A stretch of 64,000 nt of DNA, from the IMG/VR virus record IMGVR_UViG_3300020048_000012. One strand, written 5' to 3'. This stretch comes from a virus. The number at the start of each line of letters is the position of its first letter. Position 1 is the first letter of the stretch. The notes beneath the pieces are model-generated. The model worked only from the letters and a program-made list of their open reading frames with translations. It did not search any database and was not told the origin of the DNA. Positions 1 through 64,000 of the stretch are shown piece after piece. Both the position numbers and the translations under genes were made by a program.

Positions 1-422
1 TGTAGAATCTAAATTCCAAGAATCCCAAGGATCGAGTTTTACAACAATCTTTTGCTTATTCTTTGAAGAGATCCATTCGCACACTTTGTATAACGTAGTC
101 TTTGGGCGATCGTCATGCGAAAACAATCCATTTGCTTTCTCTCCCTTTGCAAATCCATGCGCTAGAAACTCGCCAAATTTATGAACTCGACGATCCTCAT
201 ATTTGTCTAGCCAAAACAAAAGCTTTTCAGCTATTTGATACGGTCCGATCCATGTTGGATATTTACCTATTCTTACATACATTTTTGACAACCTCTGTAA
301 TTTCTTTTAGCCATGCTGTCGCCTCGTCTGCGCTATCAAACATAGGACTAGAGTGAACGTTCATGCCATCGATGACTTCTGTCCAAAAGTATAGATAATC
401 ATCATTTTGGACGTCGCGATAT

Positions 423-1076
423 CTAACTAATTCGAGCTTCATATTGACTAAGTGGCATTGACACAATGCGGTTTTGTTTTGGTTTATGTTCCATATAACA
501 CGTATCACCATACAATTTGTTTATGCCTAAAGCAAACCAATCTGGCATAGCACGATTTGTCCAACGAGACATTTTGACTTTTTCGCCAAGGTAATATGCG
601 CGATACGAATTCATCGTATAATTTGGTTCATTTCTAAGAGCTTTATATTGATCGGGCATAGCACGCCATGGACTAGAAAATTGATATTCTGTCGAAATAT
701 TGTTTGGAGTACGAGCAAGATGCGCCAATAATCTTTCGCATGCATGACGTTTGCCATATCGATGAGAATATTCATCTAGTAGATTAGTCCACATCGTAAA
801 CAACCAATGATAATTAGATGAACAGTGACGAGCCCACTTGGCAGAAGGATGATTCACGTGAGTAGCCTTATATAGGATTGGTTCACGATCATCGGGAAGC
901 ACATATAACTTTTGCTTACGCCCTGACTTAGAAAGCCCAATTGATTCAACGCCATCGATAATGCGATGAGCAGAGGAAAGCAATTGGGCATATTCAACAA
1001 TCATTTTGACAACATGCTTGTCATTATGCATTTTGGCGCATAGCGCTGGATCAGAATCGATATAAAAGATATTCAT
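423..1076 (-). CDS. denV: Pyrimidine-dimer DNA glycosylase (endonuclease V family)
   Basis: N-terminus MNIFY.D.DP..CA..H.DKHVVKMI.EYAQLLS and HVNHPS motif typical of the family. Confidence 0.8.
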   Translation of the reverse strand: MNIFYIDSDPALCAKMHNDKHVVKMIVEYAQLLSSAHRIIDGVESIGLSKSGRKQKLYVLPDDREPILYKATHVNHPSAKWARHCSSNYHWLFTMWTNLLDEYSHRYGKRHACERLLAHLARTPNNISTEYQFSSPWRAMPDQYKALRNEPNYTMNSYRAYYLGEKVKMSRWTNRAMPDWFALGINKLYGDTCYMEHKPKQNRIVSMPLSQYEARIS

Positions 1077-1081
1077 AATTT

Positions 1082-1111
1082 ATTATATCAAATTGACGAA
1101 TTAAAGTACAC
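1082..1111 (-). promoter_or_regulatory. Early promoter (GTGTAC-N18-TATAAT); first of about 28 copies
   Basis: Other copies start at 5089, 6852, 10149, 11323, 11760, 14967, 20466, 20661, 23235, 24286, 24719, 27343, 29369, 32607, 33909, 36177, 36975, 39102, 39484, 40625, 43472, 45534, 47699, 52557, 55512, 59533, 60248 (each 30 bp). Confidence 0.85.
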
Positions 1112-1169
1112 AAAATGATGCATATGGCCATCCTAACGTATAAATATTTATTTTAAATAGCATGTTAAA

Positions 1170-1850
1170 ATGTCACCAATATACTTATACATAAAAACTC
1201 ACAATATCACTGGATTGAAATATTTTGGCAAAACAATTGCAAAAGATCCATATGCATACAAAGGATCTGGAACTCATTGGGTTGCACATATTAGAAAACA
1301 TGGATATGATGTCACGACGACAATTTATGGAACTTATTACGATAAATTGGAATGTCAAATTGCTGCTATGGCTTTCAGCGAAGAAAATAACATAGTAGAA
1401 TCTAACGAATGGGCTAATCTTAGAATTGAAAATCTAGATGGTGGCGACACTAGTCATACAGATGGTTATAAAAAATCTTTACACAAAATAGGCGAGGCCG
1501 CTAGAAAACACAAATGGTGGAATGATGGGGTGACACAGGCGTTTTCAGAAATGCCTCCAAGCGAAAATCATGTACGTGGTAGATTACATTTCAATAATTC
1601 TGGAGCAAAGTTGGGAGGTGCTGCACAAAAAGGGAAAATATGGGTTAATAATTCTATCGAGGAATGCATGGTTTATACAGACGCAATCCCAAATGGATTT
1701 ACTAAGGGTCGGTTAAAATCTAAATTAAAATCATTAACGCCAAGGCATTTTAATAAAGGAACTAAATGGTGGAATAACGGAGAAATAGAATTAATGACTA
1801 ATTCTCCATTAGAGTCGTTTGTTCCCGGTCGTTTAAAACGAATCAAATGA
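1170..1850 (+). CDS. Free-standing GIY-YIG (Seg-like) homing endonuclease with KWWNNG-type repeats
   Basis: IYLYIKTH..TGLKYFGKT N-terminus; repeated WWNDG/WVNNS/WWNNG; antisense to neighbours; TATAAATA at 1139-1146. Confidence 0.8.
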   Translation: MSPIYLYIKTHNITGLKYFGKTIAKDPYAYKGSGTHWVAHIRKHGYDVTTTIYGTYYDKLECQIAAMAFSEENNIVESNEWANLRIENLDGGDTSHTDGYKKSLHKIGEAARKHKWWNDGVTQAFSEMPPSENHVRGRLHFNNSGAKLGGAAQKGKIWVNNSIEECMVYTDAIPNGFTKGRLKSKLKSLTPRHFNKGTKWWNNGEIELMTNSPLESFVPGRLKRIK

Positions 1851-2742
1851 TGCTATGATTATAATTATTTGAAACCAATTCATTAGTTGGCATATCATCT
1901 AAGTCTATCACCAGACATTTGAAATTCGCATAATCTGGTCGCTCATTTGGATATCCGCGTGGATTGCACGCGACTAATGTATCACCCATATAATACCAAT
2001 GTTGATGATGCACGTGCCCGCATGTCCATAATTTGATCTGAGGTCGATCAAGGATGAATTCGCTTAAATCAGAATAGTACGCCCCATTCATTAAATACTC
2101 GTTTTTGTAATCTTCACTGATACTCAATACGCTTGGTGCATGGTGCCCAACGATCACAAACTTTTCATCATGTTTTTCAGACACAACTTGTTTGATATAG
2201 CCCAGACTCTTACGATGACGATGAACTGCGTGAGCTGCGCGAAGTTTAGTATAACCATGCTCGTCATTGCGAATAATACGAAAGTCATTCATCATGTCGC
2301 CGACTGCATGCAGCGTCAACGGGTCGACCTTATTCATATCAGTCCAGAGCGTAGCTCCAACAAACGTAACGTCATCTAACTTAAAGATTTCATCTTCAAG
2401 AAAATGAATGTTGTCATGACGAGCATATAATTCGCGTAGAATAGACAATGACTTAACCCACTTACCATTATAGAATTCATGGTTGCCCGCGATAACGATC
2501 ACGTGTGGAAATTCTGAACTAATTTGTTTCAAAAAGTCCATGTACTTAATCGCATTACGAGTGCGATGCGACATCTTCTCCACTGCGCCTGATGCATACG
2601 GATTGAAGTCGGGAATCTCACGATCAAAATCATCGGCAATAAGAATATCGCCCGACAAAACCAGAACGTCAGCCTCTTCAGTATTTTTAAGTTCTATCAT
2701 CCCAAATTCAAGATGTAGGTCACTGCACACTGCGATTTTCAT
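1843..2742 (-). CDS. Calcineurin-like metallophosphoesterase
   Basis: SDLH, GD, GNHE, GHH and GHVH motifs. Confidence 0.9.
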   Translation of the reverse strand: MKIAVCSDLHLEFGMIELKNTEEADVLVLSGDILIADDFDREIPDFNPYASGAVEKMSHRTRNAIKYMDFLKQISSEFPHVIVIAGNHEFYNGKWVKSLSILRELYARHDNIHFLEDEIFKLDDVTFVGATLWTDMNKVDPLTLHAVGDMMNDFRIIRNDEHGYTKLRAAHAVHRHRKSLGYIKQVVSEKHDEKFVIVGHHAPSVLSISEDYKNEYLMNGAYYSDLSEFILDRPQIKLWTCGHVHHQHWYYMGDTLVACNPRGYPNERPDYANFKCLVIDLDDMPTNELVSNNYNHSII

Positions 2743-3699
2743 TTATAATAGCCTGTAAAATTTTCTTCTATTTCAACGACGATTGCGTCGTGTGTCTTTA
2801 CGATATTGGAATATCCTGCAGGTTCGCGCGACATATATTCATCTGTGTACTCTCTCAGATATGGCACGATATGTCCAACATGATTTCTATACCACATCAG
2901 ACAATCTCGACAATCTATAATCTTAAGCGCTTTCATTAAATGCTTTTCATAGTCAAATAAAACTTGCCAACATTGCCAGTGAGAGTAAGAAACTTTGCAA
3001 ACGCTATACTTATTGATTCATCAAATCTGTACTTTTCTGGTAGATCTACAAACCCAAAATCTGGTGTTGCAAATAAGCCAATACCTACGACACAATTTTC
3101 GTTTTTAGTATTCTGATTAGGCCAAAAAATTTCTAGACCAGTTTCTTCAATTTCTTCTGGCGACATGCCTAACTCAGTAAATGGCATGCCGATAACCAGC
3201 CAAGCTGAATAATTTGTACTCATTTTCCAAGACCCATCATAATTTTTAATCTCCAAGCAGTAAATGAAATAATCTTCAAACCATCTACTCTTTCCGTTGT
3301 ATGAATTGCAAACAACAGAGTCTGCAATTTATCATCCACGATTTGAGACCAACAATCTTCGGCCCAAATCCATTCACCCATAAATCTACCAAATTCAAAT
3401 GTGTGACGTGGATTTGCACATGACTTTAAGTTAAAGTGTACTCTAAGTTCATCTTTTGTCATTTTTCGCCTTCAAGAGACTGGCGCGCCAATGACCATCC
3501 GTGCTGCATAATTAATCCTTTGCAATGTATTCCATGCGAACATCATACTTTTTATCTTCTTTTTCGACAACATCATACGCCACAATTAGAAAGCCATACT
3601 TTTTCATTTTGTAAGACTTTACCAATTGTAGCATTTGTGAATGATTCAAATCACTATAATCTCTTACAGTGATATGTGGCTTAAGAAGAATTGGAATCT

Positions 3700-4761
3700 T
3701 CATTTTTCACCTTCAAGATAAAGATTAGAAACACACTTGAAAGAAATTCTTTTACCAGAATTGGCTTTGTATACAATACCTTCGCGTAGGCAGCCCACTT
3801 GTCCAAGAACAGATTGTCCATCTGCGTGGGCAAGAAGTTTATTAGCAGAGATGCCAGCCAAAACTCTTTCTTTATTGTACACAGGAGCATCGGTTAACTC
3901 AAGAAGTGCTGTCAATTCTCTACGATCAACTGGGGCATAATATTCAAACTTATCGATGTTAAACACATCAAATACAAAGAACATGTGCTTTGTCAAATTG
4001 TAAATGTTGCCTTGGATGCCTGGGCCACACAGTTCACCTTGAATAGCGACATTTTTTCCAAGATATGTCAACTTGGTTTTCAGATCAAGTTCAAGCGCCA
4101 TCTTCCAGAATGTATTATCTTCAGATTCCTTCAGATCAAGATTCCGAGAACAAACGCCAAAGTCTCCATCACGGAAGTACACCGTCATAGAAGAACCTTC
4201 GCACTTTTCAGTTTCTTCCCAAGTTTCAGTATCGAAGTACTTTGCAACATCATCGTAGCAATTCTGTACACGTTCCTGATCAGTCTTGATGATGAAAGAC
4301 GGAAAAGATCCGCGGGCATCAGCAGAAGTAAACTCCGGTGGTGCTTCCCACTTTACAATACCAAGAACTTCTGAAACATCATCTCCAACTTTATAATCTG
4401 GCATCAAATCTGCTGGTTCATCATACCCAGAGCCACAACCAAAAATAGACATCGGCAGAATCAATCCTTGAGACAGAGCCTTACGAAGACGAATGGTACG
4501 AAGCTTTTCACCTTCGACACCGTTATACACCTTTGGAAAATGTCCAGCCTTAGTCAGGAATGGAGCAATCGTAGACGGGATGAAGGAATCAACTTCACAG
4601 AAGATGACTCGGTCACCGACTTGGTACTTACCGACTTGATCAACTACTCTCCACCCATTGATGCCATACTGACAAATTTTGTCGGCACCTTCAATTGGGT
4701 GAACGCCATTTACTTCTTGAATAGAAGCCATTTTTCTCACATAAACATCATTCATTTTCAT
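3700..4761 (-). CDS. RNA ligase, DRB0094/Rnl5 family
   Basis: ASIQ.V..VHPIEGADKI N-terminus, TEKCEGSS (motif I variant), QGELCGPGIQGN, EGIVYK, FKCVSN.YL. Confidence 0.85.
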   Translation of the reverse strand: MKMNDVYVRKMASIQEVNGVHPIEGADKICQYGINGWRVVDQVGKYQVGDRVIFCEVDSFIPSTIAPFLTKAGHFPKVYNGVEGEKLRTIRLRKALSQGLILPMSIFGCGSGYDEPADLMPDYKVGDDVSEVLGIVKWEAPPEFTSADARGSFPSFIIKTDQERVQNCYDDVAKYFDTETWEETEKCEGSSMTVYFRDGDFGVCSRNLDLKESEDNTFWKMALELDLKTKLTYLGKNVAIQGELCGPGIQGNIYNLTKHMFFVFDVFNIDKFEYYAPVDRRELTALLELTDAPVYNKERVLAGISANKLLAHADGQSVLGQVGCLREGIVYKANSGKRISFKCVSNLYLEGEK

Positions 4762-4963
4762 CTCCTGCCATTTTATCTAATTTTAAAGACAATTCATAAT
4801 CATATTCTGATCCATACCGACACTCTTGTTCGCGTGTCCAATTTCTTCGATCAGTGCAACTATGTTCTGTAAATCGTTCATATTGATTCATACACGATTC
4901 GCGAAGAGCTTCGGCGGCTTTTCTTAATATATCTATTTGATCTTCAGTCATTCTATCATCCAA
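4748..4963 (-). CDS. Hypothetical protein, paralog of 6062-6280
   Basis: Shared MTEDQ.D..RKAA.ALRESC...EQECRYGSE.DYELSLKLDKMA. Confidence 0.7.
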   Translation of the reverse strand: MDDRMTEDQIDILRKAAEALRESCMNQYERFTEHSCTDRRNWTREQECRYGSEYDYELSLKLDKMAGDENE

Positions 4964-5117
4964 TATTTTGCAAATTTCTTTGTTGGAAAATATTCACAAT
5001 CGCCGACTTGGTGCCCTTTATGATCCAAGATCAAACCGACCCATACTCTGAATTGGCGATCATAATAAATTTCTTTTGACATAATTGTATTATATCACAA
5101 AAAAGAATATTTGTACA

Positions 5118-5669
5118 CTATTTTGCGACGATCAAGTTCTTGTTAGCTTTCCAGACACACGGGTTCTTAATTACACCATTTTCAATTGTTCCGTGCTGAA
5201 TAATTTCAAACAGTGAAGCCACAGTCACTTCAAATTGAATTCCACGAGGATCGAGCACTTTGAACAGCTTGTTACCGCGGTAACGATTGACTGTATCTAC
5301 AATCATAAATCCAGTCAGTGGTTCATTTTCCCAGATTCGTGGTGCATACTCTAGCTCAATCAGTTCATCAAAATCAATTCTTACTGCCGGAGTGCCCAAC
5401 CTATATGCATACTGATAACCTTTGCGCCGCCATTCGCCAGTATCCGTTTGATAAGCGCAATTATGGTAACCATATCCATTGGCATACGCCCAACCATGCT
5501 GAGTTTCTTTCCTCTTGGTGTTGGCTTTTAATTGTGGTTCGTGGGGATGGAGAAACCCAAAATTACTTACCGTTTCAGTAAAAGTATCAAAATCTGGTGT
5601 CAGATATTCGCGTTCTACAACTTTTTTCGAAACCACATACAACTGCTTGGGGATTTTTTGGTTACTCAT
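5118..5669 (-). CDS. Hypothetical phage protein
   Basis: 183-aa ORF in tight gene run (LDPRG.QFEVTV.SL motif). Confidence 0.7.
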   Translation of the reverse strand: MSNQKIPKQLYVVSKKVVEREYLTPDFDTFTETVSNFGFLHPHEPQLKANTKRKETQHGWAYANGYGYHNCAYQTDTGEWRRKGYQYAYRLGTPAVRIDFDELIELEYAPRIWENEPLTGFMIVDTVNRYRGNKLFKVLDPRGIQFEVTVASLFEIIQHGTIENGVIKNPCVWKANKNLIVAK

Positions 5670-6061
5670 TATTCAATATCATTCATAGTTGTTAAGCACA
5701 ATCCGTTCTGTTTTACCCATTCCCGTAGAAAAGATTCATCTGGAAATGTTAATTCAGTAACCTGTAATCCATCACCTGAGGCGTAACATTCATCACCATC
5801 ATCGGCCATTTCTTCCATTTTATCCAATACTGCTTGATCAAGTACCCAATGTACACCATTTGAACCATCACCGGAATTAGTGATGATCATATAAATTTTA
5901 CTCATTTTGTTTCCGTTTCCTTCAGTTGTTTTTCAATTTCAAATTTTTCTAACTCTCTTTCGGGAGTAGTAGTTCGTTCATAAGTATCAAGCCTACGAAG
6001 ATATTCTAAACGATCCTTCAACGATATCATTGATTGCAGTATGGGCGAAATCGTTGAAGGA

Positions 6062-6280
6062 TTAGCTGGTAGAATCGGAATCATTATAATCCTCTGCCAT
6101 TTTATCTAATTTTAAAGACAATTCATAATCTTCTTCTGACCCATAGCGACACTCCTGTTCATGTGTCCAATCCCTTCGGTCAATACAACTATTTCGTGTG
6201 TATATATCGAACCGGAACATACAAGACTCGCGCAAAGCAGAGGCTGCTTTTCGTATCAAATCTTTTTGATCTTCAGTCAT
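6062..6280 (-). CDS. Hypothetical protein, paralog of 4748-4963
   Basis: Protein similarity and near-identical 3' DNA. Confidence 0.7.
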   Translation of the reverse strand: MTEDQKDLIRKAASALRESCMFRFDIYTRNSCIDRRDWTHEQECRYGSEEDYELSLKLDKMAEDYNDSDSTS

Positions 6281-6289
6281 TTTGATTCC

Positions 6290-6673
6290 TTACATAAACA
6301 AATTCTGTGGCACTGGACCAAACATCTTATGCAATACTCTACTTGGCGTAGAAGCAACGGCAAGTTTTATGCCTTTTTTAGTTGCTTGAACTTTGTAATA
6401 ATTACGAGCAATGCAATTACGAGCATTGCCTCTACTATTATTGCATTCAAAACATGCAGCAACTAAATTATCTGGCGATTCTATCTTAATATGCTTTGGA
6501 CTAGACCACTTATCAAGTAAATGCTCAAGCGTCGCCTGGTGCGGCGACTTCTTAGTCACGTTCATTTCGCAATTACAGTAATAACATTTATTACACTGGC
6601 TGTTCACCAATGTAGAAAGAGTTATATGCTGATTGCTCATGATAAAGTCAAAAAACTTCTTTGATGATGTCAA
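6290..6673 (-). CDS. HNH-family endonuclease
   Basis: CYYC...ATLEH...NLVAACFECN pattern. Confidence 0.75.
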   Translation of the reverse strand: MTSSKKFFDFIMSNQHITLSTLVNSQCNKCYYCNCEMNVTKKSPHQATLEHLLDKWSSPKHIKIESPDNLVAACFECNNSRGNARNCIARNYYKVQATKKGIKLAVASTPSRVLHKMFGPVPQNLFM

Positions 6674-6946
6674 ATGATTCGGCTGGAAATTTCGTCTTGA
6701 ATTCTTCGGCCTTCACGTACTCATTGAATGCCTTTGCTTCAAAGAACACTTTCTTAAAGACGCTCAAATGAGAACGCTTTGGGCACACGGTGAGATAAAT
6801 TGATTTTGCTTTACCGGCCATTTTGATTCCTTGTTTGGTTTTGATAAATCTATTATACCACAAAATCTAATTGTTGTACACCGTTATTTGCAGTGCTTTC
6901 TGGTGTCAAAAATCTCATGATGCTGGTAGATACTAACAAAGAGCAT

Positions 6947-6997
6947 GAACAATGACGTACGTCACTTTCGGTGCTCTAAGTTGTTGATTTATATAGG
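6947..6997 (-). repeat. IHF-site/palindrome repeat, copy 1
   Basis: GAACAATGACGTACGTCAC..GCTCTAAGTTGTTGATTTATATAGG. Confidence 0.85.
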
Positions 6998-8317
6998 TCA
7001 GATTTTAGCCAAATTGGCCTTATACACGCTCATAGGTGTTTGTTTCTTTAGCATTTCAAGAGTCTTATTCTTGTCTGCAATCTTGGCCTCAAGCTTGGCG
7101 ACCTCGTCTGTTGTACATTCATACAGAGGGATATTGACAAACTTCTTGCCAAAGTCTTTTGGCGTAATCTTCTTTGCAATGAAGTCGAGCAATTGTACTT
7201 TCGTATTAGTCCTGAAGTCGACCTTACGTTCAATCACTGCAGTAATAAACTTTGCACGGTGAATCATTTCATCCAATGCTTCATTAGTTTCATCGATGTC
7301 ATATGCAATTTTATCACCAAACTTGGTAATACGATATTGGACAAAATAGTGAATCAATTGAGCGACTGATTCGAAGATCTTGAGTTTGCCATCATACCCA
7401 AGAGTCGTAAGAATCTCGGTATGAAGACGAACAAGTTTAAAGTACTTGAACATATCTTTATCGATAGCATTGCGTTGCTGAGCCGTAACTTTAATCTCAA
7501 ACCCAAAGCCATCTTTAGAGCATGCATCATCATAGTCACGAATCATGTCTTTGTCGATAAGACCATTCAAGAATTCTACATAACTTTCGCGATCAAATCC
7601 GATTGGCAGTTCTGTGATGGCGTACGTAAATTTGCCTAGGTATTCGATGCATCCAATTGTGCGATACTGATTGCCAGCCACGTATTCGACTTTTCCTTTA
7701 AAGGAAGGGAACTTTGGCATGATGACATCATTTGCTTTCAGGAACTTCTCAGGAGATTTCAGACATTGATTAGTAGCTTCAATCAAAGAAGGAATTGATC
7801 GAGGAAGAATGTCAGTCTTGAATCCAACTGCGATACCACTGATGCCATTAACAAGCACCCAAGGAATGATAGGCAAATAGAATGCCGGCTCTGGATTTTC
7901 TGGATCGAAAGCTTTTGGGGCAACTTCAGTGTCAACAAAGAATTTCTTGAATGTATCAGACAAAGATGCAAAGATATATCGAGGAGCAGCCGCTTCTTGA
8001 ACAAGACGAGAACCAAAATTACCATGTCCTGTAAAGATTGGAGCATTATTATTCCAATCAGACGCCATGCCCACAGCCGCACCTTGAGCTGAGCCCTCAC
8101 CGTGGTGATAGTTCATCTTAGCAAGACCACCGCCTAGTTCAGCGACTTTGACCTTATTACCCTTATACTCAGTGATCATTGCATATAGCAACTTACGCTG
8201 AGTTGGCTTCATCCCATCGATGACGGAAGGAATTGCACGACTCTCGATCGTGTACATACTAAACTCACGTAGGTCAGTATCAATAATATCAGTTAGATTA
8301 CGAACTTCAACTTTCAT
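6998..8317 (-). CDS. 52: DNA topoisomerase II medium subunit (gp52)
   Basis: RAIPSVIDGMKPTQRK, YHHGEGS, AAPRY catalytic Tyr; start taken at the ATG overlapping the gene 39 stop. Confidence 0.97.
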   Translation of the reverse strand: MKVEVRNLTDIIDTDLREFSMYTIESRAIPSVIDGMKPTQRKLLYAMITEYKGNKVKVAELGGGLAKMNYHHGEGSAQGAAVGMASDWNNNAPIFTGHGNFGSRLVQEAAAPRYIFASLSDTFKKFFVDTEVAPKAFDPENPEPAFYLPIIPWVLVNGISGIAVGFKTDILPRSIPSLIEATNQCLKSPEKFLKANDVIMPKFPSFKGKVEYVAGNQYRTIGCIEYLGKFTYAITELPIGFDRESYVEFLNGLIDKDMIRDYDDACSKDGFGFEIKVTAQQRNAIDKDMFKYFKLVRLHTEILTTLGYDGKLKIFESVAQLIHYFVQYRITKFGDKIAYDIDETNEALDEMIHRAKFITAVIERKVDFRTNTKVQLLDFIAKKITPKDFGKKFVNIPLYECTTDEVAKLEAKIADKNKTLEMLKKQTPMSVYKANLAKI

Positions 8318-10122
8318 GCCAACAACCAATCTTTACGTAGTTCTGCGGAATCGCCAAATGCCATTTCCAATTTGTTCATATCATCACCATTGACTTGGAT
8401 AAGTCGAGGGTTATTCACACATTCATAATACACATTCTCAGGCATAGAACCCAATCCTTTAAAGTAATCAACTGCGTAGCCTTTAAGATTTGCAGAGTCA
8501 AATTCTTCCTTTGTATAGAAGATCTTAGTATCCTTTCCTTTAACGCAATAGTATAAAGGTGACATCAAACGATAAATTCGTTTTTGCTCAAACAACTCAG
8601 GCCACAAACTAAAGAAGTTAAGCAGCAATCCAAAGATGTGCAAACCATCAACGTCGGCATCACTGAACGCAACAATCTTGCCATAATTCAAATTGACTGC
8701 AGGCTTACCGAGTTCCAATCCAATGATCGCCATCAACTCAAAGATTTCTTTGTTCTTGATGATATCGATGGGCTTCATACCCCGTACGTTAAGAGGCTTA
8801 CCACGCAGAGGGTAACCACCAACAGTCTTTGGATTACGCACACAGATGAGTGAACCAATAGCGGACAAACCTTCGCAAAGCAAAAGCATCTTATGCTCAG
8901 GATTTGGATCAGTTGCAGCGATATGATTAACTACTCGCACTTTTGCAATGCTCTTCTGCTTCTTAGCCAGAGCCAACTTATCATTCATTTCCTTCTTGTA
9001 AAGGATAGCCTCGATCATTGGATCAATGATCTCCGGTGTGCCTAGAATGTGCTTAGCAATCTTTTCATAATCAATAGTTCCAAGTACATTTGAGACTTCG
9101 CCATACGCATTAGTGATACGTTCTTTAGTCTGTGAATCAAATTTCAAGTTAGGAAAATTGTTCACCCAAGACGCAAAAAGCAAATGTTGTTTAATTTGAT
9201 TAGGCGGTACTTCGATTTTGTATTTCTTCTTTACGAATTCACGAAGACTTGTGATGATGTTGTTCAAAACGTAATCGACGTGAGTTCCGCCGTTTTTGAC
9301 ATAAATGCCATTTACATAACTCAAGCACCGAAATTCTTCATCTTTACCTGAAGGAGCAAATACAAATGCGAAGTTCGTGCCTTCAATTGAAATGGCATTT
9401 TCATTAAATTGCTTAGCGACTTGCTTGATGTTCTTGAATTTGATCTTCTCACCATTAAATGAAAAGACAATGTTATGATACATGACTGCGAGATTTGCAA
9501 TACGATCTTTTAACACATCGACATGATCTTGCGTGAATTCAGTCAATGCAAATTTGGACAAATCGGGCATAAACTTCACCGTCACGCCGCGAACAGGATT
9601 AGTAGGAGTACTAACTTTATGCCTGACAGACTTCATATTGTTATCGCAAGTGACAACAATTTTTTGCTTACCGTCACATGAAGCACCAACGAACGATGTA
9701 GAGAAAATGTTAGTCAGTGAAACGCCGACGCCATTCATACCCGCACCAATGCGAGTAGAATCATCAAAGTTAGATCCTGCTCGTAGTTTCGTCCAAGCGA
9801 GCAAAGGACGATATTCACCACCATGAAGTTCAACTGGAATTCCTCGACCATTATCGGATAGAGTTACCTCACATCCTTCAAGAGTAGTTTCAATTTTAAC
9901 ATCAATCTTTGTTGCAAACTTACCTTCGGTTCGAATGTGCTCGTCGACACTATTTTGAATAACTTCTTCGACGATTTTAATCAAGCCAGGCACAACAGTC
10001 TTGACTTGGTATTCATAATTGATAATGCCTGAATGAGGTTCAGGCGTAACCGAACCAATGTACATTGCAGGTCGTGCAAGCACATGTTCTCGATCATCTA
10101 GTACTTTAAATTCTTCTGTCAT
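8314..10122 (-). CDS. 39: DNA topoisomerase II large subunit (gp39+gp60 in one ORF)
   Basis: EHVLARPAMYIGS, EVIQNSVDE, DNGRGIP, GMNGVG, EGLSA, PLRGK, DADVDG, YFKGLGS. Confidence 0.97.
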   Translation of the reverse strand: MTEEFKVLDDREHVLARPAMYIGSVTPEPHSGIINYEYQVKTVVPGLIKIVEEVIQNSVDEHIRTEGKFATKIDVKIETTLEGCEVTLSDNGRGIPVELHGGEYRPLLAWTKLRAGSNFDDSTRIGAGMNGVGVSLTNIFSTSFVGASCDGKQKIVVTCDNNMKSVRHKVSTPTNPVRGVTVKFMPDLSKFALTEFTQDHVDVLKDRIANLAVMYHNIVFSFNGEKIKFKNIKQVAKQFNENAISIEGTNFAFVFAPSGKDEEFRCLSYVNGIYVKNGGTHVDYVLNNIITSLREFVKKKYKIEVPPNQIKQHLLFASWVNNFPNLKFDSQTKERITNAYGEVSNVLGTIDYEKIAKHILGTPEIIDPMIEAILYKKEMNDKLALAKKQKSIAKVRVVNHIAATDPNPEHKMLLLCEGLSAIGSLICVRNPKTVGGYPLRGKPLNVRGMKPIDIIKNKEIFELMAIIGLELGKPAVNLNYGKIVAFSDADVDGLHIFGLLLNFFSLWPELFEQKRIYRLMSPLYYCVKGKDTKIFYTKEEFDSANLKGYAVDYFKGLGSMPENVYYECVNNPRLIQVNGDDMNKLEMAFGDSAELRKDWLLA

Positions 10123-10177
10123 TTATGATGTTTCGTTGTTTAAATGTTATTATACCACATACACGATTTATTGTACA

Positions 10178-10576
10178 TTAAACGTTTATTTTTGGCGAAG
10201 TTGGTCGAGTGACATCGCGCGCCACTGCGCATAGAGTTTCAGCGATATTGGATGCAACTGTTCCGAGTCCATTGACGAAATCGTTTTCATACTTAAACTC
10301 TCCCGCTGTGTCAAGCGTGACCAATTTTCCAAGACCAAGAGCGCAATGTTTTGCAGTGACATACCAAAGTTCACCAATGTGCGTGTTTTTAACCAAGTTC
10401 GATGTCTTGCCAACACCTATTACCATAAATTCACCATTACGCGTCTTTTCGATTTTAACTGATTTTGACAAAATCGAATATGTGACATTATTATCATTTT
10501 GAGCCACTTTAATCCATTCTTGAGAATGGGCCGAGATCGATGCGCACGTAATTAGAGCTGCAATAAAGATTTTCAT
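10178..10576 (-). CDS. Putative secreted protein
   Basis: Signal-peptide-like N-terminus, Cys pair. Confidence 0.6.
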   Translation of the reverse strand: MKIFIAALITCASISAHSQEWIKVAQNDNNVTYSILSKSVKIEKTRNGEFMVIGVGKTSNLVKNTHIGELWYVTAKHCALGLGKLVTLDTAGEFKYENDFVNGLGTVASNIAETLCAVARDVTRPTSPKINV

Positions 10577-12126
10577 TTAAATTTCCTTCGTTAATTTCGT
10601 TCGTCGCCTAGATAGTGGGGTGTTACTTATCGACCATTCAATGAATGACTGTAAAACTATTGCCCCAAGTTGATGGCTTATACCATTTTTGTTCACTAAA
10701 TCCAAATTCTTTTGCGATCGTAAGAGCTTCATTAAGAGTCTTATCATGCAATTTGCATTCGCTTTTCCACATCCCATCGTCCCATCGAAAACAAATTGTC
10801 GATAGAACGCAATTGTCATTAAATTGTTCGAGGTTTTTGCTATTCATTTCGATTCCTTATTTGATTTGTGCAATCATTTCTTTCAAACGAACGATCTGAT
10901 CTTGTTCAGCTTGCATGCAGCTATCAAAGATAGTCTGAGGAGCATCATACGTACCGGCATCCATAGATGCTTGACGAGAAGCAATGCTTTTTACATAACC
11001 ATTGATTAAGCGAGTAAGACGCTTGAATTCTTTTGATGTTTGGATAGAGGTTTTGCCTTCTTCCACACGTTCCCACTGAAGAACTAAACCCTTAGCATGC
11101 GTAGACTTTTCAACTTTAGTGACGCCCGCATCATCGCATGTATAGAACAATTGATATGAATTGCCATGCAAATGACCGCTCGTACTGTACTCGCCATCTC
11201 GACATTGGCTAAGCAAAAAGCTAGCCTGTTTATCACTCTTGAAAAAACCATTGTTAGTTTTTACTAAAGAAGCGAAAGAGATAGAGAGGTCCATTTGTAA
11301 TCCAGTCTGATTAATTAAATCTATTATACCATCAAATCTAATTAATGTACACCGTTTTTACGGCCAATGCGTTCAGCAATCTTCAACTTGATGAATTCAA
11401 GATGTTCATTGAACTTCATTTGAGGGTAGTCGACCACAGCCAATTCGAATTGTGTTCGAAGAGCGTAAAGTTGTGTCAAAGACTTGCTAGCATACTCTGC
11501 CTCAACATCATATGTGCGCGTGTTGTTCCCCATGATAAAGCCTTTTCAATGAACGTTAACTTGAATGACAACACATGGAACAACGTCAGGGTACGAAGGA
11601 TCCATATCTTCGGGAGTGAAACAATCAATGTTATCAATTGCAAATATTTTGCCGCCGCGATTGTCATTAACTTTGACAACGTAGTCCTGTGGCATGCTTT
11701 TGAGAATATCGATAAGGTCTGAGACTAGCATTTCAATTCCTTGTTTGTTTGTTAGATCAATTATACCACAAAATCTAATTGTTGTACACTACTTTATGCA
11801 GTGCTCGTACGTCCTTGTATGACTCGATGTATATGCCTACTCACTCAAGCAGTCTCGAGTCACATACGTCCTCTTACCTTGATACGGTATTAGAAAGAAT
11901 AGGTTTGTTTACAAACAGAGCTCCGGATTTGTATCTTAAGTATTAAACAGAATTGAAAAGAAGATAGATTATCTGTTCCGACCTTTGGTCGGCCGCTGGA
12001 AGAACTATTATTTAATATAGTTGTTTTCCAGATTGTAATACTGTTATTATACCATTCTTCATGATTTAATAAAATCTATTTGTGATACTGTATCATTTAG
12101 TATACAATTACATTGACCTAGAAACG

Positions 12127-12155
12127 ACAAAAGCCCGAATAAATTCGAGCTTTGT
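12127..12155 (-). terminator. Intrinsic terminator
   Basis: AGCTCGAA/TTCGGGCT stem followed by a T run. Confidence 0.75.
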
Positions 12156-12168
12156 ATTAAATATTTAA

Positions 12169-12339
12169 TTACTTTTTATCGTAAAGACTTAATCGTTCAT
12201 TTTCATCGGATAATTGTTTCTGTAAATTATCTGATTCTTTTTGTTTATCTTTTCCGAATATAGCATCCCATCGATTATCATATTCTTCTTGTGTCACACT
12301 ATATGGTCTTGGTTTAGACCCTTTTCCACCATCACTCAT
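12169..12339 (-). CDS. Small hypothetical protein (MSDGGKGSKPRPYSV..., 56 aa; below the ORF-track cutoff)
   Basis: Manual translation; ATGA overlap with the upstream ORF. Confidence 0.75.
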   Translation of the reverse strand: MSDGGKGSKPRPYSVTQEEYDNRWDAIFGKDKQKESDNLQKQLSDENERLSLYDKK

Positions 12340-12482
12340 TTTGATTCAACCTTAATAGTCTCGGCCAATGACTTTTGGAAACTATCTTCAGATAGTACGT
12401 GACTGCCATTACAATATCCAGACGCGCTGCGACCACAACTGCATAATTTTTTGACCTCGGTTAGCATAATTTTTTCGCTCAT
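12336..12482 (-). CDS. CDGSH-type iron-sulfur mini-protein (48 aa; below the ORF-track cutoff)
   Basis: Manual translation gives CSCGRSASGYCNGSH, matching C-x-C-x2-S-x4-C-(D/N)GSH. Confidence 0.75.
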   Translation of the reverse strand: MSEKIMLTEVKKLCSCGRSASGYCNGSHVLSEDSFQKSLAETIKVESK

Positions 12483-12490
12483 ATAGTTCC

Positions 12491-13120
12491 TTATAAGTAA
12501 TGACAGAATGTCGTCATGATATATTTAGGGTCGCTGATTGGTTTAAATCCACAATGTAGATATTGCCAAGTGCTCGGAAATATTAGCATACTTCCTTTCT
12601 TGGGTTGACAACTAAATCCCAATTTAGGAAATGCTGCGTCACCACCTTCAGGGATATCATTCAAATAATATAATGCAGTGATGAATCGACGGGCCGATGC
12701 GTAATCACCGACATCAGTATGTAACCCAAATCCATCTTTGCCATTATTCATTGTCCGATTAATTCTAAAATGCTCAAATCCGTATTTTTCTGGAATTCTA
12801 GTTGGAGCATCCTGTGCATCAATATCAATCATATATTCGCCAATAGCTCGAACAGTGTAGTTTACTACATGCGTGTGTAGATGTTTGAATAAAGGAATGT
12901 GTTGATTATCTGTGACATTCAATTGATCAAATCTAAAGTGGCCTTCGCCTTGCGCGTGAGTAACATGTAATTGAGAATTTTTATCATACAATTGCAATAA
13001 CTCATTGCATAAAGACGAAGGCAAAACATTTGGTTTATACGTGATATAGAACGCCAAATGCGTCTTATCAGGACGCCAAGTCATATAATCTTCTGGTGCA
13101 AGACGAATAATATCATTCAT
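12491..13120 (-). CDS. 2OG-Fe(II) oxygenase (prolyl-hydroxylase-like)
   Basis: H-x-D (LHTD), ALYYLND..EGG.AAF, distal H (YLHCG) and KY. Confidence 0.9.
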   Translation of the reverse strand: MNDIIRLAPEDYMTWRPDKTHLAFYITYKPNVLPSSLCNELLQLYDKNSQLHVTHAQGEGHFRFDQLNVTDNQHIPLFKHLHTHVVNYTVRAIGEYMIDIDAQDAPTRIPEKYGFEHFRINRTMNNGKDGFGLHTDVGDYASARRFITALYYLNDIPEGGDAAFPKLGFSCQPKKGSMLIFPSTWQYLHCGFKPISDPKYIMTTFCHYL

Positions 13121-13803
13121 AATTTTAAATTCCTAGAATACGCTTCAATTTCGACTAATAAATCATCTCTACAAATGTCTACATTTATAATTTTACCACT
13201 AATATTGTATTTTTGTAAAATATGTTTTACAACTTGATTTGATTCTTTATTCTTTACGTAGATAGTATACACTAAGTCTGAATTAGTTACACCCGATGTT
13301 GTCATCAATCTTCCGATATTATTAAGCGTTAAATCTATTTGACCAAACAAATCATCTTTATACCATGTTTCACTGCCACGAATACTGGCTGTGCCAGATA
13401 TCAATAAGTTATTGTCGTGTATTGCTGCTCGCGAAAATAATGGAACGCCATACACAGATGGATAATTGAATGGATCTATTTGATTTGTATTGCTAAAGAA
13501 ACGAGCTGGCGTTCGTGCTCGCGTATAGATGAGAGTGTATGTATCATCGAATGATCCTAAAGCACATGCAGTAGGATATTCCGTTACATTAAATTTAGTG
13601 AATATCTTTTTGCGAACTACATTGAATTTTGAGTATCGCTGAACGCCATCTTCATAACGAAGAATATCGGGTATAAAGTTTCTTATGTTGATAATGTATG
13701 GATATTCAGAATTGGGCGTAAACATTGCATTATACGCCCGTTCAATTTGTGATTCTATATCATATCCACTTATTTTGATTTTAGTAGTTTGATAATTTTT
13801 CAT
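13117..13803 (-). CDS. FkbO/Hyg5-family chorismatase-like protein
   Basis: NIRNFIPDI...RYSKFN..R, PTACALG, FSRA, LLISGTASI, DICRDDLLVEIE; start placed outside the tRNA gene. Confidence 0.8.
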   Translation of the reverse strand: MKNYQTTKIKISGYDIESQIERAYNAMFTPNSEYPYIINIRNFIPDILRYEDGVQRYSKFNVVRKKIFTKFNVTEYPTACALGSFDDTYTLIYTRARTPARFFSNTNQIDPFNYPSVYGVPLFSRAAIHDNNLLISGTASIRGSETWYKDDLFGQIDLTLNNIGRLMTTSGVTNSDLVYTIYVKNKESNQVVKHILQKYNISGKIINVDICRDDLLVEIEAYSRNLKL

Positions 13804-13813
13804 AATATTAAAA

Positions 13814-13889
13814 TGGTGGTCGGAAGAACACTCGAAGTTCCACATTTATCCGTATGAAGGATACTCTCTGCCTCTTAAGATACCCGACC
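13814..13889 (-). tRNA. tRNA with CAU anticodon (Met or Ile2)
   Basis: Cloverleaf; tatcc-ttCATac-ggata; CCA encoded. Confidence 0.85.
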
Positions 13890-13892
13890 AAT

Positions 13893-13967
13893 TGGTAAGT
13901 CGAATAGGATTCGAACCTATATTAAAGCCTTATAATGGACTCTACTCTACCGTTGAGTTATCGACTT
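13893..13967 (-). tRNA. tRNA-Ile(UAU)-like with 8-nt anticodon loop
   Basis: Good acceptor, D and T arms; gagtc-CATTATAA-ggctt. Confidence 0.65.
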
Positions 13968-13972
13968 ATTTA

Positions 13973-14116
13973 TTATAGTTTAGCACACTGTTCATACACT
14001 TTACCTTCACCTACACAAGGTATGAAGGCCCTCGAGGTAAATTCCGACTTTTCACATTTTCAGGTAATTACTCCTTACTTAGTGTTTCTCAGTTCGTGCA
14101 GTGCGCTAAACTATAA
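13973..14116 (-). ncRNA. Stem-closed ncRNA A
   Basis: 18-bp terminal inverted repeat ttatagtttagcacactg/cagtgcgctaaactataa. Confidence 0.65.
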
Positions 14117-14213
14117 CATATTAAACCATACTAACTGCCTAAGCCACAAGAGCTTAACCCTGCCCGTGATGTGAGCTACCTCATCTATCACGCACCCAGT
14201 GTGGTTTAATATG
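14117..14213 (-). ncRNA. Stem-closed ncRNA B
   Basis: 16-bp terminal repeat catattaaaccatact/agtgtggtttaatatg; internal hairpins. Confidence 0.65.
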
Positions 14214-14214
14214 C

Positions 14215-14310
14215 GAACTCATTGTAGGCAGGGGTCGAACCTGCACGAGGCGTCTATTTCCTCCGACCCTATGAGAGGTCTATGACTACCAATTCCATCA
14301 CTACGAGTTC
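14215..14310 (-). ncRNA. tRNA-like element (class II body, no CCA)
   Basis: GGAATTGGTAG D-loop, long variable arm, GCAGG-TTCGACC-CCTGC T arm, bulged acceptor gaactc/gagttc. Confidence 0.6.
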
Positions 14311-14359
14311 CTCAGGTGATCAGTCCCGAGAATGGTGAAGGGTAATTAATCCTTCGTTT

Positions 14360-14484
14360 ACCATATTTAAGCGTCTTAATATCTCTCATAGTTGACGCTA
14401 TAAGTTTTCGCAGGCCGTCAAACCCACCGAAATACTCTACGCGTTTCTTGCATAGAGTACCCCGTCAAGACACTTAAATATGGT
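14360..14484 (-). ncRNA. Stem-closed ncRNA C
   Basis: 18-bp terminal repeat that includes the ACCA of the upstream tRNA-Val. Confidence 0.65.
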
Positions 14485-14555
14485 GATTGAGATAAGAATT
14501 GAACTTATGACCTCAACGATGTCAACGTTGCGTTCTACCACTGAACTACTCAACC
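14481..14555 (-). tRNA. tRNA-Val(GAC)
   Basis: caacg-ttGACat-cgttg; CCA. Confidence 0.92.
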
Positions 14556-14630
14556 AAGTTATGATACACGTATCACTTCAATACGTATCCATCGACTTCC
14601 GTCGTGCTTTCTACAATATCTTAAGCTAGT

Positions 14631-14704
14631 ACCATATTAAAACACACACCTTGAACCTATGTTTCTCATCGTGTCCGCACAGGCGGGATGTGTTTTAATA
14701 TGGT
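14631..14704 (-). ncRNA. Stem-closed ncRNA D
   Basis: accatattaaaacaca/tgtgttttaatatggt; includes the ACCA of the upstream tRNA-Lys. Confidence 0.65.
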
Positions 14705-14774
14705 AGGGCTGCTCGGTAACGATCCGAGTTTTACGAGTTAAAAGCTCGTTACTTCACCTTAAAGTTTCAACCCC
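14701..14774 (-). tRNA. tRNA-Lys(UUU)
   Basis: acgag-ctTTTaa-ctcgt; atypical D and T loops. Confidence 0.85.
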
Positions 14775-14779
14775 ATGTA

Positions 14780-14854
14780 TGGTCCCGTGGCTCAGATTCA
14801 AACTGAGTTCTCTCGGCTTAAGAGGCCGGACTTCATCGTCAAAGTTTCCTCGGG
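14780..14854 (-). tRNA. tRNA-Lys(CUU)
   Basis: cggc-ctCTTaa-gccg; CCA. Confidence 0.82.
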
Positions 14855-15002
14855 TGTTACGTATTGAATTATCTTTTACGTGCACACTTTAGACCATACA
14901 TGGGATCTAAAGGGCACTATCGTTTAGCAGATGCTTTCATATAGTTTCCTTTTGTTTTAAAAATTAATTATACTCTAATTACGTATTATTGTACACTAAT
15001 TT

Positions 15003-15079
15003 TGGAAAGCCATGAGAGATTTGAACTCCCGACCTCTTCGTTCGAAGCGAAGTACTCTAGTCCACTGAGTTAATGGCTC
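15003..15079 (-). tRNA. tRNA-Arg(UCG)
   Basis: cttcg-ctTCGaa-cgaag. Confidence 0.92.
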
Positions 15080-15085
15080 ATTGAT

Positions 15086-15289
15086 TTACGCGTAAGAATA
15101 AAACGTCTTAGACTTACCTTTAGAATTAGTTACAACGCTTGTGTTAATCGCGTATCCATGTTCACGGATATCGCTAATGCGTGCGCGGACAGCATTTGGC
15201 GTAGTCTTAAGGCGTGATGCAAGTTGTGCGACGGTTTGTGTTTTGCCTTCAAGCACGAGAGTTTCAAAGATTTTGCGTTTAATCGACAT
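15086..15289 (-). CDS. Small winged-HTH DNA-binding protein
   Basis: TVAQLASRLKTTPNAVRARISDIRE.GYAI. Confidence 0.75.
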   Translation of the reverse strand: MSIKRKIFETLVLEGKTQTVAQLASRLKTTPNAVRARISDIREHGYAINTSVVTNSKGKSKTFYSYA

Positions 15290-15311
15290 AATATATCCTC
15301 TTATAATAAAA

Positions 15312-15385
15312 TGGAGTACTCATAGGGAATCGAACCCTATTACCCGGTTTTGCAGACCGTTGCCTATCCAACTGGCTCTGAGTAC
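15312..15385 (-). tRNA. tRNA-Cys(GCA)
   Basis: cggt-ctGCAaa-accg; U73. Confidence 0.92.
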
Positions 15386-15389
15386 AAAA

Positions 15390-15464
15390 TGGTGCCGCTC
15401 CTAGGTTTCGATCCTAGTACCAAGGAATTATGAGTTCCCTGCTCTCCCATTGAGCTAGAGCGGC
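15390..15464 (-). tRNA. tRNA with CAU anticodon (Met or Ile2)
   Basis: gggaa-ctCATaa-ttcct. Confidence 0.9.
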
Positions 15465-15469
15465 AAATA

Positions 15470-15792
15470 AAATTAACACTTCCACTGGACCAGCCTGGCG
15501 TACAGACTGCGGTGGCTCCACCGACAGAAACGTTTATCAGGATTTGAAGAACTTTGATTGCCTCGAGTCTTTCGACTTGTCAATGGCTAATCGTTGTGCT
15601 TTCATGATTTAAACGTTTATCTTTGACACTTAAACTTTGAACTTTAATATTTAAACGTTGAGGTTCCATATTGGTAGGCATTTCTGCCCGATAGTTCGTT
15701 GATTTAAAATATCAATGATTTGTCCATATTTTGATACTGAGGACAATAAGTAAGGCCGTTCTAATCTGTTCGGTCCAGCAAAGTGTTAACTT
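15470..15792 (-). ncRNA. ~320-nt structured RNA with 7-nt periodic repeats
   Basis: Terminal helix AAGTTAACACTT..GCTGGACC / GGTCCAGT..AAGTGTTAATTT; about six internal hairpins, two with GAAA loops; no ORF support. Confidence 0.8.
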
Positions 15793-16429
15793 AAAAACTG
15801 ATAGTTGTCTTGGCGTTAACCTCAGACAAAGTGAAATCCAATTCAGTATCGACAAGAGAAATTTCTTCCTCAAGTGCAGCAATCTTCTCAACAATGTTGA
15901 CTGGGTCAATCAATGCAGCTTCCTTCATAGCCTTCTGAGGCTTAGCAATTAGGTCATATGAACCTGCGTCCACCTTGGATTTATCGCTACCATAAATGGT
16001 CTTCAAGTTAGAGTCAATGTCTTGCTCCAACTTGGCGTTCAATTGAGACACAAGGCCTTGAGCACGAGTTTGTTGAAGACGCATAACATTCAACAGATTA
16101 CGCTTGCTGTCGATCGAACGCTTCATTTCGATAGCTTCTGCGACAGTCACTTCAATCGAACCAATCTTCACTGTCGTGACAGCATTGGACTTAACGATCG
16201 CAGCTTTGATTGCGGCACGTTCCTTAAACAGCGAATTCACAGTATCAAAAGAACTCTGGATCTTAGCCTTAGCCTGATCGACGGACAGTCCTGCCGTATC
16301 ATTGACCTTCATCTGAGCGTCTTTACCAACACTGACAGTCACAAACATACCGGCACTCGTCGCACGAGCAATACGGTCATCGAGACGCTTCAATTCAGCC
16401 AAAGCACGAGTTACAGACATTGTGTTCAT
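15791..16429 (-). CDS. Coiled-coil protein of unknown function (reminiscent of DIP1984-like proteins; unverified)
   Basis: SVTRALAELKRLD..., TVAEAIE, ELDF.LSE.NA.T.I; AAGGA RBS 7 nt before the ATG at 16429. Confidence 0.85.
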   Translation of the reverse strand: MNTMSVTRALAELKRLDDRIARATSAGMFVTVSVGKDAQMKVNDTAGLSVDQAKAKIQSSFDTVNSLFKERAAIKAAIVKSNAVTTVKIGSIEVTVAEAIEMKRSIDSKRNLLNVMRLQQTRAQGLVSQLNAKLEQDIDSNLKTIYGSDKSKVDAGSYDLIAKPQKAMKEAALIDPVNIVEKIAALEEEISLVDTELDFTLSEVNAKTTISF

Positions 16430-16461
16430 TTTCATTTCCTTCATAGTTAAACGTTGATTAT

Positions 16462-16540
16462 TGGTACCCAAGAGGAGACTCGAACTCCTAACTTTTCTTC
16501 GTTCTTAGCGAAGCGCCTTTTCCAATTTGGCAACAAGGGC
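16462..16540 (-). tRNA. tRNA-Leu(AAG), with mismatched acceptor stem
   Basis: cttcg-ctAAGaa-cgaag; two U-U mismatches in the acceptor. Confidence 0.7.
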
Positions 16541-16546
16541 ATTATA

Positions 16547-16621
16547 TGGTACCTCTGCCAGGAATTAAACCTGGATCTGAACCTTCGCAGGGTTCTGTGA
16601 TATTCATTTCACTACAGAGAT
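16547..16621 (-). tRNA. tRNA-Arg(GCG)
   Basis: gaacc-ctGCGaa-ggttc. Confidence 0.85.
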
Positions 16622-16628
16622 AAATTCA

Positions 16629-16774
16629 TTATTGTTAAGAGTTATCATGCAAATTTAGGAGTGAGGTGCTTCCTCTCCAAAGCCGATGCAGTTATATTAG
16701 GATCAGTCGCCGGCCGCTTTGACCCGAATAGATTACACGTCTGTAATCGATACCTTGATAACGCTTAACAATAA
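16629..16774 (-). ncRNA. Stem-closed ncRNA E
   Basis: 19-bp terminal repeat ttattgttaagagttatca/tgataacgcttaacaataa; internal hairpins. Confidence 0.65.
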
Positions 16775-16846
16775 TAAAACACATTAGGAGTCCTATGGAG
16801 GGGAGATTATGACCTTCGGAACAACCCTAAGAACTAACGTGTTTTA
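16775..16846 (-). ncRNA. Stem-closed ncRNA F
   Basis: taaaacacattag/ctaacgtgtttta. Confidence 0.6.
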
Positions 16847-16853
16847 ATAAATC

Positions 16854-16982
16854 AGAGGCTGGTCTAAGATGTCACAGAATCGAACTGTAAAACCATCATC
16901 TTAAAGAGCGCGGAGTTTCTAGCTACTCATTGCTCCACTCGGCCGAGTTAACCCGTTACATGCGCTAACACATAACACCTCT
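16854..16982 (-). ncRNA. ncRNA G containing an isolated T-arm module
   Basis: TAAGATG...ACAG-TTCGATT-CTGT..CATCTTA inside an AGAGG/CCTCT closure. Confidence 0.55.
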
Positions 16983-16987
16983 AAACT

Positions 16988-17065
16988 TGGTGTGAGCATC
17001 CGGATTCGAACCGGAGTATCTGAGTTGGCAACCCAGGACATTAGACCAAACTATGCTATGCCCAC
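16988..17065 (-). tRNA. tRNA-Gly(GCC)
   Basis: ctggg-ttGCCaa-ctcag. Confidence 0.88.
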
Positions 17066-17072
17066 GAAAATA

Positions 17073-17147
17073 TGGTGCTCCCATAAGGACTTGCGCCCTA
17101 CTCTGAGGCTTACAAAACCCCTGCATCGCTATCTATGCTTTGAGAGC
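17073..17147 (-). tRNA. tRNA-Thr(UGU), atypical loops
   Basis: ggggt-ttTGTaa-gcctc. Confidence 0.75.
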
Positions 17148-17154
17148 AGATCCA

Positions 17155-17240
17155 ACTGTGAACTTATGCTAAGCCGTTGGCGCTTTCGCAGCCAGATCAA
17201 GGTTCTGGAAGACCTAAATTGGTGGGATCAGTTTCACAGT
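17155..17240 (-). ncRNA. Stem-closed ncRNA H
   Basis: actgtgaa/ttcacagt closure with two internal hairpins (one GAAA loop). Confidence 0.5.
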
Positions 17241-17274
17241 CGTCCCGGCGTGTAGGATATACTACAACTATATC

Positions 17275-17345
17275 TGGATGCGGGTGAAGGGCACGATCCT
17301 TCTGGGCCGAGCTTATGAGACTGGCCGATCACCTGAATACCCGCA
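17275..17345 (-). tRNA. Degenerate CAU tRNA lacking a D stem (initiator-like acceptor)
   Basis: TGCGGGT/ACCCGCA acceptor, ctCATaa loop, CCA. Confidence 0.55.
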
Positions 17346-17401
17346 ATATTTTGTTTATTGATTAATTATACAACAATTTCTATTTAATAGAAAATCTAAT
17401 T

Positions 17402-17476
17402 TGGCTCCCCAGGAAAGGTTCGAACTTCCGACCAAGTGATTAACAGTCACCTACTCTACCACTGAGCTACTAGGGA
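17402..17476 (-). tRNA. tRNA-Asn(GUU)
   Basis: gtga-ctGTTaa-tcac. Confidence 0.93.
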
Positions 17477-17486
17477 ATAATAAAAA

Positions 17487-17574
17487 TGTAGTGTAACTGG
17501 AGTCTTAATTACCAGTATAGCGCAGGCGCACGCGGGAGACTAATCATCTCAGGCAAGTGATAACGCCTACTACA
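17487..17574 (-). ncRNA. Multi-hairpin ncRNA I
   Basis: tgtagt/actaca closure with three to four hairpins. Confidence 0.45.
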
Positions 17575-17578
17575 AAAT

Positions 17579-17664
17579 TGGCTCCACGGGTAGGGATCGA
17601 ACCTACGATTGTCAAAAGACGACTGGTTAACAGCCAGCTGCATTACCTCTCTGCGCACCGTGGA
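17579..17664 (-). tRNA. tRNA-Asn(GUU) with long variable arm
   Basis: ctgg-ctGTTaa-ccag; gtc-tttt-gac variable hairpin. Confidence 0.85.
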
Positions 17665-17752
17665 ATAAAATTCATTGAATCGATTCGGAATTTAACCGCT
17701 CTGTTTCCTCTTTCGAGTGAAGGCTCGTTCGACACCTCCCAGATCACTTATT

Positions 17753-17826
17753 TGGTTGGTCTGTTACGAATTGAACGTAAATCGGTCGCTTATAAGGCAA
17801 CTGCTCTCCCATTGAGCTACAGTCCA
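17753..17826 (-). tRNA. tRNA-Ile(UAU)
   Basis: gttgc-ctTATaa-gcgac. Confidence 0.88.
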
Positions 17827-17834
17827 ATAAATTT

Positions 17835-17909
17835 TGGTACCTGGTGTTGGTTACGCTCCAACTACAAACGCCTTATCAAGACGCTACCTCGCTATTCGGT
17901 CTACCAGGC
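17835..17909 (-). tRNA. tRNA-Ile(GAU)
   Basis: gcgtc-ttGATaa-ggcgt. Confidence 0.82.
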
Positions 17910-18178
17910 ATGCGGACCCAGATTTATGTCATTAGGCCCATTAGACAGAGGTCTCTTGAGTTTAGATAGTCAAGCTATCAAAGCGAGTTGGAGACACTGC
18001 TTATACATTTGAGTTCCCGTTTGTCATTGTGGCACGGGTCGCCTTGACGTCCTCAAAAAGGTTCTCAGAAACTGTGTTAACAGTCTTGTCTCGTAAGAAG
18101 GAGATCTTGCGTGTTCGTGTGAAAAAGCCCAATCAGTTGGCACTACTTGCGACTCGACTTCTACGTCTATCTGAAATT

Positions 18179-18255
18179 TGGAGCGTCCACCCGGATTCGA
18201 ACCGGGACCATCAGCTTGGAAGGCTGTCATGCTAGCCGTTAAACACCATGAACGC
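18179..18255 (-). tRNA. tRNA-Gly(UCC)
   Basis: cagc-ctTCCaa-gctg. Confidence 0.93.
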
Positions 18256-18261
18256 AAAACT

Positions 18262-18387
18262 TGGTGTGTAGAGTAGGTCTCGAAGCCTACAAATAGTACC
18301 ATACTCTGAGTCGTTAAACTCATATCAGAATCGAACTGAATGACCAGGCTCATCACCCGGCGCGTTTACCAATTACGCCATCTACAC
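18262..18387 (-). ncRNA. 126-nt tRNA-like RNA with a second T-loop in a giant variable region
   Basis: 7-bp acceptor plus ACCA, D arm, ccggg-TGATGAG-cctgg, ~50-nt insert. Confidence 0.7.
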
Positions 18388-18395
18388 ATAAAAAC

Positions 18396-18470
18396 TGGTA
18401 TCCCGTATCGGTTATGCTCCGATCTCAGTAGGGTGAAGGCCTACTTGCCACACTAGCTGCATCACGGGAT
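18396..18470 (-). tRNA. tRNA-Glu(UUC) with C33
   Basis: gtagg-ccTTCac-cctac. Confidence 0.75.
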
Positions 18471-18479
18471 ATAAAAACT

Positions 18480-18554
18480 TGGCGATCTTAGCCGGTAACG
18501 ATCCGGCTCTTCCTCTTAGACAGAGAGGTGTGCGTCCATGAACACTTTAAGACC
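18480..18554 (-). tRNA. tRNA-Asp(GUC)
   Basis: cctct-ctGTCta-agagg; G73. Confidence 0.88.
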
Positions 18555-18912
18555 TAAAATTCAAGTCACAACCATTGGGACTCATACCCATTCTATAAAG
18601 TGTACCAGTGTGACCAGCGTACACGAAGTTTACTCATGGGCATTTACTTTCCCATTAATTCTTAAATTAGGTCGGGAATACACGGCGTTAGAAATAAAGT
18701 GGCTCTCGGTTTCGAATCAAAAGCGTATGAATATAACTTCTGTCCCTAGGCAGTCTTTCCGCCGACAATGTGTTTCAAACCCCTACTGGACCGACTTACT
18801 CTCGCATCGTCAATGATCTGTGGCTTAGTACGTCCAGCATTATTGAAGACCTCCCAGTCTCGGAAGGCTCGGCACCCATCTACTCATCCTACTAAACATT
18901 GTCTTAGTAACT

Positions 18913-18989
18913 TGGCTCCCGTGGCACTCATCGCATAGTGCGTTATCTAACCATTGGCTAAGGTCCGCGCAGACCCGCTAAACACGGAA
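18913..18989 (-). tRNA. Highly degenerate tRNA-like element with intact acceptor and CCA
   Basis: ttccgtg/cacggga-G-CCA; non-canonical loops. Confidence 0.5.
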
Positions 18990-18996
18990 ATAAAAT

Positions 18997-19082
18997 TGGT
19001 GGAGTTTGTCACAGGCTTTCACTGTGATTTGCTCAGCTAAGTTATAGCTGCTTTCGTCCTATATGTTACGTATTCAAACCCC
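18997..19082 (-). tRNA. Degenerate tRNA-like element (AAC at the anticodon position)
   Basis: ggggttt/aaactcc-A-CCA; cagct-atAACtt-agctg. Confidence 0.5.
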
Positions 19083-19148
19083 ATAAATTGGTGGACCCCT
19101 GTTTCTATGCCTGGGCCCATTGATAGAGTATCTACTATCAGCATGTTT

Positions 19149-19224
19149 TGGTGGAGGTGAGGAGGATCGAACTCCTATCTAAGCATTGCAAGTGCTCCGT
19201 GTAACCCATTATCACTACACCCCC
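19149..19224 (-). tRNA. tRNA-Ala(UGC)
   Basis: agca-ctTGCaa-tgct; G3-U70. Confidence 0.92.
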
Positions 19225-19230
19225 AAAAAC

Positions 19231-19302
19231 TGGTGGACCTATGGGGAATCGAACCCCAAGCATGGCATTGCAAGTGCCTTTCCCGTCCCATACGGTAAGC
19301 CC
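19231..19302 (-). tRNA. tRNA-Ala(UGC), second copy
   Basis: ggca-ctTGCaa-tgcc; G3-U70. Confidence 0.85.
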
Positions 19303-19418
19303 AAAATAAAAGTAACGGTATATGGATTCTTTCCCGTCAGTTGCAGAATTGAACTTTCGAACAATCGCCACATTCCAAGTACTCCGTGAAAGGGAGGATG
19401 TATCTGCATCTTATAAAC

Positions 19419-19494
19419 TGGTCAGTGATGTTGGTCCCGCCCCAACGGCCTCTCGCTTCCAAAACGAGTACTCTACTAGCTGAGCTAATCACTG
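19419..19494 (-). tRNA. tRNA-Pro(UGG)
   Basis: ctcgt-ttTGGaa-gcgag; C1-G72. Confidence 0.85.
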
Positions 19495-19599
19495 TAAATT
19501 CTTGCTGTGGTAGCTAATACCTCAAGCACAAGCAGTGCATCCCAGTTACGCTGGTTCGTTTATGCAAGGGCGAGTTTGCTTACGCCTTAGAGTGCTCAT

Positions 19600-19675
19600 T
19601 GGTCTCCATACGAGGATTTGAACCTCGGCTTCTTGGTCCCAAACCAAGTGCGCTACCAGGCTACGCAATACGGAG
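19600..19675 (-). tRNA. tRNA-Pro(UGG)
   Basis: cttgg-ttTGGga-ccaag. Confidence 0.93.
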
Positions 19676-19681
19676 AAAATC

Positions 19682-19767
19682 TGGTGGATGCGGTAGGATT
19701 CGAACCTACAAGTCCGTGAGGAGCCGGATTTACAGTCCGGGGAGCCAACCAATTGCTCAACACATCC
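19682..19767 (-). tRNA. tRNA-Tyr(GUA)
   Basis: ccgga-ctGTAaa-tccgg; long variable arm. Confidence 0.93.
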
Positions 19768-19774
19768 AAAATTA

Positions 19775-19886
19775 ATTATACATAAACATACTCGCATCTG
19801 CCTTTGGAGCCGCGTGTTCCTCCCCTTGTTTTACCACAGGATCCTGTGGAGGAGTGTGCACATTTACACCAATGTTTATGTATAAT
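19775..19886 (-). ncRNA. Stem-closed ncRNA J
   Basis: Perfect 15-bp attatacataaacat/atgtttatgtataat. Confidence 0.65.
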
Positions 19887-19994
19887 CATATTGAAACATA
19901 TTCCAGGGGGATTCGCACTTGCCTTTTCTTCAGTAAACACTGACCCTGCATCTTAAATCAATAAGAGGAACCTAACAAAATATGTTTCAATATG
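19887..19994 (-). ncRNA. Stem-closed ncRNA K
   Basis: Perfect 16-bp catattgaaacatatt/aatatgtttcaatatg. Confidence 0.65.
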
Positions 19995-20465
19995 ATCCCG
20001 AGGGTATCTCGGTAAATTGAGTAGCATTCCAGCGACAGTCCGATTACCAGTCGGATGCCTGCATCTCTACACAATCATTATCATATTCAAATGCTCCGGG
20101 AATACTGAAGGGCATTCTTAGCATCTCTCTTTCCACAGTATAAGACGAATGGAAGATTGCTTAACTCACCCCATGTTCAAACCAAAACACTTGAATATGA
20201 TTCCTGAAGCAGTGAACCAGCACACGTGTCCGGCGCTTACTTCAGGATATCATGAAAAATCATCAAATTTTGAAAGAACAAATCGGGATATCTTACGATA
20301 CATTACATGCAACAAGGATCGACCAAGCCGCAAACTTTCGTTCACCTCATCAAACATCATTTCTGTGTTCAACTACCTTAGTGCGCCACTTAGTGGACTA
20401 CACTCAGAACCCGATTAAAATTTTAAAGAATCTTTCTTGAAGTCCCGATCAACTTCTAAGATTTT

Positions 20466-20495
20466 ATTATACCACATTTACTAATTAAAGTAAAC
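20466..20495 (-). promoter_or_regulatory. Early promoter feeding the ncRNA-rich part of the array
   Basis: GTTTAC-N18-TATAAT with TGTGG extension. Confidence 0.8.
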
Positions 20496-20763
20496 AAGTA
20501 TTTTAAAAATTGTGATACGCTTGGTGTGAAACAAGTCGTCTTTATGTGCGTTCTTTTTTGGCTATACCTGCGAGTTTCACGCAGCGTCAATAAACACATA
20601 AATTTCACAATTTTTAAAGAACTTCCAAGCAAACTCGATGGTTTGTTTGTTTATGGATTTATTATACCACGAAGTCTATTTAATGTACACCGTTTTATGC
20701 ATTATTTTTAGTGCTTCAGGTGACTTCAAGAGACTTACGTTGGTATACTTACACTTGCCCGAT

Positions 20764-20814
20764 GAACAATGACGTACGTACACTTGATGCACATAAGTTG
20801 TTGATTTATATAGG
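20764..20814 (-). repeat. IHF-site/palindrome repeat, copy 2
   Basis: Same motif. Confidence 0.8.
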
Positions 20815-20820
20815 CCTAAA

Positions 20821-20895
20821 TGGCATCCCGACTAGGACTCGAACCTAGACATGCAGTTTTGGAGACTGCAGTGCTGCCAATTACACTATCGAGAT
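20821..20895 (-). tRNA. tRNA-Trp(CCA)
   Basis: tgcagt-ctCCAaa-actgca. Confidence 0.92.
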
Positions 20896-20907
20896 ATGAA
20901 AATACAA

Positions 20908-20983
20908 AGGGGTGACCTATGGGGAATGCTCCCATTCTATCGCTTTCACAGAGCGAGGTGCGAAACTTTTACACTAAGGTCAC
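20908..20983 (-). tRNA. tRNA-His(GUG) lacking G-1 and CCA, embedded in an extended stem (20901-20994)
   Basis: tcgct-ctGTGaa-agcga; ends C73-CCT. Confidence 0.75.
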
Positions 20984-21001
20984 ACCTTTGTATTCTAAAC
21001 T

Positions 21002-21078
21002 TGGTGCGTCTGGAGGGATTTGAACCCCCAACAGTTCGGGTAGAAGCCGAGTACTCTATCCAGTTGAGTTACAGACGC
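21002..21078 (-). tRNA. tRNA-Arg(UCU)
   Basis: tcgg-ctTCTac-ccga. Confidence 0.93.
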
Positions 21079-21085
21079 AAATTCT

Positions 21086-21162
21086 TGGTGCCCGAGGTCA
21101 GATTCGAACCGACACGATTTTGATTTTGAATCAAACGCCTCTACCAATTGGGCTACACGGGC
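21086..21162 (-). tRNA. tRNA-Leu(CAA), short variable loop
   Basis: tttga-ttCAAaa-tcaaa. Confidence 0.9.
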
Positions 21163-21171
21163 AAATATTCT

Positions 21172-21248
21172 TGGTGCGAATGGCGGGACTCGAACCCGCA
21201 GATTATGGGTTTTAAGCCCACTGCCTATACCAATTCGGCTACATTCGC
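21172..21248 (-). tRNA. tRNA-Leu(UAA), short variable loop
   Basis: tggg-ctTAAaa-ccca. Confidence 0.9.
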
Positions 21249-21262
21249 ATACTAACTAATTC

Positions 21263-21350
21263 TGGCGGAGCATGTAGGAATCGAACCTACTCACCACTTA
21301 CGCAGTGACAGATTAGCAATCTGTTGCCTTAACCGGTCGGCCAATGCTCC
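21263..21350 (-). tRNA. tRNA-Ser(GCU)
   Basis: acaga-ttGCTaa-tctgt; long arm; G73. Confidence 0.93.
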
Positions 21351-21358
21351 TTAAAATT

Positions 21359-21433
21359 TGGTGCTTCGTGACAGATTCGAACTGCCGACCCTCGCCGTGT
21401 AAAAGCGTAGCTCTACCACTGAGCTAACGAAGC
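21359..21433 (-). tRNA. tRNA-Val(UAC)
   Basis: cgct-ttTACac-ggcg. Confidence 0.92.
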
Positions 21434-21434
21434 A

Positions 21435-21668
21435 TTAACCATTTCGTCTACACTTATAGACATATTCTAATCCATCTGGCAATACGCCATCATTGATACT
21501 ATCAACACCAGATTTTCCAACTTGATTTGGATCTTCGCATACTGTTGTAACAAATGACATACCCAATTTACGCATTCCTTCTGACACTTCTAACGCTCTA
21601 AGTAGAGTCGCTGTGTCTACAGCGTGTGACCAGTTTGTGACTGGATCAGTATAATACACTTTAAACAT
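21435..21668 (-). CDS. Small hypothetical protein within the tRNA array
   Basis: 77-aa ORF exactly filling the gap between two tRNAs. Confidence 0.7.
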   Translation of the reverse strand: MFKVYYTDPVTNWSHAVDTATLLRALEVSEGMRKLGMSFVTTVCEDPNQVGKSGVDSINDGVLPDGLEYVYKCRRNG

Positions 21669-21683
21669 AATTCACTTTATTTA

Positions 21684-21760
21684 TGGTGGGGATGGAGAGA
21701 CTCGAACTCTCAGCTTACGGCTTCTAAGACCGCTGCGTCTACCAATTGCGCCACATCCCC
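21684..21760 (-). tRNA. tRNA-Leu(UAG), short variable loop
   Basis: gcggt-ctTAGaa-gccgt. Confidence 0.9.
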
Positions 21761-21769
21761 GAAATATAT

Positions 21770-21843
21770 TGGTCAGTGATGGAGGTACCGCCCCTCCGCT
21801 TCAAGTTTCCAAAACTCGTAGACTACTTTTATCTCAATCACTG
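21770..21843 (-). tRNA. tRNA-Pro(UGG), third copy, atypical loops
   Basis: cgagt-ttTGGaa-acttg. Confidence 0.75.
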
Positions 21844-21850
21844 ATTAATC

Positions 21851-21924
21851 TGGTGCCCCTTCAAGGAATTGAACCTCATTCTGATGCTTACAAGGCAACT
21901 GTAATACCAATATACTAAAAGGGC
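21851..21924 (-). tRNA. tRNA-Thr(UGU)
   Basis: tgc-ctTGTaa-gca. Confidence 0.85.
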
Positions 21925-21928
21925 TTCT

Positions 21929-21999
21929 AATATTTGAGCATACTAACTGGATCCATCTCGCACTAGGTGCATCTCGGGCGATCAATATGCTCAAATATT
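21929..21999 (-). ncRNA. Stem-closed ncRNA L
   Basis: Perfect 14-bp aatatttgagcata/tatgctcaaatatt. Confidence 0.6.
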
Positions 22000-22040
22000 G
22001 GAGCTGCTACGGAGAATCGAACTCCGCTTGTCGGGATGAT
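21999..22040 (-). pseudogene. 3' half of an interrupted tRNA-Glu-like gene
   Basis: TCAT-CCCGA-CAAG-CGGAG-TTCGATT-CTCCG-TAGCAGC-T-CCA. Confidence 0.75.
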
Positions 22041-22041
22041 C

Positions 22042-22116
22042 TGGAGTCGCATACGGGAATCGAACCCGTCTCTACAGCATGAAAGGCTGTTGATCTAACC
22101 GATAATCTAATGCGAC
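22042..22116 (-). tRNA. tRNA-Glu(UUC)
   Basis: acagc-ctTTCat-gctgt. Confidence 0.9.
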
Positions 22117-22781
22117 ATTGTTCTACCTTGTTTAAATCCTTCTGGTATTATATCACTATCTTTTATTCTGGTGTTCACTTTACCATCAGTTATCCAAACT
22201 TGCTTATATTTTCTTTTATATTCTTTAACTTTTTTACCAAGTAATGAATCAGAAATTTTCTTCTTCATCTCATCTGTCATTGTGTTCTTAGATTTTTGAT
22301 GTCTGCCGGCACAAATTCTACTACAAAATTTTGTTTCGGTTTTTATCTTTCTCTCTGTTTCAAACTCAATTTTACAACAATCACAGAGATGTTTATATTT
22401 TGGTTTATATCCATCGTATAGTTCAAAGTATTTCTTTGTTCCATATTTTCGAGTAACATATTCAAATGCGTATTGTAAATCATCTTTACGTAACACATTT
22501 ACAATATAACCAAAAGATTCAGCAACCTTTGTTTTCTTATCAACAAATTCTTGTTTCTCGTATCCCTTTGTTTCTATTATCGTTTTTCCATCAGATAATA
22601 GAAAATCAGGATAATAAGTTATTCCATCTTTTTCTAACTTTCCAGGAAATCTTTCGAACTCAATGTGGTGATCTAAACTATAGATCACCCAACACAATTC
22701 ATAAGTGCTACCGCAATATATTCCATTATAGTATCCACTTTTTGATCTTCCAGAACCTTCTCTATATCCACCTATTGTCAT
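22107..22781 (-). CDS. PD-(D/E)XK-type endonuclease with Zn-binding and NUMOD-like C-terminus (putative homing endonuclease)
   Basis: YYPDF...IIETKG; CDCC..FCSRIC; WITDG; TATAAATA at 22800-22807 and GGAGG RBS. Confidence 0.75.
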   Translation of the reverse strand: MTIGGYREGSGRSKSGYYNGIYCGSTYELCWVIYSLDHHIEFERFPGKLEKDGITYYPDFLLSDGKTIIETKGYEKQEFVDKKTKVAESFGYIVNVLRKDDLQYAFEYVTRKYGTKKYFELYDGYKPKYKHLCDCCKIEFETERKIKTETKFCSRICAGRHQKSKNTMTDEMKKKISDSLLGKKVKEYKRKYKQVWITDGKVNTRIKDSDIIPEGFKQGRTMSH

Positions 22782-22807
22782 ATAACACCTCCATTTTATT
22801 ATTTATA

Positions 22808-22842
22808 TAAAATGAGTGTCCTAACCGATAGACGATAGCAGC
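22808..22842 (-). pseudogene. 5' half of the interrupted tRNA
   Basis: GCTGCTA-TC-GTCTATCGGTTAGGAC; acceptor strand is 7/7 complementary to TAGCAGC at ~22003-22009. Confidence 0.75.
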
Positions 22843-22927
22843 AAAAATTTGCGAGCATCTCACGATGTGTCGACTTCGTATCTTATGCACCGTATTCGAC
22901 CGATGACTCAGAAAAATACGCTATAAC

Positions 22928-23209
22928 TCAGCGACGTTGTACGTATACGTCGATCGTGCGTGCATCTTCAAGCTTGAAGCTTTTGACACACTGATTCTTG
23001 TATTTCGCGTAAGCAGGATTTCCTTTGCCTAAACGAGCTTTTAAACAAACTCTAAACAATACCGGAGTTTGCTTGTGCCACTTTGCGGTCAAGACTGCAC
23101 TTTTGTTGACAGAACGAATTGACTTGCGAACCGCTTCAATTTTGTCCATGTCAGACGTACTCATCGGGTCAGCGGTGAATACGTAAGCGTCTGTTCTTGC
23201 CTTTTTCAT
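22928..23209 (-). CDS. Hypothetical phage protein
   Basis: 93-aa ORF after an early promoter and RBS. Confidence 0.7.
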   Translation of the reverse strand: MKKARTDAYVFTADPMSTSDMDKIEAVRKSIRSVNKSAVLTAKWHKQTPVLFRVCLKARLGKGNPAYAKYKNQCVKSFKLEDARTIDVYVQRR

Positions 23210-23441
23210 AATCTATCCTTGTTTCGATAGATCAATTATACCACAAAGTCTAATTATTGTACACCGTTTTCTTCTTTTTTCTTGCCGTATGTCTTAACGA
23301 TGCTTTCGCCGCTAATCATCATATTCTTAAAATGATTGCGCTGTTCATCGCTTGTCAAAGTCGCCATCAAGCGCTTTGTCTGTTTCGAAAGTTTAAAATG
23401 TCCATTTGTCTTCATAATATCTCCATTAAAAAATATATACA

Positions 23442-23520
23442 TGGTGGGAGGTCTAGGAATCGAACCTAGTTCTTCTGCTCTTCAGGCAGACGCTGGAATC
23501 ACCAGACTAGCTCACCTCCC
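23442..23520 (-). tRNA. tRNA-Phe(GAA)
   Basis: tctgc-ctGAAga-gcaga. Confidence 0.92.
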
Positions 23521-23697
23521 GAAATTCACTAAATCTTCATCAATCCATCAAAATACGCTTTCCACGATTTAGCATATTGGTCTACACTAAACTGCAGTGT
23601 CGTATACATCTGCGTATAAAACCATCCGTAATGTTTTACAGCATCTTCAAGCGTTTCACTTTTCAATGCGCGTTTGAGATGATATGACGCTGGAATT

Positions 23698-24246
23698 TTA
23701 TACATTCTTTCTTTCCTCTGCAATCTTCTGGATAACATGTTCAAGAAGAATTGGTTTAAAATCGGTATGCTCTACTGAAACACAGTGGTATCTAGTATCT
23801 ATACGAGATACGCCATGCTTATCGATGAGCATCACTCGATCACTATGAAGATGTCCATGTACATTTGCAGTAAATTTTCTGAAACTAGCTTCATGGATTG
23901 GAATGTGAGTCAAAAGCAAATTGCTCAACGAATAAGATCCATGAACATCTTCAAAAAATGGAGCGTATTCGTCCATTCTAAGATTATCATGATTGCCCTT
24001 AATGAGAACTTTCTTACCATTGAGTCTATTCATAATACCAATAGACCTACGATTCATGACAACATCGCCAAGATGATAAACTTTATCTCCTGGTTTGACT
24101 GTTTCATTCCAAGCCTTTACCAATGCTTCATCCATTTCATCTGGATTAGTCCATGGACGCAATTTAGTGACACCATCAGATTGTGTAAATCTGCAAACGC
24201 CCATATGACCAAAATGTGTATCCGATACGATGTAAACTGCAGGCAT
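23698..24246 (-). CDS. Calcineurin-like metallophosphoesterase
   Basis: SDTHFGH, LGD, KGNHD, THIP, HGHLH. Confidence 0.9.
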   Translation of the reverse strand: MPAVYIVSDTHFGHMGVCRFTQSDGVTKLRPWTNPDEMDEALVKAWNETVKPGDKVYHLGDVVMNRRSIGIMNRLNGKKVLIKGNHDNLRMDEYAPFFEDVHGSYSLSNLLLTHIPIHEASFRKFTANVHGHLHSDRVMLIDKHGVSRIDTRYHCVSVEHTDFKPILLEHVIQKIAEERKNV

Positions 24247-24374
24247 TTTAAAATTTCCTTATAATTCGTTTTATTTAATAAAATTATTATACCACGAAGT
24301 CTATTTAATGTACACCGTTTTGTGCAGTATTATTTCAAAGTGATAGTGTGTATATATCACTCAAGTGTTATAAG

Positions 24375-24466
24375 TGGCGGAGAGCAGAGGAGTCGAACCC
24401 CATCCCATTTCTGAGAACCTGGTTTTCAAGGCCAGTCGCAGGACCATCCCCGCTGCATTACTCTCC
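24375..24466 (-). tRNA. tRNA-Ser(UGA)
   Basis: ctTGAaa loop; long arm; G73. Confidence 0.9.
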
Positions 24467-24473
24467 GAATTTT

Positions 24474-24551
24474 TGGCAGGGGTAATTGGATTCGAACCAA
24501 TGATGACGATTTCAAAGACCGTTGCCTTAGACCAAACTAGGCGATACCCCA
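24474..24551 (-). tRNA. tRNA-Gln(UUG)
   Basis: acggt-ctTTGaa-atcgt. Confidence 0.92.
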
Positions 24552-24718
24552 ACAATAGTAAAACATTCATTAAACATTTTACTATAGCCCCTGAGAAGCA
24601 GTGGACCGGCACAAAGGCCGGCGCTTACTTCTCAGGTGACCATTAATCAGACTTTCGTCTGATTTTTAGAATTCACTAAATTTTTAAAGAGCGTTGGAAG
24701 TTTCCTTCCTTAGAGTGT

Positions 24719-24748
24719 ATTATAACACCCTGACGATTTATTGTACAC
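24719..24748 (-). promoter_or_regulatory. Early promoter at the head of the tRNA array
   Basis: GTGTAC-N18-TATAAT. Confidence 0.8.
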
Positions 24749-24757
24749 CGTTAAACA

Positions 24758-24787
24758 CAAAAGCCCCAATCTTTCGAGAGGGGCTTT
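24758..24787 (-). terminator. Intrinsic terminator upstream of the tRNA array
   Basis: AAAGCCCC-TCTCGAAAGAT-TGGGGCTTTT. Confidence 0.8.
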
Positions 24788-24818
24788 GGCGTGATCCTAC
24801 TGATCTTACACTTAGCCC

Positions 24819-24923
24819 CTAATTATCCCAACCCTCGATCGAATGCTGAGGACGCGCATTAAATTTACTGGTCGTATAGACCGGCAAAGTTGTGCAGTTG
24901 GATAAGAGTGTATGTATTAACAT
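24819..24923 (-). CDS. Putative 34-aa leader peptide (MLIHTLLSNC...GWDN)
   Basis: ATG 7 nt after TATAAATA (24931-24938); stop overlaps a sequence complementary to the terminator 5' arm. Confidence 0.5.
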   Translation of the reverse strand: MLIHTLLSNCTTLPVYTTSKFNARPQHSIEGWDN

Positions 24924-24930
24924 TGTATTT

Positions 24931-24938
24931 TATTTATA
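24931..24938 (-). promoter_or_regulatory. T4-type late promoter TATAAATA
   Basis: Exact gp55 consensus; others at 22800 (-), 1139 (+), 25153 (+). Confidence 0.7.
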
Positions 24939-25219
24939 CGTCGAGAACGGCTCCTGCGCCACTCCAGACAACTTTATTTTCGTCTTCGTACAATCTAAAT
25001 TCATAGTCTGCAATGTCAAATCCAAACGCTTCACATGTCGCTTCAACTGCATTGACGCCGGGTACGATGTCTTTGTACCAACCGACTTCAACACCTTTTT
25101 TGAAAACTTTTACTTTTGTCTTTTCCATTACTTGATCTTTCATATCGCGGTGTATAAATATAGTGTCTATCGCGATATCTCACTATCCATAGACTCTAAC
25201 ACTAACAAGGAGTGCCAGC

Positions 25220-26038
25220 ATGAATATTTATACAACCGTTCCATTTACATATTGCATACGATGGACAGCCCATAACAAATGGTACTATGGCGTAAAGTAT
25301 TCAGATGGATGCTCTCCAAAAGATTTATGGACTACATATTTCACGAGTTCTAAATACGTAAAAGAATTTAGAACCGCGTACGGAGAACCAGATTTAATAG
25401 AAATTAGAAAAATCTTTGACTCAAAAACTGCTGCGCGCAAATGGGAAAATAAATTTTTATTAAAGACAAAAGCCGGCAAGAATCCAAATTCCTTAAACAT
25501 GGCAAACGCAGGATCGTTCGGTATCAAGATATTTAAACCAAAAAATCTTCCAGGGAATTCTGGACCCACTGCAAAAATAAATCAATTAGAAGCGCGCACC
25601 ATCGAATTGCTCAATATCAAAAAATCTTATATTAAGCAATCTAACAAAGGTCGACGGTGGGTTAATTTCAAATTCGTGTTTTTCATTTTCTTCTTAGATG
25701 AACTAGAAAGATCTGAGTTTTTGGCACACAATCCAGATTGGTCGTTCGGAAGAAATAGTCAGGAAATGAAATCTTCTATATCTAAAAAACTGACAAATGT
25801 AAGTAAACCAGTTAGATCTAAAGAACACTGTGAAAAAATTAGTAAAGCTACTAGAGGTAGTAAAAAGCCAAACTCTGGGCCAAAAAATTACATTCACTAT
25901 AATAATGGCATCGATGAAATTTTGATTCATCGGACTGACGAAATTCCGAATGGGTTTACTATTGGAAGAATTCCAGGCAAATATGGAAATGCAAAATTTG
26001 GCAGAGATATGAATATATTACGCGATATGATCAAATGA
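25220..26038 (+). CDS. Free-standing GIY-YIG-type homing endonuclease
   Basis: FTYCIRW....KWYYGVKY...YFTSSKYV; YNNG.DEI repeat; TATAAATA at 25153-25160. Confidence 0.75.
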   Translation: MNIYTTVPFTYCIRWTAHNKWYYGVKYSDGCSPKDLWTTYFTSSKYVKEFRTAYGEPDLIEIRKIFDSKTAARKWENKFLLKTKAGKNPNSLNMANAGSFGIKIFKPKNLPGNSGPTAKINQLEARTIELLNIKKSYIKQSNKGRRWVNFKFVFFIFFLDELERSEFLAHNPDWSFGRNSQEMKSSISKKLTNVSKPVRSKEHCEKISKATRGSKKPNSGPKNYIHYNNGIDEILIHRTDEIPNGFTIGRIPGKYGNAKFGRDMNILRDMIK

Positions 26039-27319
26039 ATCGGCTACATCCTGATCATATCTAAATCCAGTGAAGACTGGGAGAAACAATGACCATTCAC
26101 CTTGTTTATTCTGTATTTTTGCATTATACTTAATATTAGCAATCTTACCAATTGGAGTTGAATTCATCATGTCTTGCCGAGTTGCGTCACTTAACCCAGT
26201 TCCAACATTGACATTTACGATGCCATCAGCTGATTGACATATTAGAGCCCCGAGCATACCTTTATATTTACCAGTACCCATTTGTATAGCAGTCACTAAT
26301 AGTGACGCTTCTTCTTCACCTTTGAACTTCACTTGCTTCTTAGAGCGTTTATTCTCCCAGATCGCACTAAGATCTTTAAGAATGATACCCTCAAAACCTG
26401 CGCTCAAATATCGATTGAACAATTCTTTGGCTTCTTCAATAGTATTGACATACGCCGTTTCAACGAAATTAATCTTTGGATTAGTCGGTAAGTCGACACT
26501 AGATAATTCATCCCAACGATCGCTATAGCGCGCGTTAAATTTTCCAGCTAAGAATGCATCATACGGAATGATATCCCAGATTTGAGCTCGCACCATCTTC
26601 GCCAATTCTGGCGTGATGGTTCCTTTATTAGCCTTATTGAGAATGCCATTACCGGTCTGACGATCAGCGATAGTGCCATCTTCATTTGCCACGAGTAATT
26701 CACCGTCATACACGACATTACGACCAAGCGACAGCCTAATAAATTCATCTTCAAGATTTCCGAGCAATTGGATCTCTTTGCCATTACGAGATCTAAAAGT
26801 TACAGCACCATTCAAGACGATAGCATTAAAGCGCATGCCATCTTCTTTTTTCTGTACGATCGCAGGAAACTTAATCTTATCAACGAGTTTCTGATCAAAC
26901 GCAGAACACAGCATACATGGATAATCATGGATTAGTTCTGGCCAAACTTTGTTGAACGTTGACTCAGATGCGCCGCATTTAAGATCTTTGCCGATAATGC
27001 GTTCAATCACTTGAGCATTTTCGACTGAACAATTTTGCAAGATCCAACCAAGATGATTGATTGCTCGATTTCCAGTGATTTCTCGACTCGACAATTTTGA
27101 AAGTTCATCCATTGCTTCTGACAACGAAATGTCGGGAAAACATTTGCCTGCAGTGTAATCAGGAATCTTTCGCACATAAAATTGCGTGAATGGATCGTAC
27201 GCAAGAAATGCAACACGTTTCAAGAGTTCATTGCTCTTGTGTTTATTGAGCAAATCGATCTTAAAATTGCGTGAGTTATTCTCACTGAGTTCATTCAAAA
27301 TTTTATATACGCTAGTCAT
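26018..27319 (-). CDS. 30: ATP-dependent DNA ligase (gp30)
   Basis: KEDGMR, YDGEL, EGIILK, KFK, LFLP.F..FR.D. Confidence 0.95.
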   Translation of the reverse strand: MTSVYKILNELSENNSRNFKIDLLNKHKSNELLKRVAFLAYDPFTQFYVRKIPDYTAGKCFPDISLSEAMDELSKLSSREITGNRAINHLGWILQNCSVENAQVIERIIGKDLKCGASESTFNKVWPELIHDYPCMLCSAFDQKLVDKIKFPAIVQKKEDGMRFNAIVLNGAVTFRSRNGKEIQLLGNLEDEFIRLSLGRNVVYDGELLVANEDGTIADRQTGNGILNKANKGTITPELAKMVRAQIWDIIPYDAFLAGKFNARYSDRWDELSSVDLPTNPKINFVETAYVNTIEEAKELFNRYLSAGFEGIILKDLSAIWENKRSKKQVKFKGEEEASLLVTAIQMGTGKYKGMLGALICQSADGIVNVNVGTGLSDATRQDMMNSTPIGKIANIKYNAKIQNKQGEWSLFLPVFTGFRYDQDVADSFDHIA

Positions 27320-27559
27320 AATATTCCTTGTTCAATAAGAGTATTATACCACAAAGTCTAATTGTTGTACACCGTTTATTGAATTTTCATTATCTTTTCT
27401 AAAACGTCATGAGACTCTTTTAGATTAGATTGTTCCATTAATAATCTGTCTAAAGAATTTTCTGCTCGATTGAGAAGCCATTCGACATAGGTCATTTCTT
27501 CGTCAGTGAGGTGTCCCACCCACTGTGAGAACTCCTCATTAGTCTTGCAAAGAATGACC

Positions 27560-28027
27560 TTAAGATTTTTTTCGTGATGTTGAGCCTGCATCCTTTTTTC
27601 CTTTCACTTCTCTGAGTGCTTCGGGTAAAATGCCATTATCGACTAGTAAATCGAGCGTAATGTTTTTATATAGTTTCGTCAATTCTTGATCTTTTACAGC
27701 AAGCAATACTTTTGCTTCATCGGGGTGAATGTTTTCAAGCAATTGGACGAAAAGTGCTTCACGGCGTGGTTGAGCCAATTCTTTTTGTGGAGTGAAGATA
27801 TAAAATCTTCGAAACTCTTGTACAAAATTGCCAGGAGACATTCCTAATGGAGCTGCATCTTTCTTAAATGGTGGTTCACCTTCGGGCAATGCAAATTTGA
27901 TAGACGGATCGAATGCATATTGCATCAAAATACGAAGAGCGCTATGCCCTTTATATTGAACAATAAGGTTAGGATCTTCGTTGATCTCATTCAAGATTTC
28001 AGTGATAAATTTTCTATTCGCGACCAT
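27560..28027 (-). CDS. Hypothetical protein of a kind often seen near the ligase in T4-like phages
   Basis: AFDPSIKFALPEGEPP...RREALFVQLLE.IHP.EA. Confidence 0.8.
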   Translation of the reverse strand: MVANRKFITEILNEINEDPNLIVQYKGHSALRILMQYAFDPSIKFALPEGEPPFKKDAAPLGMSPGNFVQEFRRFYIFTPQKELAQPRREALFVQLLENIHPDEAKVLLAVKDQELTKLYKNITLDLLVDNGILPEALREVKGKKDAGSTSRKKS

Positions 28028-28065
28028 AATGTTTCTTTCTTTAAACTATTTAATATGTATATGAT

Positions 28066-28959
28066 TTAAAAGTCTTCCAGAGAATTCAACAACTCGCGGC
28101 ATCGATGTTTAATCAAATAGTTCATAATCGCAGTCTTATCTTTCTTCACAGTCATATTTTGATATGTCGTAATGATTTCTTGTTTTAGATCGACTGGAAT
28201 ATGTTTGAAGTCGATAAGCTTTTCGTTACGATGCCAGTTACGGCGTTCTTCATCAGTCCTACATGCAGCAAAGCCAAGCTCAACAAATTCGGCAAGGCGC
28301 TTAGCAGACACCGGTTTTTGACGAACACCTTCTTGAAGGAAGATATTGTCCGGGCTTAAGATAGAAGGAATGCCATCGTCACCAGCTTTAACAATATGTT
28401 GAATGTGACCATTTGTCATATAGTCTCTTTCGCGAGGGATAAGTTTCTTAGTCTTTGTTGACCATTGTTTGACATTATCAAAGCGATGCAGTTGCTTAAA
28501 GTCGTGGTCAGATGAAATGATAAGAACATCTTGTGGTTCTTCGATTAATCCAATTGATCTAAACTCGTTGTCTTGAGTATATTCAGCGAGCACAGCAATG
28601 ATGTCATCGGCTTCAGCTTTATCAACACCAATGACTTTGTATGGAAAGTGCTCGGCTAAATCAAGTTTCAATTGATTGATAGTTTCAAAGATTAGATGAA
28701 ATGGAAGACCAGATTCTTCGCGAGCTTTCTTACGACCTGCTTTGTAATATTGAAAATAGTCACGACGCCAGTAATTGCGAGCGTCACATGTAATCACAAT
28801 ATTGCCATATTGCTTGCCATATTTTTTCTTATAAGATTGAAGCATGCTAAGAACGATGTGACGAATCAGATCGACAATCTTTTCATCGCCACCTCGTAGT
28901 TCACGCTGGAATGAAAGAATCGCATTTAGCGATGTTTGGGAATAGTCAACGAGTATAAT
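28066..28959 (-). CDS. rnh: RNase H / 5'-3' exonuclease, apparent AUU start
   Basis: ILVD.SQ, YWRRDYF.YYKA.R, EADDII, ISSD.DFKQL, GDDGIP; GGAG-7nt-ATT. Confidence 0.93.
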   Translation of the reverse strand: MILVDYSQTSLNAILSFQRELRGGDEKIVDLIRHIVLSMLQSYKKKYGKQYGNIVITCDARNYWRRDYFQYYKAGRKKAREESGLPFHLIFETINQLKLDLAEHFPYKVIGVDKAEADDIIAVLAEYTQDNEFRSIGLIEEPQDVLIISSDHDFKQLHRFDNVKQWSTKTKKLIPRERDYMTNGHIQHIVKAGDDGIPSILSPDNIFLQEGVRQKPVSAKRLAEFVELGFAACRTDEERRNWHRNEKLIDFKHIPVDLKQEIITTYQNMTVKKDKTAIMNYLIKHRCRELLNSLEDF

Positions 28960-28960
28960 T

Positions 28961-29362
28961 TTATTTCTCCTGTGTGAACAAACGGGCGATATCATAATCA
29001 AAGCGATCATGCATTCGCTGCAGGACTTCTTCAGGAACGCTATGAACATTCCCAAAAGAGTTTTGACAAACAATGACAGTTGGAACAATGTCGAAGTTTT
29101 TAGCGATATCGAAATATGGTTTCAATTCTTTTTTAGTCGTAAATGTATTTGATACAACGACATTCATACCCATCGATAGATATTTTTTGGTTTCTTCGCG
29201 ACACCATGTATGAGCTTCGTTTAATTTACTAAGATTGAAGTTGTAATCTTGTCCCCAAAACATATCAGTTTCAAGATGAACTGTGATTTGAGGTTTAGCA
29301 AGACTTTTTGCCAGAGTTGATTTGCCTGAACCTGGAAGGCCACGAATAATAATTAATTTCAT
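28961..29362 (-). CDS. P-loop kinase (AAA_33 / Pnk-like)
   Basis: IIRGLPGSGKST, VVVSNTF, HSVPEEV..RM. Confidence 0.85.
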   Translation of the reverse strand: MKLIIIRGLPGSGKSTLAKSLAKPQITVHLETDMFWGQDYNFNLSKLNEAHTWCREETKKYLSMGMNVVVSNTFTTKKELKPYFDIAKNFDIVPTVIVCQNSFGNVHSVPEEVLQRMHDRFDYDIARLFTQEK

Positions 29363-29407
29363 ATGTTTATTATACCATAAGTGCGAATTAATGTACACCT
29401 AAAACGC

Positions 29408-29438
29408 AAAAAGACTTGAACGAAGTCAAGTCTTTTTT
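29408..29438. terminator. Bidirectional intrinsic terminator
   Basis: AAAAAGACTTGA/TCAAGTCTTTTT. Confidence 0.8.
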
Positions 29439-29452
29439 CAATTGGATATTTG

Positions 29453-29713
29453 TCAATCTTTGTTATCGATGATAGTGATGTATAGAGACTCGAGTTCAGC
29501 CATCTCGGCTTGCTCTGTCTGGAAGTTCTGCTTGTAGTAGATACGAGCCATCTTCTTTAGATCTTTCTTCGACAATTCAAATTCATCGGCAATCGATTTG
29601 ACGGCCTCATTGATAAAGTCTCGTTCACCTGCAATGCGAGTCATAGAATCGCTAATTTCGATAATTGCATCTTTAATCTTTTTACGATCTGCTGGGCTGC
29701 TAATTTGTGCCAT
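29453..29713 (-). CDS. dsbA: dsDNA-binding protein DsbA
   Basis: KIKDAI.EISDSMTRI..ERDFI...KMARIYYKQNF; next to rnh as in T4. Confidence 0.85.
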   Translation of the reverse strand: MAQISSPADRKKIKDAIIEISDSMTRIAGERDFINEAVKSIADEFELSKKDLKKMARIYYKQNFQTEQAEMAELESLYITIIDNKD

Positions 29714-29714
29714 A

Positions 29715-29951
29715 TTACGCTTTCAAAGTTGTATAATTAAAAGAACGCCATTCATTTTTATCAAGGTCGAATGCCTTAATATTATCACTTTCATCTTGTG
29801 GCGTATCACTTGTTTTAGGATGAAAGTCGATTGGAATAAGATTTCCATTTCGAGTGCAGCGCATCGTGCGATCAGTTCCATCTTTCTTTGCGAAAGTCAC
29901 TGTCACTTCACCTGCACGCATTGCTTCTACTAATTCAATTTTAGTCATCAT
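29715..29951 (-). CDS. SH3/WYL-like beta-barrel protein
   Basis: VTVTF.KKDGT.RTMRCT...FDLDK.EWRSF. Confidence 0.75.
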   Translation of the reverse strand: MMTKIELVEAMRAGEVTVTFAKKDGTDRTMRCTRNGNLIPIDFHPKTSDTPQDESDNIKAFDLDKNEWRSFNYTTLKA

Positions 29952-30706
29952 ATATCCTTATTCAAATTTACGAATTACATCGACTTTGATAATTTCCTGA
30001 CCGCGAGCATATGATTTTGCAGTCGATTCAGATGGAAATACTTTACTAGTCGCATAACCCAATTCACGATTAAATTCATCTAACACCATGAATCCAACTT
30101 TAAGTCCAATAGTTTTGCTAATGCTCATTGCATCTTCTGTTGTGACTTTAGCTCTAAGTAGTGCTGGCAATTGACGATCTCCTTGCATTGTATTTCCAGT
30201 TAAAAATTAATTATATCAAAGATACGATTATTTTGCAATCAAATTTTGTAAGACGAAGTGATTGAATTGAATTGATGCTTCCATGACCAAACATCTTGCA
30301 CATAGCACTTAAAGTCATGCATGCTAAGATCGACTTCACTATCTATAGTCCATTCCATCATTGCAATTGCTTCATTGTAAGAATCGACAAAACTGACTGG
30401 TCGCAATACGTTGACTACATGATTAATATCAGCGCCCTTTTTAGCGCTTTTCAAGAGTTTTGACAACTCTTTTACCATTGTTTCTCGATATGCGACCATA
30501 GCCTCGTCGTATTCGATAACATGTTTTTCGCGATTTGTTTTCAATTGCGTAAGAAGATCCGATACTGCTACTTTAATATTTTCCATCATTTATCCTTTAG
30601 GTTCATACAATCGCACGTGCGACCTTGATTACATTTTTGATTGCACGCACTCTTTGGTGGAGGCGTGAACAATCGAATAAGAAACAGTCTTAGTCGATTA
30701 AGCATT

Positions 30707-31510
30707 TTATTTGCCAATCATAAGACCTGTCATTGTGCTTGGAATGATAATAGTTTGCACTTTACCATTCTTAACACCTTCAGAGATATTCAAGGCTGCT
30801 TGGGCATTCATGTAAGCAATCGACTGAGTTGAATTAGAACTCAAAGCTGCCATGCGTTCAGATTCTTTCTTAGCAATTGCAACTTCTGTTTCTTTAATTC
30901 GTAGATCATTTTGTGATTTGACATATGCAGTCGCTGAAGCCATGATTTCTGCATTTGGAAGAATATTACGAATTTGCACAACCGTCAACGTAATAGCAGT
31001 GTCGAGTTTTTCTACCTTCAATTGTTCATTGACAGCATTTCGAATGCTGACCTCAATGTTGGCGCGATTATCAGAAACTTCTAGTGACTTATATTCACGA
31101 ATTGTTTTATATGCAGCGTTATTTACTAATGTAGTAACGTAATGATACATCAGGTAAGTATCACCTTCCTTTTCGTCATATGCGTGGAAACTCTTAGACT
31201 TTGTCGTATACAGTTCGGACACACTTGTTGGATTAATGCCATACACAACCGTAATGTCAAAGTCTGCAAGAGCGGAGTTGTCAGATGTCATTGGAGTTTT
31301 ATTCTCCAGCGTCAAGGAAATATCCTTTGTTGGGAATGTCAACACATCACCGAGCATCGTTTGATTCCAAGAGCCGGGCATCAGTTCCGCTCCCTGGACT
31401 TCTTTGGAAGTATTGACTCGAACACCGACTTCGCCGGTGGTAATACGAGTACACCCAGTAGAGATTGCGATAGCTGCGACAAGGAGAGAAAGTTTAAAAA
31501 TAGATTTCAT
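30707..31510 (-). CDS. SPFH/band-7 lipoprotein
   Basis: Lipobox-like ISTGC, I.TGEVGVRV, C-terminal coiled coil. Confidence 0.8.
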   Translation of the reverse strand: MKSIFKLSLLVAAIAISTGCTRITTGEVGVRVNTSKEVQGAELMPGSWNQTMLGDVLTFPTKDISLTLENKTPMTSDNSALADFDITVVYGINPTSVSELYTTKSKSFHAYDEKEGDTYLMYHYVTTLVNNAAYKTIREYKSLEVSDNRANIEVSIRNAVNEQLKVEKLDTAITLTVVQIRNILPNAEIMASATAYVKSQNDLRIKETEVAIAKKESERMAALSSNSTQSIAYMNAQAALNISEGVKNGKVQTIIIPSTMTGLMIGK

Positions 31511-33651
31511 GATTTAAAATAAAGTTACAAAAACAAACAAAATAACGACAGTAATAATAGCAACGGCTCCAGCATTAAGAATCATCTTAATTGCATGCCA
31601 TTTTTCACCCGAACTCAAGTACTGCCATGACGCAATACCAACAATAAGAATTGACCAAAGAATAAAGAATACAAAAATCATTTTCGCCATTAGTTATCCT
31701 CCGTCTCCCATTCAGTTGCACAAAATGCGAGACGTAATTGCAATTGATTGTCTTCACCGAAATAAGCAGTGGCGTCAAATCCACCAGATCTATTGTAATA
31801 GCTACCTTCACCACCAATTGACACGCCTTCACATGCACCATTTAATAGATCACGTGTCATTTCTTTCATTTGATCAATGTTAGGAAAATAGGATTCTCCA
31901 AATGGAGTCGACCAATGCCAACCGAGCGCCAACATGACTTTTTCGACTTTTTTGAAGTCAAAATTGTCAATAGTCGTTTCAATCTTTTCTTTGTATTTCA
32001 TATATTACCAAGTCCTGTGTTTTTCTGCAATTATTTCATATCCATTGTGTTCAACTATACCCCATTTGACATCGTCTGGTATTTCAATGACTTGAAGTTT
32101 TGAGAAGTCGCCATTCGCTTTAGCTCCAAGCTCTTCAACAGCTTGAACTAAGGCGCTATCATCTCGCGAAAACAAGTATTCATTCAATTCTATATTAATA
32201 CGATCGGCTTGATTCAGATGATCGTATGGCGCCGTGTAATAATAGTAAAACCCATTTTCTTTATGAAAGAAGATTGACATCTGTTTGAGTTCACATATAC
32301 GAAGAACCGCCTCATGTGATAACCCATAACCACCATAGCGTCGATTCACAACGACTTTTGTCATCAGTATTTCCTCAGGCCAAGAAGAAGGTCAACGCTG
32401 GTGCCGTAAAATGGCAACTTAACTGGTTTACATTCACGATCAATTGCGCATACTTGCACGTAAAGATCTCGATCGTCTTGCACTGTGTACACATCAACTT
32501 TACTCCCCTTAGGAATCATATTACCATTTGACGAAACGTACATGCTCAGAGTACCAGAGCAAAAATCTAAAGTAGTGATCATATAATTCCTTGTTTTGAT
32601 AAAATCATTATACCATAAAGTCTAATTATTGTACACCATTTTTTGAACTAATGATAGAATAAATGAACCAAATAATCAAAACAGTGATCACTGGAGCAAA
32701 GAACATGAATGCGATGAGTGCGCTTACCGTCTTGCTTCTAACCATAATAGCGTATATGTATGATTGAACGCATGCGTATAAGAGATATAATGTAATAGTC
32801 ATTTGTTATTATGTTTTCTAATTAGAACGCCAATTTCTTTAGCTGCGATCTTTGCCTCCATGTGCAATACTCGCTTATTGACATTGAATATATCAATGCC
32901 ATTTTCGTCCATTCGTAAGATAACTTGCTTTGCTTTATCTAAAGGAAGCGCAAGAAGTTCTGCGATTTGTTCAATCATATTTGATATTAAATTCTTCTTT
33001 GAGAAATGCCACCATTTCATCACGATCATACCAATCTCCCATATATTCGACTTCTCCATCGAAGCGATATACTGTGACAGTGATAAGACCATCATTGTTT
33101 TTAACTGACAATGCAGTGTAAGGTCCAAACATATTAATGCACTTCAGTTTTCGTGGTAAAGGTGTGTAAAACATATGTCAATGAACCTTAGTATCCATGT
33201 TAACGACAAATTCATCAGTCGCTTTTTCAATAAAAGCAACTAGTTCTTCTATCAATTCTGGCGACGCAGAACTATATTGCATGGAATTTAGCGCCGCGCG
33301 AAGTTGAGTAATTACAACCAAATCAATATACATCGAGTACGCCTAAAGAATTGGCATTGACTTCTTACCAAGTTCGACGATCTTCTCCAGATCATTTGGA
33401 TCTAGATCAGTTTCATCGAACCAAACGAACGTGCCTGGGAGAACACCAACTGGACCTTTCCACATCGTCATGCTTCCATCGGCATAGACTTTAAAAAGTC
33501 CGATCGACGTATCGACAATGACGCTGCGCATAGGTTTAACTGAATAGAGTTTCATGGTTTCATCACATACATAAAGTAGTAGGCAAATGGAGCTCCAATG
33601 AGAACAGCCATAACGAGAGCTTGCGAGAGATCTTTAGAAAAACTTTTCATA

Positions 33652-33879
33652 TTACTTAGCCAACTTGGTGTAAACACGGCCACCTTTGAAAGGAGCCAAC
33701 TTCACAGGAGTAACAAAAGCAGAGAAGTCAAACTTTGCACCAGACTCAGACACGTTCTTTGCAGGACGACCACGGCCGCGCTTGACAGTAGTAGGAACCA
33801 CGCCTGTTTCAGCAACTTCACCGGAATAAAATCCTTTAGTTGCGTTATGACGAAGACCGGTAGAAGTAGTAGTGATCAT
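33652..33879 (-). CDS. Small AT-hook-containing protein
   Basis: KRGRGRP motif. Confidence 0.6.
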   Translation of the reverse strand: MITTTSTGLRHNATKGFYSGEVAETGVVPTTVKRGRGRPAKNVSESGAKFDFSAFVTPVKLAPFKGGRVYTKLAK

Positions 33880-34021
33880 TTAATGGTTCCTTTTGATTTG
33901 ATAGATCTATTATACCATAGGATCTAATTAATGTACACAACTTTATGCACTTTTTTGAACTATTTTCGGTGATGTATGAGCATCAAGATCATTTAAGTGT
34001 GTAACTACCGGCGAAGAGCAG

Positions 34022-34071
34022 GAACAATGACGTACGTCACTATTGATGCTCTAAGTTGTTGATTTATATGG
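34022..34071 (-). repeat. IHF-site/palindrome repeat, copy 3
   Basis: Same motif. Confidence 0.85.
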
Positions 34072-37068
34072 GTCATCTTTACTAAAAACGACACCAGGTT
34101 CGCGTCCGACATAATACTTATCATCGGGTATTGCAATAACCATTACTTCTTCTTCACCATTAATTGACATGCAATATGGATCAAATGGATTTGCACATTT
34201 AATAATTGCACATCTAGTATCTTCGCCAGCTTCAAATCTATCTAATTTAGATAATAAAGTCAATAGATTGCGCCGTGAAAGATATAATCTATTTTCGGCA
34301 TGCATTAGAGGTATCCTAACACCGATCCAAGTGGTGCTAGAAACACACCGATAATACGCAAGACAATCATACCCGTGATATTACTAAAATCGAAATTACT
34401 ATGAGCAATAGCAACAATATTAAGCACCCAGCCCAATATGCATGCAATAATAATTGCAAAACCAAGTAAAACCGCAATAAGACTAGAATTTGTTTTCATG
34501 ATTTAATATATTTTGAAGAATCGATATTTTTAATATCGACTATTGTCATTTTGTATTCAGGGAGATCTTTAATTTGTTCTAGAAAGTTATCTAGAATCCG
34601 GTGCATATACGACGATAGCCCTTCTTCCGCATTCAGACATACGTATGTACTACCTGAAAAATTCTCGAATTCATAACGATTTTCATATTTCTTTACATTT
34701 GTTACGCCCGATGATAACTTCCAAGAGTCAGCGCCTGCAAATCCACCAAACCAACCTGCAAATACTTTATATGTCGTCTCAATGCCATTACTAGTTTCTA
34801 GTAAGATCCATTTGTCTGGGTAATACGTCGACATTCAATTTCCTTAAAATTTATGCCATCGGAGAATTGATGGTATTTTCTTTTTGTAACTTCCATTGAT
34901 GATTCGATATGCGCGTCTTCATTGTCATCGCCTGTCGACTTATCATTGTCCCCATTTCTGGGATCCATCCACGTCTACGGCATGTCATGATCTCTGACTT
35001 TATCGTTAGAATCTTTTTGGACTTACGAATTTTCATCGTTAATTGAATTTTCATCATTCGATGATATTGTCGAAGAGCCATCTGATAACTGAATTTTCGA
35101 AAAGACCGCAATGTTTTAGACTTGCTTGTCTGACGCGACCAGATACGAAGACGTTTAATTGGCAGTCGTTTCAGCCAATGTCCCAAGCGAGTTCTCAATC
35201 GTCTTGCGTGAATTTGCGAAAAATCCATAATTGTTCTATATCAAAGCTTTTGTTCTTCTAGCGAAGTGAAAAAATTCTTTTTCTTCAATTCAATAGGCCA
35301 ACTAGAGCTATATTCATTTTCTTTGTCTAGCATTGAAATTGCTTCTACTTCACTTACAACTCGGTGACCCACAATTTGTTCTCCAAGATATTCCTGGCTG
35401 AATTCTTTAGCGGCTTCCATAGTCACAGTGTCAAGAGCCCATTCAGTTTTACCCTTGGGGACTTCTACAGCGTATCGCACGCGGTACGTCATGATCGTAT
35501 CTACCATGACAAGTTCGGTTTCTGTCTCATCTTTGACTACAGTCGGCCAAGATTCCAAAGACTTTACCATTTGATCAATTGCATTAGGTTGGATTTTATC
35601 CAATTGTTCTTGCTTCATGAGTTCAACGAATTTTTCAAACTCCTGCGAATAGTTGCACGACCAATCAATATTTCCTTCACCAGGACCCCACGGTTCATCG
35701 CCCCAAAAACAAAACCCAGCTTGCTCAGCAAGTTCTTTAACGCGCTTTTCCATAATTTTTCCTTAAAATTTACTCATTTGAATACTGCCATGCATGCCTT
35801 AAAATCTTCGTTGGCACCTTTACCAAGTTCCATGTTTTCGTCTATCCATGTAGTCTTAAGACTTCCATCTTTGAGGGTTTCATATTGCACTTCGTTAATC
35901 ACCGTCCATGGACCACCCATACGATTACCTGGATTCTGGTCGTGGTGAACATCTTGAGATCCGCCAAGGTCAAGTTTACTAACGTGCGAACCTGAACAAC
36001 CAGCAATGAAGTGAATCTGATCATTTGGTTTCCGGCAAATTACAACGGTTCCAGATTTCCACTCATTCGCAATTTCTTTGATAGTGACTTTACTTTTACC
36101 CATCAGACATTGCGATGCAGGAAGAATAGCCCAAGAATTAGAGAATTTCATGTAAGTCCTTTTGATTTGATGATTTATTATACCATAAAATCTAATTATT
36201 GTACATAGTTAAATCGCGCTGCGAACTTTTCAGCGTCAGAGCGAAGACGGTATTCGCGCACTTTTGTAGTAACCCAATATGATTCTTGACGTATGCTGTC
36301 AAACTTAAATTCTCTAACTAGCACAACATGCATTGGATGAGCGGCTGTAGCTGGCCTGATATGTGCTTCAATTTTATTAGTCATCATAATTCCTTACTTT
36401 GAGCTTTTATCTTTGATTATTTTCAATTGTTCTGGCGTTAGTTTAAATAAGGCGACCCATTTCCCATCAATATTTTTGCACAAAAACCCAACGCTAGATA
36501 TTTTGTACATTTTAATATACTCGTTTGATAAAGTCAACTGGAGCATTTGAGTACGTGACCTTACGAAATTGGCACCACGCGTATTCTTCACTTGGAGCAA
36601 TCAACGAGATTATAACGTCATTGCCCTTAAAGTCGTACGTGTAAAAATCGTACCGATGTTCAGTAACTTTATTCATAGTCAAATTGCTTTAAGAAGAGTT
36701 GCGCCAACATTCCATTTGCCATTCGAACCGGCATCAACCTCAATCATTTTCACTTTAATCTTTGTAATCACGCCAACGATAGGATGACCACGTTTAGAAT
36801 CCCATTTCACAGATTGGCCAATCTGAAACTGACGAGTTGCCATTTTGACACGAGCACCGACGCGGCTCTTAATCAGTGCAACGATGGTCGCATTAAGAGC
36901 TCGGAGTTCGCTTTCAGAAAGCTTAGAGAGGAGTGCAATGTCAGTCATTTCGATTCCTTTTGATTTGATGGTTTATTATACCACTAAATCTAATTAATGT
37001 ACACCGTTATTTACAGCCTTCAGGATGACTCAAGAGGCTTTACGCGGGTGGATACTCACTTATGGCAT

Positions 37069-37119
37069 GAACAATGACGTACGCCACTATTGGCGCTCTA
37101 AGTTGTTGATTTATATAGG
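37069..37119 (-). repeat. IHF-site/palindrome repeat, copy 4
   Basis: Same motif. Confidence 0.85.
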
Positions 37120-37617
37120 TCATTTATAGAAAAAATCTATATGGTCTTCAAGATCTTTATCTCTATGCCCAAGAATACTTAATGCTGCACATAATTCATG
37201 GACTCTAAATCCGTACAAGTTCATACAATGAACAAAATGATCACTTTGGGACTCTAGCATGTCGCTATCATCGTCCAGAATCACATAATTATGAACATTA
37301 GTCTGCGAATCAAGCCATTCTTGGATTTCATCGCCACGGCATGAGCCATATCCACCACGACCTGTCAATCCAATGATTGGCGCATCCCATCCATAACCCT
37401 TGAAGATTTCAATCATATCTTCAACGGTGCGACCAATTCTCCACGTTGAGGAGATGACAATCTTTGCTTCAGTTTTATCACATAATCTTTTAAGCAATCC
37501 AATAGCGCTTAGATCTAAACGCTGAGGATGTTCATTAGAACGCCCTAAAGCGTGATAGGCGACAGTACTACTGACAGAGTTCAGCACTCCGTCGATGTCA
37601 AGCATAATTACATTCAT
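37120..37617 (-). CDS. HAD-superfamily phosphatase (RNA-repair 'Swiss-army-knife' type)
   Basis: MLDIDGVLNS, IVISSTWR, RGDEI..WL, YVILDDDSDM. Confidence 0.85.
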   Translation of the reverse strand: MNVIMLDIDGVLNSVSSTVAYHALGRSNEHPQRLDLSAIGLLKRLCDKTEAKIVISSTWRIGRTVEDMIEIFKGYGWDAPIIGLTGRGGYGSCRGDEIQEWLDSQTNVHNYVILDDDSDMLESQSDHFVHCMNLYGFRVHELCAALSILGHRDKDLEDHIDFFYK

Positions 37618-38161
37618 AGTCGAAACTTCTCTAGTACTTGATTTGCTTCAAAAAGACAACTATCTTCAACTTCTTCGTCAATAGATGCAAGAATAATTAA
37701 TCTAGAAAGCAATTCACATTCATGTTGCAAGTCTTTTGGTAACGAGGCAATGAATACGAGGTAATCTTCATATGTTTCGCAGGCCCACATAATGTCAAGA
37801 AAATCGCGTTGACGCTGAGTGATTCCAGTGATACTAATAGCCATTGTCATTCCTTACATTGTGTGATAGAGTTCCATACTTGGATCATTGCATGTTCCAA
37901 GATCTCGTCGAGGAATTTCACATTCGATTCCACTCAAAACATTCTTGACTTTGACAGTCGTATCGCCATTTAAACGTGCAATTCGTGCTACAAATTCTTT
38001 TTGTTTGCGCTTAGGAAGAAGTGCAAGCATCTCGATACAAGTGCTTTCTAGATATCCCGTGCAGTACGAATAAGTGCTATATTTCTCGACTTGATCTTTT
38101 ATCATTTGATCGAGTTCTTGACGAAATTCAATTTGATTATTGCTATTAAACATTTTAATCC

Positions 38162-39070
38162 TTAGTTGCAGAGGATATATTCTGCCATTGATTTCCAATC
38201 TTGTCCTGCGCTAGCACGAATTTTAGTCACTTGGATAAGTGTGCGCAAATTGATTTCTTTTGCTGCATTTTTCAATTCACGAATAAGAGCAAGAGCATCG
38301 AGTTTTTCAGTCATTGCAAATTCAGACATAAATTCTTCAGATTTTACAATGTGAGACATACGATCGATCTTCTGATCTTCAGTCATTGTCAGATCAATCA
38401 TCATTGAGCGACTACGAATTGCTTGATCGATAGCAGATTGGTCGAGATTCGAAATAAAGATTACACGACCAGTGAAGTTGAAGCTACGTGGCAGGTCTTC
38501 GTCACGCATGTCTGCGTTCCAGGAGATGATGCGCTTGCCGTATGAATCCAAAGCACCTTTAAGCAAATTCAAAGCAACAGGATCTTTCAGTACTGCGTCA
38601 CAGTCATCAAACACGATGACAGAATCGTTATTCTCAAAGAGAGTCCTATACAAACCCTTTGCAGTAGAGTAACCTTTGACTTGCACGAACACTTTTGCAC
38701 GATTGATACGAGTACCAACTTCAACATCAGACAAGTCAGACATATCTTTGTAACCAGCTTTTGCAAGCGTATTCAAAACTGTGAAAGTTTTTCCAAGACC
38801 ACCTTGACCTGTGATTACAGCAGATGCTTGAACATTCGAAGCAACCATGTTCACCAGTTTTTCGACAAAATCAAATCGCGTATTGATCTCAAACTTTGTA
38901 GAAACGCTTGGTTCGATTGCGCCGGCAATTTCGTCATAAGATTTCTTTACACCAGTGATCTTTTTGTACATGTATTCGATGTAGTCTTTCTTAGAAGTCT
39001 TGAATGCATTGCCGTCGATTTCGCAAGAATACTTACCAGAAGATTTTTCGAAGGAGATACGAGTAGACAT
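38162..39070 (-). CDS. AAA+-type ATPase
   Basis: GQGGLGKT Walker A, VIVFDDCD Walker B, FISN, RS. Confidence 0.85.
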   Translation of the reverse strand: MSTRISFEKSSGKYSCEIDGNAFKTSKKDYIEYMYKKITGVKKSYDEIAGAIEPSVSTKFEINTRFDFVEKLVNMVASNVQASAVITGQGGLGKTFTVLNTLAKAGYKDMSDLSDVEVGTRINRAKVFVQVKGYSTAKGLYRTLFENNDSVIVFDDCDAVLKDPVALNLLKGALDSYGKRIISWNADMRDEDLPRSFNFTGRVIFISNLDQSAIDQAIRSRSMMIDLTMTEDQKIDRMSHIVKSEEFMSEFAMTEKLDALALIRELKNAAKEINLRTLIQVTKIRASAGQDWKSMAEYILCN

Positions 39071-39196
39071 TTTACTTTGCTTGTTTGGTTTTGATGGATT
39101 TATTATACCACGAAATCTAATTTCTGTACACCGTTATTTTAAGCGTTCAGGATCACTCGAGTCTCTTTATGCTGGTAGATTACTAACAAATAGCAG

Positions 39197-39247
39197 GAAC
39201 AATGACGTACGTCTCTTTTAGTGCTCTAAGTTGTTGATTAATATAGG
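39197..39247 (-). repeat. IHF-site/palindrome repeat, copy 5
   Basis: Same motif. Confidence 0.85.
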
Positions 39248-41992
39248 TTACGATTGATCAAAGATCCGACAAATTGCACGGTGTCATGGTAATCACAGTC
39301 TTCTTCAGTGACTTTATAATCCTCTACGATCATTTCTTCTTTTACGTCTAGAACCATCTCGACGGGAACTTCCAAGACTTCAGCAATACGAAAGACATTG
39401 TCGCCTTGCTCGAGCAGTTCTGTGATGGCGAGATGGAGTTCACTCATTTTACTCATGATATGTCCTTTTGATTTGATGGATCTATTATACCACGAAATCT
39501 AATTAATGTACACCGTTATTTTAGCCTGTTTGGCGGCGTAAGCCAGAACTTTTTGGCTGCTTCGAATGTAAAATTTTTAGACGTCGAGATCTTAGTCAAA
39601 AAGTCTTCTTCTTCGTAAGTCAACGTCGGGACTTCTCGATCATGAATTTTAAAATGACTTTGAATACGGTTGCCGATCAAATACGCGACATTCGCTCCAT
39701 GCATATCATCATTATCGAACAAATTGTCGCCAATTGCATATGCTTCTTCTAGGCATACATCAATAATCGCTGATGCAAAGATGTCTTGAAACATTGCGTC
39801 AGAATACACCTCTGGAACAATCGACTGGCCCATTTCACGTTTTACAGCAGCTTTAGCTTTATCGACTAAATCTTGGATGACATTATTCATGATACAACAC
39901 GCCCATTTGCAATTGATTCCTTGGTCCAATTGAATGGATTGTCAAGCCACTTTTTGAATGCGGTCGTCATTGAAGGCTCACCTTTGAGAACTAATGTAAG
40001 ACCTGATGTCATGACATTAAAACTTACTAAAGATAAGCCAAGAAAGCGAGCATCTTCCATGTATTGATCAAATAATTTGTAATCTAGGTTTGTGTATGTA
40101 ACGGTATTCATAGTGTAAGTTCTTTCGGAGAATAATCGATTCGACCTTGATAGTCAAGTTGATCTTTTTCAAATGAAGTGAGATAATCGTCGTCAACTAT
40201 CTTCCAATCGATGACGTATTCATACAAATATTCGTTATTACGTTCTATCTTAGAGATAATCGCATCCACTACGCCAGCGCAGGCATCGAGCGTCTTAAAA
40301 TTCTTGACTACATAGTCACAACTGCCTTTGGCTTTCCAGTATTGAGGGCATTCGCCTTCACCATCCCACTCGTGGCCGCCATAATTTTCGTACACCTGAG
40401 TTATGAAAAGAAGCTTCATTAAACACCCAATTCTATAAGTTGAATTGCACGATCGTACGCTTTGTCTTCGGTGACAGTCCAAGTATAAACCTCACCATCA
40501 ATGATGATCGCATATCCTTCGTCTTGAAGTTCAATCTTTACGCGATTAGCAAGAGTTGCAACCAATGACTCGAAAGTCTTACCGGCATCGTACAGCATAA
40601 TTAAATCCTTTGTTTGAAGTGTCTATTATACCACAAAATCTAATTAATGTACACTGTTTTTCATAGTTCGCCTTCCTGTACGATCTTAGATGTTACAGGA
40701 GCATAACATCTCTTTACATGTCGCAATGCTTGTTTGGCGTCGCCGAATTGTTTTCTCGCCTTATAATGCACGAAAATATCATGCACATAAACCCATTTTG
40801 GATTTTTAAAGAAGAATGACAATTCTTCATATTGTGCATAGAACACAGAATGGCCAATCCCATCAATCTCTTCAATAATTCGATACTTCATCGTTATACC
40901 CAAATCGCTCTTCAATATACTGAATCTGTTCGTCTAATAATTCATTTTTATAACACCCAATGACTTCGCCATTGTATGGGTCTTTAGTCTTAGACTCATG
41001 TATTACTGTGATGCATTCTTCCATAAGTAATTTTGCGAATGCGTCAAGATATTCAGTTAGATCAACGTGACTCATCCATCCGGTTATCAATTCGCCATTA
41101 CATTTGTATACTAATTGTGATGCAATCACCAATTCTGTAATTCGTTCGTTCATAGCAATTGGAATTTAATTATCAAGCGTTCTAGCACTAAGTACCAAGA
41201 CCAAAATGGAATAAAAAGAGCGAAGAGTGTTGACCAAAATCCATTAGCAATCACGATTCCAGACACCCACATAATAATGAAAATAAGTTGTACAAAATTT
41301 TTCATTATCATTCCTTATTAATTTTATCCACGAGATCAGTCAAAGCCGTAAAAATGCTTCCGCGGTATTCAACTTCATAGCTATGTTTCTGACCATCTAT
41401 CATTGTAACAACAATTGCACTATTGTACGAATTTAATTCGACACTAGCAATCTGGCCTGATGCGACGTATAACCTATCAGATAATCTAATCATCATAATT
41501 TTTCCTATATCAATAAATTTTAGTGAATTGAAAATTCATTGGCACTTTTCTAGAACGTCTGCGATAAAAATGTCTTCAAATGATTCGTGATCAGATTCAA
41601 CTACTTTATTGCGGATAGTATTAAATGCACGAACCATTTCTACATAGTCACCCAGATGTTTTTCTAAATGTTTCTCGACCATAGCAATGGTATCTTCAAG
41701 ACACCAATTATCTAAACATGAAATCATCGTACGTACAATACATTCAAGTTGATCTGCTGTTTGAGCATCATATACCTTGATATCACCATAACTTTTCCAT
41801 ACAACTACCTTCATTATTTCTCCACAGGCCAGTATTTATCGGAGAATCGTCGGCACCAAGTGCCACATGCTGCACATCCGATTAGCGTAAATACAATTTT
41901 AAAAAAATCTAAACTGATCAACTGAATTCCAACGATGATTGCAATCATCAGCACGAACATAAAAATTCGCATTTGTTTATTAGTAAATTTCA

Positions 41993-42217
41993 TTATTCAA
42001 CTCCAAAGTGTTTCTTGATCAGTTCTGCACACCGCATATCAGCGGTAGTGATTCCAAACCCACCACCATCAGTATAATATTGGTCAGTGCATAGGTCAGC
42101 ACACTTTAACACAATCAACTCTGCGAATTTTTTCTCCCATTCCCAAGCATAGTTTTTGTCAATGCCAGCACATTCTTTTTCTGCTTGTTCAGCTAATTCT
42201 TTAATGCGTTCGTTCAT
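41993..42217 (-). CDS. MNERIKEL-family small protein (representative of about 10 paralogs)
   Basis: MNERIKELAEQA..KKFAELIV..C..IKKHFGVE. Confidence 0.75.
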   Translation of the reverse strand: MNERIKELAEQAEKECAGIDKNYAWEWEKKFAELIVLKCADLCTDQYYTDGGGFGITTADMRCAELIKKHFGVE

Positions 42218-44425
42218 TTCAGCTCCAAAAGTTCTTTTTCTTCTTCAGTCAATTTATCTAATGCAACTTGCCTAGCCAAAAACTTGCGAATTGCCTCTGC
42301 TTCACGTTCTTCTTTCCATTCGACTTCTCGGTTGATACGGTGCAATTCTTCGTCTGTATCTGATCCATATTTTAAATCCAATGTGGCTTTATTATAACTA
42401 TCGTCACGATCATGCAATAAGAAAGTCATATCTTTCACCTTCACTTCAAAATTTGCAGCTTGGGCTCGTTGCAACAACGCCATAAGACGTTGTGGATAAG
42501 TCACTCGCTGTTCTTCGTAATACATTGTGAGCTCAACTGCCACACGAGCTGTACGTTCAGATTTTGTTTCTTTTGTCATAATATATTCTCGATTTAAAGG
42601 AATTGTACGTTCTTACGAATTTTAATGCTACGGATGATTCGCATCTGGTCATCAAGCAAAATACTGAGAAGTACTTTACGCATTGGATCAGTTTCGGCTC
42701 TCCATTTGTTTTGAAGCTCCAAAGCAGTTGATACTGCAGCATTTTTGCGAATATGTTTCTTAACTTGATCTGGATCAACAAGAGCTTGACGCCCACCGAT
42801 TGTCATTTGAACTTTTTGCATATTAGGTCCTTTTGATTTGATAGATGAATTATATCACAAAATCAAACTAAATCAAAAACTATTGCAAATATAACTTTTA
42901 TTCATTAAACGAAATAGTCAGCCACAAAGAATAACTATCCCATTTCATATCAGGAAATGATTCTTCCACTACTTCATCAATAATGTTATAATTTTTTATG
43001 TCATGTGTGATAATTGTAGGAAGAAAATGAGATTGATGTATGCGATAACCAATCTTAGGAATCGAATACATCCCACTAAACTTATTCTCTGCAAGTGTTG
43101 CTTTATTAACAATCAAGTATTCTAATATAGATTTGATTGCAAGTTTCATTGAATTGGAGTTCATGATGTTATCATTTTTTGTTAGTTAACAAGCGATTGA
43201 TTGGCTTGGTTCCATCGAAACCCCAAGCACTGGAAGTAGAATTCACTCATGAGTTCTGCTGGTGCCAGTTTGATCGTTGCGATTATCATTTCAATTGTTC
43301 CTGTAAAAGAGCCATGCATTAAATGATTTGAAGTTTACTTGACCAGTCTTAACCCATTCGTACATCAGCTTTTCAGTCACTTCTTCAATGGTGTAAACTT
43401 TACAGTTTGAAGAGAAAGTGTGTTTGTCTGCATTATAAGTAATCATTCTATTTCCTTGATTTGATAGATTTATTATACCATAAAATCTAATTAATGTACA
43501 CCGTTTAATAAGGTTGACTCATGCGCCAATCCAAGCAAGCGTACTTGTTTTGAGGAAACATTTTATTCCACTTCTTGACATGAATGTAATGCGTGCCTGG
43601 GGAACAGTCGCCAATTTTTACTTTGTTGGCATAATACTCCATTGTGCGAGGGTTTGTATCAAAGTGCCAACATAGTGCCAAAAACTCTGCCGGTGTGCAA
43701 TAAGCGTGTACTGCGTCTTGATAAAACTGTGTGCACTTGCGCAAAGCACGCTTAGTGATCTTTGGAATGCTTTTGCGATCTGGCGTCATAACATTACTTA
43801 AAATTAATTGGGACACAAAATTTATCTTTCCATGCTCGATATGCATTACTTAAAAATGTATCGCTCTTAGGAGATTTGTGTTTATTTAAATTCTTTTCAT
43901 TGTAATGATCAAACGCTTTGAACGCCATATAAACACCAGTGAATATCACGCCAGCACCAGATAAAATCATACCAACATTACCGACCTCGGTGAAAAACCA
44001 CTGACCAACCAACACGCTAAAATAGATACCAAGTAATGTATGAATCACGATATTTGAAACCGTAGCGAAAAAAACAATGCCAACAATTACTAAAAATAGA
44101 GCAAAAAGTACTCGCTTACTATATGTGCAGATATCACCGGAATCACCACTTACTGTATACAATTCGCCATCGCCCCAAATGTCTTGTTGATGCGGTGCTT
44201 CGTATAATTTGAGCTTCGACACCAGACGATAGTGCCAAGAGTTCTTGTTAAAATTCAATGCTTTCATATTATTCCATGATTTTGATTAATTACATTCTAG
44301 CTGAGCCACAGCTATATGGAACAGAATGCTCAAGCCCTTTGTGTCCGCATGTTCCAATTATTGGAGAAGGGCACAAGTCTTTATAAGGACACTCAGTATT
44401 AGGAGGTATTTTCCCGTCGATTAAT

Positions 44426-44878
44426 TTATTCATGAGATGCCAACACTTTTCGAAGTTCTAAATAAAACATCTGATACTTTGTCATACGTGCAAGATCTTT
44501 TTCAGTGACACCTTTCAACCGACGAATATCAGAGTTGTGACGCAAGTCAGCCATCTTCACTCGCATTGCATCGATGCTAGACATCACAACCAATTTGTAT
44601 TCATCGAGCGTCTGGCCAGGTTGCTTCGTCAAAGCTCGAATAGCATCAATAACTCGCTCGGAGATTCCTGCTACTCGAAGATCTGCGTATGTGACTGAGG
44701 TATCTTCGATCACATCATGACCAAGGGCGATACACATCAGTTCTTCGTCATCGCTTTTCAAATAATGCATGACTTTCAGAGGATGCAAGATGTAAGGCAT
44801 GCCGCCTTTATCGAATTGACCATGATGAGCCGAAGTCGCAATATGCAACATTTGAGCAATCATTTCACCTTTTTTCAT
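44426..44878 (-). CDS. HD-domain (p)ppGpp-hydrolase-like protein (Mesh1/SAH-like)
   Basis: AHHGQ.DK.G.PYILHP, HDVIEDT, VKMADL.HN. Confidence 0.85.
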   Translation of the reverse strand: MKKGEMIAQMLHIATSAHHGQFDKGGMPYILHPLKVMHYLKSDDEELMCIALGHDVIEDTSVTYADLRVAGISERVIDAIRALTKQPGQTLDEYKLVVMSSIDAMRVKMADLRHNSDIRRLKGVTEKDLARMTKYQMFYLELRKVLASHE

Positions 44879-45627
44879 TCTATACTCCTTGGAATCATTC
44901 TTTCAAGTTTACGGCGGTTAATTTGTTTAACTTTGCCAAGCCGACCAGGCTTCCGATACAAATATCCCCACTTGAGCGTCGTGATTAAGTCGTACCCTTG
45001 CACATAGACTTTAGCGTATTTGTTTTGATCATATGACAATACAATCACGTGACGAATTGGTGCAGGCATTTCAGCAGCGTCACCAAGATCAACGAACGGG
45101 TAGTCCGTCCAAGCAGAAACGCGGTTGCATTTTTTCATATCCTACTCCTTCGTTAATGCCTGGGCATAAGTTTCACCGCCTTGATCACGTGCAACACTCA
45201 CACCACCTGCCAGCTTCCATCCAAAAGCAAGAAACTCTTCGACCTTCACGGCCAATTTCCAAGTAGAACTCTCAGTCAGTACAGTATATCTCATAATAAA
45301 TCCTTAACGATCTTTGAGACGTTTCATCACAGCGACGACTTCTGGATCTTCCATCAGTTCATTGAACTTTTCAGTGGCGAACTCAACGATGAAAGCTTCT
45401 TCTTCAGGCGTAAGTGGAATGTATTTTGGCGCATTAGGAGTTCCGATTTCTCGCTTGATCATGCAAAGCATTTCATAACGTTGTTTGCGGGTGAGAAAGT
45501 TCATTTTGATTCATTCCTTGATTTGATAGATTAATTATACCACAAGATCTAATTAATGTACACCGTTATTTTGAGTCACAAGATGTCACAAATGCCATGA
45601 ACGAGTATGTCTACCCACTCATGGCAT

Positions 45628-45678
45628 GAACAATGACGTACGTCACTATTGGTGCTCTAAGTTGTTGATTTATATAGG
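45628..45678 (-). repeat. IHF-site/palindrome repeat, copy 6
   Basis: Same motif. Confidence 0.85.
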
Positions 45679-47093
45679 GCTCTTTTATCACCAAGAGCCT
45701 TGAATAGTTCCTCAATCTCATTTGCGGCTTCTTCGAGAAGGTCTGCGATACGGTCTGGTTGACCCTCTTGAACACTTTTACGTGTCAAAATCTGCCTACG
45801 TATCTCGGCTCGTTTGCGCAAGCGGTAAATCAGTGTGTGTTCAGTCAAATCACCTATCACTTTAGCAAGACGTTCATCGAAAGTGCCCGTCAGAATTTCG
45901 TAATCGGCGCCGGAATTATCGAGGTGATCGATGTAAAATTCATGACCTTTTTGACGAAATGTTTCATCTTGTCGAGTTCCATCTTGCACCATCGGAAAAT
46001 CTGGAGCGCATACGTAGACTTTATGGTATCGATAATCACTATCATAGACCATATTCAACAATGAAGTCGAAACTCGATCAAATAATTCCCGACTATAAAA
46101 CAGTGTAGTCAAAGGAGATGTGTCGCAAAACAAATATTGATCAAATGATAAACGATTTACATGACTATCTTCAAGTTCCAATTGAGTCTTAGCGATGTAT
46201 TCCATATCCTCATACATCAATTTTTGATTACGGTTATCATAATGAGTACGACCAAACTCGAATGCTGCCGCAGAGTTAAAGTGTTTGAACAAGGCTGCGA
46301 CTAATGTCGATTTACCGGTAGACTCACCGCCAAGAAATAAAATTTTACGAACAAATGACGCAATAACAATTGGCGACATATATTTTTCAACAAGTGAACG
46401 ATCACCAGATGATAAAGCTTTACGCAATTGTGTTCCAGATATCGAGAATTTTTCTCTGGCACTATCAACCATTACATGATCAACCACAATTTGTTGTTTT
46501 GGAAAAGCATTAGAAAAATAATTTGTCAGATACTCAGCGAATCCTTCGCCATATGGTTCAGAAGTAAACACAGCTTGTACTGTAGTTTCCAATGAATCTA
46601 ATAGAAAGTTAGCGCAATACTGACGGTGAATTTTATCACTAGCATTGTCTTGCAAATATACATCTGCATCATCGATTACGTGAATGCTTAGACGATCCTG
46701 ATCACACTCAATGTGTTTTAACCACTTTCTACGGTTTTCTGCATCACACCCTTCAAAAGATTCGGATGTATATGACAGGACAATAACCTTTTCACATTGT
46801 TCTAGTGCTGTCTTGATGAGATATTCGTGTCCTTTATGCAATGGGCAAAACTTACCAACTACAAATCCTGTGACATATTTCTTAGCGCTTTCATGCGCAT
46901 TAAACCATTCTTGCATAGCTTGAAAAGCTTTTTCTCGATTGCCATACTGACTACGTTCTGTAGTGCTCGCAAAGATTTTTCCTGTAGGAATGTGGGTGAT
47001 CCTAATACCACTACTATTAATTGGTGCAAAACCACCCATTTGCACACAAATCACGTCTACTCTAATATCTTTTGGGCTTAGTGTGTTTTTCAT
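45657..47093 (-). CDS. nadR: NadR-like NMN adenylyltransferase/NR kinase with N-terminal release-factor-like domain
   Basis: GKFCPLHKGH (HxGH), GGESTGKST, CDTSPLTT; N-terminal GIRITHIPTG...ERSQYGN. Confidence 0.88.
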   Translation of the reverse strand: MKNTLSPKDIRVDVICVQMGGFAPINSSGIRITHIPTGKIFASTTERSQYGNREKAFQAMQEWFNAHESAKKYVTGFVVGKFCPLHKGHEYLIKTALEQCEKVIVLSYTSESFEGCDAENRRKWLKHIECDQDRLSIHVIDDADVYLQDNASDKIHRQYCANFLLDSLETTVQAVFTSEPYGEGFAEYLTNYFSNAFPKQQIVVDHVMVDSAREKFSISGTQLRKALSSGDRSLVEKYMSPIVIASFVRKILFLGGESTGKSTLVAALFKHFNSAAAFEFGRTHYDNRNQKLMYEDMEYIAKTQLELEDSHVNRLSFDQYLFCDTSPLTTLFYSRELFDRVSTSLLNMVYDSDYRYHKVYVCAPDFPMVQDGTRQDETFRQKGHEFYIDHLDNSGADYEILTGTFDERLAKVIGDLTEHTLIYRLRKRAEIRRQILTRKSVQEGQPDRIADLLEEAANEIEELFKALGDKRALYKSTT

Positions 47094-47671
47094 TTTTGTT
47101 CCTTTATCAATTTCTTCCAATGGAAATATGAATACACCGCATTAACCCAGAATGCTCCATACATAATGCTAGTAAGATACAGTTCGCGAGACCAAAACAA
47201 TGGAACTGACATCGTATTTACAAATACCCACACTTTCCACGTTTGAATAGATCGGCCCATTAGCAATAGTTGTGCTACCACAGAGAATGCAAGTACAGCA
47301 GAATCTATCCATGGAGCATATGCATCAGTAAACGTGCGAAGGATCATGCCATACATCACGGTCACTGCCACTGCTGCAATCATTGCAAAAGCCATCCAAA
47401 AAGGTGTTGCTTTATTGATTAGGGTTTCTTTTGCATCGGGCGTTTTGAAAAAATCCACGCCTTTCCATTTCATCCAACCAATAACACCAGTGACAAAGAA
47501 GAAGATTTGCAGTGTAGCGTCAGCATAAAGCTGAACTTTGTAAAACATGACACCGTAGAGCGCGCAACCAACAAGACCTGTCCACCAAGTGTGAATAGAA
47601 TTTCTGCCTGCAAGGAAAATACAAACAACGGTGAAGAAGTTTGCAGCAAGTTCAAGAGGTGTCCAAGTCAT
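47090..47671 (-). CDS. pnuC: Nicotinamide riboside transporter PnuC
   Basis: Multi-TM; LYADATLQIFF, P.IDSA..AFSVVAQLL. Confidence 0.92.
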   Translation of the reverse strand: MTWTPLELAANFFTVVCIFLAGRNSIHTWWTGLVGCALYGVMFYKVQLYADATLQIFFFVTGVIGWMKWKGVDFFKTPDAKETLINKATPFWMAFAMIAAVAVTVMYGMILRTFTDAYAPWIDSAVLAFSVVAQLLLMGRSIQTWKVWVFVNTMSVPLFWSRELYLTSIMYGAFWVNAVYSYFHWKKLIKEQK

Positions 47672-50600
47672 AATATATTCCTTTGATGTGATAGATTAAT
47701 TATACCATAAAATCTAATTGATGTACACCACTTTTAAACGGCTTAATGAGCGCATCGTATACTTTTTTAGCATCTTCGGCGGTATCAAAATTGGCATTCA
47801 TACATTCACGTCGTTCATCGTGTCCGTGTTTGAGAATAATTTGCACAAAACTAAATGATAAATCACTTCCGGCAAATCCACCAGCACCAGAATTATTCAC
47901 TGGCTGCGCACATTTTACATCATTAATGGTGATTGTTTTCGGTGCAATACGATATTCATATTGATATCGGCCTGCGTTCATATTAGCAAAGAATAAATTG
48001 GGTTGACATGTATACCACGCACGATAACACTCTTGTTCTGTCGTGTCACGAAGTTCAATAGTCTCACCTTCTGCGATTGCGATCAAAATTGTTGCATATG
48101 GATGTTTATTCATTTTGTTTCTCCAAGTTGTGCAGCGCATAACACAATAGCGCGGCGAGTGGCTGCATCACAGTCTCCACTATATAATTGCTGTGATTTT
48201 GTAGTCGATCCATCTTTACTCACTGTCCATACTTCACAACCATAGTTGTATGTACCACTAAAATCTTTGTCGTAATCGATTTCAATTAGAGCGTCTGATT
48301 CGATTGATAATTTAAGTTTAATGGCTAGTCTCAGCGCGGCACCGTCATCGTCTGCTGGTTGCCAGTAAAACCGAACACCTAGTAGGTCATCATAGACATA
48401 CGCGCAAGTGTCCGATTCAAAATGACAGATGCGGTAACCAACCGCCTTCGCTGCTAGTTCCAATAGTTCACGATCTGTTTTCATACTTTCCTGTTCCAAG
48501 ACACATTTCACAATCCCACGTTCCACCCGTAAATTGACCACCTAGTTCGCCCGCGCCCTCGCAAACAGGACATATTCCTTGATCATACCAGACTATATCA
48601 CGTTTTTCTTTTGCTTCTTTATCTGCCAACAATTGCTTTGCCATTTTATCGACAGACTCTTGAAATGTCAATGGCTTCTTAGGTCGAAGTTGCTCAAGCT
48701 CTCTTAGTTGTGTTTCAATGATATTCTGATAATCATTAATATCATTACTAAGAGATTGTGTATCAGTCTCATATTTTATAATGAGTTGATCAATAATATC
48801 TGCAGCCTCAATTCTATCGCCTGACGTATAATCTCTTAGGTTTCTAGAAGCATATCTAGCGCGTTGAATAATGTTCATGATTGCTTTCTTGCTGCCAACA
48901 TTGCTAGAAAGACAGCTTTCCACGTATTCGGCGTCCCTCTTTTATACAAATCCTCAATTGATTCTGCGGCCTCGATCATCTCTGGTGTAACATCCTTATA
49001 TCCTATGCGCATGCACTGTGTGCATGCTTGCACTGGTGCTTCATCTGGATCGTCAAGTGCACTAGCAAGTTTGTGCATCTTTTCAATATCAGCGTCTGTC
49101 CATGGTGGCACTGAATGTGAGTCTGTAGTGTCAAAATTCATCAGCGATAGTTGATGGCGCACAGATGAATCCTCGGAGTAACCAGCTTGCTCCAAAAGTG
49201 AATCAACAGAGTCTCGAATTTTTTTATTCCAGTCATTATTTGCTGGTTGTACACCAGATTCTAAATAGAGCCGTTCAGTCTTAAATCCTTCGGCTTCATA
49301 TTCTAACAATGCTGGCAATGTACTGACAATAATCGATCGCGTTTTGTTGTCGGCCTTACTAAGAATAAATCCTGCAACAGGATCTTGGCTTTTCTTGATA
49401 CTGTCATGTTCTGTATTTTTAAGTGTACTCATGATTATTCCTTAATGTTGTGAGCGGCTTCTACAAAATCTTTTATTAGTTTTGCACTCCGCAATAACCT
49501 CATTATAGCATGTCTTTGAGTTGAACCGCCTACAAAAGTTGTCAGACCTACAAGTTCTTGGGATCCAGTTCGCAGAAGTAATTCCAAAAACTTATCATCG
49601 GTTAGTGGCTTGCGCTCTTGTGCTTGCACTGGTGCTGCGTACACTGGCGTGATTGACTTGCAGTTGTCTGTGTAGACACTCTTGGTGTCTTTGTGGAACT
49701 GAAACTGGAATGGCCCTTGACAGTTGTGCTCTGACACATAACCGAACGGCTCCTGCTTCGGTGCTGGCTGTGCCTCTGCCTCTTGGATCGCAGTGTCAAG
49801 GTTTTCAATAGCCTTGGTGCACGTCTTCACCAAACCTTCTCGGCCTTCACGACCCTCCACACGCGAAATAGTTTCAAATGTTTTACGGGCCTGCTTCATT
49901 GCTGTGATGCTCATGCTATATCGTCCTCGGTGATTTTCATCTCCTGCACGTTGAGTACTTTCCAATAGCGGATAGTCACATGCTTCTTTGCCCATGCAGT
50001 AATCAACTCGCCAAGCTCCATCTTCTCGGCTTCGGTAACGTCAGTAAAACAGTTGTCGTAAACCTCACCAATTTCTTCATGGGCGCGTTCATCGCACTGC
50101 TCCAAAAACGAGTCAACATCAATGCAGTCAGCATGAGTCATCTCTTTCTTTTCACCGCGCCAATAGGTCGCCCCAATCGGATTTTCAAGGTCGAGGTAGT
50201 CAATCACATCACCAATGGTTTCGTGATTGAACATTTCTTCATCGGTGCTGTAGCAGTATTCAATTTCTTTGGTTGTCATTTCAACTCCTGTATTGCGGTG
50301 ATGGCTGCTTTGGCTAGTTGCACTACCGGTATTTCCTTATCGCCTACATGCTCAGGAAAATCCTTGTGCCATTCGAGATACATAGATATGGTTTCCGTAA
50401 AAGCCTCCAGAGCCTGCTCAAGCACCTTGCGCTGCTCGTCTACCTTTGAGTTTGCGCTTTGCCATCCTTTGAGGTTTGCTGAGGCCTTTGTTGTCATTAG
50501 CCGCAATCCAGCATTCAGCCTTTCAATCTCCGCATCACGCTCTGCGAGTGCTGTGCGGAGCTCGTTGATCTCTGCTTGCATTGCCGCTTCTTTTGTGCGT

Positions 50601-53600
50601 GCTGCTCCACGTATGTAACCATCGGGGTCGTAACGATCTTCCCACGTCTTAATCATGATTTTTCTCCAGTGCAGCACGGGCTTCACGCACCGGGCATGGT
50701 CCATCTTCACAGTCTTCATGCTCTGCGTGCTGGGTGTCTTCCAACAGGTTTTTGAGGGCATCCCGCAGCTTCGCGTTCTCTGCGATCAGCGATTCAATCG
50801 CCTCTGCACACCCACGGTTCAAATAGCTCTCGCATCCCTTTTGATTGTCGTACTTGGGGTTGATGCGGCTGCGAAGATCGGCGGCTAGTTCTTTGGGGGT
50901 CATTCCGTTAATCTCCGTCATAGCAGCCACAATCCATCAACTCCGGGTACTGGTTGCGTTTTTCTCGTCAGTACTTGCCCGCCACAGTAATCACCACTGG
51001 GGTTGAGTGGGCCGTGACTATGAGTACACTCACCTTTGTGCAAATATATGCAAACCCGACAAGCTGACTCAGGTACTAGCATTGGCTGTGAGCCTGCTTG
51101 CACTGGTGCTGCTGAAAGCGCTGCTTTGTAAACACTCTTCATAGTGATACTGCCTTCCAAATATATCCATTACCGTTAGGGTTGCGCTTCTTGAAGACAT
51201 AGCATAGATAATCAAACACGGTCCGGTCGCGGTTGAATTTGTGCTTACGTTGTCGCTGGGTCATAGTGATGCTCCATTGATGCCGTGGGCGGCTTCGGTG
51301 GCACGGGCGGCTTTTCGCATGGACTTGCTATCCACAGGGCAGTACGGATTGTTTGTACTGAACGTCTTTTCGCGCAACTTTTCAATCTGCTCATCCGTCA
51401 GCGGCTTGCGCTCTTGTGCTTGCACTGGTGCTACTCGTAGTGACATAAATGGCCCTTCAATCTCCCACTTGTTTCCCTCGTGCATATCTTCAAAACCGTA
51501 GGCATAACCTTGCTTATCAAGCCTGGAAAGTCGCTCCGCATCAGCCTTGGCCGCATCACGCTCTGCCGTCATTGCCTGCAGCGACGCGGTGAGGTGTTGT
51601 GTCTCATCGGCTGCGTATTGGCGCATTTGGGTGTCGGTGTAGCCCAAAGTGCCAAGCTGTGTCATAAACATTGGATTTGGTAGTGGTGTTGTCATTTCAT
51701 TTCCTTTTCATCAAAATCATCGAACACAATTTTAGCTTTAACCACTTGAATCTTGCCACTACGACAATACGCTTTCCAAATATCGCCCGATTCTTCACCT
51801 TCACCGGTTAACGTAAATAATGTGCCAATATGGTTTTTAGAAAGAGTTCTCATATCTTTTGCCCAATCATACCATTTTGCATCATAAATCATAAGATCTT
51901 CATCGAAACTGTAACTAGAAATTTCCGATAGTTCCTTTGCAAGTTCTTCGTTATCCAGTGTGTGATTATCGTGATCAAGACTATAGTCAGTGCAATATCC
52001 CATAATTATTCCTTAGTGTGTTCAGTATCTTCTAGATGTTTAAGCTCATTGTATTCCTTATAGGTCAATGGCGGGTGGCCCTGTGCTTCTCGTCGTAGGT
52101 AGCACTCTGGGCACTCGTGGTGCTGGCAAGTGCATGCTTCTGTATACCACCCCGAGGTTGTTGTGTCTAAGCTCATGAGCGTCTTGCCTTTTGTTTTGCT
52201 TTCTTAGACGCCTTTTGTTTTTCTCGTCGTTTAGTCTTTCCATTCTTTGGACCAGAACTACGAGGACTATAATCACTGTAGTCACGCCGAGGGGCCAAAC
52301 TCATAGATGCAGCAACAGCCGCAGCAATCATTAACGTCGATTTCTCAGTCATTATTTGACTCCTTTAAACAAGACGAAAAGCGACAGCACTAAGACCGAT
52401 CGCCAACATCACAGGAATGAATTTAAAAACCAATCCTGAGCTGATGGTGTTAGTGTTGACGATACACGCCATAAGCAATGAATAAACAGCAGGGAGAAGA
52501 ATAAGAATGGTATGAGTGTCGAATTGCATGCTAGATCCTTTTGATTTGATAAATCTATTATACCATAAAATCTAATTAATGTACACCGTTATTTTACATC
52601 TAATGTGAATGGCGCGCTCAAGAAAACACCGTACCACCCACCAAGTACTGCTGCATTGAAAGCAAGATTCAACAATTTATCACCAACTGTGTTTGGTACA
52701 CCTCCGATATTATATTTCCCTAATGTATTAAAAGAAATAAGTGCTGATGCTGCAGTAAAATACAGCATAATTACAACATAAACTATCCATCCAAATACCG
52801 CCATCATTTGCAACGCTCCATTAAATCTTTATGACGTTTATCGACTTCTTTCATGTGATCATCTAACTTCTTCTGAGAGACATTACGATCCATCTTTGCG
52901 GATTGCCAGTTATCCCACAGTTCTAGTGCAGTAGATCCTTTTGAAAGAACTAACCCTTTGTATAATACTTGTTTCATTCTTTTAACTCCACAGTTTCATT
53001 TCGAAATACCAATTCGCATTTAGGATTTCCTTCAACATCAGTTTTCCAGTAAATGTCGCACAACATTTTACCAGTTTTCTTTTCTACAACTTCCTTCAAC
53101 AGGGCAAAAATTTGAGCAGCGTCTAAATTAGCCGATACGTTATAATCAATTTTCATTCGTTAACTCCAAAATGTTTCTTAATCAATGCTTGTGCAGTGTC
53201 AATAGTTTGAGCACTTATTTCTCGACCGGCAATAGCATCAAGGCGACGCATTTCTGTCTGCAACGTCTTGACGCATTCCAAAACAATCAACTCGGCGAAC
53301 TTTTCTCTATCAAACATTGGTCCAGTAACAGTCCATTTTGGGTCTATGCATTGACTCTCAAGTTCTTCAATCCTTTCATTCATTCGTTAACTCCAAAATG
53401 TTCTATAATATCCGATTCGATCATTGAGCATGTTTCATCTACATTCCATTCATCATCCATAGCAATGTTATTTTTCTCTGCAATGATGACTATACATTCC
53501 TTAATAATCAACTCAGTTAACTTTTCCGAATAAACTTCCATAAAAGATGATAGTGCATTGGGAGTACCTACTCCTGCATTATTGTACGCTTTAAAAGCAA

Positions 53601-55556
53601 GTTCTTTAATTCGTGTGTTCATTACATATAATCCTGTGGAGTGTCGAGTGGATCTGGGTATTTTGGTTGTGTATCTAACCACTGAAAGAATTTTATCAGA
53701 CAATATACACCAACAATAAACTGAATCATTTCAATAAGCACTGTTTACTCCTTGAAATGTTCTATCACTGCTTTGGCAACATCTTGGTAGGTGTTTTGTG
53801 GTAGATTATTGGCCACTATCTGCATCGTTTCTTTTACAATCAACTCGGTGAACTTTTTCATCTCAGGAGTCAAATATTCTACACGTAACGGTCCACAATT
53901 TGACGATGGTACATATCGGTGTCCAGCCTGTTTAGCAAGTTCTTCAATTCGTTCGTTCATTATAAGTCCTTATCTGCTATATGTTTGTATTTACTTGAAT
54001 TCCAGAAGTTCTTTGCAATGTGCTTGAACTTTATTATAAGGCATATCAGAATACTTTGCCACGCATTTAGCTTGATACTCAGTGCTAGAATCTGCGAGTC
54101 CACCAGCATAACCGCAAAAGCCACACACAAATATAATAACAATACTAAGAATAAAGTTAATCATAATTATACTCCAAAATACATACGAATCCACTTTTTA
54201 TCCTCTTCGTAATACCAACTGTTTTCACCTCGACCATAACAACACTCGTCAACTTCTTTGAGTGTTTCTTCGACGATCGATTTGGCGAAATGCATCATTT
54301 GTTCTTTAGTGTACAGTTCTCGATCTGGATACGGAAATGTCCAAGGTGTTGGCATCAATTCTTTAATTCTGTTCATTTTATTATTCATCGTATTCTTTAT
54401 AATGATATTCGCAAATGTCGCAAATTAAATTAAATGGATGACGATGAATTGATATAGTATCAGGCAAAACAAACCAAAACGAATCCCAAAACGATACAAT
54501 CCTAGATGCATCCTTAGTGTTTCTTAGTTCATCTAAATCCACAAATTCATTTTGATCCACGGATGTGAAAAATAAGTCTACATAGTAATCATTATGTAAT
54601 ACTTCATTAGTACACAAAGTGTGCATTAGAACTAAATCTTCAATTCTATTCATATTAAACTCTTTTATTCCATGCGTCAATACATTCTTGTTTAGAGTCG
54701 CCCGATAATTCAATACCACATCCTCCTGTAGTAGTAGGGCAATGCATACTCCAACACCATTGATGTTTGGGGACTTCTTTGTATGAGTGATAAGATCTAA
54801 ATCCCTCTCCTCTATCTTTCCAACCAGACCCATTTGGGTACAAAGTATCACCATCTTCCAAATCTACTTTATGACCACAGAATGGACATGGTTTCATTCT
54901 TTAACTCCGAAGTGTTCTTTAATTCTATTTCTGATACTGAGAGAAATATTATCTTCTTCTTCATTTTCTATTGTATAGAAGACCTGCTCAACACATTCTC
55001 GAATAATTAACTCAACAAGTTTATTAGCTCGACCAGCAAGTTCAGGTGCAGCATATCCAGCGTTAATCATCAATTCACGAATTCGTTTATTCATTCTACT
55101 TTGATCTCGGTAATAGTAAATTTATATGGACAGTCGTAAACAATTTGATTATTACTGTCGGTTGTATATGCTTTGATCTCACTTAATTTATGTTTTTCAG
55201 CTTCTTCGCGCGTCCAAAACAATCCACTGAATTCCCAGTCTTCTCCACTGTCGATTCTAACGCCTGTGAGTTTATATACTTTCATAGTTGTTCAACGTCA
55301 TCAAGAGGCACAGTGAAGAATGGAGTCCCACCACTTGGATCAGTCGTCATATTAACATGATAAACACCAGTGACGATGATGTCGTCTCTAGCGAGGCCAT
55401 AGTCATACCCATTGTATTCGTACACAATTGTTCCTGCTTTATATTCAAAGCGATCTACTAAGAGTTTATAAGACAATTTCATTAAGTGCTTTCCATTCAT
55501 TTTGATAATTTATTATATCATAAAATCTAATTAATGTACACCGTTTAATGTAATGA

Positions 55557-55588
55557 AAAACCGTAGCACTATTAAAATACTACGGTTT
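55557..55588 (-). terminator. Intrinsic terminator
   Basis: AAACCGTAG/CTACGGTTTTT. Confidence 0.75.
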
Positions 55589-55595
55589 AAACTGA

Positions 55596-56660
55596 TTACT
55601 TAGGAATGACTAACTTCTGACCAACCGCAATGAAGTTGGGGTTAGCAAGATTATTTCGAGATTGAATATCGACATATCGCATCTTATCGCCGAGTTGTGT
55701 CTGTGCAATCGTACTTAGCGTATCACCTTTCAACACAATGTAACTAACCTCACCGGAACTTGCTCGACGAACTGAAGCAGTCTTATCACTCATAAAGTAA
55801 GTCTTCAACATTTCAGGATATTCAGGTGTGTCCATCGCTTTGCGGATTGCAGAGTTCAATGCTACAAGCAATTCTTTATCGCCTTTACGAACACCAATTC
55901 GATACTGAATATCAGATCCTTTAATCTTAGTAATAGCAAACTGTAGATCGGTTCCGGCGACTTCAGCGACAGCAAATGGATAGTCATACATCACAGCATC
56001 GACAGTCTTAGACTTAATGTGACCGACAATCCACTTACCATCAGCATCGGCTTTATCAGACAGTTCAATAATCTTTACTCCTGGGAATGCTGTTTCAGCA
56101 AATGCTCGAGCATCAGGATCACCTTTCAGTACACCAAGTTTACCACCAGCAAGATCAGCAGCGCTATTAATAACCTGACCTTGAGAGGTGATCAAGCTAT
56201 AGCCAAAGTCTTTTACATAAGGAATGGTGTAAACAACTCCTGGAAGATCATCGTCATTAAAAGTTAGACCATCAATTGCGATATCAACGGTTTTATTAGA
56301 CAACAATTCTTGTGGTACATTTTCATAAGAATTTACATTGGTAGATGTATCAACTTTAATCGAACCTTTAAATTCACTCTGATCAAACAAAATCTTCATA
56401 AAGTCTACGTTGAAACCTTTTGGTCGACTACCATCAGAAGAATAAAATGGCTTAGATGGATTTTGAACTACAACATGTACTGTACCATTGTCGATAATTC
56501 GTTGAAGAGATCCACTCGGAGTCTTATCACTTTGCACAGATGGTTTCTCGGCAGGTTGAGTTACAGTGGCATCAATTACTGCTTTTGTACTCTTATCATA
56601 AAAGTAACCACCAGTCACGAGAGCGATCAAGAAGACCACAGACATAATAATATTTTTCAT
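55596..56660 (-). CDS. Amino-acid-type substrate-binding protein fused to a C-terminal LysM domain
   Basis: N-terminal TM; GFNVDF, VDIAIDGLT, YTIPY; YIVLKGDTLSTIA...N.L.NPN.I.VGQKL.IP. Confidence 0.85.
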   Translation of the reverse strand: MKNIIMSVVFLIALVTGGYFYDKSTKAVIDATVTQPAEKPSVQSDKTPSGSLQRIIDNGTVHVVVQNPSKPFYSSDGSRPKGFNVDFMKILFDQSEFKGSIKVDTSTNVNSYENVPQELLSNKTVDIAIDGLTFNDDDLPGVVYTIPYVKDFGYSLITSQGQVINSAADLAGGKLGVLKGDPDARAFAETAFPGVKIIELSDKADADGKWIVGHIKSKTVDAVMYDYPFAVAEVAGTDLQFAITKIKGSDIQYRIGVRKGDKELLVALNSAIRKAMDTPEYPEMLKTYFMSDKTASVRRASSGEVSYIVLKGDTLSTIAQTQLGDKMRYVDIQSRNNLANPNFIAVGQKLVIPK

Positions 56661-56881
56661 TTTAATTTTCCTTTATTTGTTAACTGATACAGAAAGACAT
56701 ACTTGTTGGTTTAATGAATTCACCCCGTCCATTGCACATGCCACCACTTGTGGGTTAGCGCCTTTGCTAACCATTTCTGACATTGCTGCATATTTGCGAA
56801 CGTGTGTGTAAGTGATACCGCCAATTACTCCCAGCAATAGTACCACAATACATACAACCGATGCCACAGATGTTTTATCCA

Positions 56882-57655
56882 TTATACATTCACTTTCTGA
56901 GTTACGTTAGTTTCAATTTCAAGGACAGGACTAGCATTATTTTCAATCATTTGGGCTTGCTGCACTTCCTTATTATCAAGGAGAGCTGTTTCCATTTCAG
57001 CGAACGCTTTGTTCATCGAAGTCATCACGCTATTAATAGCTGAATCTGCTTTGATTTTCTCAAATGGATCTCCAAGTTCGACACCAGCAAGTTTATTCAT
57101 CTTCTGTGCAGCTTGTGACATTTTCCACATTGCTTGAGCTCGCTTGATCGCCGAATCAAAGTTATCGAGTTCAGCCTGCAGTTGCTTATATCGACTTTCT
57201 CGGAATGTCAATAGCTTATTCATTGCATCAAGCTGAATCTTAAATCGATCAACATCTTCTGGATACTCTTTTGCAAATCCTGCGATCTGATCTGCGAAAT
57301 TCTTCACTTCAGTTCGAAACATTGTAATTGCAGTTCGAAACTGATCAGACGCAAGTCGCTTTTCTTGACTCTGTTGAATCAAAGTCTCAATAGGATTAAT
57401 TGCAGCAGCATTAGAAACCTTTTCGATATTCTCAACTCGTTCTGCGTCAATTGCTCGATTTTTCATGTTTGCAGCTTTCAATGCTAGCACAGGAGCTGCA
57501 TTAATACCAACAAGACCAATTCCAGCAGCTAGAGCAATACCAACCATTCCCGATACAGCTAACCAAGCAACAGGAGCAAGAACTGCTACAGCAACAATTG
57601 TGATGCCCCATTTGATCATCGAGATCTTACGTTGCTTTTGATCTTCATTTTCCAT
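56882..57655 (-). CDS. Membrane-anchored coiled-coil protein (PspA-like architecture)
   Basis: Two N-terminal TM helices followed by a long heptad region. Confidence 0.7.
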   Translation of the reverse strand: MENEDQKQRKISMIKWGITIVAVAVLAPVAWLAVSGMVGIALAAGIGLVGINAAPVLALKAANMKNRAIDAERVENIEKVSNAAAINPIETLIQQSQEKRLASDQFRTAITMFRTEVKNFADQIAGFAKEYPEDVDRFKIQLDAMNKLLTFRESRYKQLQAELDNFDSAIKRAQAMWKMSQAAQKMNKLAGVELGDPFEKIKADSAINSVMTSMNKAFAEMETALLDNKEVQQAQMIENNASPVLEIETNVTQKVNV

Positions 57656-58170
57656 AATATATATTTCCTTTAATCAATTTTATGTGTTAACTTTAATTCC
57701 AGTTCGCTTTTCGATACCATTAGCGACATCCAAAGGGTTTACGTGACCTTCACATCCAATCATCACTCCTTTAAAACATTCGATTGCAACGAGTTGAGCG
57801 AACTTATCGAATAACTGATTCTCAAAATTTCTAAAATCCATGATCATTAGACACTGAGTTTCTTCTACAGCCCTTTGAGCCAATTCTTTAATTCGATTAT
57901 CCATCACCAGCTCACATTCAGATAATTTCCATCGCGTTGATCGTCAATGACTTCTACGCTATACCCGAGATGTCTCAAGCGTTTTACTATAATTTGATCA
58001 GTCCTTGTCGATGAGATTGCACCTTTTCCCTTTAATGCAGCATGTCGAATGTCATCCAGAATTCGAGTAGTTTCTTCCCGCATATACTCTCCTTCTAATG
58101 AATGTGCTTCTTCATAGAGTTTCCTTGCATCTTGAGCAGTGAGATAATTTTCTTTAGTCATGGTATTCAT

Positions 58171-59082
58171 TTACAAAAATTTACGGATCCAGGCAAGTCG
58201 TTGTTGTTCATCCATCGCAGTGTATTCTACGATATTTTCACGGATGTGGTCAAGTAGAGGATAGTACTCTTCGTCGATCTGCTCTTTAAATTCTTTCGTC
58301 AGCAGTTTGTCGGTGCGAGGATTACGAGCCATCCACTTGTTGACCAAGTAGAATGGAGACTTGATCTTCGCAGACACTCCATCTTCAGTATAGAACACAA
58401 ACCCCTCGTGTTGAACAGTCTTTGATAACTCAACAAGTTGACCCATTGTCGTCATCATACATTCTGCGTAATAGCATTTCAAAATAGACAGCGCGAAAGA
58501 AACATACCATTGAAGTCGAGTGTTACCAAAAATGCTCTCAACTTTTGAATCCCAGGCATTTTCGCGATATCCAATAAAATACAGTCCTGCATCTTCTGGC
58601 ACAATATGAGGATCAGATGCGTGACAACATTCAAACATCAATGTGTAACCCGATGATGACAACAGAGCGTTCTTCCATTCTTCGATTGGAGCATGTTTAA
58701 GCATCATCTCCTTAGCATAACCAACGTAATCGCTATCCATCGATCCTGTAGTAGAAACGAGAATGTCGTTATCGTACCAAGTCATTGCGACCATAAAGCC
58801 ATTGATCTTTCGAAATGCAGCGATAGGCGTATCGCTATCGATCTTTGGAGATTTTTCTTCCACACCATAGTTGTAGATTTTTGTGAACGGGCGAGACACG
58901 ACATTAAAGTCTTTGTCGACAATCGTGCCACGACATTCTTCAAGGAAGTCATTCCACAAAGAATCAAAGAAAACTCGCTTTTTGTACTTAAGCACAAACA
59001 GACCTGGGTAAGCAGGCGACTCGCGCATCGATACCAAGGATGGATTTTCTTCAACGTATTTTTTAATTTCTAATTTGTTCAT
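58171..59082 (-). CDS. rnlA: RNA ligase 1 (Rnl1 family)
   Basis: ECRG.I.D...SRPFTKIYN, KINGF, STTGS, FE, EGFV, KIKS..Y. Confidence 0.85.
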   Translation of the reverse strand: MNKLEIKKYVEENPSLVSMRESPAYPGLFVLKYKKRVFFDSLWNDFLEECRGTIVDKDFNVVSRPFTKIYNYGVEEKSPKIDSDTPIAAFRKINGFMVAMTWYDNDILVSTTGSMDSDYVGYAKEMMLKHAPIEEWKNALLSSSGYTLMFECCHASDPHIVPEDAGLYFIGYRENAWDSKVESIFGNTRLQWYVSFALSILKCYYAECMMTTMGQLVELSKTVQHEGFVFYTEDGVSAKIKSPFYLVNKWMARNPRTDKLLTKEFKEQIDEEYYPLLDHIRENIVEYTAMDEQQRLAWIRKFL

Positions 59083-59565
59083 ATCAGTTGTTTGCGTCAA
59101 TACCAAGAGATGCGAGGTATTCGACAAGACGCTGCCTTTGATCTTGCAACGCCTGAACCACGATGTCTCGATCAAATTGCACTTCAGATTTGATTTCGCC
59201 ATTTCGAAAAAAACGTGTATGCAGGACTTTGCTTGTTTTCAGAGTAAGTCTTGATCATCGCGTCCATAGTGGACAGCGCTTCCAGAGTTTTGTTCAGGTT
59301 ATATAGAGCAGTAGAATTGTATTTGAGTGAGATCATATCAAATCCTTAGTTAAAGAAACCGCCCCAATACAGAAGGCCAATCTCAAGTGCTGCAGCAAAG
59401 GCCCAAGTAAAAAAGTTGTGAGTACCTTTTGGCGAACCGTGTCCGAGCAATGTAATAGTTCCACCGATAGCAATAAGAACAATCATTGTGATTTGAGGAG
59501 CGTTCATTTTGATTCCTTGTTTTGATAGATTAATTATACCACAAGATCTAATTAATGTACACCGT

Positions 59566-59895
59566 TTATCGCCGCATACTAGCTGCAGCAATGGCATCTT
59601 CTTGAGAAAATACTGGTTGTAGACATGATTTATGCAGAATTGTGATGCCAATCATCTTTGAACCGGTGTAAGACTTTGTGTCTTGCTTTGCAGTAGATCC
59701 ACCTTCAGTTACTTTTGAAGGAAGTTTCTTAGTTTCACGTTCAACGTAACCAGACTTTACAGGGGAAGCAATAGTCAATTTGACATGTTTCTTTGCAAAT
59801 TTTGGGTAAGATTCGTCTTTTTTACGAGGAGTATAATCAATCATTTTCGTATCGAACAAAGTATGCGGTTGACGATGAAAAACGGCACGTTTCAT
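59566..59895 (-). CDS. Hypothetical protein of T4-like phages
   Basis: YTG.KMIGI..LHKS...PVF motif. Confidence 0.7.
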   Translation of the reverse strand: MKRAVFHRQPHTLFDTKMIDYTPRKKDESYPKFAKKHVKLTIASPVKSGYVERETKKLPSKVTEGGSTAKQDTKSYTGSKMIGITILHKSCLQPVFSQEDAIAAASMRR

Positions 59896-60247
59896 CTAAA
59901 CGATGTGCTTCTTCCCAAGCATCTTCTTCAAGATCAAACCCTACGACAAAGTATGTAACCCATTCAAAAACGACCCATTCACGTTTGTACACATTCCACA
60001 TATTATTCTCCATGAATCATTACAAATACTTTACCTGCATTAATTGGATACACTGCTCGATCTTCTTCACTATTATACGAACACACATAACATGATTCAA
60101 TGTCAACTGGCCTCATAGTCATGTAGGTTTCATGATATTTGGACACTTCGACACCACACTCTACTTCAGCTTCTGGAGGAAGAGTCTTCATCCATTCAAT
60201 CATTTGTGCAACTGTTGTCATTACATATTCCTTGATTTGATCAGTCA

Positions 60248-60277
60248 ATTATACCACAAGATCTAATTAATGTACAC
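60248..60277 (-). promoter_or_regulatory. Early promoter at the strand switch
   Basis: GTGTAC-N18-TATAAT. Confidence 0.8.
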
Positions 60278-60424
60278 CGTGTTGCGCAATCTCTTAAGTG
60301 GCAAAATATGTCAAATTGTGTATCAATTATGCGTAATTGTGTACTTTAGAATACAATATACTTCAATATAAGTTAATATGGAGCTATAAGTTCTATATAC
60401 TTATAACACAGGGGACAAAAATAA

Positions 60425-61075
60425 ATGAAGAAGCATGTAACGTTCGTACTACCATTAGAAGAATCTAATGAATTATTAAATTTAGTCTATGACATGAAAA
60501 TAGACGTAACCAGAGTCAAATCATTACCAGAATTGTATCCATTATTATTCAATTCTAATTTTCGCACAGACATGATCATATTAGATATTAGAATGCTATA
60601 CGATCAACCAAATGTGAATTGTTTTTGCATTATCGAAACATTTTTAACTTTGATTAGGATGTATCAAGAAGATCGTCGTATCGTAGTTGGAATAAGCGCA
60701 TGTGTTAATACAGATCCATATCAATTGCGTGAAATATATGGCACGCAAATAAATGGATTTATTCCTTATGGACGAGGAACGCAACTTGAAGAAAAGTATA
60801 CTGCAATAAACGACATAATGGCTGGAAATAGGCATCTGCCAAAAAAGATCAGTTTTTTAATGAATAATACGAAAAAATACGCAAAGATAGTAAATGAAGA
60901 TCTTACGTTTCGACAAAAACAAATTTACACATTAATTCGAGAGCAGGGACTTTGTAATAAAAGTATTGCCCGATTGTTGAATATTAGCGAATCAGCAGTA
61001 AAGGCGCACTTAGGCAGAGTATTCAAAAAATATGATGTTAAGAATAGAACTCAATTAGCTCTTGTGAATAGATGA
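60425..61075 (+). CDS. LuxR/NarL-type regulator with degenerate receiver domain
   Basis: LTFRQKQI..LI..GL.NK.IA..L.ISE..VK.HL..VFKK..V.NRTQL; DMIILDI. Confidence 0.88.
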   Translation: MKKHVTFVLPLEESNELLNLVYDMKIDVTRVKSLPELYPLLFNSNFRTDMIILDIRMLYDQPNVNCFCIIETFLTLIRMYQEDRRIVVGISACVNTDPYQLREIYGTQINGFIPYGRGTQLEEKYTAINDIMAGNRHLPKKISFLMNNTKKYAKIVNEDLTFRQKQIYTLIREQGLCNKSIARLLNISESAVKAHLGRVFKKYDVKNRTQLALVNR

Positions 61076-61189
61076 CACCATAGTATACAGTATACTTTTT
61101 ACTACATAAAAATGGCCACTTTTCTACTAAATATTTTCGAATAAGAGAAATTTAACTCTTGTTTAAGTATTAACACAAGGAGAAATAAA

Positions 61190-62011
61190 ATGGCAGAATT
61201 AGACACATATACGTTAGCAAATCAGCATGCTGACATTCGACGTGAAGGCGCTGAACATGCAGCCGAAATTCGTTATGATGTTGCAACTAAAGCTGGCGAT
61301 ATTCGACATGAAACTGCAGTTGGATTCGACAAAACAGGTGATCTTGTCTCATCAATATCAAGTGACATTCGTCTTGAGCAACAAAAACAGGCGTTTGAAT
61401 TAAGTCGTCAAAGTGGCGCTGAATCAAGTGATATCATTAAAGAGGGTCTTAAAAGCACTCATGAGGTATTCGCTGCAGTGCGTGACAATCGGTATGATCT
61501 AGCTAGTCGCATCGAGAATGCAGCAGATCGCACTGAACGTGGCATTACAGAAAATCGTCTAATGACAGCAGATCGTTTCTTTGCAGTTGGACGTGATTTA
61601 GCTTCGCTCAGTCAAGGGCAAGTATCATTGTCTAAAGACATTGAATTAAATTCGCTTAAGGGTCAACTAGATGCTAAAGCAAATACTCAGTATATCACTG
61701 ATAAGGTTGTAGCAGACGGTGAGAAGACTCGTGGTCTCATTCAAGATCTCAAATATCATGACATGAATCGTAGTTTAGTTGAGCGCAACACGGCACTAAT
61801 CAATTCTGAACAAGATCGTCATCACTATCGTGATCGCTGGATGGATGGTAGATTTGATCAAAGTCAAGTTCAATACGCTGCTCAATTTGCACAATTGCAA
61901 AATCAAGTCCAAGCATTTGCTAGTCAATTGCAAGAGACTCGTCAAGGTATGGTTAACTTTGGCACAATGGCGGGTGTTGGTCAAACTAGCACAAGCAACA
62001 ACGTAAGATAA
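61190..62011 (+). CDS. Coiled-coil protein of unknown function
   Basis: Strong RBS; DGEKTRGLI motif; Q-rich C-terminus. Confidence 0.8.
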   Translation: MAELDTYTLANQHADIRREGAEHAAEIRYDVATKAGDIRHETAVGFDKTGDLVSSISSDIRLEQQKQAFELSRQSGAESSDIIKEGLKSTHEVFAAVRDNRYDLASRIENAADRTERGITENRLMTADRFFAVGRDLASLSQGQVSLSKDIELNSLKGQLDAKANTQYITDKVVADGEKTRGLIQDLKYHDMNRSLVERNTALINSEQDRHHYRDRWMDGRFDQSQVQYAAQFAQLQNQVQAFASQLQETRQGMVNFGTMAGVGQTSTSNNVR

Positions 62012-62039
62012 TCGATTGCCATCGACTTACTAAACCATA

Positions 62040-62066
62040 GGCGAGCCCAAAAAGCTCGCCTTTTTT
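62040..62066 (+). terminator. Intrinsic terminator
   Basis: GGCGAGC-loop-GCTCGCC-TTTTTT. Confidence 0.8.
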
Positions 62067-62078
62067 CGAGGCATAATT

Positions 62079-62675
62079 ATGGACAGTCTAGAACGAAGAT
62101 TAGTAGAATTAAATGATGCGCTATTAAAATTGTCTATAGGAAATGGTGCTCCAAGTCCAAAGATGATTGAAAGCGCAATGCAGGCGTTATCTGGCGGATA
62201 TTTAAATACAGGTGCTGGAAACGATACTGTCATTATCAATCAAGGAGATAATAATGGATGCGAATGTCCTCCCGGACCGCCCGGAGAACAAGGACCTCCA
62301 GGACCTATTGGACCAATTGGACCGACTGGAGAACAAGGCCCGCCAGGAGAACCTGGTCCTAGCGGTCCTCCTGGCCCAGCTGGAGAATGCTCTTGCTCAA
62401 AAAAAGTAATTTCTAAAAATTACACTGCAACATGCAATGACTATTATATTGGTGTTTCTTCTACTAAATCAGTCACAGTCACACTTCCAACTGAGTGCGA
62501 AGATTGTTGTGAGTTGGTTATAAAATTAGAAATGGAACCTCCTATAGGAAATAGGAAGGTTACTATTAAAACGAATGACGATAGCACGATAGATGGAGAA
62601 GAGTCTATAGTGCTGACCGTTCCATACGATAGCGTGCGACTCATTTGCCGAGGCGGCAATTGGTGGATCATTTAA
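62079..62675 (+). CDS. Collagen-like (Gly-X-Y) protein with C-terminal beta domain
   Basis: About 12 GPP/GEQ triplets flanked by CEC; DYYIGV...VTLP. Confidence 0.88.
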
Positions 62676-62685
62676 AGGAAAAATC

Positions 62686-62901
62686 ATGTATTACGATTAT
62701 TATTACTACAACCCTCTTCACACATATCATTACAGCCCCTACAATCATTATTACTATTCTCCTTACTACAATGGAGTGTATCAAAGTTTGTACAGCACTG
62801 GATATATGAGCGACGTATATCAGAACAGCTATATCAATTCTTGGCTAGCCCCAGCACCAACTCATCGTCGTGAAAAACGTAAACTTGCAAAAAGGAAATA
62901 A
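62686..62901 (+). CDS. Tyr-rich small protein
   Basis: YY-rich N-terminal half, basic tail, AGGA RBS. Confidence 0.65.
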   Translation: MYYDYYYYNPLHTYHYSPYNHYYYSPYYNGVYQSLYSTGYMSDVYQNSYINSWLAPAPTHRREKRKLAKRK

Positions 62902-62902
62902 T

Positions 62903-63247
62903 ATGTATAAGAAAACAACTACAGTCGAAGAATTCTTTGATACAGCAGCACCACCGATGATGCAAAATCTTGGTGCTCAGAACGGTATAAGAACTCCGCA
63001 TCCTAAAGCGTTAAAACCAGTACTAAGAGTTGACGTACCATTGATGATTCGTTTATTAGAATATGCTAAAGAAGATGCTGTATCTGATATTGAATTACAT
63101 GAAATGGTTGAACGCATGATGGAGTTATGCGAATATGGCGAAGTGCTTGAAATGGACGATTATGATGCAATCGTAATTGCGAATGTTGTTTACGATGATT
63201 CTAATAAAGCAGTGACTGTTGGTCCTACGCCGCCTGTAACACCATGA
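62903..63247 (+). CDS. Hypothetical protein
   Basis: DVPLMIRLLEYAKEDA..D.ELH; start after the AGGA RBS. Confidence 0.7.
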   Translation: MYKKTTTVEEFFDTAAPPMMQNLGAQNGIRTPHPKALKPVLRVDVPLMIRLLEYAKEDAVSDIELHEMVERMMELCEYGEVLEMDDYDAIVIANVVYDDSNKAVTVGPTPPVTP

Positions 63248-64000
63248 GTAAGATAGTCGCCGAAGTCAACAAGAATATCATTAAACCAGCAAGACCGAGT
63301 TATAAAGACTTAGTTTACCAATCAAAGGCGGTAACACCCAAACAAAAGGTTGATATGAGAGAATGGGATCTTGGTGTCGAAGATCAAAGTTCACTCGGTA
63401 GTTGCGTTGGTAATGCAGTTGCGACTGCGTATGAGATATTAGTAAAGAAAGAATTTCCTGAAAAATCGACCGATTTAAGTAGACTATTCGTTTATTACAA
63501 TGGGCGATTACTCGAAGGATCAGAGAAAATCGATGATGGCGTATCAGTGAAGAGCGCAGTTAAAAGCGTTTTCCATTATGGTGTATGCAATGAAAAGCTT
63601 TGGCCATATAACATCACGGCGTTTGATAATCAACCAACTCCTTCATGTTATAGAGACGCAATAGGTCGACGTATTTCAAAGTATCAGAAAGTCTTTGATA
63701 CAACTGATATGATCGGGGCGCTAGACGCAGGAAAGCCCATCGTAATGGGCTTATACACATTTAATGGATTTTCTGATTTAACGAAAACAGATTCCATTGT
63801 TAAAATGCCAACAGATAAAGATGCTTATTTTGGTGCGCACTCAATGACTATAGTTGGATACGATCTCGATAAAAAATTATTTCTCGCCAAGAACAGTTAT
63901 GGCGCAGAATGGGGCGATAATGGTTATTGCTGGATTCCATTTGATTACGCAAAGCCATACTTATTCGATAAATGGATTTTTGATATCACAGATCCTTATA
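63244..64000 (+). CDS. Papain-family (C1) cysteine protease, truncated by the window end
   Basis: Manual translation: DQSSLGSC, LSRLFVYY, GAHSMTIVGY, KNSYG..WG..GY. Confidence 0.9.
   Translation, partial: MSKIVAEVNKNIIKPARPSYKDLVYQSKAVTPKQKVDMREWDLGVEDQSSLGSCVGNAVATAYEILVKKEFPEKSTDLSRLFVYYNGRLLEGSEKIDDGVSVKSAVKSVFHYGVCNEKLWPYNITAFDNQPTPSCYRDAIGRRISKYQKVFDTTDMIGALDAGKPIVMGLYTFNGFSDLTKTDSIVKMPTDKDAYFGAHSMTIVGYDLDKKLFLAKNSYGAEWGDNGYCWIPFDYAKPYLFDKWIFDITDPY

Follow-up and report, generated by a model that had tools for sequence, protein, structure and literature searches.

Stem-closed RNA units in the tRNA cluster

An uncultured T4-like phage (IMG/VR record IMGVR_UViG_3300020048_000012, of which a 64,000-nt stretch, hereafter the window, was analysed) was found to carry at least 13 small stem-closed RNA units interspersed among 33 tRNA genes (Table 1). 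The stems are genuine and confined to the tRNA cluster, on the tRNA strand, where they are maintained by compensatory and G.U-compatible changes, and one stalk design surrounds true tRNAs as well as tRNA-like RNAs and unrelated interiors (cargos). With a probability estimated at slightly above one half (about 0.55), the units are transcribed together with the tRNAs and freed by tRNA processing, the stalk serving as a handle for RNase III-type processing and for end protection.

The terminal stems of the nine long-stem elements delimited in the earlier note (A-F, J, K and N) fold at the coordinates assigned to them, on the minus strand, with z-scores between -3.3 and -8.7. Their length was 13-23 bp in our own count (13-19 bp in that note), and the zero-spacer junctions A/B (14116/14117), E/F (16774/16775) and J/K (19886/19887) are real. 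Four members were added to these nine (Table 1). Three elements with shorter closures had been placed in the same class (16854-16982, 17155-17240, 17487-17574) and were not confirmed in it. They close with just 5-8 bp (z = -1.4 to -1.8), and a close relative (L001) lacks the closure of 17155-17240; all three look like chance.

Stems with at least 14 Watson-Crick bp, at most one mismatch and a span of 45-200 nt numbered 10 within the 10.8-kb tRNA cluster (13800-24600), compared to one in the other 53.2 kb, while 100 dinucleotide shuffles of the cluster gave a mean of 0.05 such stems (maximum 1). Stalk lengths concentrate at 16-23 bp, i.e. about two helical turns. The units occupy the tRNA slots of the array, 0-7 nt from their neighbours, and the order tRNA or tRNA-like unit, class I unit, class II unit occurs three times in the window. 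A full-text literature search found no description of such units.

Table 1. Stem-closed units and associated features of the tRNA cluster. Positions are those of the window; L001 is the close relative.
Feature	Coordinates	Strand	Length (nt)	Closing helix	Ends	Context and state in L001
Element A	13973..14116	-	144	18-23 bp	class II, TTATAG...CTATAA	adjoins B without gap; end 5 nt from following tRNA-Ile; missing from L001
Element B	14117..14213	-	97	16 bp	class I, CATATT...AATATG	comes after tRNA-like unit 14220-14307; unrelated cassette with identical 6-nt ends at this site in L001
tRNA-like unit	14220..14307	-		8 bp		T-arm; odd anticodon loop
Element C	14360..14484	-	125	20-22 bp		begins with the 4-nt ACCA end of tRNA-Val; kept in L001 with one G-C to G.U change and hairpin tip replaced
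Element D	14631..14704	-	74	16-21 bp		stalk begins inside ACCA end of tRNA-Lys; identical in L001
T4-early-like promoter	14967..14995	-				TGTACA, 17 nt, TATAAT; one of six on the tRNA strand
Noncoding unit (added member)	15470..15792	-	~320	22 bp		z = -5.1; between 226-aa ORF stop and tRNA-Met
Element E	16629..16774	-	146	21-23 bp	class II	adjoins F without gap; end 7 nt from following tRNA-Arg; missing from L001, where tRNA-Gly and tRNA-Arg are 6 nt apart
Element F	16775..16846	-	72	13-16 bp	TAAAACAC...GTGTTTTA	missing from L001
Weak candidate	16854..16982	-		5 bp		contains T-loop-like hairpin; candidate membership only
Element J	19775..19886	-	112	15-17 bp		adjoins K; end 7 nt from following tRNA-Tyr; A-U to G.U stalk change against L001
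Element K	19887..19994	-	108	16-18 bp, perfect	class I	
Added member	20080..20201	-	122	20 bp, including G.U pairs	class I handle	
Added member	20502..20618	-	117	16-17 bp		flanked by two early-type promoters
tRNA-His (GUG) unit (added member)	20899..20996	-		20 bp in total (acceptor stem plus 12-bp leader-trailer helix)		CCA not encoded (CCU instead)
Element N	21929..21999	-	71	18-19 bp		starts directly after CCA of tRNA-Glu 3' half; end 4 nt from following tRNA-Thr; 36-nt hairpin with identical AATATT ends at this site in L001

Selection on stalk pairing in RNA

The G.U bias on the tRNA strand, noted earlier at a handful of stem mismatches, persisted in the extended count. The window stalks contain nine G.U against one A.C and, with relatives included, the non-Watson-Crick stalk positions comprise 13 G.U and two A.C (one-sided binomial, ~0.004). 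Covariation within the window's lineage is read from one close relative (L001) and hence from few events: about eight helix substitutions, all compatible with pairing, among which two were double compensatory changes and four led to or from G.U. The two double compensatory changes are those of the tRNA-His unit. Because of this strand-specific G.U bias and of the compensatory or G.U-compatible changes, the stalks are regarded as RNA-level features. A terminator reading of the units was rejected, as U-tracts are absent and the minus-strand terminator-like sites listed all lie outside the stalk-closed units.

The same design was present, unannotated and in single copy, in 396 Tevenvirinae records and in the Aeromonas phages Aeh1 and PX29. 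Cultured carriers of the former include Escherichia phage AR1, Karamvirus and Jiaodavirus, with E. coli, Enterobacter or Klebsiella as hosts. The Tevenvirinae homologue exactly occupies the gap between tRNA-Gln/Asn and tRNA-His (e.g. L087:6559-6659); the 14 pairs of its stalk are 100% paired, with two double changes and four G.U-type changes (slid controls, ~50% pairing), and its cargo has conserved inner hairpins with three double-change pairs. In the Aeromonas homologue (L086:8568-8709), an invariant stalk begins at the ACCA of a tRNA-like RNA located upstream, and the cargo likewise has conserved inner hairpins, with one double-change pair. The design is conserved and covarying in cultured T4-like phages, and the covariation of the inner hairpins suggests that the cargo of these phages is under selection.

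These data bear on an origin at the DNA level, in which the units would be MITE-like inverted-repeat elements or recombination cassettes at AT-rich palindromes (CATATG or AATATT), with RNA structure being incidental. Such an origin would agree with the presence/absence and replacement polymorphism, whose boundaries fall exactly at repeat ends, and with the mosaic nature of the cluster, made of blocks of 76-100% identity and encoding a homing-type endonuclease. The common 6-nt ends could also be a duplicated target, as CATATT...AATATG and AATATT...AATATT could hide an ATAT or TA duplication, but these ends are self-complementary. A DNA-level origin is nevertheless considered very unlikely: compensatory changes and the 13:2 G.U bias point to selection on RNA pairing, no copy lies outside the tRNA cluster and no transposase nearby, and in Tevenvirinae and Aeromonas phages the copies have been stably inherited at a single site across genera. 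Correia/NEMIS-type MITEs are 70-150 bp long and have terminal inverted repeats; their transcripts fold and are cleaved by RNase III. Their copies, however, have a common interior and are scattered genome-wide, whereas no two interiors are alike among the window units, unlike any MITE family, and the units occur in the tRNA cluster only.

tRNAs enclosed by the stalk

Stalk-enclosed tRNAs were detected in the window (tRNA-His), in L002 (tRNA-Asn and tRNA-Pro) and in phage PX29 (a CAU tRNA). The tRNA-Pro of L002 scored 47 bits on the Rfam tRNA model, and the tRNA-His unit, alone among the stem-closed units of the window in being called a tRNA, was called by ARAGORN only. The enclosed cloverleafs have intact anticodon loops and buried ends. 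As they are the sole copies of these tRNAs in the stretches examined, the stalk probably must be removable, and its presence around true tRNAs fits a processing or stabilising role.

Diversity and turnover of the cargos

The sharing of CATATT...AATATG ends by several elements with unrelated interiors, as described in the earlier note, was borne out by an all-against-all comparison of 24 elements, in which no interior similarity was found; the outer stalk sequence recurs across lineages, also with unrelated interiors. No motif common to the cargos exceeded shuffles, protein-binding motifs (CsrA-type GGA) were not enriched, and no antisense target of the cargos was found within the window. A search with 4227 Rfam covariance models matched only tRNAs, at both gathering and permissive thresholds, leaving the units without a known family; self-cleaving ribozymes, riboswitches, GOLLD/ROOL and the other classes among these models gave no match, and no cargo matched the tRNA model (RF00005) even at E up to 1. 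The idea that the cargos are permuted or split tRNAs was dropped, the anticodon and acceptor parts being missing.

Concerning homologues, a blastn comparison of three cargo stretches with 50,697 phage records, among them T4, returned a single tRNA-like match and nothing else. An exact-word search in bacterial genomes found none, and viral contigs yielded none beyond one relative. The search for further relatives through the 242-aa neighbour protein returned only the same contig, the topoisomerase relatives had no tRNA cluster nearby, and stalks were only sporadic in 80 metagenome loci.

At the corresponding sites in L001 the cargos were swapped or absent, yet the 226-aa protein encoded by both stretches is 95% identical. 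Between close relatives, cargos turn over as cassettes.

Once the stalk was removed, the folding of the cargos exceeded that of shuffles only slightly (mean z = -0.7); the cargo of element C was the sole one to fold strongly by itself (z = -3.8). It is possible, though rather unlikely, that only the stalk matters, as processing punctuation (double-strand cleavage sites or folding insulators) for a long tRNA transcript, with the interiors being non-functional filler such as relics of stalk-enclosed tRNAs or captured junk. Besides the weak folding, the absence of relatedness, common motifs and homologues and the swaps and losses at 95% protein identity speak for such filler, as does the existence of stalk-enclosed tRNAs together with the T-loop-like hairpins retained in some cargos. 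The cargos nevertheless fail to fit the tRNA model, the cargo of element C retains hairpins relative to L001, the Tevenvirinae and Aeromonas versions conserve their inner hairpins, and filler would be expected to shrink into a plain hairpin.

Proposed processing of the units

In the favoured explanation, that of a processing and end-protecting handle, the units would be transcribed together with the tRNAs from phage early-type promoters. Five promoters of this type start at 24747, 24314, 23263, 20689 and 20494 in addition to the one in Table 1, and the location of all six on the strand of the stalks counts in favour of this explanation. Since each unit occupies a tRNA slot, most would be freed as the tRNAs on either side mature through RNase P cleavage at the 5' end and 3' trimming, as in tRNA-punctuated transcripts. 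The selected part would be the helix of 16-23 bp formed by the 5' and 3' ends of the unit itself, with most likely two purposes. As a double-strand-specific (RNase III-type) cleavage site, it would allow abutting units to be separated and helix-buried tRNA ends to be unmasked, namely those of tRNA-His (acceptor end) and of tRNA-Val and tRNA-Lys (ACCA). As a clamp, it would shield both ends from exonucleases and from the 5'-end-dependent RNase E, resulting in a stable RNA. Transcription, RNase III cleavage, stable products and a function for the cargos, if they have one, are put forward as inferred steps. Among the 20 window proteins scanned, no phage-encoded double-strand RNase or RNase III, Rsr/Ro (TROVE) or RtcB was found.

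The lack of a double-strand RNase among these proteins runs counter to the handle, as do the following observations. The mean cargo z-score implies that many cargos may be filler; cleavage would need no more than a plain hairpin, which leaves interiors of 30-110 nt unaccounted for; and a classical RNase III substrate is longer than stems of 13-16 bp.

Comparison with known systems

RNase III is reportedly involved in the processing of the T4 tRNA-cluster transcript, according to work by Pragai and Apirion in the early 1980s. The parallel drawn earlier with RNAs C and D of T4 (species 1/2 RNA; 119-139 nt) holds for position: these are also non-tRNA RNAs inside a tRNA cluster, on the tRNA strand and directly after a tRNA. 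RNA C moreover contains a T-arm, as do the 14220-14307 unit and some cargos of the window. The parallel fails for sequence, no homology being found, and for the stalk, as the T4 region (L085) has none of at least 13 bp. RNA D, unlike the window units, folds no better than shuffles (z = -0.8), and T4 has two such RNAs whereas the window phage has at least 13 with a recurring handle.

In rRNA operons, leader-trailer stalks are cleaved by RNase III. The window stalks resemble them as long helices of about two turns, made of flanking sequence around a cargo, in a polycistronic transcript with tRNAs. They differ by cargos that are 30-110 nt long, mutually unrelated and not rRNA, by their tandem and at times abutting arrangement, and by a cleavage that is here only predicted.

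In bacterial Y RNAs (YrlA, RF02553), which occur in bacteria and some phages, a tRNA-like module is closed off by a long stem made of the paired 5' and 3' ends. Unlike these, most window cargos are not tRNA-like, and RF02553 was not matched in 13500-25000 at E up to 1.

The TMERs of Murid herpesvirus 68 consist of a tRNA-like unit with one or two stem-closed units behind it, and their release is the work of tRNA processing enzymes. The succession of a tRNA or tRNA-like unit and stem-closed units in the window is analogous; TMERs differ as Pol III transcripts of a eukaryotic virus whose hairpins are miRNA precursors, and no homology is involved.

Implications for T4-like phages

The proposal of the earlier note that a common handle carries different cargos is supported by the RNA-level stalks, the recurrent outer stalk, the swapped interiors and the enclosed tRNAs. 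Its extension to a library of decoys or anti-defence RNAs found no support, given the lack of a common motif, of an antisense target in the window and of a known family, and the weak folding of the cargos. A handle acting as an expression platform for fast-changing functional small RNAs, e.g. decoys or anti-defence RNAs against host systems targeting tRNA or RNA, is accordingly judged quite unlikely. Such a platform would suit the combination of a conserved handle and hypervariable cargos, the swapping of cassettes at one site, the enclosed cloverleafs whose anticodon loops are intact and ends buried, and the two RNA ligases also encoded by the phage; no cargo, however, could be tied to any defence system, and neither target complementarity within the window, enriched protein-binding motifs nor a known RNA family was found.

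Phage tRNA clusters are currently being reinterpreted as counter-defence tools and, to our knowledge, the non-tRNA RNAs within them have been without explanation since T4 RNAs C and D. As an unlikely but broader conjecture, T4-like phages might share a conserved platform of handle and cargo that expresses, releases and stabilises fast-evolving small RNAs and that was expanded here into a library. Its sequence-constrained stalk would dock on tRNAs or tRNA-like RNAs at their 3' ACCA, and its cassettes, for instance decoys against tRNA- or RNA-directed defences, would be exchanged by recombination at the handle ends.

Overall, the units look like an overlooked RNA class. They define a recognisable design, selected in RNA, in which the two ends of a unit placed in a tRNA slot pair into a stalk of 16-23 bp; the ACCA of a tRNA is often where this stalk starts. 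Its presence, unannotated, in hundreds of genomes of cultured coliphages and of Klebsiella and Aeromonas phages makes it testable in laboratory phages. Annotation would also gain, as some units are now labelled odd or pseudo tRNAs, and the design may show how phages process very long tRNA transcripts.

Stem-closed RNAs in the tRNA cluster

The window derives from an uncultured, divergent T4-like phage encoding both topoisomerase II subunits, two RNA ligases, a DNA ligase and an exonuclease. The phage's topoisomerase large subunit shares no more than 45% identity with its counterparts in cultured Aeromonas and Vibrio T4-like phages. The window carried 33 tRNA genes on the minus strand (13814-24551), together with six T4-early-type promoters (TGTACA, 17 nt, TATAAT) oriented along the tRNA strand. 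Rfam searches of this cluster returned nothing except tRNAs, both at gathering thresholds and at E-values up to 1.

The stem-closed RNAs described among these tRNAs in the earlier note were confirmed, and their set was extended (Table). In all nine long-stem elements, the claimed terminal helix was present in both the minimum-energy and the centroid structures (z-scores from -3.3 to -8.7 against dinucleotide shuffles), and the abutments without spacer of A/B, E/F and J/K were all exact. With a stem defined by 14 or more Watson-Crick pairs, no more than one mismatch and a span of 45-200 nt, the 10.8-kb cluster contained ten and the other 53.2 kb one; across 100 shuffles of the cluster, the count averaged 0.05 and never exceeded 1. 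The stalk is the helix formed by a unit's own 5' and 3' ends, and no stalk-closed unit contained any of the listed minus-strand terminator-like sites. Three further candidates (16854-16982, 17155-17240 and 17487-17574) were not counted as members, owing to their short closures (5-8 bp), their weak z-scores (-1.4 to -1.8) and, for 17155-17240, the absence of the closure from L001, a related IMG/VR contig.

Stem-closed RNAs and palindromic sites (window coordinates unless a phage is named; lettered elements are on the minus strand)
Feature	Location	Description
A	13973-14116	
B	14117-14213	
C	14360-14484	
D	14631-14704	
E	16629-16774	
F	16775-16846	
J	19775-19886	
K	19887-19994	
N	21929-21999	
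Additional member	15470-15792	absent from the earlier note; about 320 nt, 22-bp closure, z -5.1
Additional member	20080-20201	absent from the earlier note; 20-bp stalk
Additional member	20502-20618	absent from the earlier note; 16-17 bp stalk
Additional member, tRNA-His stalk	20899-20996	20-bp helix, inner 7 bp forming the tRNA-His acceptor stem
PX29 tRNA-like RNA	L086:8703-8777	
PX29 stem-closed RNA	L086:8568-8709	
Tevenvirinae unit, Cronobacter phage Pet-CM3-4	L087:6559-6659	
GACGTACGTC-centred palindrome	6935-6982, 34015-34052, 39185-39232, 41715-41750, 45617-45662	

Other features of the cluster and window

Several other minus-strand features were observed in the cluster. A 7-codon mini-ORF (14918-14941; MKASAKR, with two AAA Lys codons and a Shine-Dalgarno-like AAGGAA) followed the promoter at 14995-14967 just upstream of tRNA-Lys(UUU), and had a counterpart at the same location in L001 (MKTSKR); its product might serve as a leader peptide. 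A helix of 14-16 bp (14770-14906) joined this leader with the 5' end of tRNA-Lys. Two long non-coding stretches (18555-19148, 594 nt; 17827-18178, 352 nt) were 89-92% conserved in L001 and matched no Rfam family. Adjoining tRNA-Gln, 24379-24466 scored 34.9 bits with the selenocysteine tRNA model, below its gathering threshold of 47. A tRNA-Glu 3' half (22000-22043; T-arm, acceptor strand and CCA) directly followed an intact tRNA-Glu and an endonuclease-like ORF (22107-22781), and element N began at the CCA of this 3' half.

Elsewhere in the window, a palindrome centred on GACGTACGTC with AGAGCA...TGCTCT-like flanking arms recurred near ORF boundaries and might have a regulatory or terminator-like role. 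A 487-aa protein (45657-47120, minus) combined an RF-1-type (peptidyl-tRNA hydrolase) domain with a nicotinamide-nucleotide adenylyltransferase and kinase-like part.

Shared stalks and unrelated interiors

The interiors, or cargos, had been described as unrelated, and an all-against-all comparison found no similarity between them, nor any shared k-mers above shuffles. The shared stalk ends were borne out as two sequence groups: class I, beginning CAT(A/T)TT, and class II, beginning TTAT(A/T)GTT(T/A)AGCG and found in A and E, with J similar. The class I sub-type of C, ACCAUAUUUAAGUG, recurred at 20080-20201 and in L002, a more distant relative (67% identity in the cluster's 226-aa protein), and appeared as ACCAAAUUUAAGUG in Aeromonas phage PX29. 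The order tRNA or tRNA-like unit, class I unit, class II unit occurred three times, and the first four stalk bases of C and D were the ACCA ends of tRNA-Val and tRNA-Lys, respectively. Stripped of their stalks, interiors folded little better than shuffles, at a mean z of -0.7, with C the sole standout at -3.8; this score cannot tell structured cargo from filler because true tRNA bodies score no better.

Stalks also enclosed tRNAs. Besides the cluster's only tRNA-His, whose unit in L001 showed the G-1:C73 pair typical of tRNA-His, stalks of 19-21 bp enclosed tRNA-Asn and tRNA-Pro in L002 (the latter scoring 47 bits with the Rfam tRNA model), and a 21-bp stalk enclosed a CAU tRNA annotated as "tRNA-OTHER" in PX29. 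As these were the only copies of those tRNAs in the stretches examined, the stalk probably must be removable.

Evidence for selection on the RNA

L001 was the sole close relative (95% identity in the 226-aa protein), and shared C, D, J, K, 20080-20201, 20502-20618 and the His stalk with the window. All helix substitutions in these units preserved pairing. In two cases both partners of a pair had changed in compensation, G-C becoming A-U in the His acceptor helix and U-A becoming C-G in the His anticodon stem, and four changes created or removed a G.U pair as read on the tRNA strand; in C, one hairpin tip was swapped and its stem retained. This conservation of pairing may be taken as thin but consistent evidence. 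The G-U bias proposed earlier also held: across 24 elements, drawn from the window and its relatives, the transition-type non-Watson-Crick positions of the terminal stalks comprised 13 G.U and 2 A.C when read on the tRNA strand (one-sided binomial, about 0.004), where a strand-blind DNA repeat would give equal numbers. An origin of the units as mobile elements acting at the DNA level is the least likely explanation, opposed by this bias, by the covariation, by the unrelated interiors and by the restriction of the units to the tRNA cluster.

Turnover of units between relatives

The window and L001 formed a block mosaic (76-100% identity). L001 lacked E, F and the adjacent weak unit, leaving tRNA-Gly and tRNA-Arg 6 nt apart, and carried an unrelated unit with identical CATATT...AATATG ends at the B site and a 36-nt hairpin with identical AATATT ends at the N site. 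With such absence and replacement at the same sites, the units behave as exchangeable cassettes. Searching 50,697 cultured phage records with three cargo stretches, namely A+B+C, E+F together with the weak unit beside them, and J+K extended by 19995-20460, detected no homologue; a single exact-word probe from E found no match in bacterial genomes, and single probes from C and K matched only L001 among viral contigs.

Stem-closed units in cultured phages

Aeromonas phages PX29, Aeh1, Ah1, phiAS5, avDM12 and phiWae14 encoded an unannotated tRNA-like RNA ending in ACCA (7-bp acceptor, T-arm, no D-arm). A stalk of 19-23 bp, invariant except for one position in avDM12, started at that ACCA and closed a conserved 142-nt RNA, in which one inner hairpin showed an A-U to G-C double change. 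A second unit, of about 100 nt, was found in 396 Tevenvirinae records (Karamvirus, Tequatrovirus AR1, Jiaodavirus and others), exactly filling the gap from tRNA-Gln or tRNA-Asn to tRNA-His. Its 14 stalk pairs were 100% paired in six sequences, with two changed on both sides and four by G.U-type steps, and pairing fell to about 50% when the partner was slid. An inner hairpin also covaried, and phage KPV15 retained the stalk around a different interior. None of these units was annotated or present in Rfam, and no description was found in the literature searched, including the Aeh1 genome paper (PMC1524935). In contrast, T4 had no stalk of at least 13 bp in the region examined, and its RNA C and RNA D have location alone in common with the stem-closed units.

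Many cargos of the window phage may be filler, as they fold weakly and are replaced rapidly; however, the cultured-phage versions have cargos that are conserved and covary, which suggests that some cargos are important.

Possible processing and significance

The units are probably co-transcribed with the tRNAs and, given their tRNA-like spacing (0-7 nt from neighbours), most would be released as the tRNAs mature. The selected feature would be the end-to-end stalk, which could both offer a site for double-strand cleavage, with host RNase III the likeliest enzyme, and clamp the ends, protecting them and allowing the units to accumulate. The T4 tRNA transcript is a substrate of RNase III, and rRNA stalks are processing stalks of this kind. 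The earlier interpretation is partly supported: a handle with varied cargos stands, while motif searches and searches for targets within the window, bearing on decoy or anti-defence roles, were negative. The units of the window may be counted with the stable RNAs known from phage tRNA clusters; their recognisable design is widespread and testable, and the window phage represents an unusual expansion of it.

Follow-up and report, generated by a model that had tools for sequence, protein, structure and literature searches.

In a 64,000-nucleotide stretch of viral DNA (IMG/VR record IMGVR_UViG_3300020048_000012), referred to below as the window, a short module on the minus strand is read here, with moderate confidence, as a ribosome-dependent transcription attenuator whose leader open reading frame (ORF) contains all amino acids and which lies upstream of the promoter-plus-boxA leader of a tRNA array. 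Judged from sequence comparison, the module would probably give extra transcription into the tRNA genes when ribosomes decode slowly. The arrangement exceeds chance, because it has been kept in 13 lineages of related phages and because the pairing at its core beats both shuffled and swapped controls.

The module is preceded by the gene for a 69-amino-acid protein (25143..24934; this and all features below are on the minus strand unless otherwise stated), which lies outside it. The TAA stop codon of this gene is overlapped by the box TATAAATA (24938..24931), whose conserved core is RCGTATAWATAA and which is the candidate promoter of the leader transcript. At 24923, 7 nt past the box, an ATG without a Shine-Dalgarno sequence opens a leader ORF of 34 codons plus TAG (24923..24819). 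The stop codon (24821..24819) overlaps the G segment AGGGGCT (24820..24814), the 5' strand of the predicted antiterminator and the exact complement of AGCCCCT (24785..24779). The latter sequence is common to two alternative structures: it can pair with the G segment or, as part of the 5' arm of an intrinsic terminator (24787..24753), with the 3' arm of that terminator. A spacer hairpin (GTGT-AA-GATC / AGTAG / GATC-ACGC; 24811..24789) is located inside the antiterminator helix. The terminator hairpin begins 26 nt beyond the G segment and has 12-nt arms, a GAAA loop and a TTTTGTGTTT tail (AAAGCCCCTCTC-GAAA-GATTGGGGCTTT followed by TGTGTTT; -14.8 kcal/mol). An initial annotation of this DNA had described these features, including the overlap of the stop codon with AGGGGCT and the exact complementarity of the latter to the terminator 5' arm, and its description was found to be correct in every detail. 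It did not include two elements that separate the terminator from the leading tRNA gene, tRNA-Gln(UUG) (24551..24474): a promoter (24747..24719) and a boxA-like leader.

Relatives of the window, all of them uncultured phage contigs, were found by a search with the 69-aa protein and with a DNA pattern that combines the promoter and boxA. The module set comprises 24 distinct DNA sequences and that of L029, i.e., 25 sequences in 13 lineages. All 13 lineages have a TATA(A/T)ATA box, an ORF of 31-47 codons, a G-rich segment, a spacer hairpin region and a strong terminator; 3' of the terminator, the lineages carry between one and three promoters, usually followed by a hairpin, then a boxA-like element and finally tRNA-Gln, with which the array opens in every lineage. 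Thus, the same architecture does recur in related phages, as the initial annotation had proposed to check, with both the ORF and the antiterminator conserved. The gene upstream of the module varies by lineage (the 69-aa gene, a DNA ligase gene or another gene), which indicates that the module is tied to the head of the array rather than to that neighbour. In the window, a 272-aa ORF on the plus strand (25220..26038) separates the ligase gene from the 69-aa gene; L001 has no such ORF at this place, the two genes there being directly adjacent. The ORF may be an inserted mobile nuclease gene. The module is carried by no cultured phage among 50,697 phage records: megablast, blastn and tblastn searches with the region and one leader peptide gave nothing significant against them. 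A search of Rfam with 24560..24940 returned no matching family.

Antiterminator and terminator are predicted to be mutually exclusive at the 5' arm, and the folding of the related sequences bears out what the initial annotation had supposed on this point. When nascent RNA was folded to the end of the 5' arm with 25 nt of upstream context, a helix between the G segment and the arm formed in all 24 of 24 sequences, and with the whole 5' transcript it was the minimum-energy structure in 21 of 24; in these folds, the helix encloses the small spacer hairpin. In 11 of 12 lineages, the arm was stabilised more strongly than when the upstream part was dinucleotide-shuffled (summed z -8.5), and cognate arms gave -13.1 kcal/mol compared with -11.4 +/- 0.5 for permuted arms (p = 0.0003). 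Counted column by column, 84-85% of cells were paired vs 79% in shuffles (0/500). Both strands co-vary between lineages. The pair AGGGGCT and AGCCCCT of the window (G segment and 5' arm, respectively) is replaced by CAGGGCT and AGCCCTG in L032, by TAGGGCTT and AAGCCCTA in L036, by TGGGGTT and AACCCCG in L006, and by AGGGTCT and AGGCCCT, with one G-U pair, in L007. The covariation score is modest, at 0.084-0.096 about twice that of shuffled sequences (0.041-0.046). Sliding the partner by +1 column gives a score nearly equal to that of the proposed register, because runs of G leave the register ambiguous; realignment with a covariance model (R1) was tried as a cure, and the ambiguity stayed.

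The reading frame of the G segment relative to the stop codon differs between lineages, so that coding offers no explanation for its conservation and the segment is to be regarded as an RNA-level element. The stop codon lies 0-9 nt from the G segment in 12 of 13 lineages, a position that agrees with the earlier proposal that a ribosome at the stop would mask AGGGGCT. The exception is L029, in which the ORF extends 27 nt beyond the G segment and ends inside the spacer. The antiterminator is weak (5-6 bp) in L009, L041 and L042. Terminator hairpins with T tracts are found in 24 of 24 sequences, 12-31 nt past the stop codon, with energies of -14.6 to -24.2 kcal/mol. The terminator fold is favoured over the alternative by 0.8-13.5 kcal/mol at equilibrium; hence, the alternative helix could act only by forming first. 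This region of the window folds better than shuffled sequence (z = -3.1).

The leader ORF evolves, as far as its substitutions indicate, as a translated gene whose peptide sequence is under purifying selection. The ATG and the open frame are kept in all 13 lineages, and each of the 16 pairs compared gave a dN/dS of 0.1-0.5. The description of the ORF as effectively leaderless applies to four lineages, those of the window, L001, L006 and L009, in which the ATG lies 5-7 nt past the box and lacks a Shine-Dalgarno sequence; it does not extend to most relatives, which have a leader of 19-29 nt with a Shine-Dalgarno sequence. The peptides share the pattern Y-D-[FL]-N-x-Q...R-[PTS]-x-[TS]-x-E-(G)-W, of which the C-terminal motif R-[PTS]-x-[TS]-x-E-(G)-W, located 2-6 codons ahead of the stop, is the best-conserved part. 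A Pfam search with ten leader peptides (E <= 10) gave zero matches, including to leader- and arrest-peptide families, and a profile search of 1.84 billion representative proteins returned only six clusters. Codon adaptation of the leader is low (0.586 vs 0.729 +/- 0.067 for this phage). An enrichment for codons that the phage tRNAs can read was considered and rejected, since 28 of 34 codons are readable (82%), which is equal to the value for the phage's own genes.

In the window, the 34 residues of the leader peptide include 20 of 20 amino acids, and the array of 33 tRNAs likewise covers all 20 amino acids together. The full set is present in 20 of 25 peptides of the DNA-module set and in one of three further peptides from the profile search (21 of 28). 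With the window's own amino-acid frequencies, the chance of a full set at leader lengths is 0.0005-0.002, and only 0.36% of 34-residue segments of real proteins contain all 20 amino acids. Moreover, the rare residues occupy different positions in different lineages, which argues that the property is not simply inherited. Given only the residues common to a leader and that of its nearest relative, the chance of completing the set is 0.015 for the window, 0.008 for L033, 0.035 for L029 and 0.007 for P0005.

The composition of the leader may also track the tRNA block behind it, for which the evidence of the sequences is suggestive. The leader of the lineage formed by L017, L036 and L028 has no His, Lys or Val, and its first tRNA block comprises, according to ARAGORN, the 17 amino-acid identities present in the leader; a cluster of tRNA-Lys(UUU), tRNA-His and tRNA-Val is located 5.7 kb off, beyond approx. 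10 protein genes and behind a promoter of its own. The match between leader and block in this lineage is weakened as an exact one by a degenerate tRNA-Lys(CUU), two stem pairs of which are mismatched; this gene was missed by ARAGORN and is placed by Rfam in the first block. Counter-examples are L050, whose leader lacks Cys while the array contains tRNA-Cys, and G001, whose leader contains Trp while tRNA-Trp was not found in the array. The leader ORF contains no runs of regulatory codons. Trp, and in the window also Asp, is confined to the last three to five leader codons, so that by the time of a stall at these positions the ribosome would have reached the G segment and masked part of it.

The T4 late promoter has the sequence TATAAATA and is read by gp55. 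The box ahead of the leader is likewise an exact 8-mer TATAAATA with no -35 element, and a gp55 homologue is encoded in two related genomes, G001 and G002 (38-39% identity, E ~1e-18). Unlike the T4 promoter, however, the motif is not over-represented: it occurs 5 times in the window vs 4.9 expected, 15 times in the complete 166.8-kb relative G001 vs 13 in a reversed control, and 7 times in G002 vs 6; the longer core GTATAWATA showed no over-representation either. A T4-type late promoter recurring upstream of many genes was thus not found in the window, G001 or G002, and these counts do not support the designation as a late promoter in the initial annotation, a label that is here considered plausible. 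Further differences from the T4 promoter are that four lineages carry TATATATA and that a conserved CG just upstream of the box falls outside the T4 consensus. The core RCGTATAWATAA is conserved whatever gene lies upstream, which speaks for a signal. Promoters further upstream may also supply leader transcripts.

The tRNA array itself appears to have its own promoter and, putatively, an antitermination leader of the kind found in rRNA operons. The promoter, TGTACA-N17-TATAAT with TGn (extended -10), is phage-specific and sigma-70-like and starts 5 nt past the terminator tail in the window. In every lineage, the first tRNA is separated from the terminator by one to three copies, placed 5-10 nt past the terminator tail. 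The corresponding 29-nt motif, TGTACAWYAATTAGAYYTYRTGGTATAAT, occurs at 27 sites vs 0.59 expected, all of them on the minus strand, in window positions 1082..60276 (further sites include 27371..27343, 24314..24286 and 23263..23235); by its distribution, it would be the phage's standard promoter for this region. The conservation of the motif well past both hexamers suggests recognition by a phage factor in addition to sigma-70. Because a promoter of its own stands ahead of the tRNAs, the array is independent of read-through, and the switch supplies an additional input instead of acting as the sole gate. This limits the proposal of the initial annotation that tRNA supply is coupled to translation stress: the conserved switch and the all-20 leader favour such a coupling, but the promoter precludes it from acting as the only control.

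In bacterial rrn operons, boxA has the consensus UGCUCUUUA and is preceded by boxB (PMC6614797). In the window, the promoter is followed by a boxB-like hairpin (GGAAG-GAAA-CTTCC; 24709..24696) and by the boxA-like element CGCTCTTTAAAAATTTA (24693..24677). Its core, CGCUCUUUA, matches 8 of 9 positions of the consensus UGCUCUUUA, and over the longer stretch GCTCTTTAAnAATTTA it is 15/16 identical to the rrnB leader of E. coli. The E. coli rrnB leader likewise has a hairpin and then TGCTCTTTAACAATTTA. The extended motif TCTTTAAMAWTT is present three times in the window vs 0.17 expected, every copy being preceded by a promoter of the tRNA region, and the promoter-plus-boxA element is kept in 27 related loci. 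Like the rrn leader (boxB-boxA-boxC), which loads NusB/NusE, the phage element consists of a promoter, a hairpin and GCTCTTTAA(A/C)AATTTA ahead of untranslated RNA genes. The phage hairpin differs in sequence between lineages, some of which lack it; rrn boxB is likewise dispensable. Unlike the rrn leader, the phage element heads a phage tRNA array, its boxA varies at position 3 among relatives (GCT, GTT, GAT, TTT), and its Nus site is a predicted one. A helix between leader and trailer, as in rrn operons, was also sought; the best match of 13 nt, between 24683..24671 and 13603..13591, lies inside a 242-aa ORF (13845..13117) and is probably due to chance. This match involves the bases just past boxA, and its partner site is located 210 nt beyond the last tRNA.

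Several further elements were observed in and around the array. Two more promoter-plus-boxA-like units are found on the minus strand within the tRNA region (window 20400..20700), with TCTTTAAAAATT at 20620..20609 and TCTTTAAAATTT at 20429..20418, which suggests that antitermination factors could be re-loaded at internal promoters. Two conserved hairpins, NNNAGAC-GAAA-GTCTNNN and a long one, lie between boxA and tRNA-Gln (24664..24587); their pairing is kept, with compensatory changes, in L001, L029 and L045, and they would constitute an unnamed structured RNA that heads the array. In L027, L030, L037, L041, L043, L044, L048 and L050, the same promoter-plus-boxA leader precedes a different conserved structured RNA (starting GTCCTCTCTAAGTCTACGGTAAATACGGAG...), which is located (e.g., L030:8135-8400) directly 3' of a gene of approx. 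70 aa beginning MARKSKD. Directly after tRNA-Gln, an 88-nt tRNA-like gene (24379..24466, minus strand) was missed by ARAGORN and scored 34.9 bits, below threshold, with the Rfam tRNA-Sec model; by eye, it has a UGA anticodon loop and a long extra arm, and it is probably tRNA-Ser(UGA). The L001 copy of this gene is interrupted past the anticodon loop by inserted DNA. In G001, ARAGORN also predicts a tmRNA gene (L058:2066-2458) with the tag AANESVFALAA, approx. 47 kb from the tRNA array.

Taken as an attenuator, the module would operate through a race between the ribosome and RNA polymerase on the leader. Polymerase would start at or upstream of the TATAAATA box and transcribe the 34-codon ORF. 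A ribosome close behind that arrives at the stop codon would cover AGGGGCT; the terminator arms would then pair, and the transcript would end at 24753. Where the ribosome is missing, delayed or halted at any hungry codon, the G segment would instead stay exposed and, according to the folding, would pair with the 5' arm before the 3' arm exists, so that polymerase would read on. The read-through polymerase would then cross boxA, probably load Nus factors and reach the tRNA genes. Since the leader carries every amino acid, a shortage of any charged tRNA could be sensed; such a shortage, or generally slowed translation, would lead to extra tRNA transcription on top of that from the array promoter. 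The switch would in this way supply a demand-driven input in addition to a constitutive promoter, and it may matter most if that promoter is shut off late in infection.

An ordinary small-protein gene, whose peptide has its own function, followed by an insulating terminator that does no more than close the upstream unit and shield the tRNA promoter from incoming polymerases, with the pairing serving mRNA stability or the ORF's own translation, would account for part of these observations and is considered rather unlikely. The purifying selection on the peptide is what a small-protein gene would show, and an insulator fits both a tRNA array that always has its own promoter directly 3' of the terminator and the greater stability of the terminator fold at equilibrium. 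However, this explanation does not account for an alternative helix in competition for the terminator 5' arm and in covariation with it. Nor does it explain why, in 12 of 13 lineages, the stop codon is placed on that helix, or why a peptide of 31-35 residues keeps all 20 amino acids by way of shifting positions. Also against it, the peptide has no Pfam match and is represented by only six clusters among the 1.84 billion representative proteins.

Selection on the peptide could also reflect the nascent chain itself. The conserved chain (..RPxxSIEGW / ..RTFSPEW..) could be an arrest peptide of the TnaC or SpeFL type which, stalled at or near the stop by a ligand or by the state of the ribosome, would keep the G segment covered and set the frequency of termination. 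It is in the C-terminal motif, 2-6 codons before the stop, that conservation is highest, and dN/dS is below 1; a possible resemblance to TnaC was not confirmed by the Pfam search of ten peptides. An arrest peptide is nonetheless improbable, as no Pfam leader- or arrest-peptide family matched at E <= 10 and as the all-20 composition and its lineage-specific gaps would be left unexplained. Finally, the terminated leader transcript of approx. 170 nt could itself be the product, a small or dual-function RNA whose ORF and helix merely shape its folding. The region does fold better than shuffled sequence, and small RNAs derived from attenuators are known, such as rnTrpL (PMC6614838). Nevertheless, the ORF and its start codon are kept in all lineages and the Shine-Dalgarno sequence in most, the substitutions are codon-like, and no Rfam family matches the region; a functional leader RNA is thus judged very improbable. 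Ribosome-dependent attenuation is the preferred reading of the module.

Leader-peptide attenuators are known from enterobacterial amino-acid operons, including trp, his, thr, ilv and pheA. One example of such a leader is pheL (PMC3082878). The phage module shares with them an upstream short ORF, a terminator 5' arm with an alternative upstream partner, a proposed choice between the two by ribosome position, and a terminator that is more stable than the antiterminator at equilibrium. Unlike the enterobacterial leaders, it has no run of regulatory codons, each amino acid occurring once or a few times. In addition, no 1:2 'protector' helix was found, so that the untranslated state is predicted to read through. 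The genes downstream encode tRNAs and not biosynthetic enzymes, a promoter is placed in between, and the setting is a phage. The logic is thus that of leader-peptide attenuation, from which the module differs in its full-alphabet leader, read-through default, tRNA output, phage setting and coupling to boxA.

The closest functional parallel is the upstream ORF (uORF) of whiB7/wblC in actinobacteria, a general sensor of translation stress. Stalling on the uORF is held to cause antitermination, whiB7/wblC is activated by starvation for many amino acids and by loss of tRNAs or synthetases, and the composition of the uORF, which is enriched in alanine, sets what is sensed (PMC10274678). Unlike the phage leader, the uORF lacks a full set of 20 amino acids. 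Its output is a transcription factor, whereas the output in the phage would be tRNAs, which would close a direct feedback loop.

We also put forward, more tentatively and somewhat short of calling it probable, that the module acts as a homeostat of the tRNA pool in phages with large arrays. The leader would hold every amino acid represented in the tRNA block that follows it, slowed decoding of even a single one would switch the antiterminator and boost transcription of the entire block through boxA-modified polymerase, and leader composition would co-evolve with the block. To our knowledge, almost nothing is known about how phages control their own tRNA genes, and a full-text literature search found no paper on such control. 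The boxA leader suggests that host rRNA antitermination machinery has been borrowed across 11 kb of untranslated genes. If the reading is true, a natural peptide of 31-35 residues with the full set of 20 amino acids would provide a sensor for decoding stress that is both compact and portable. The textbook attenuation of amino-acid synthesis would then have been re-used to gauge overall translation capacity, and this measure would be fed back onto tRNA supply during infection.
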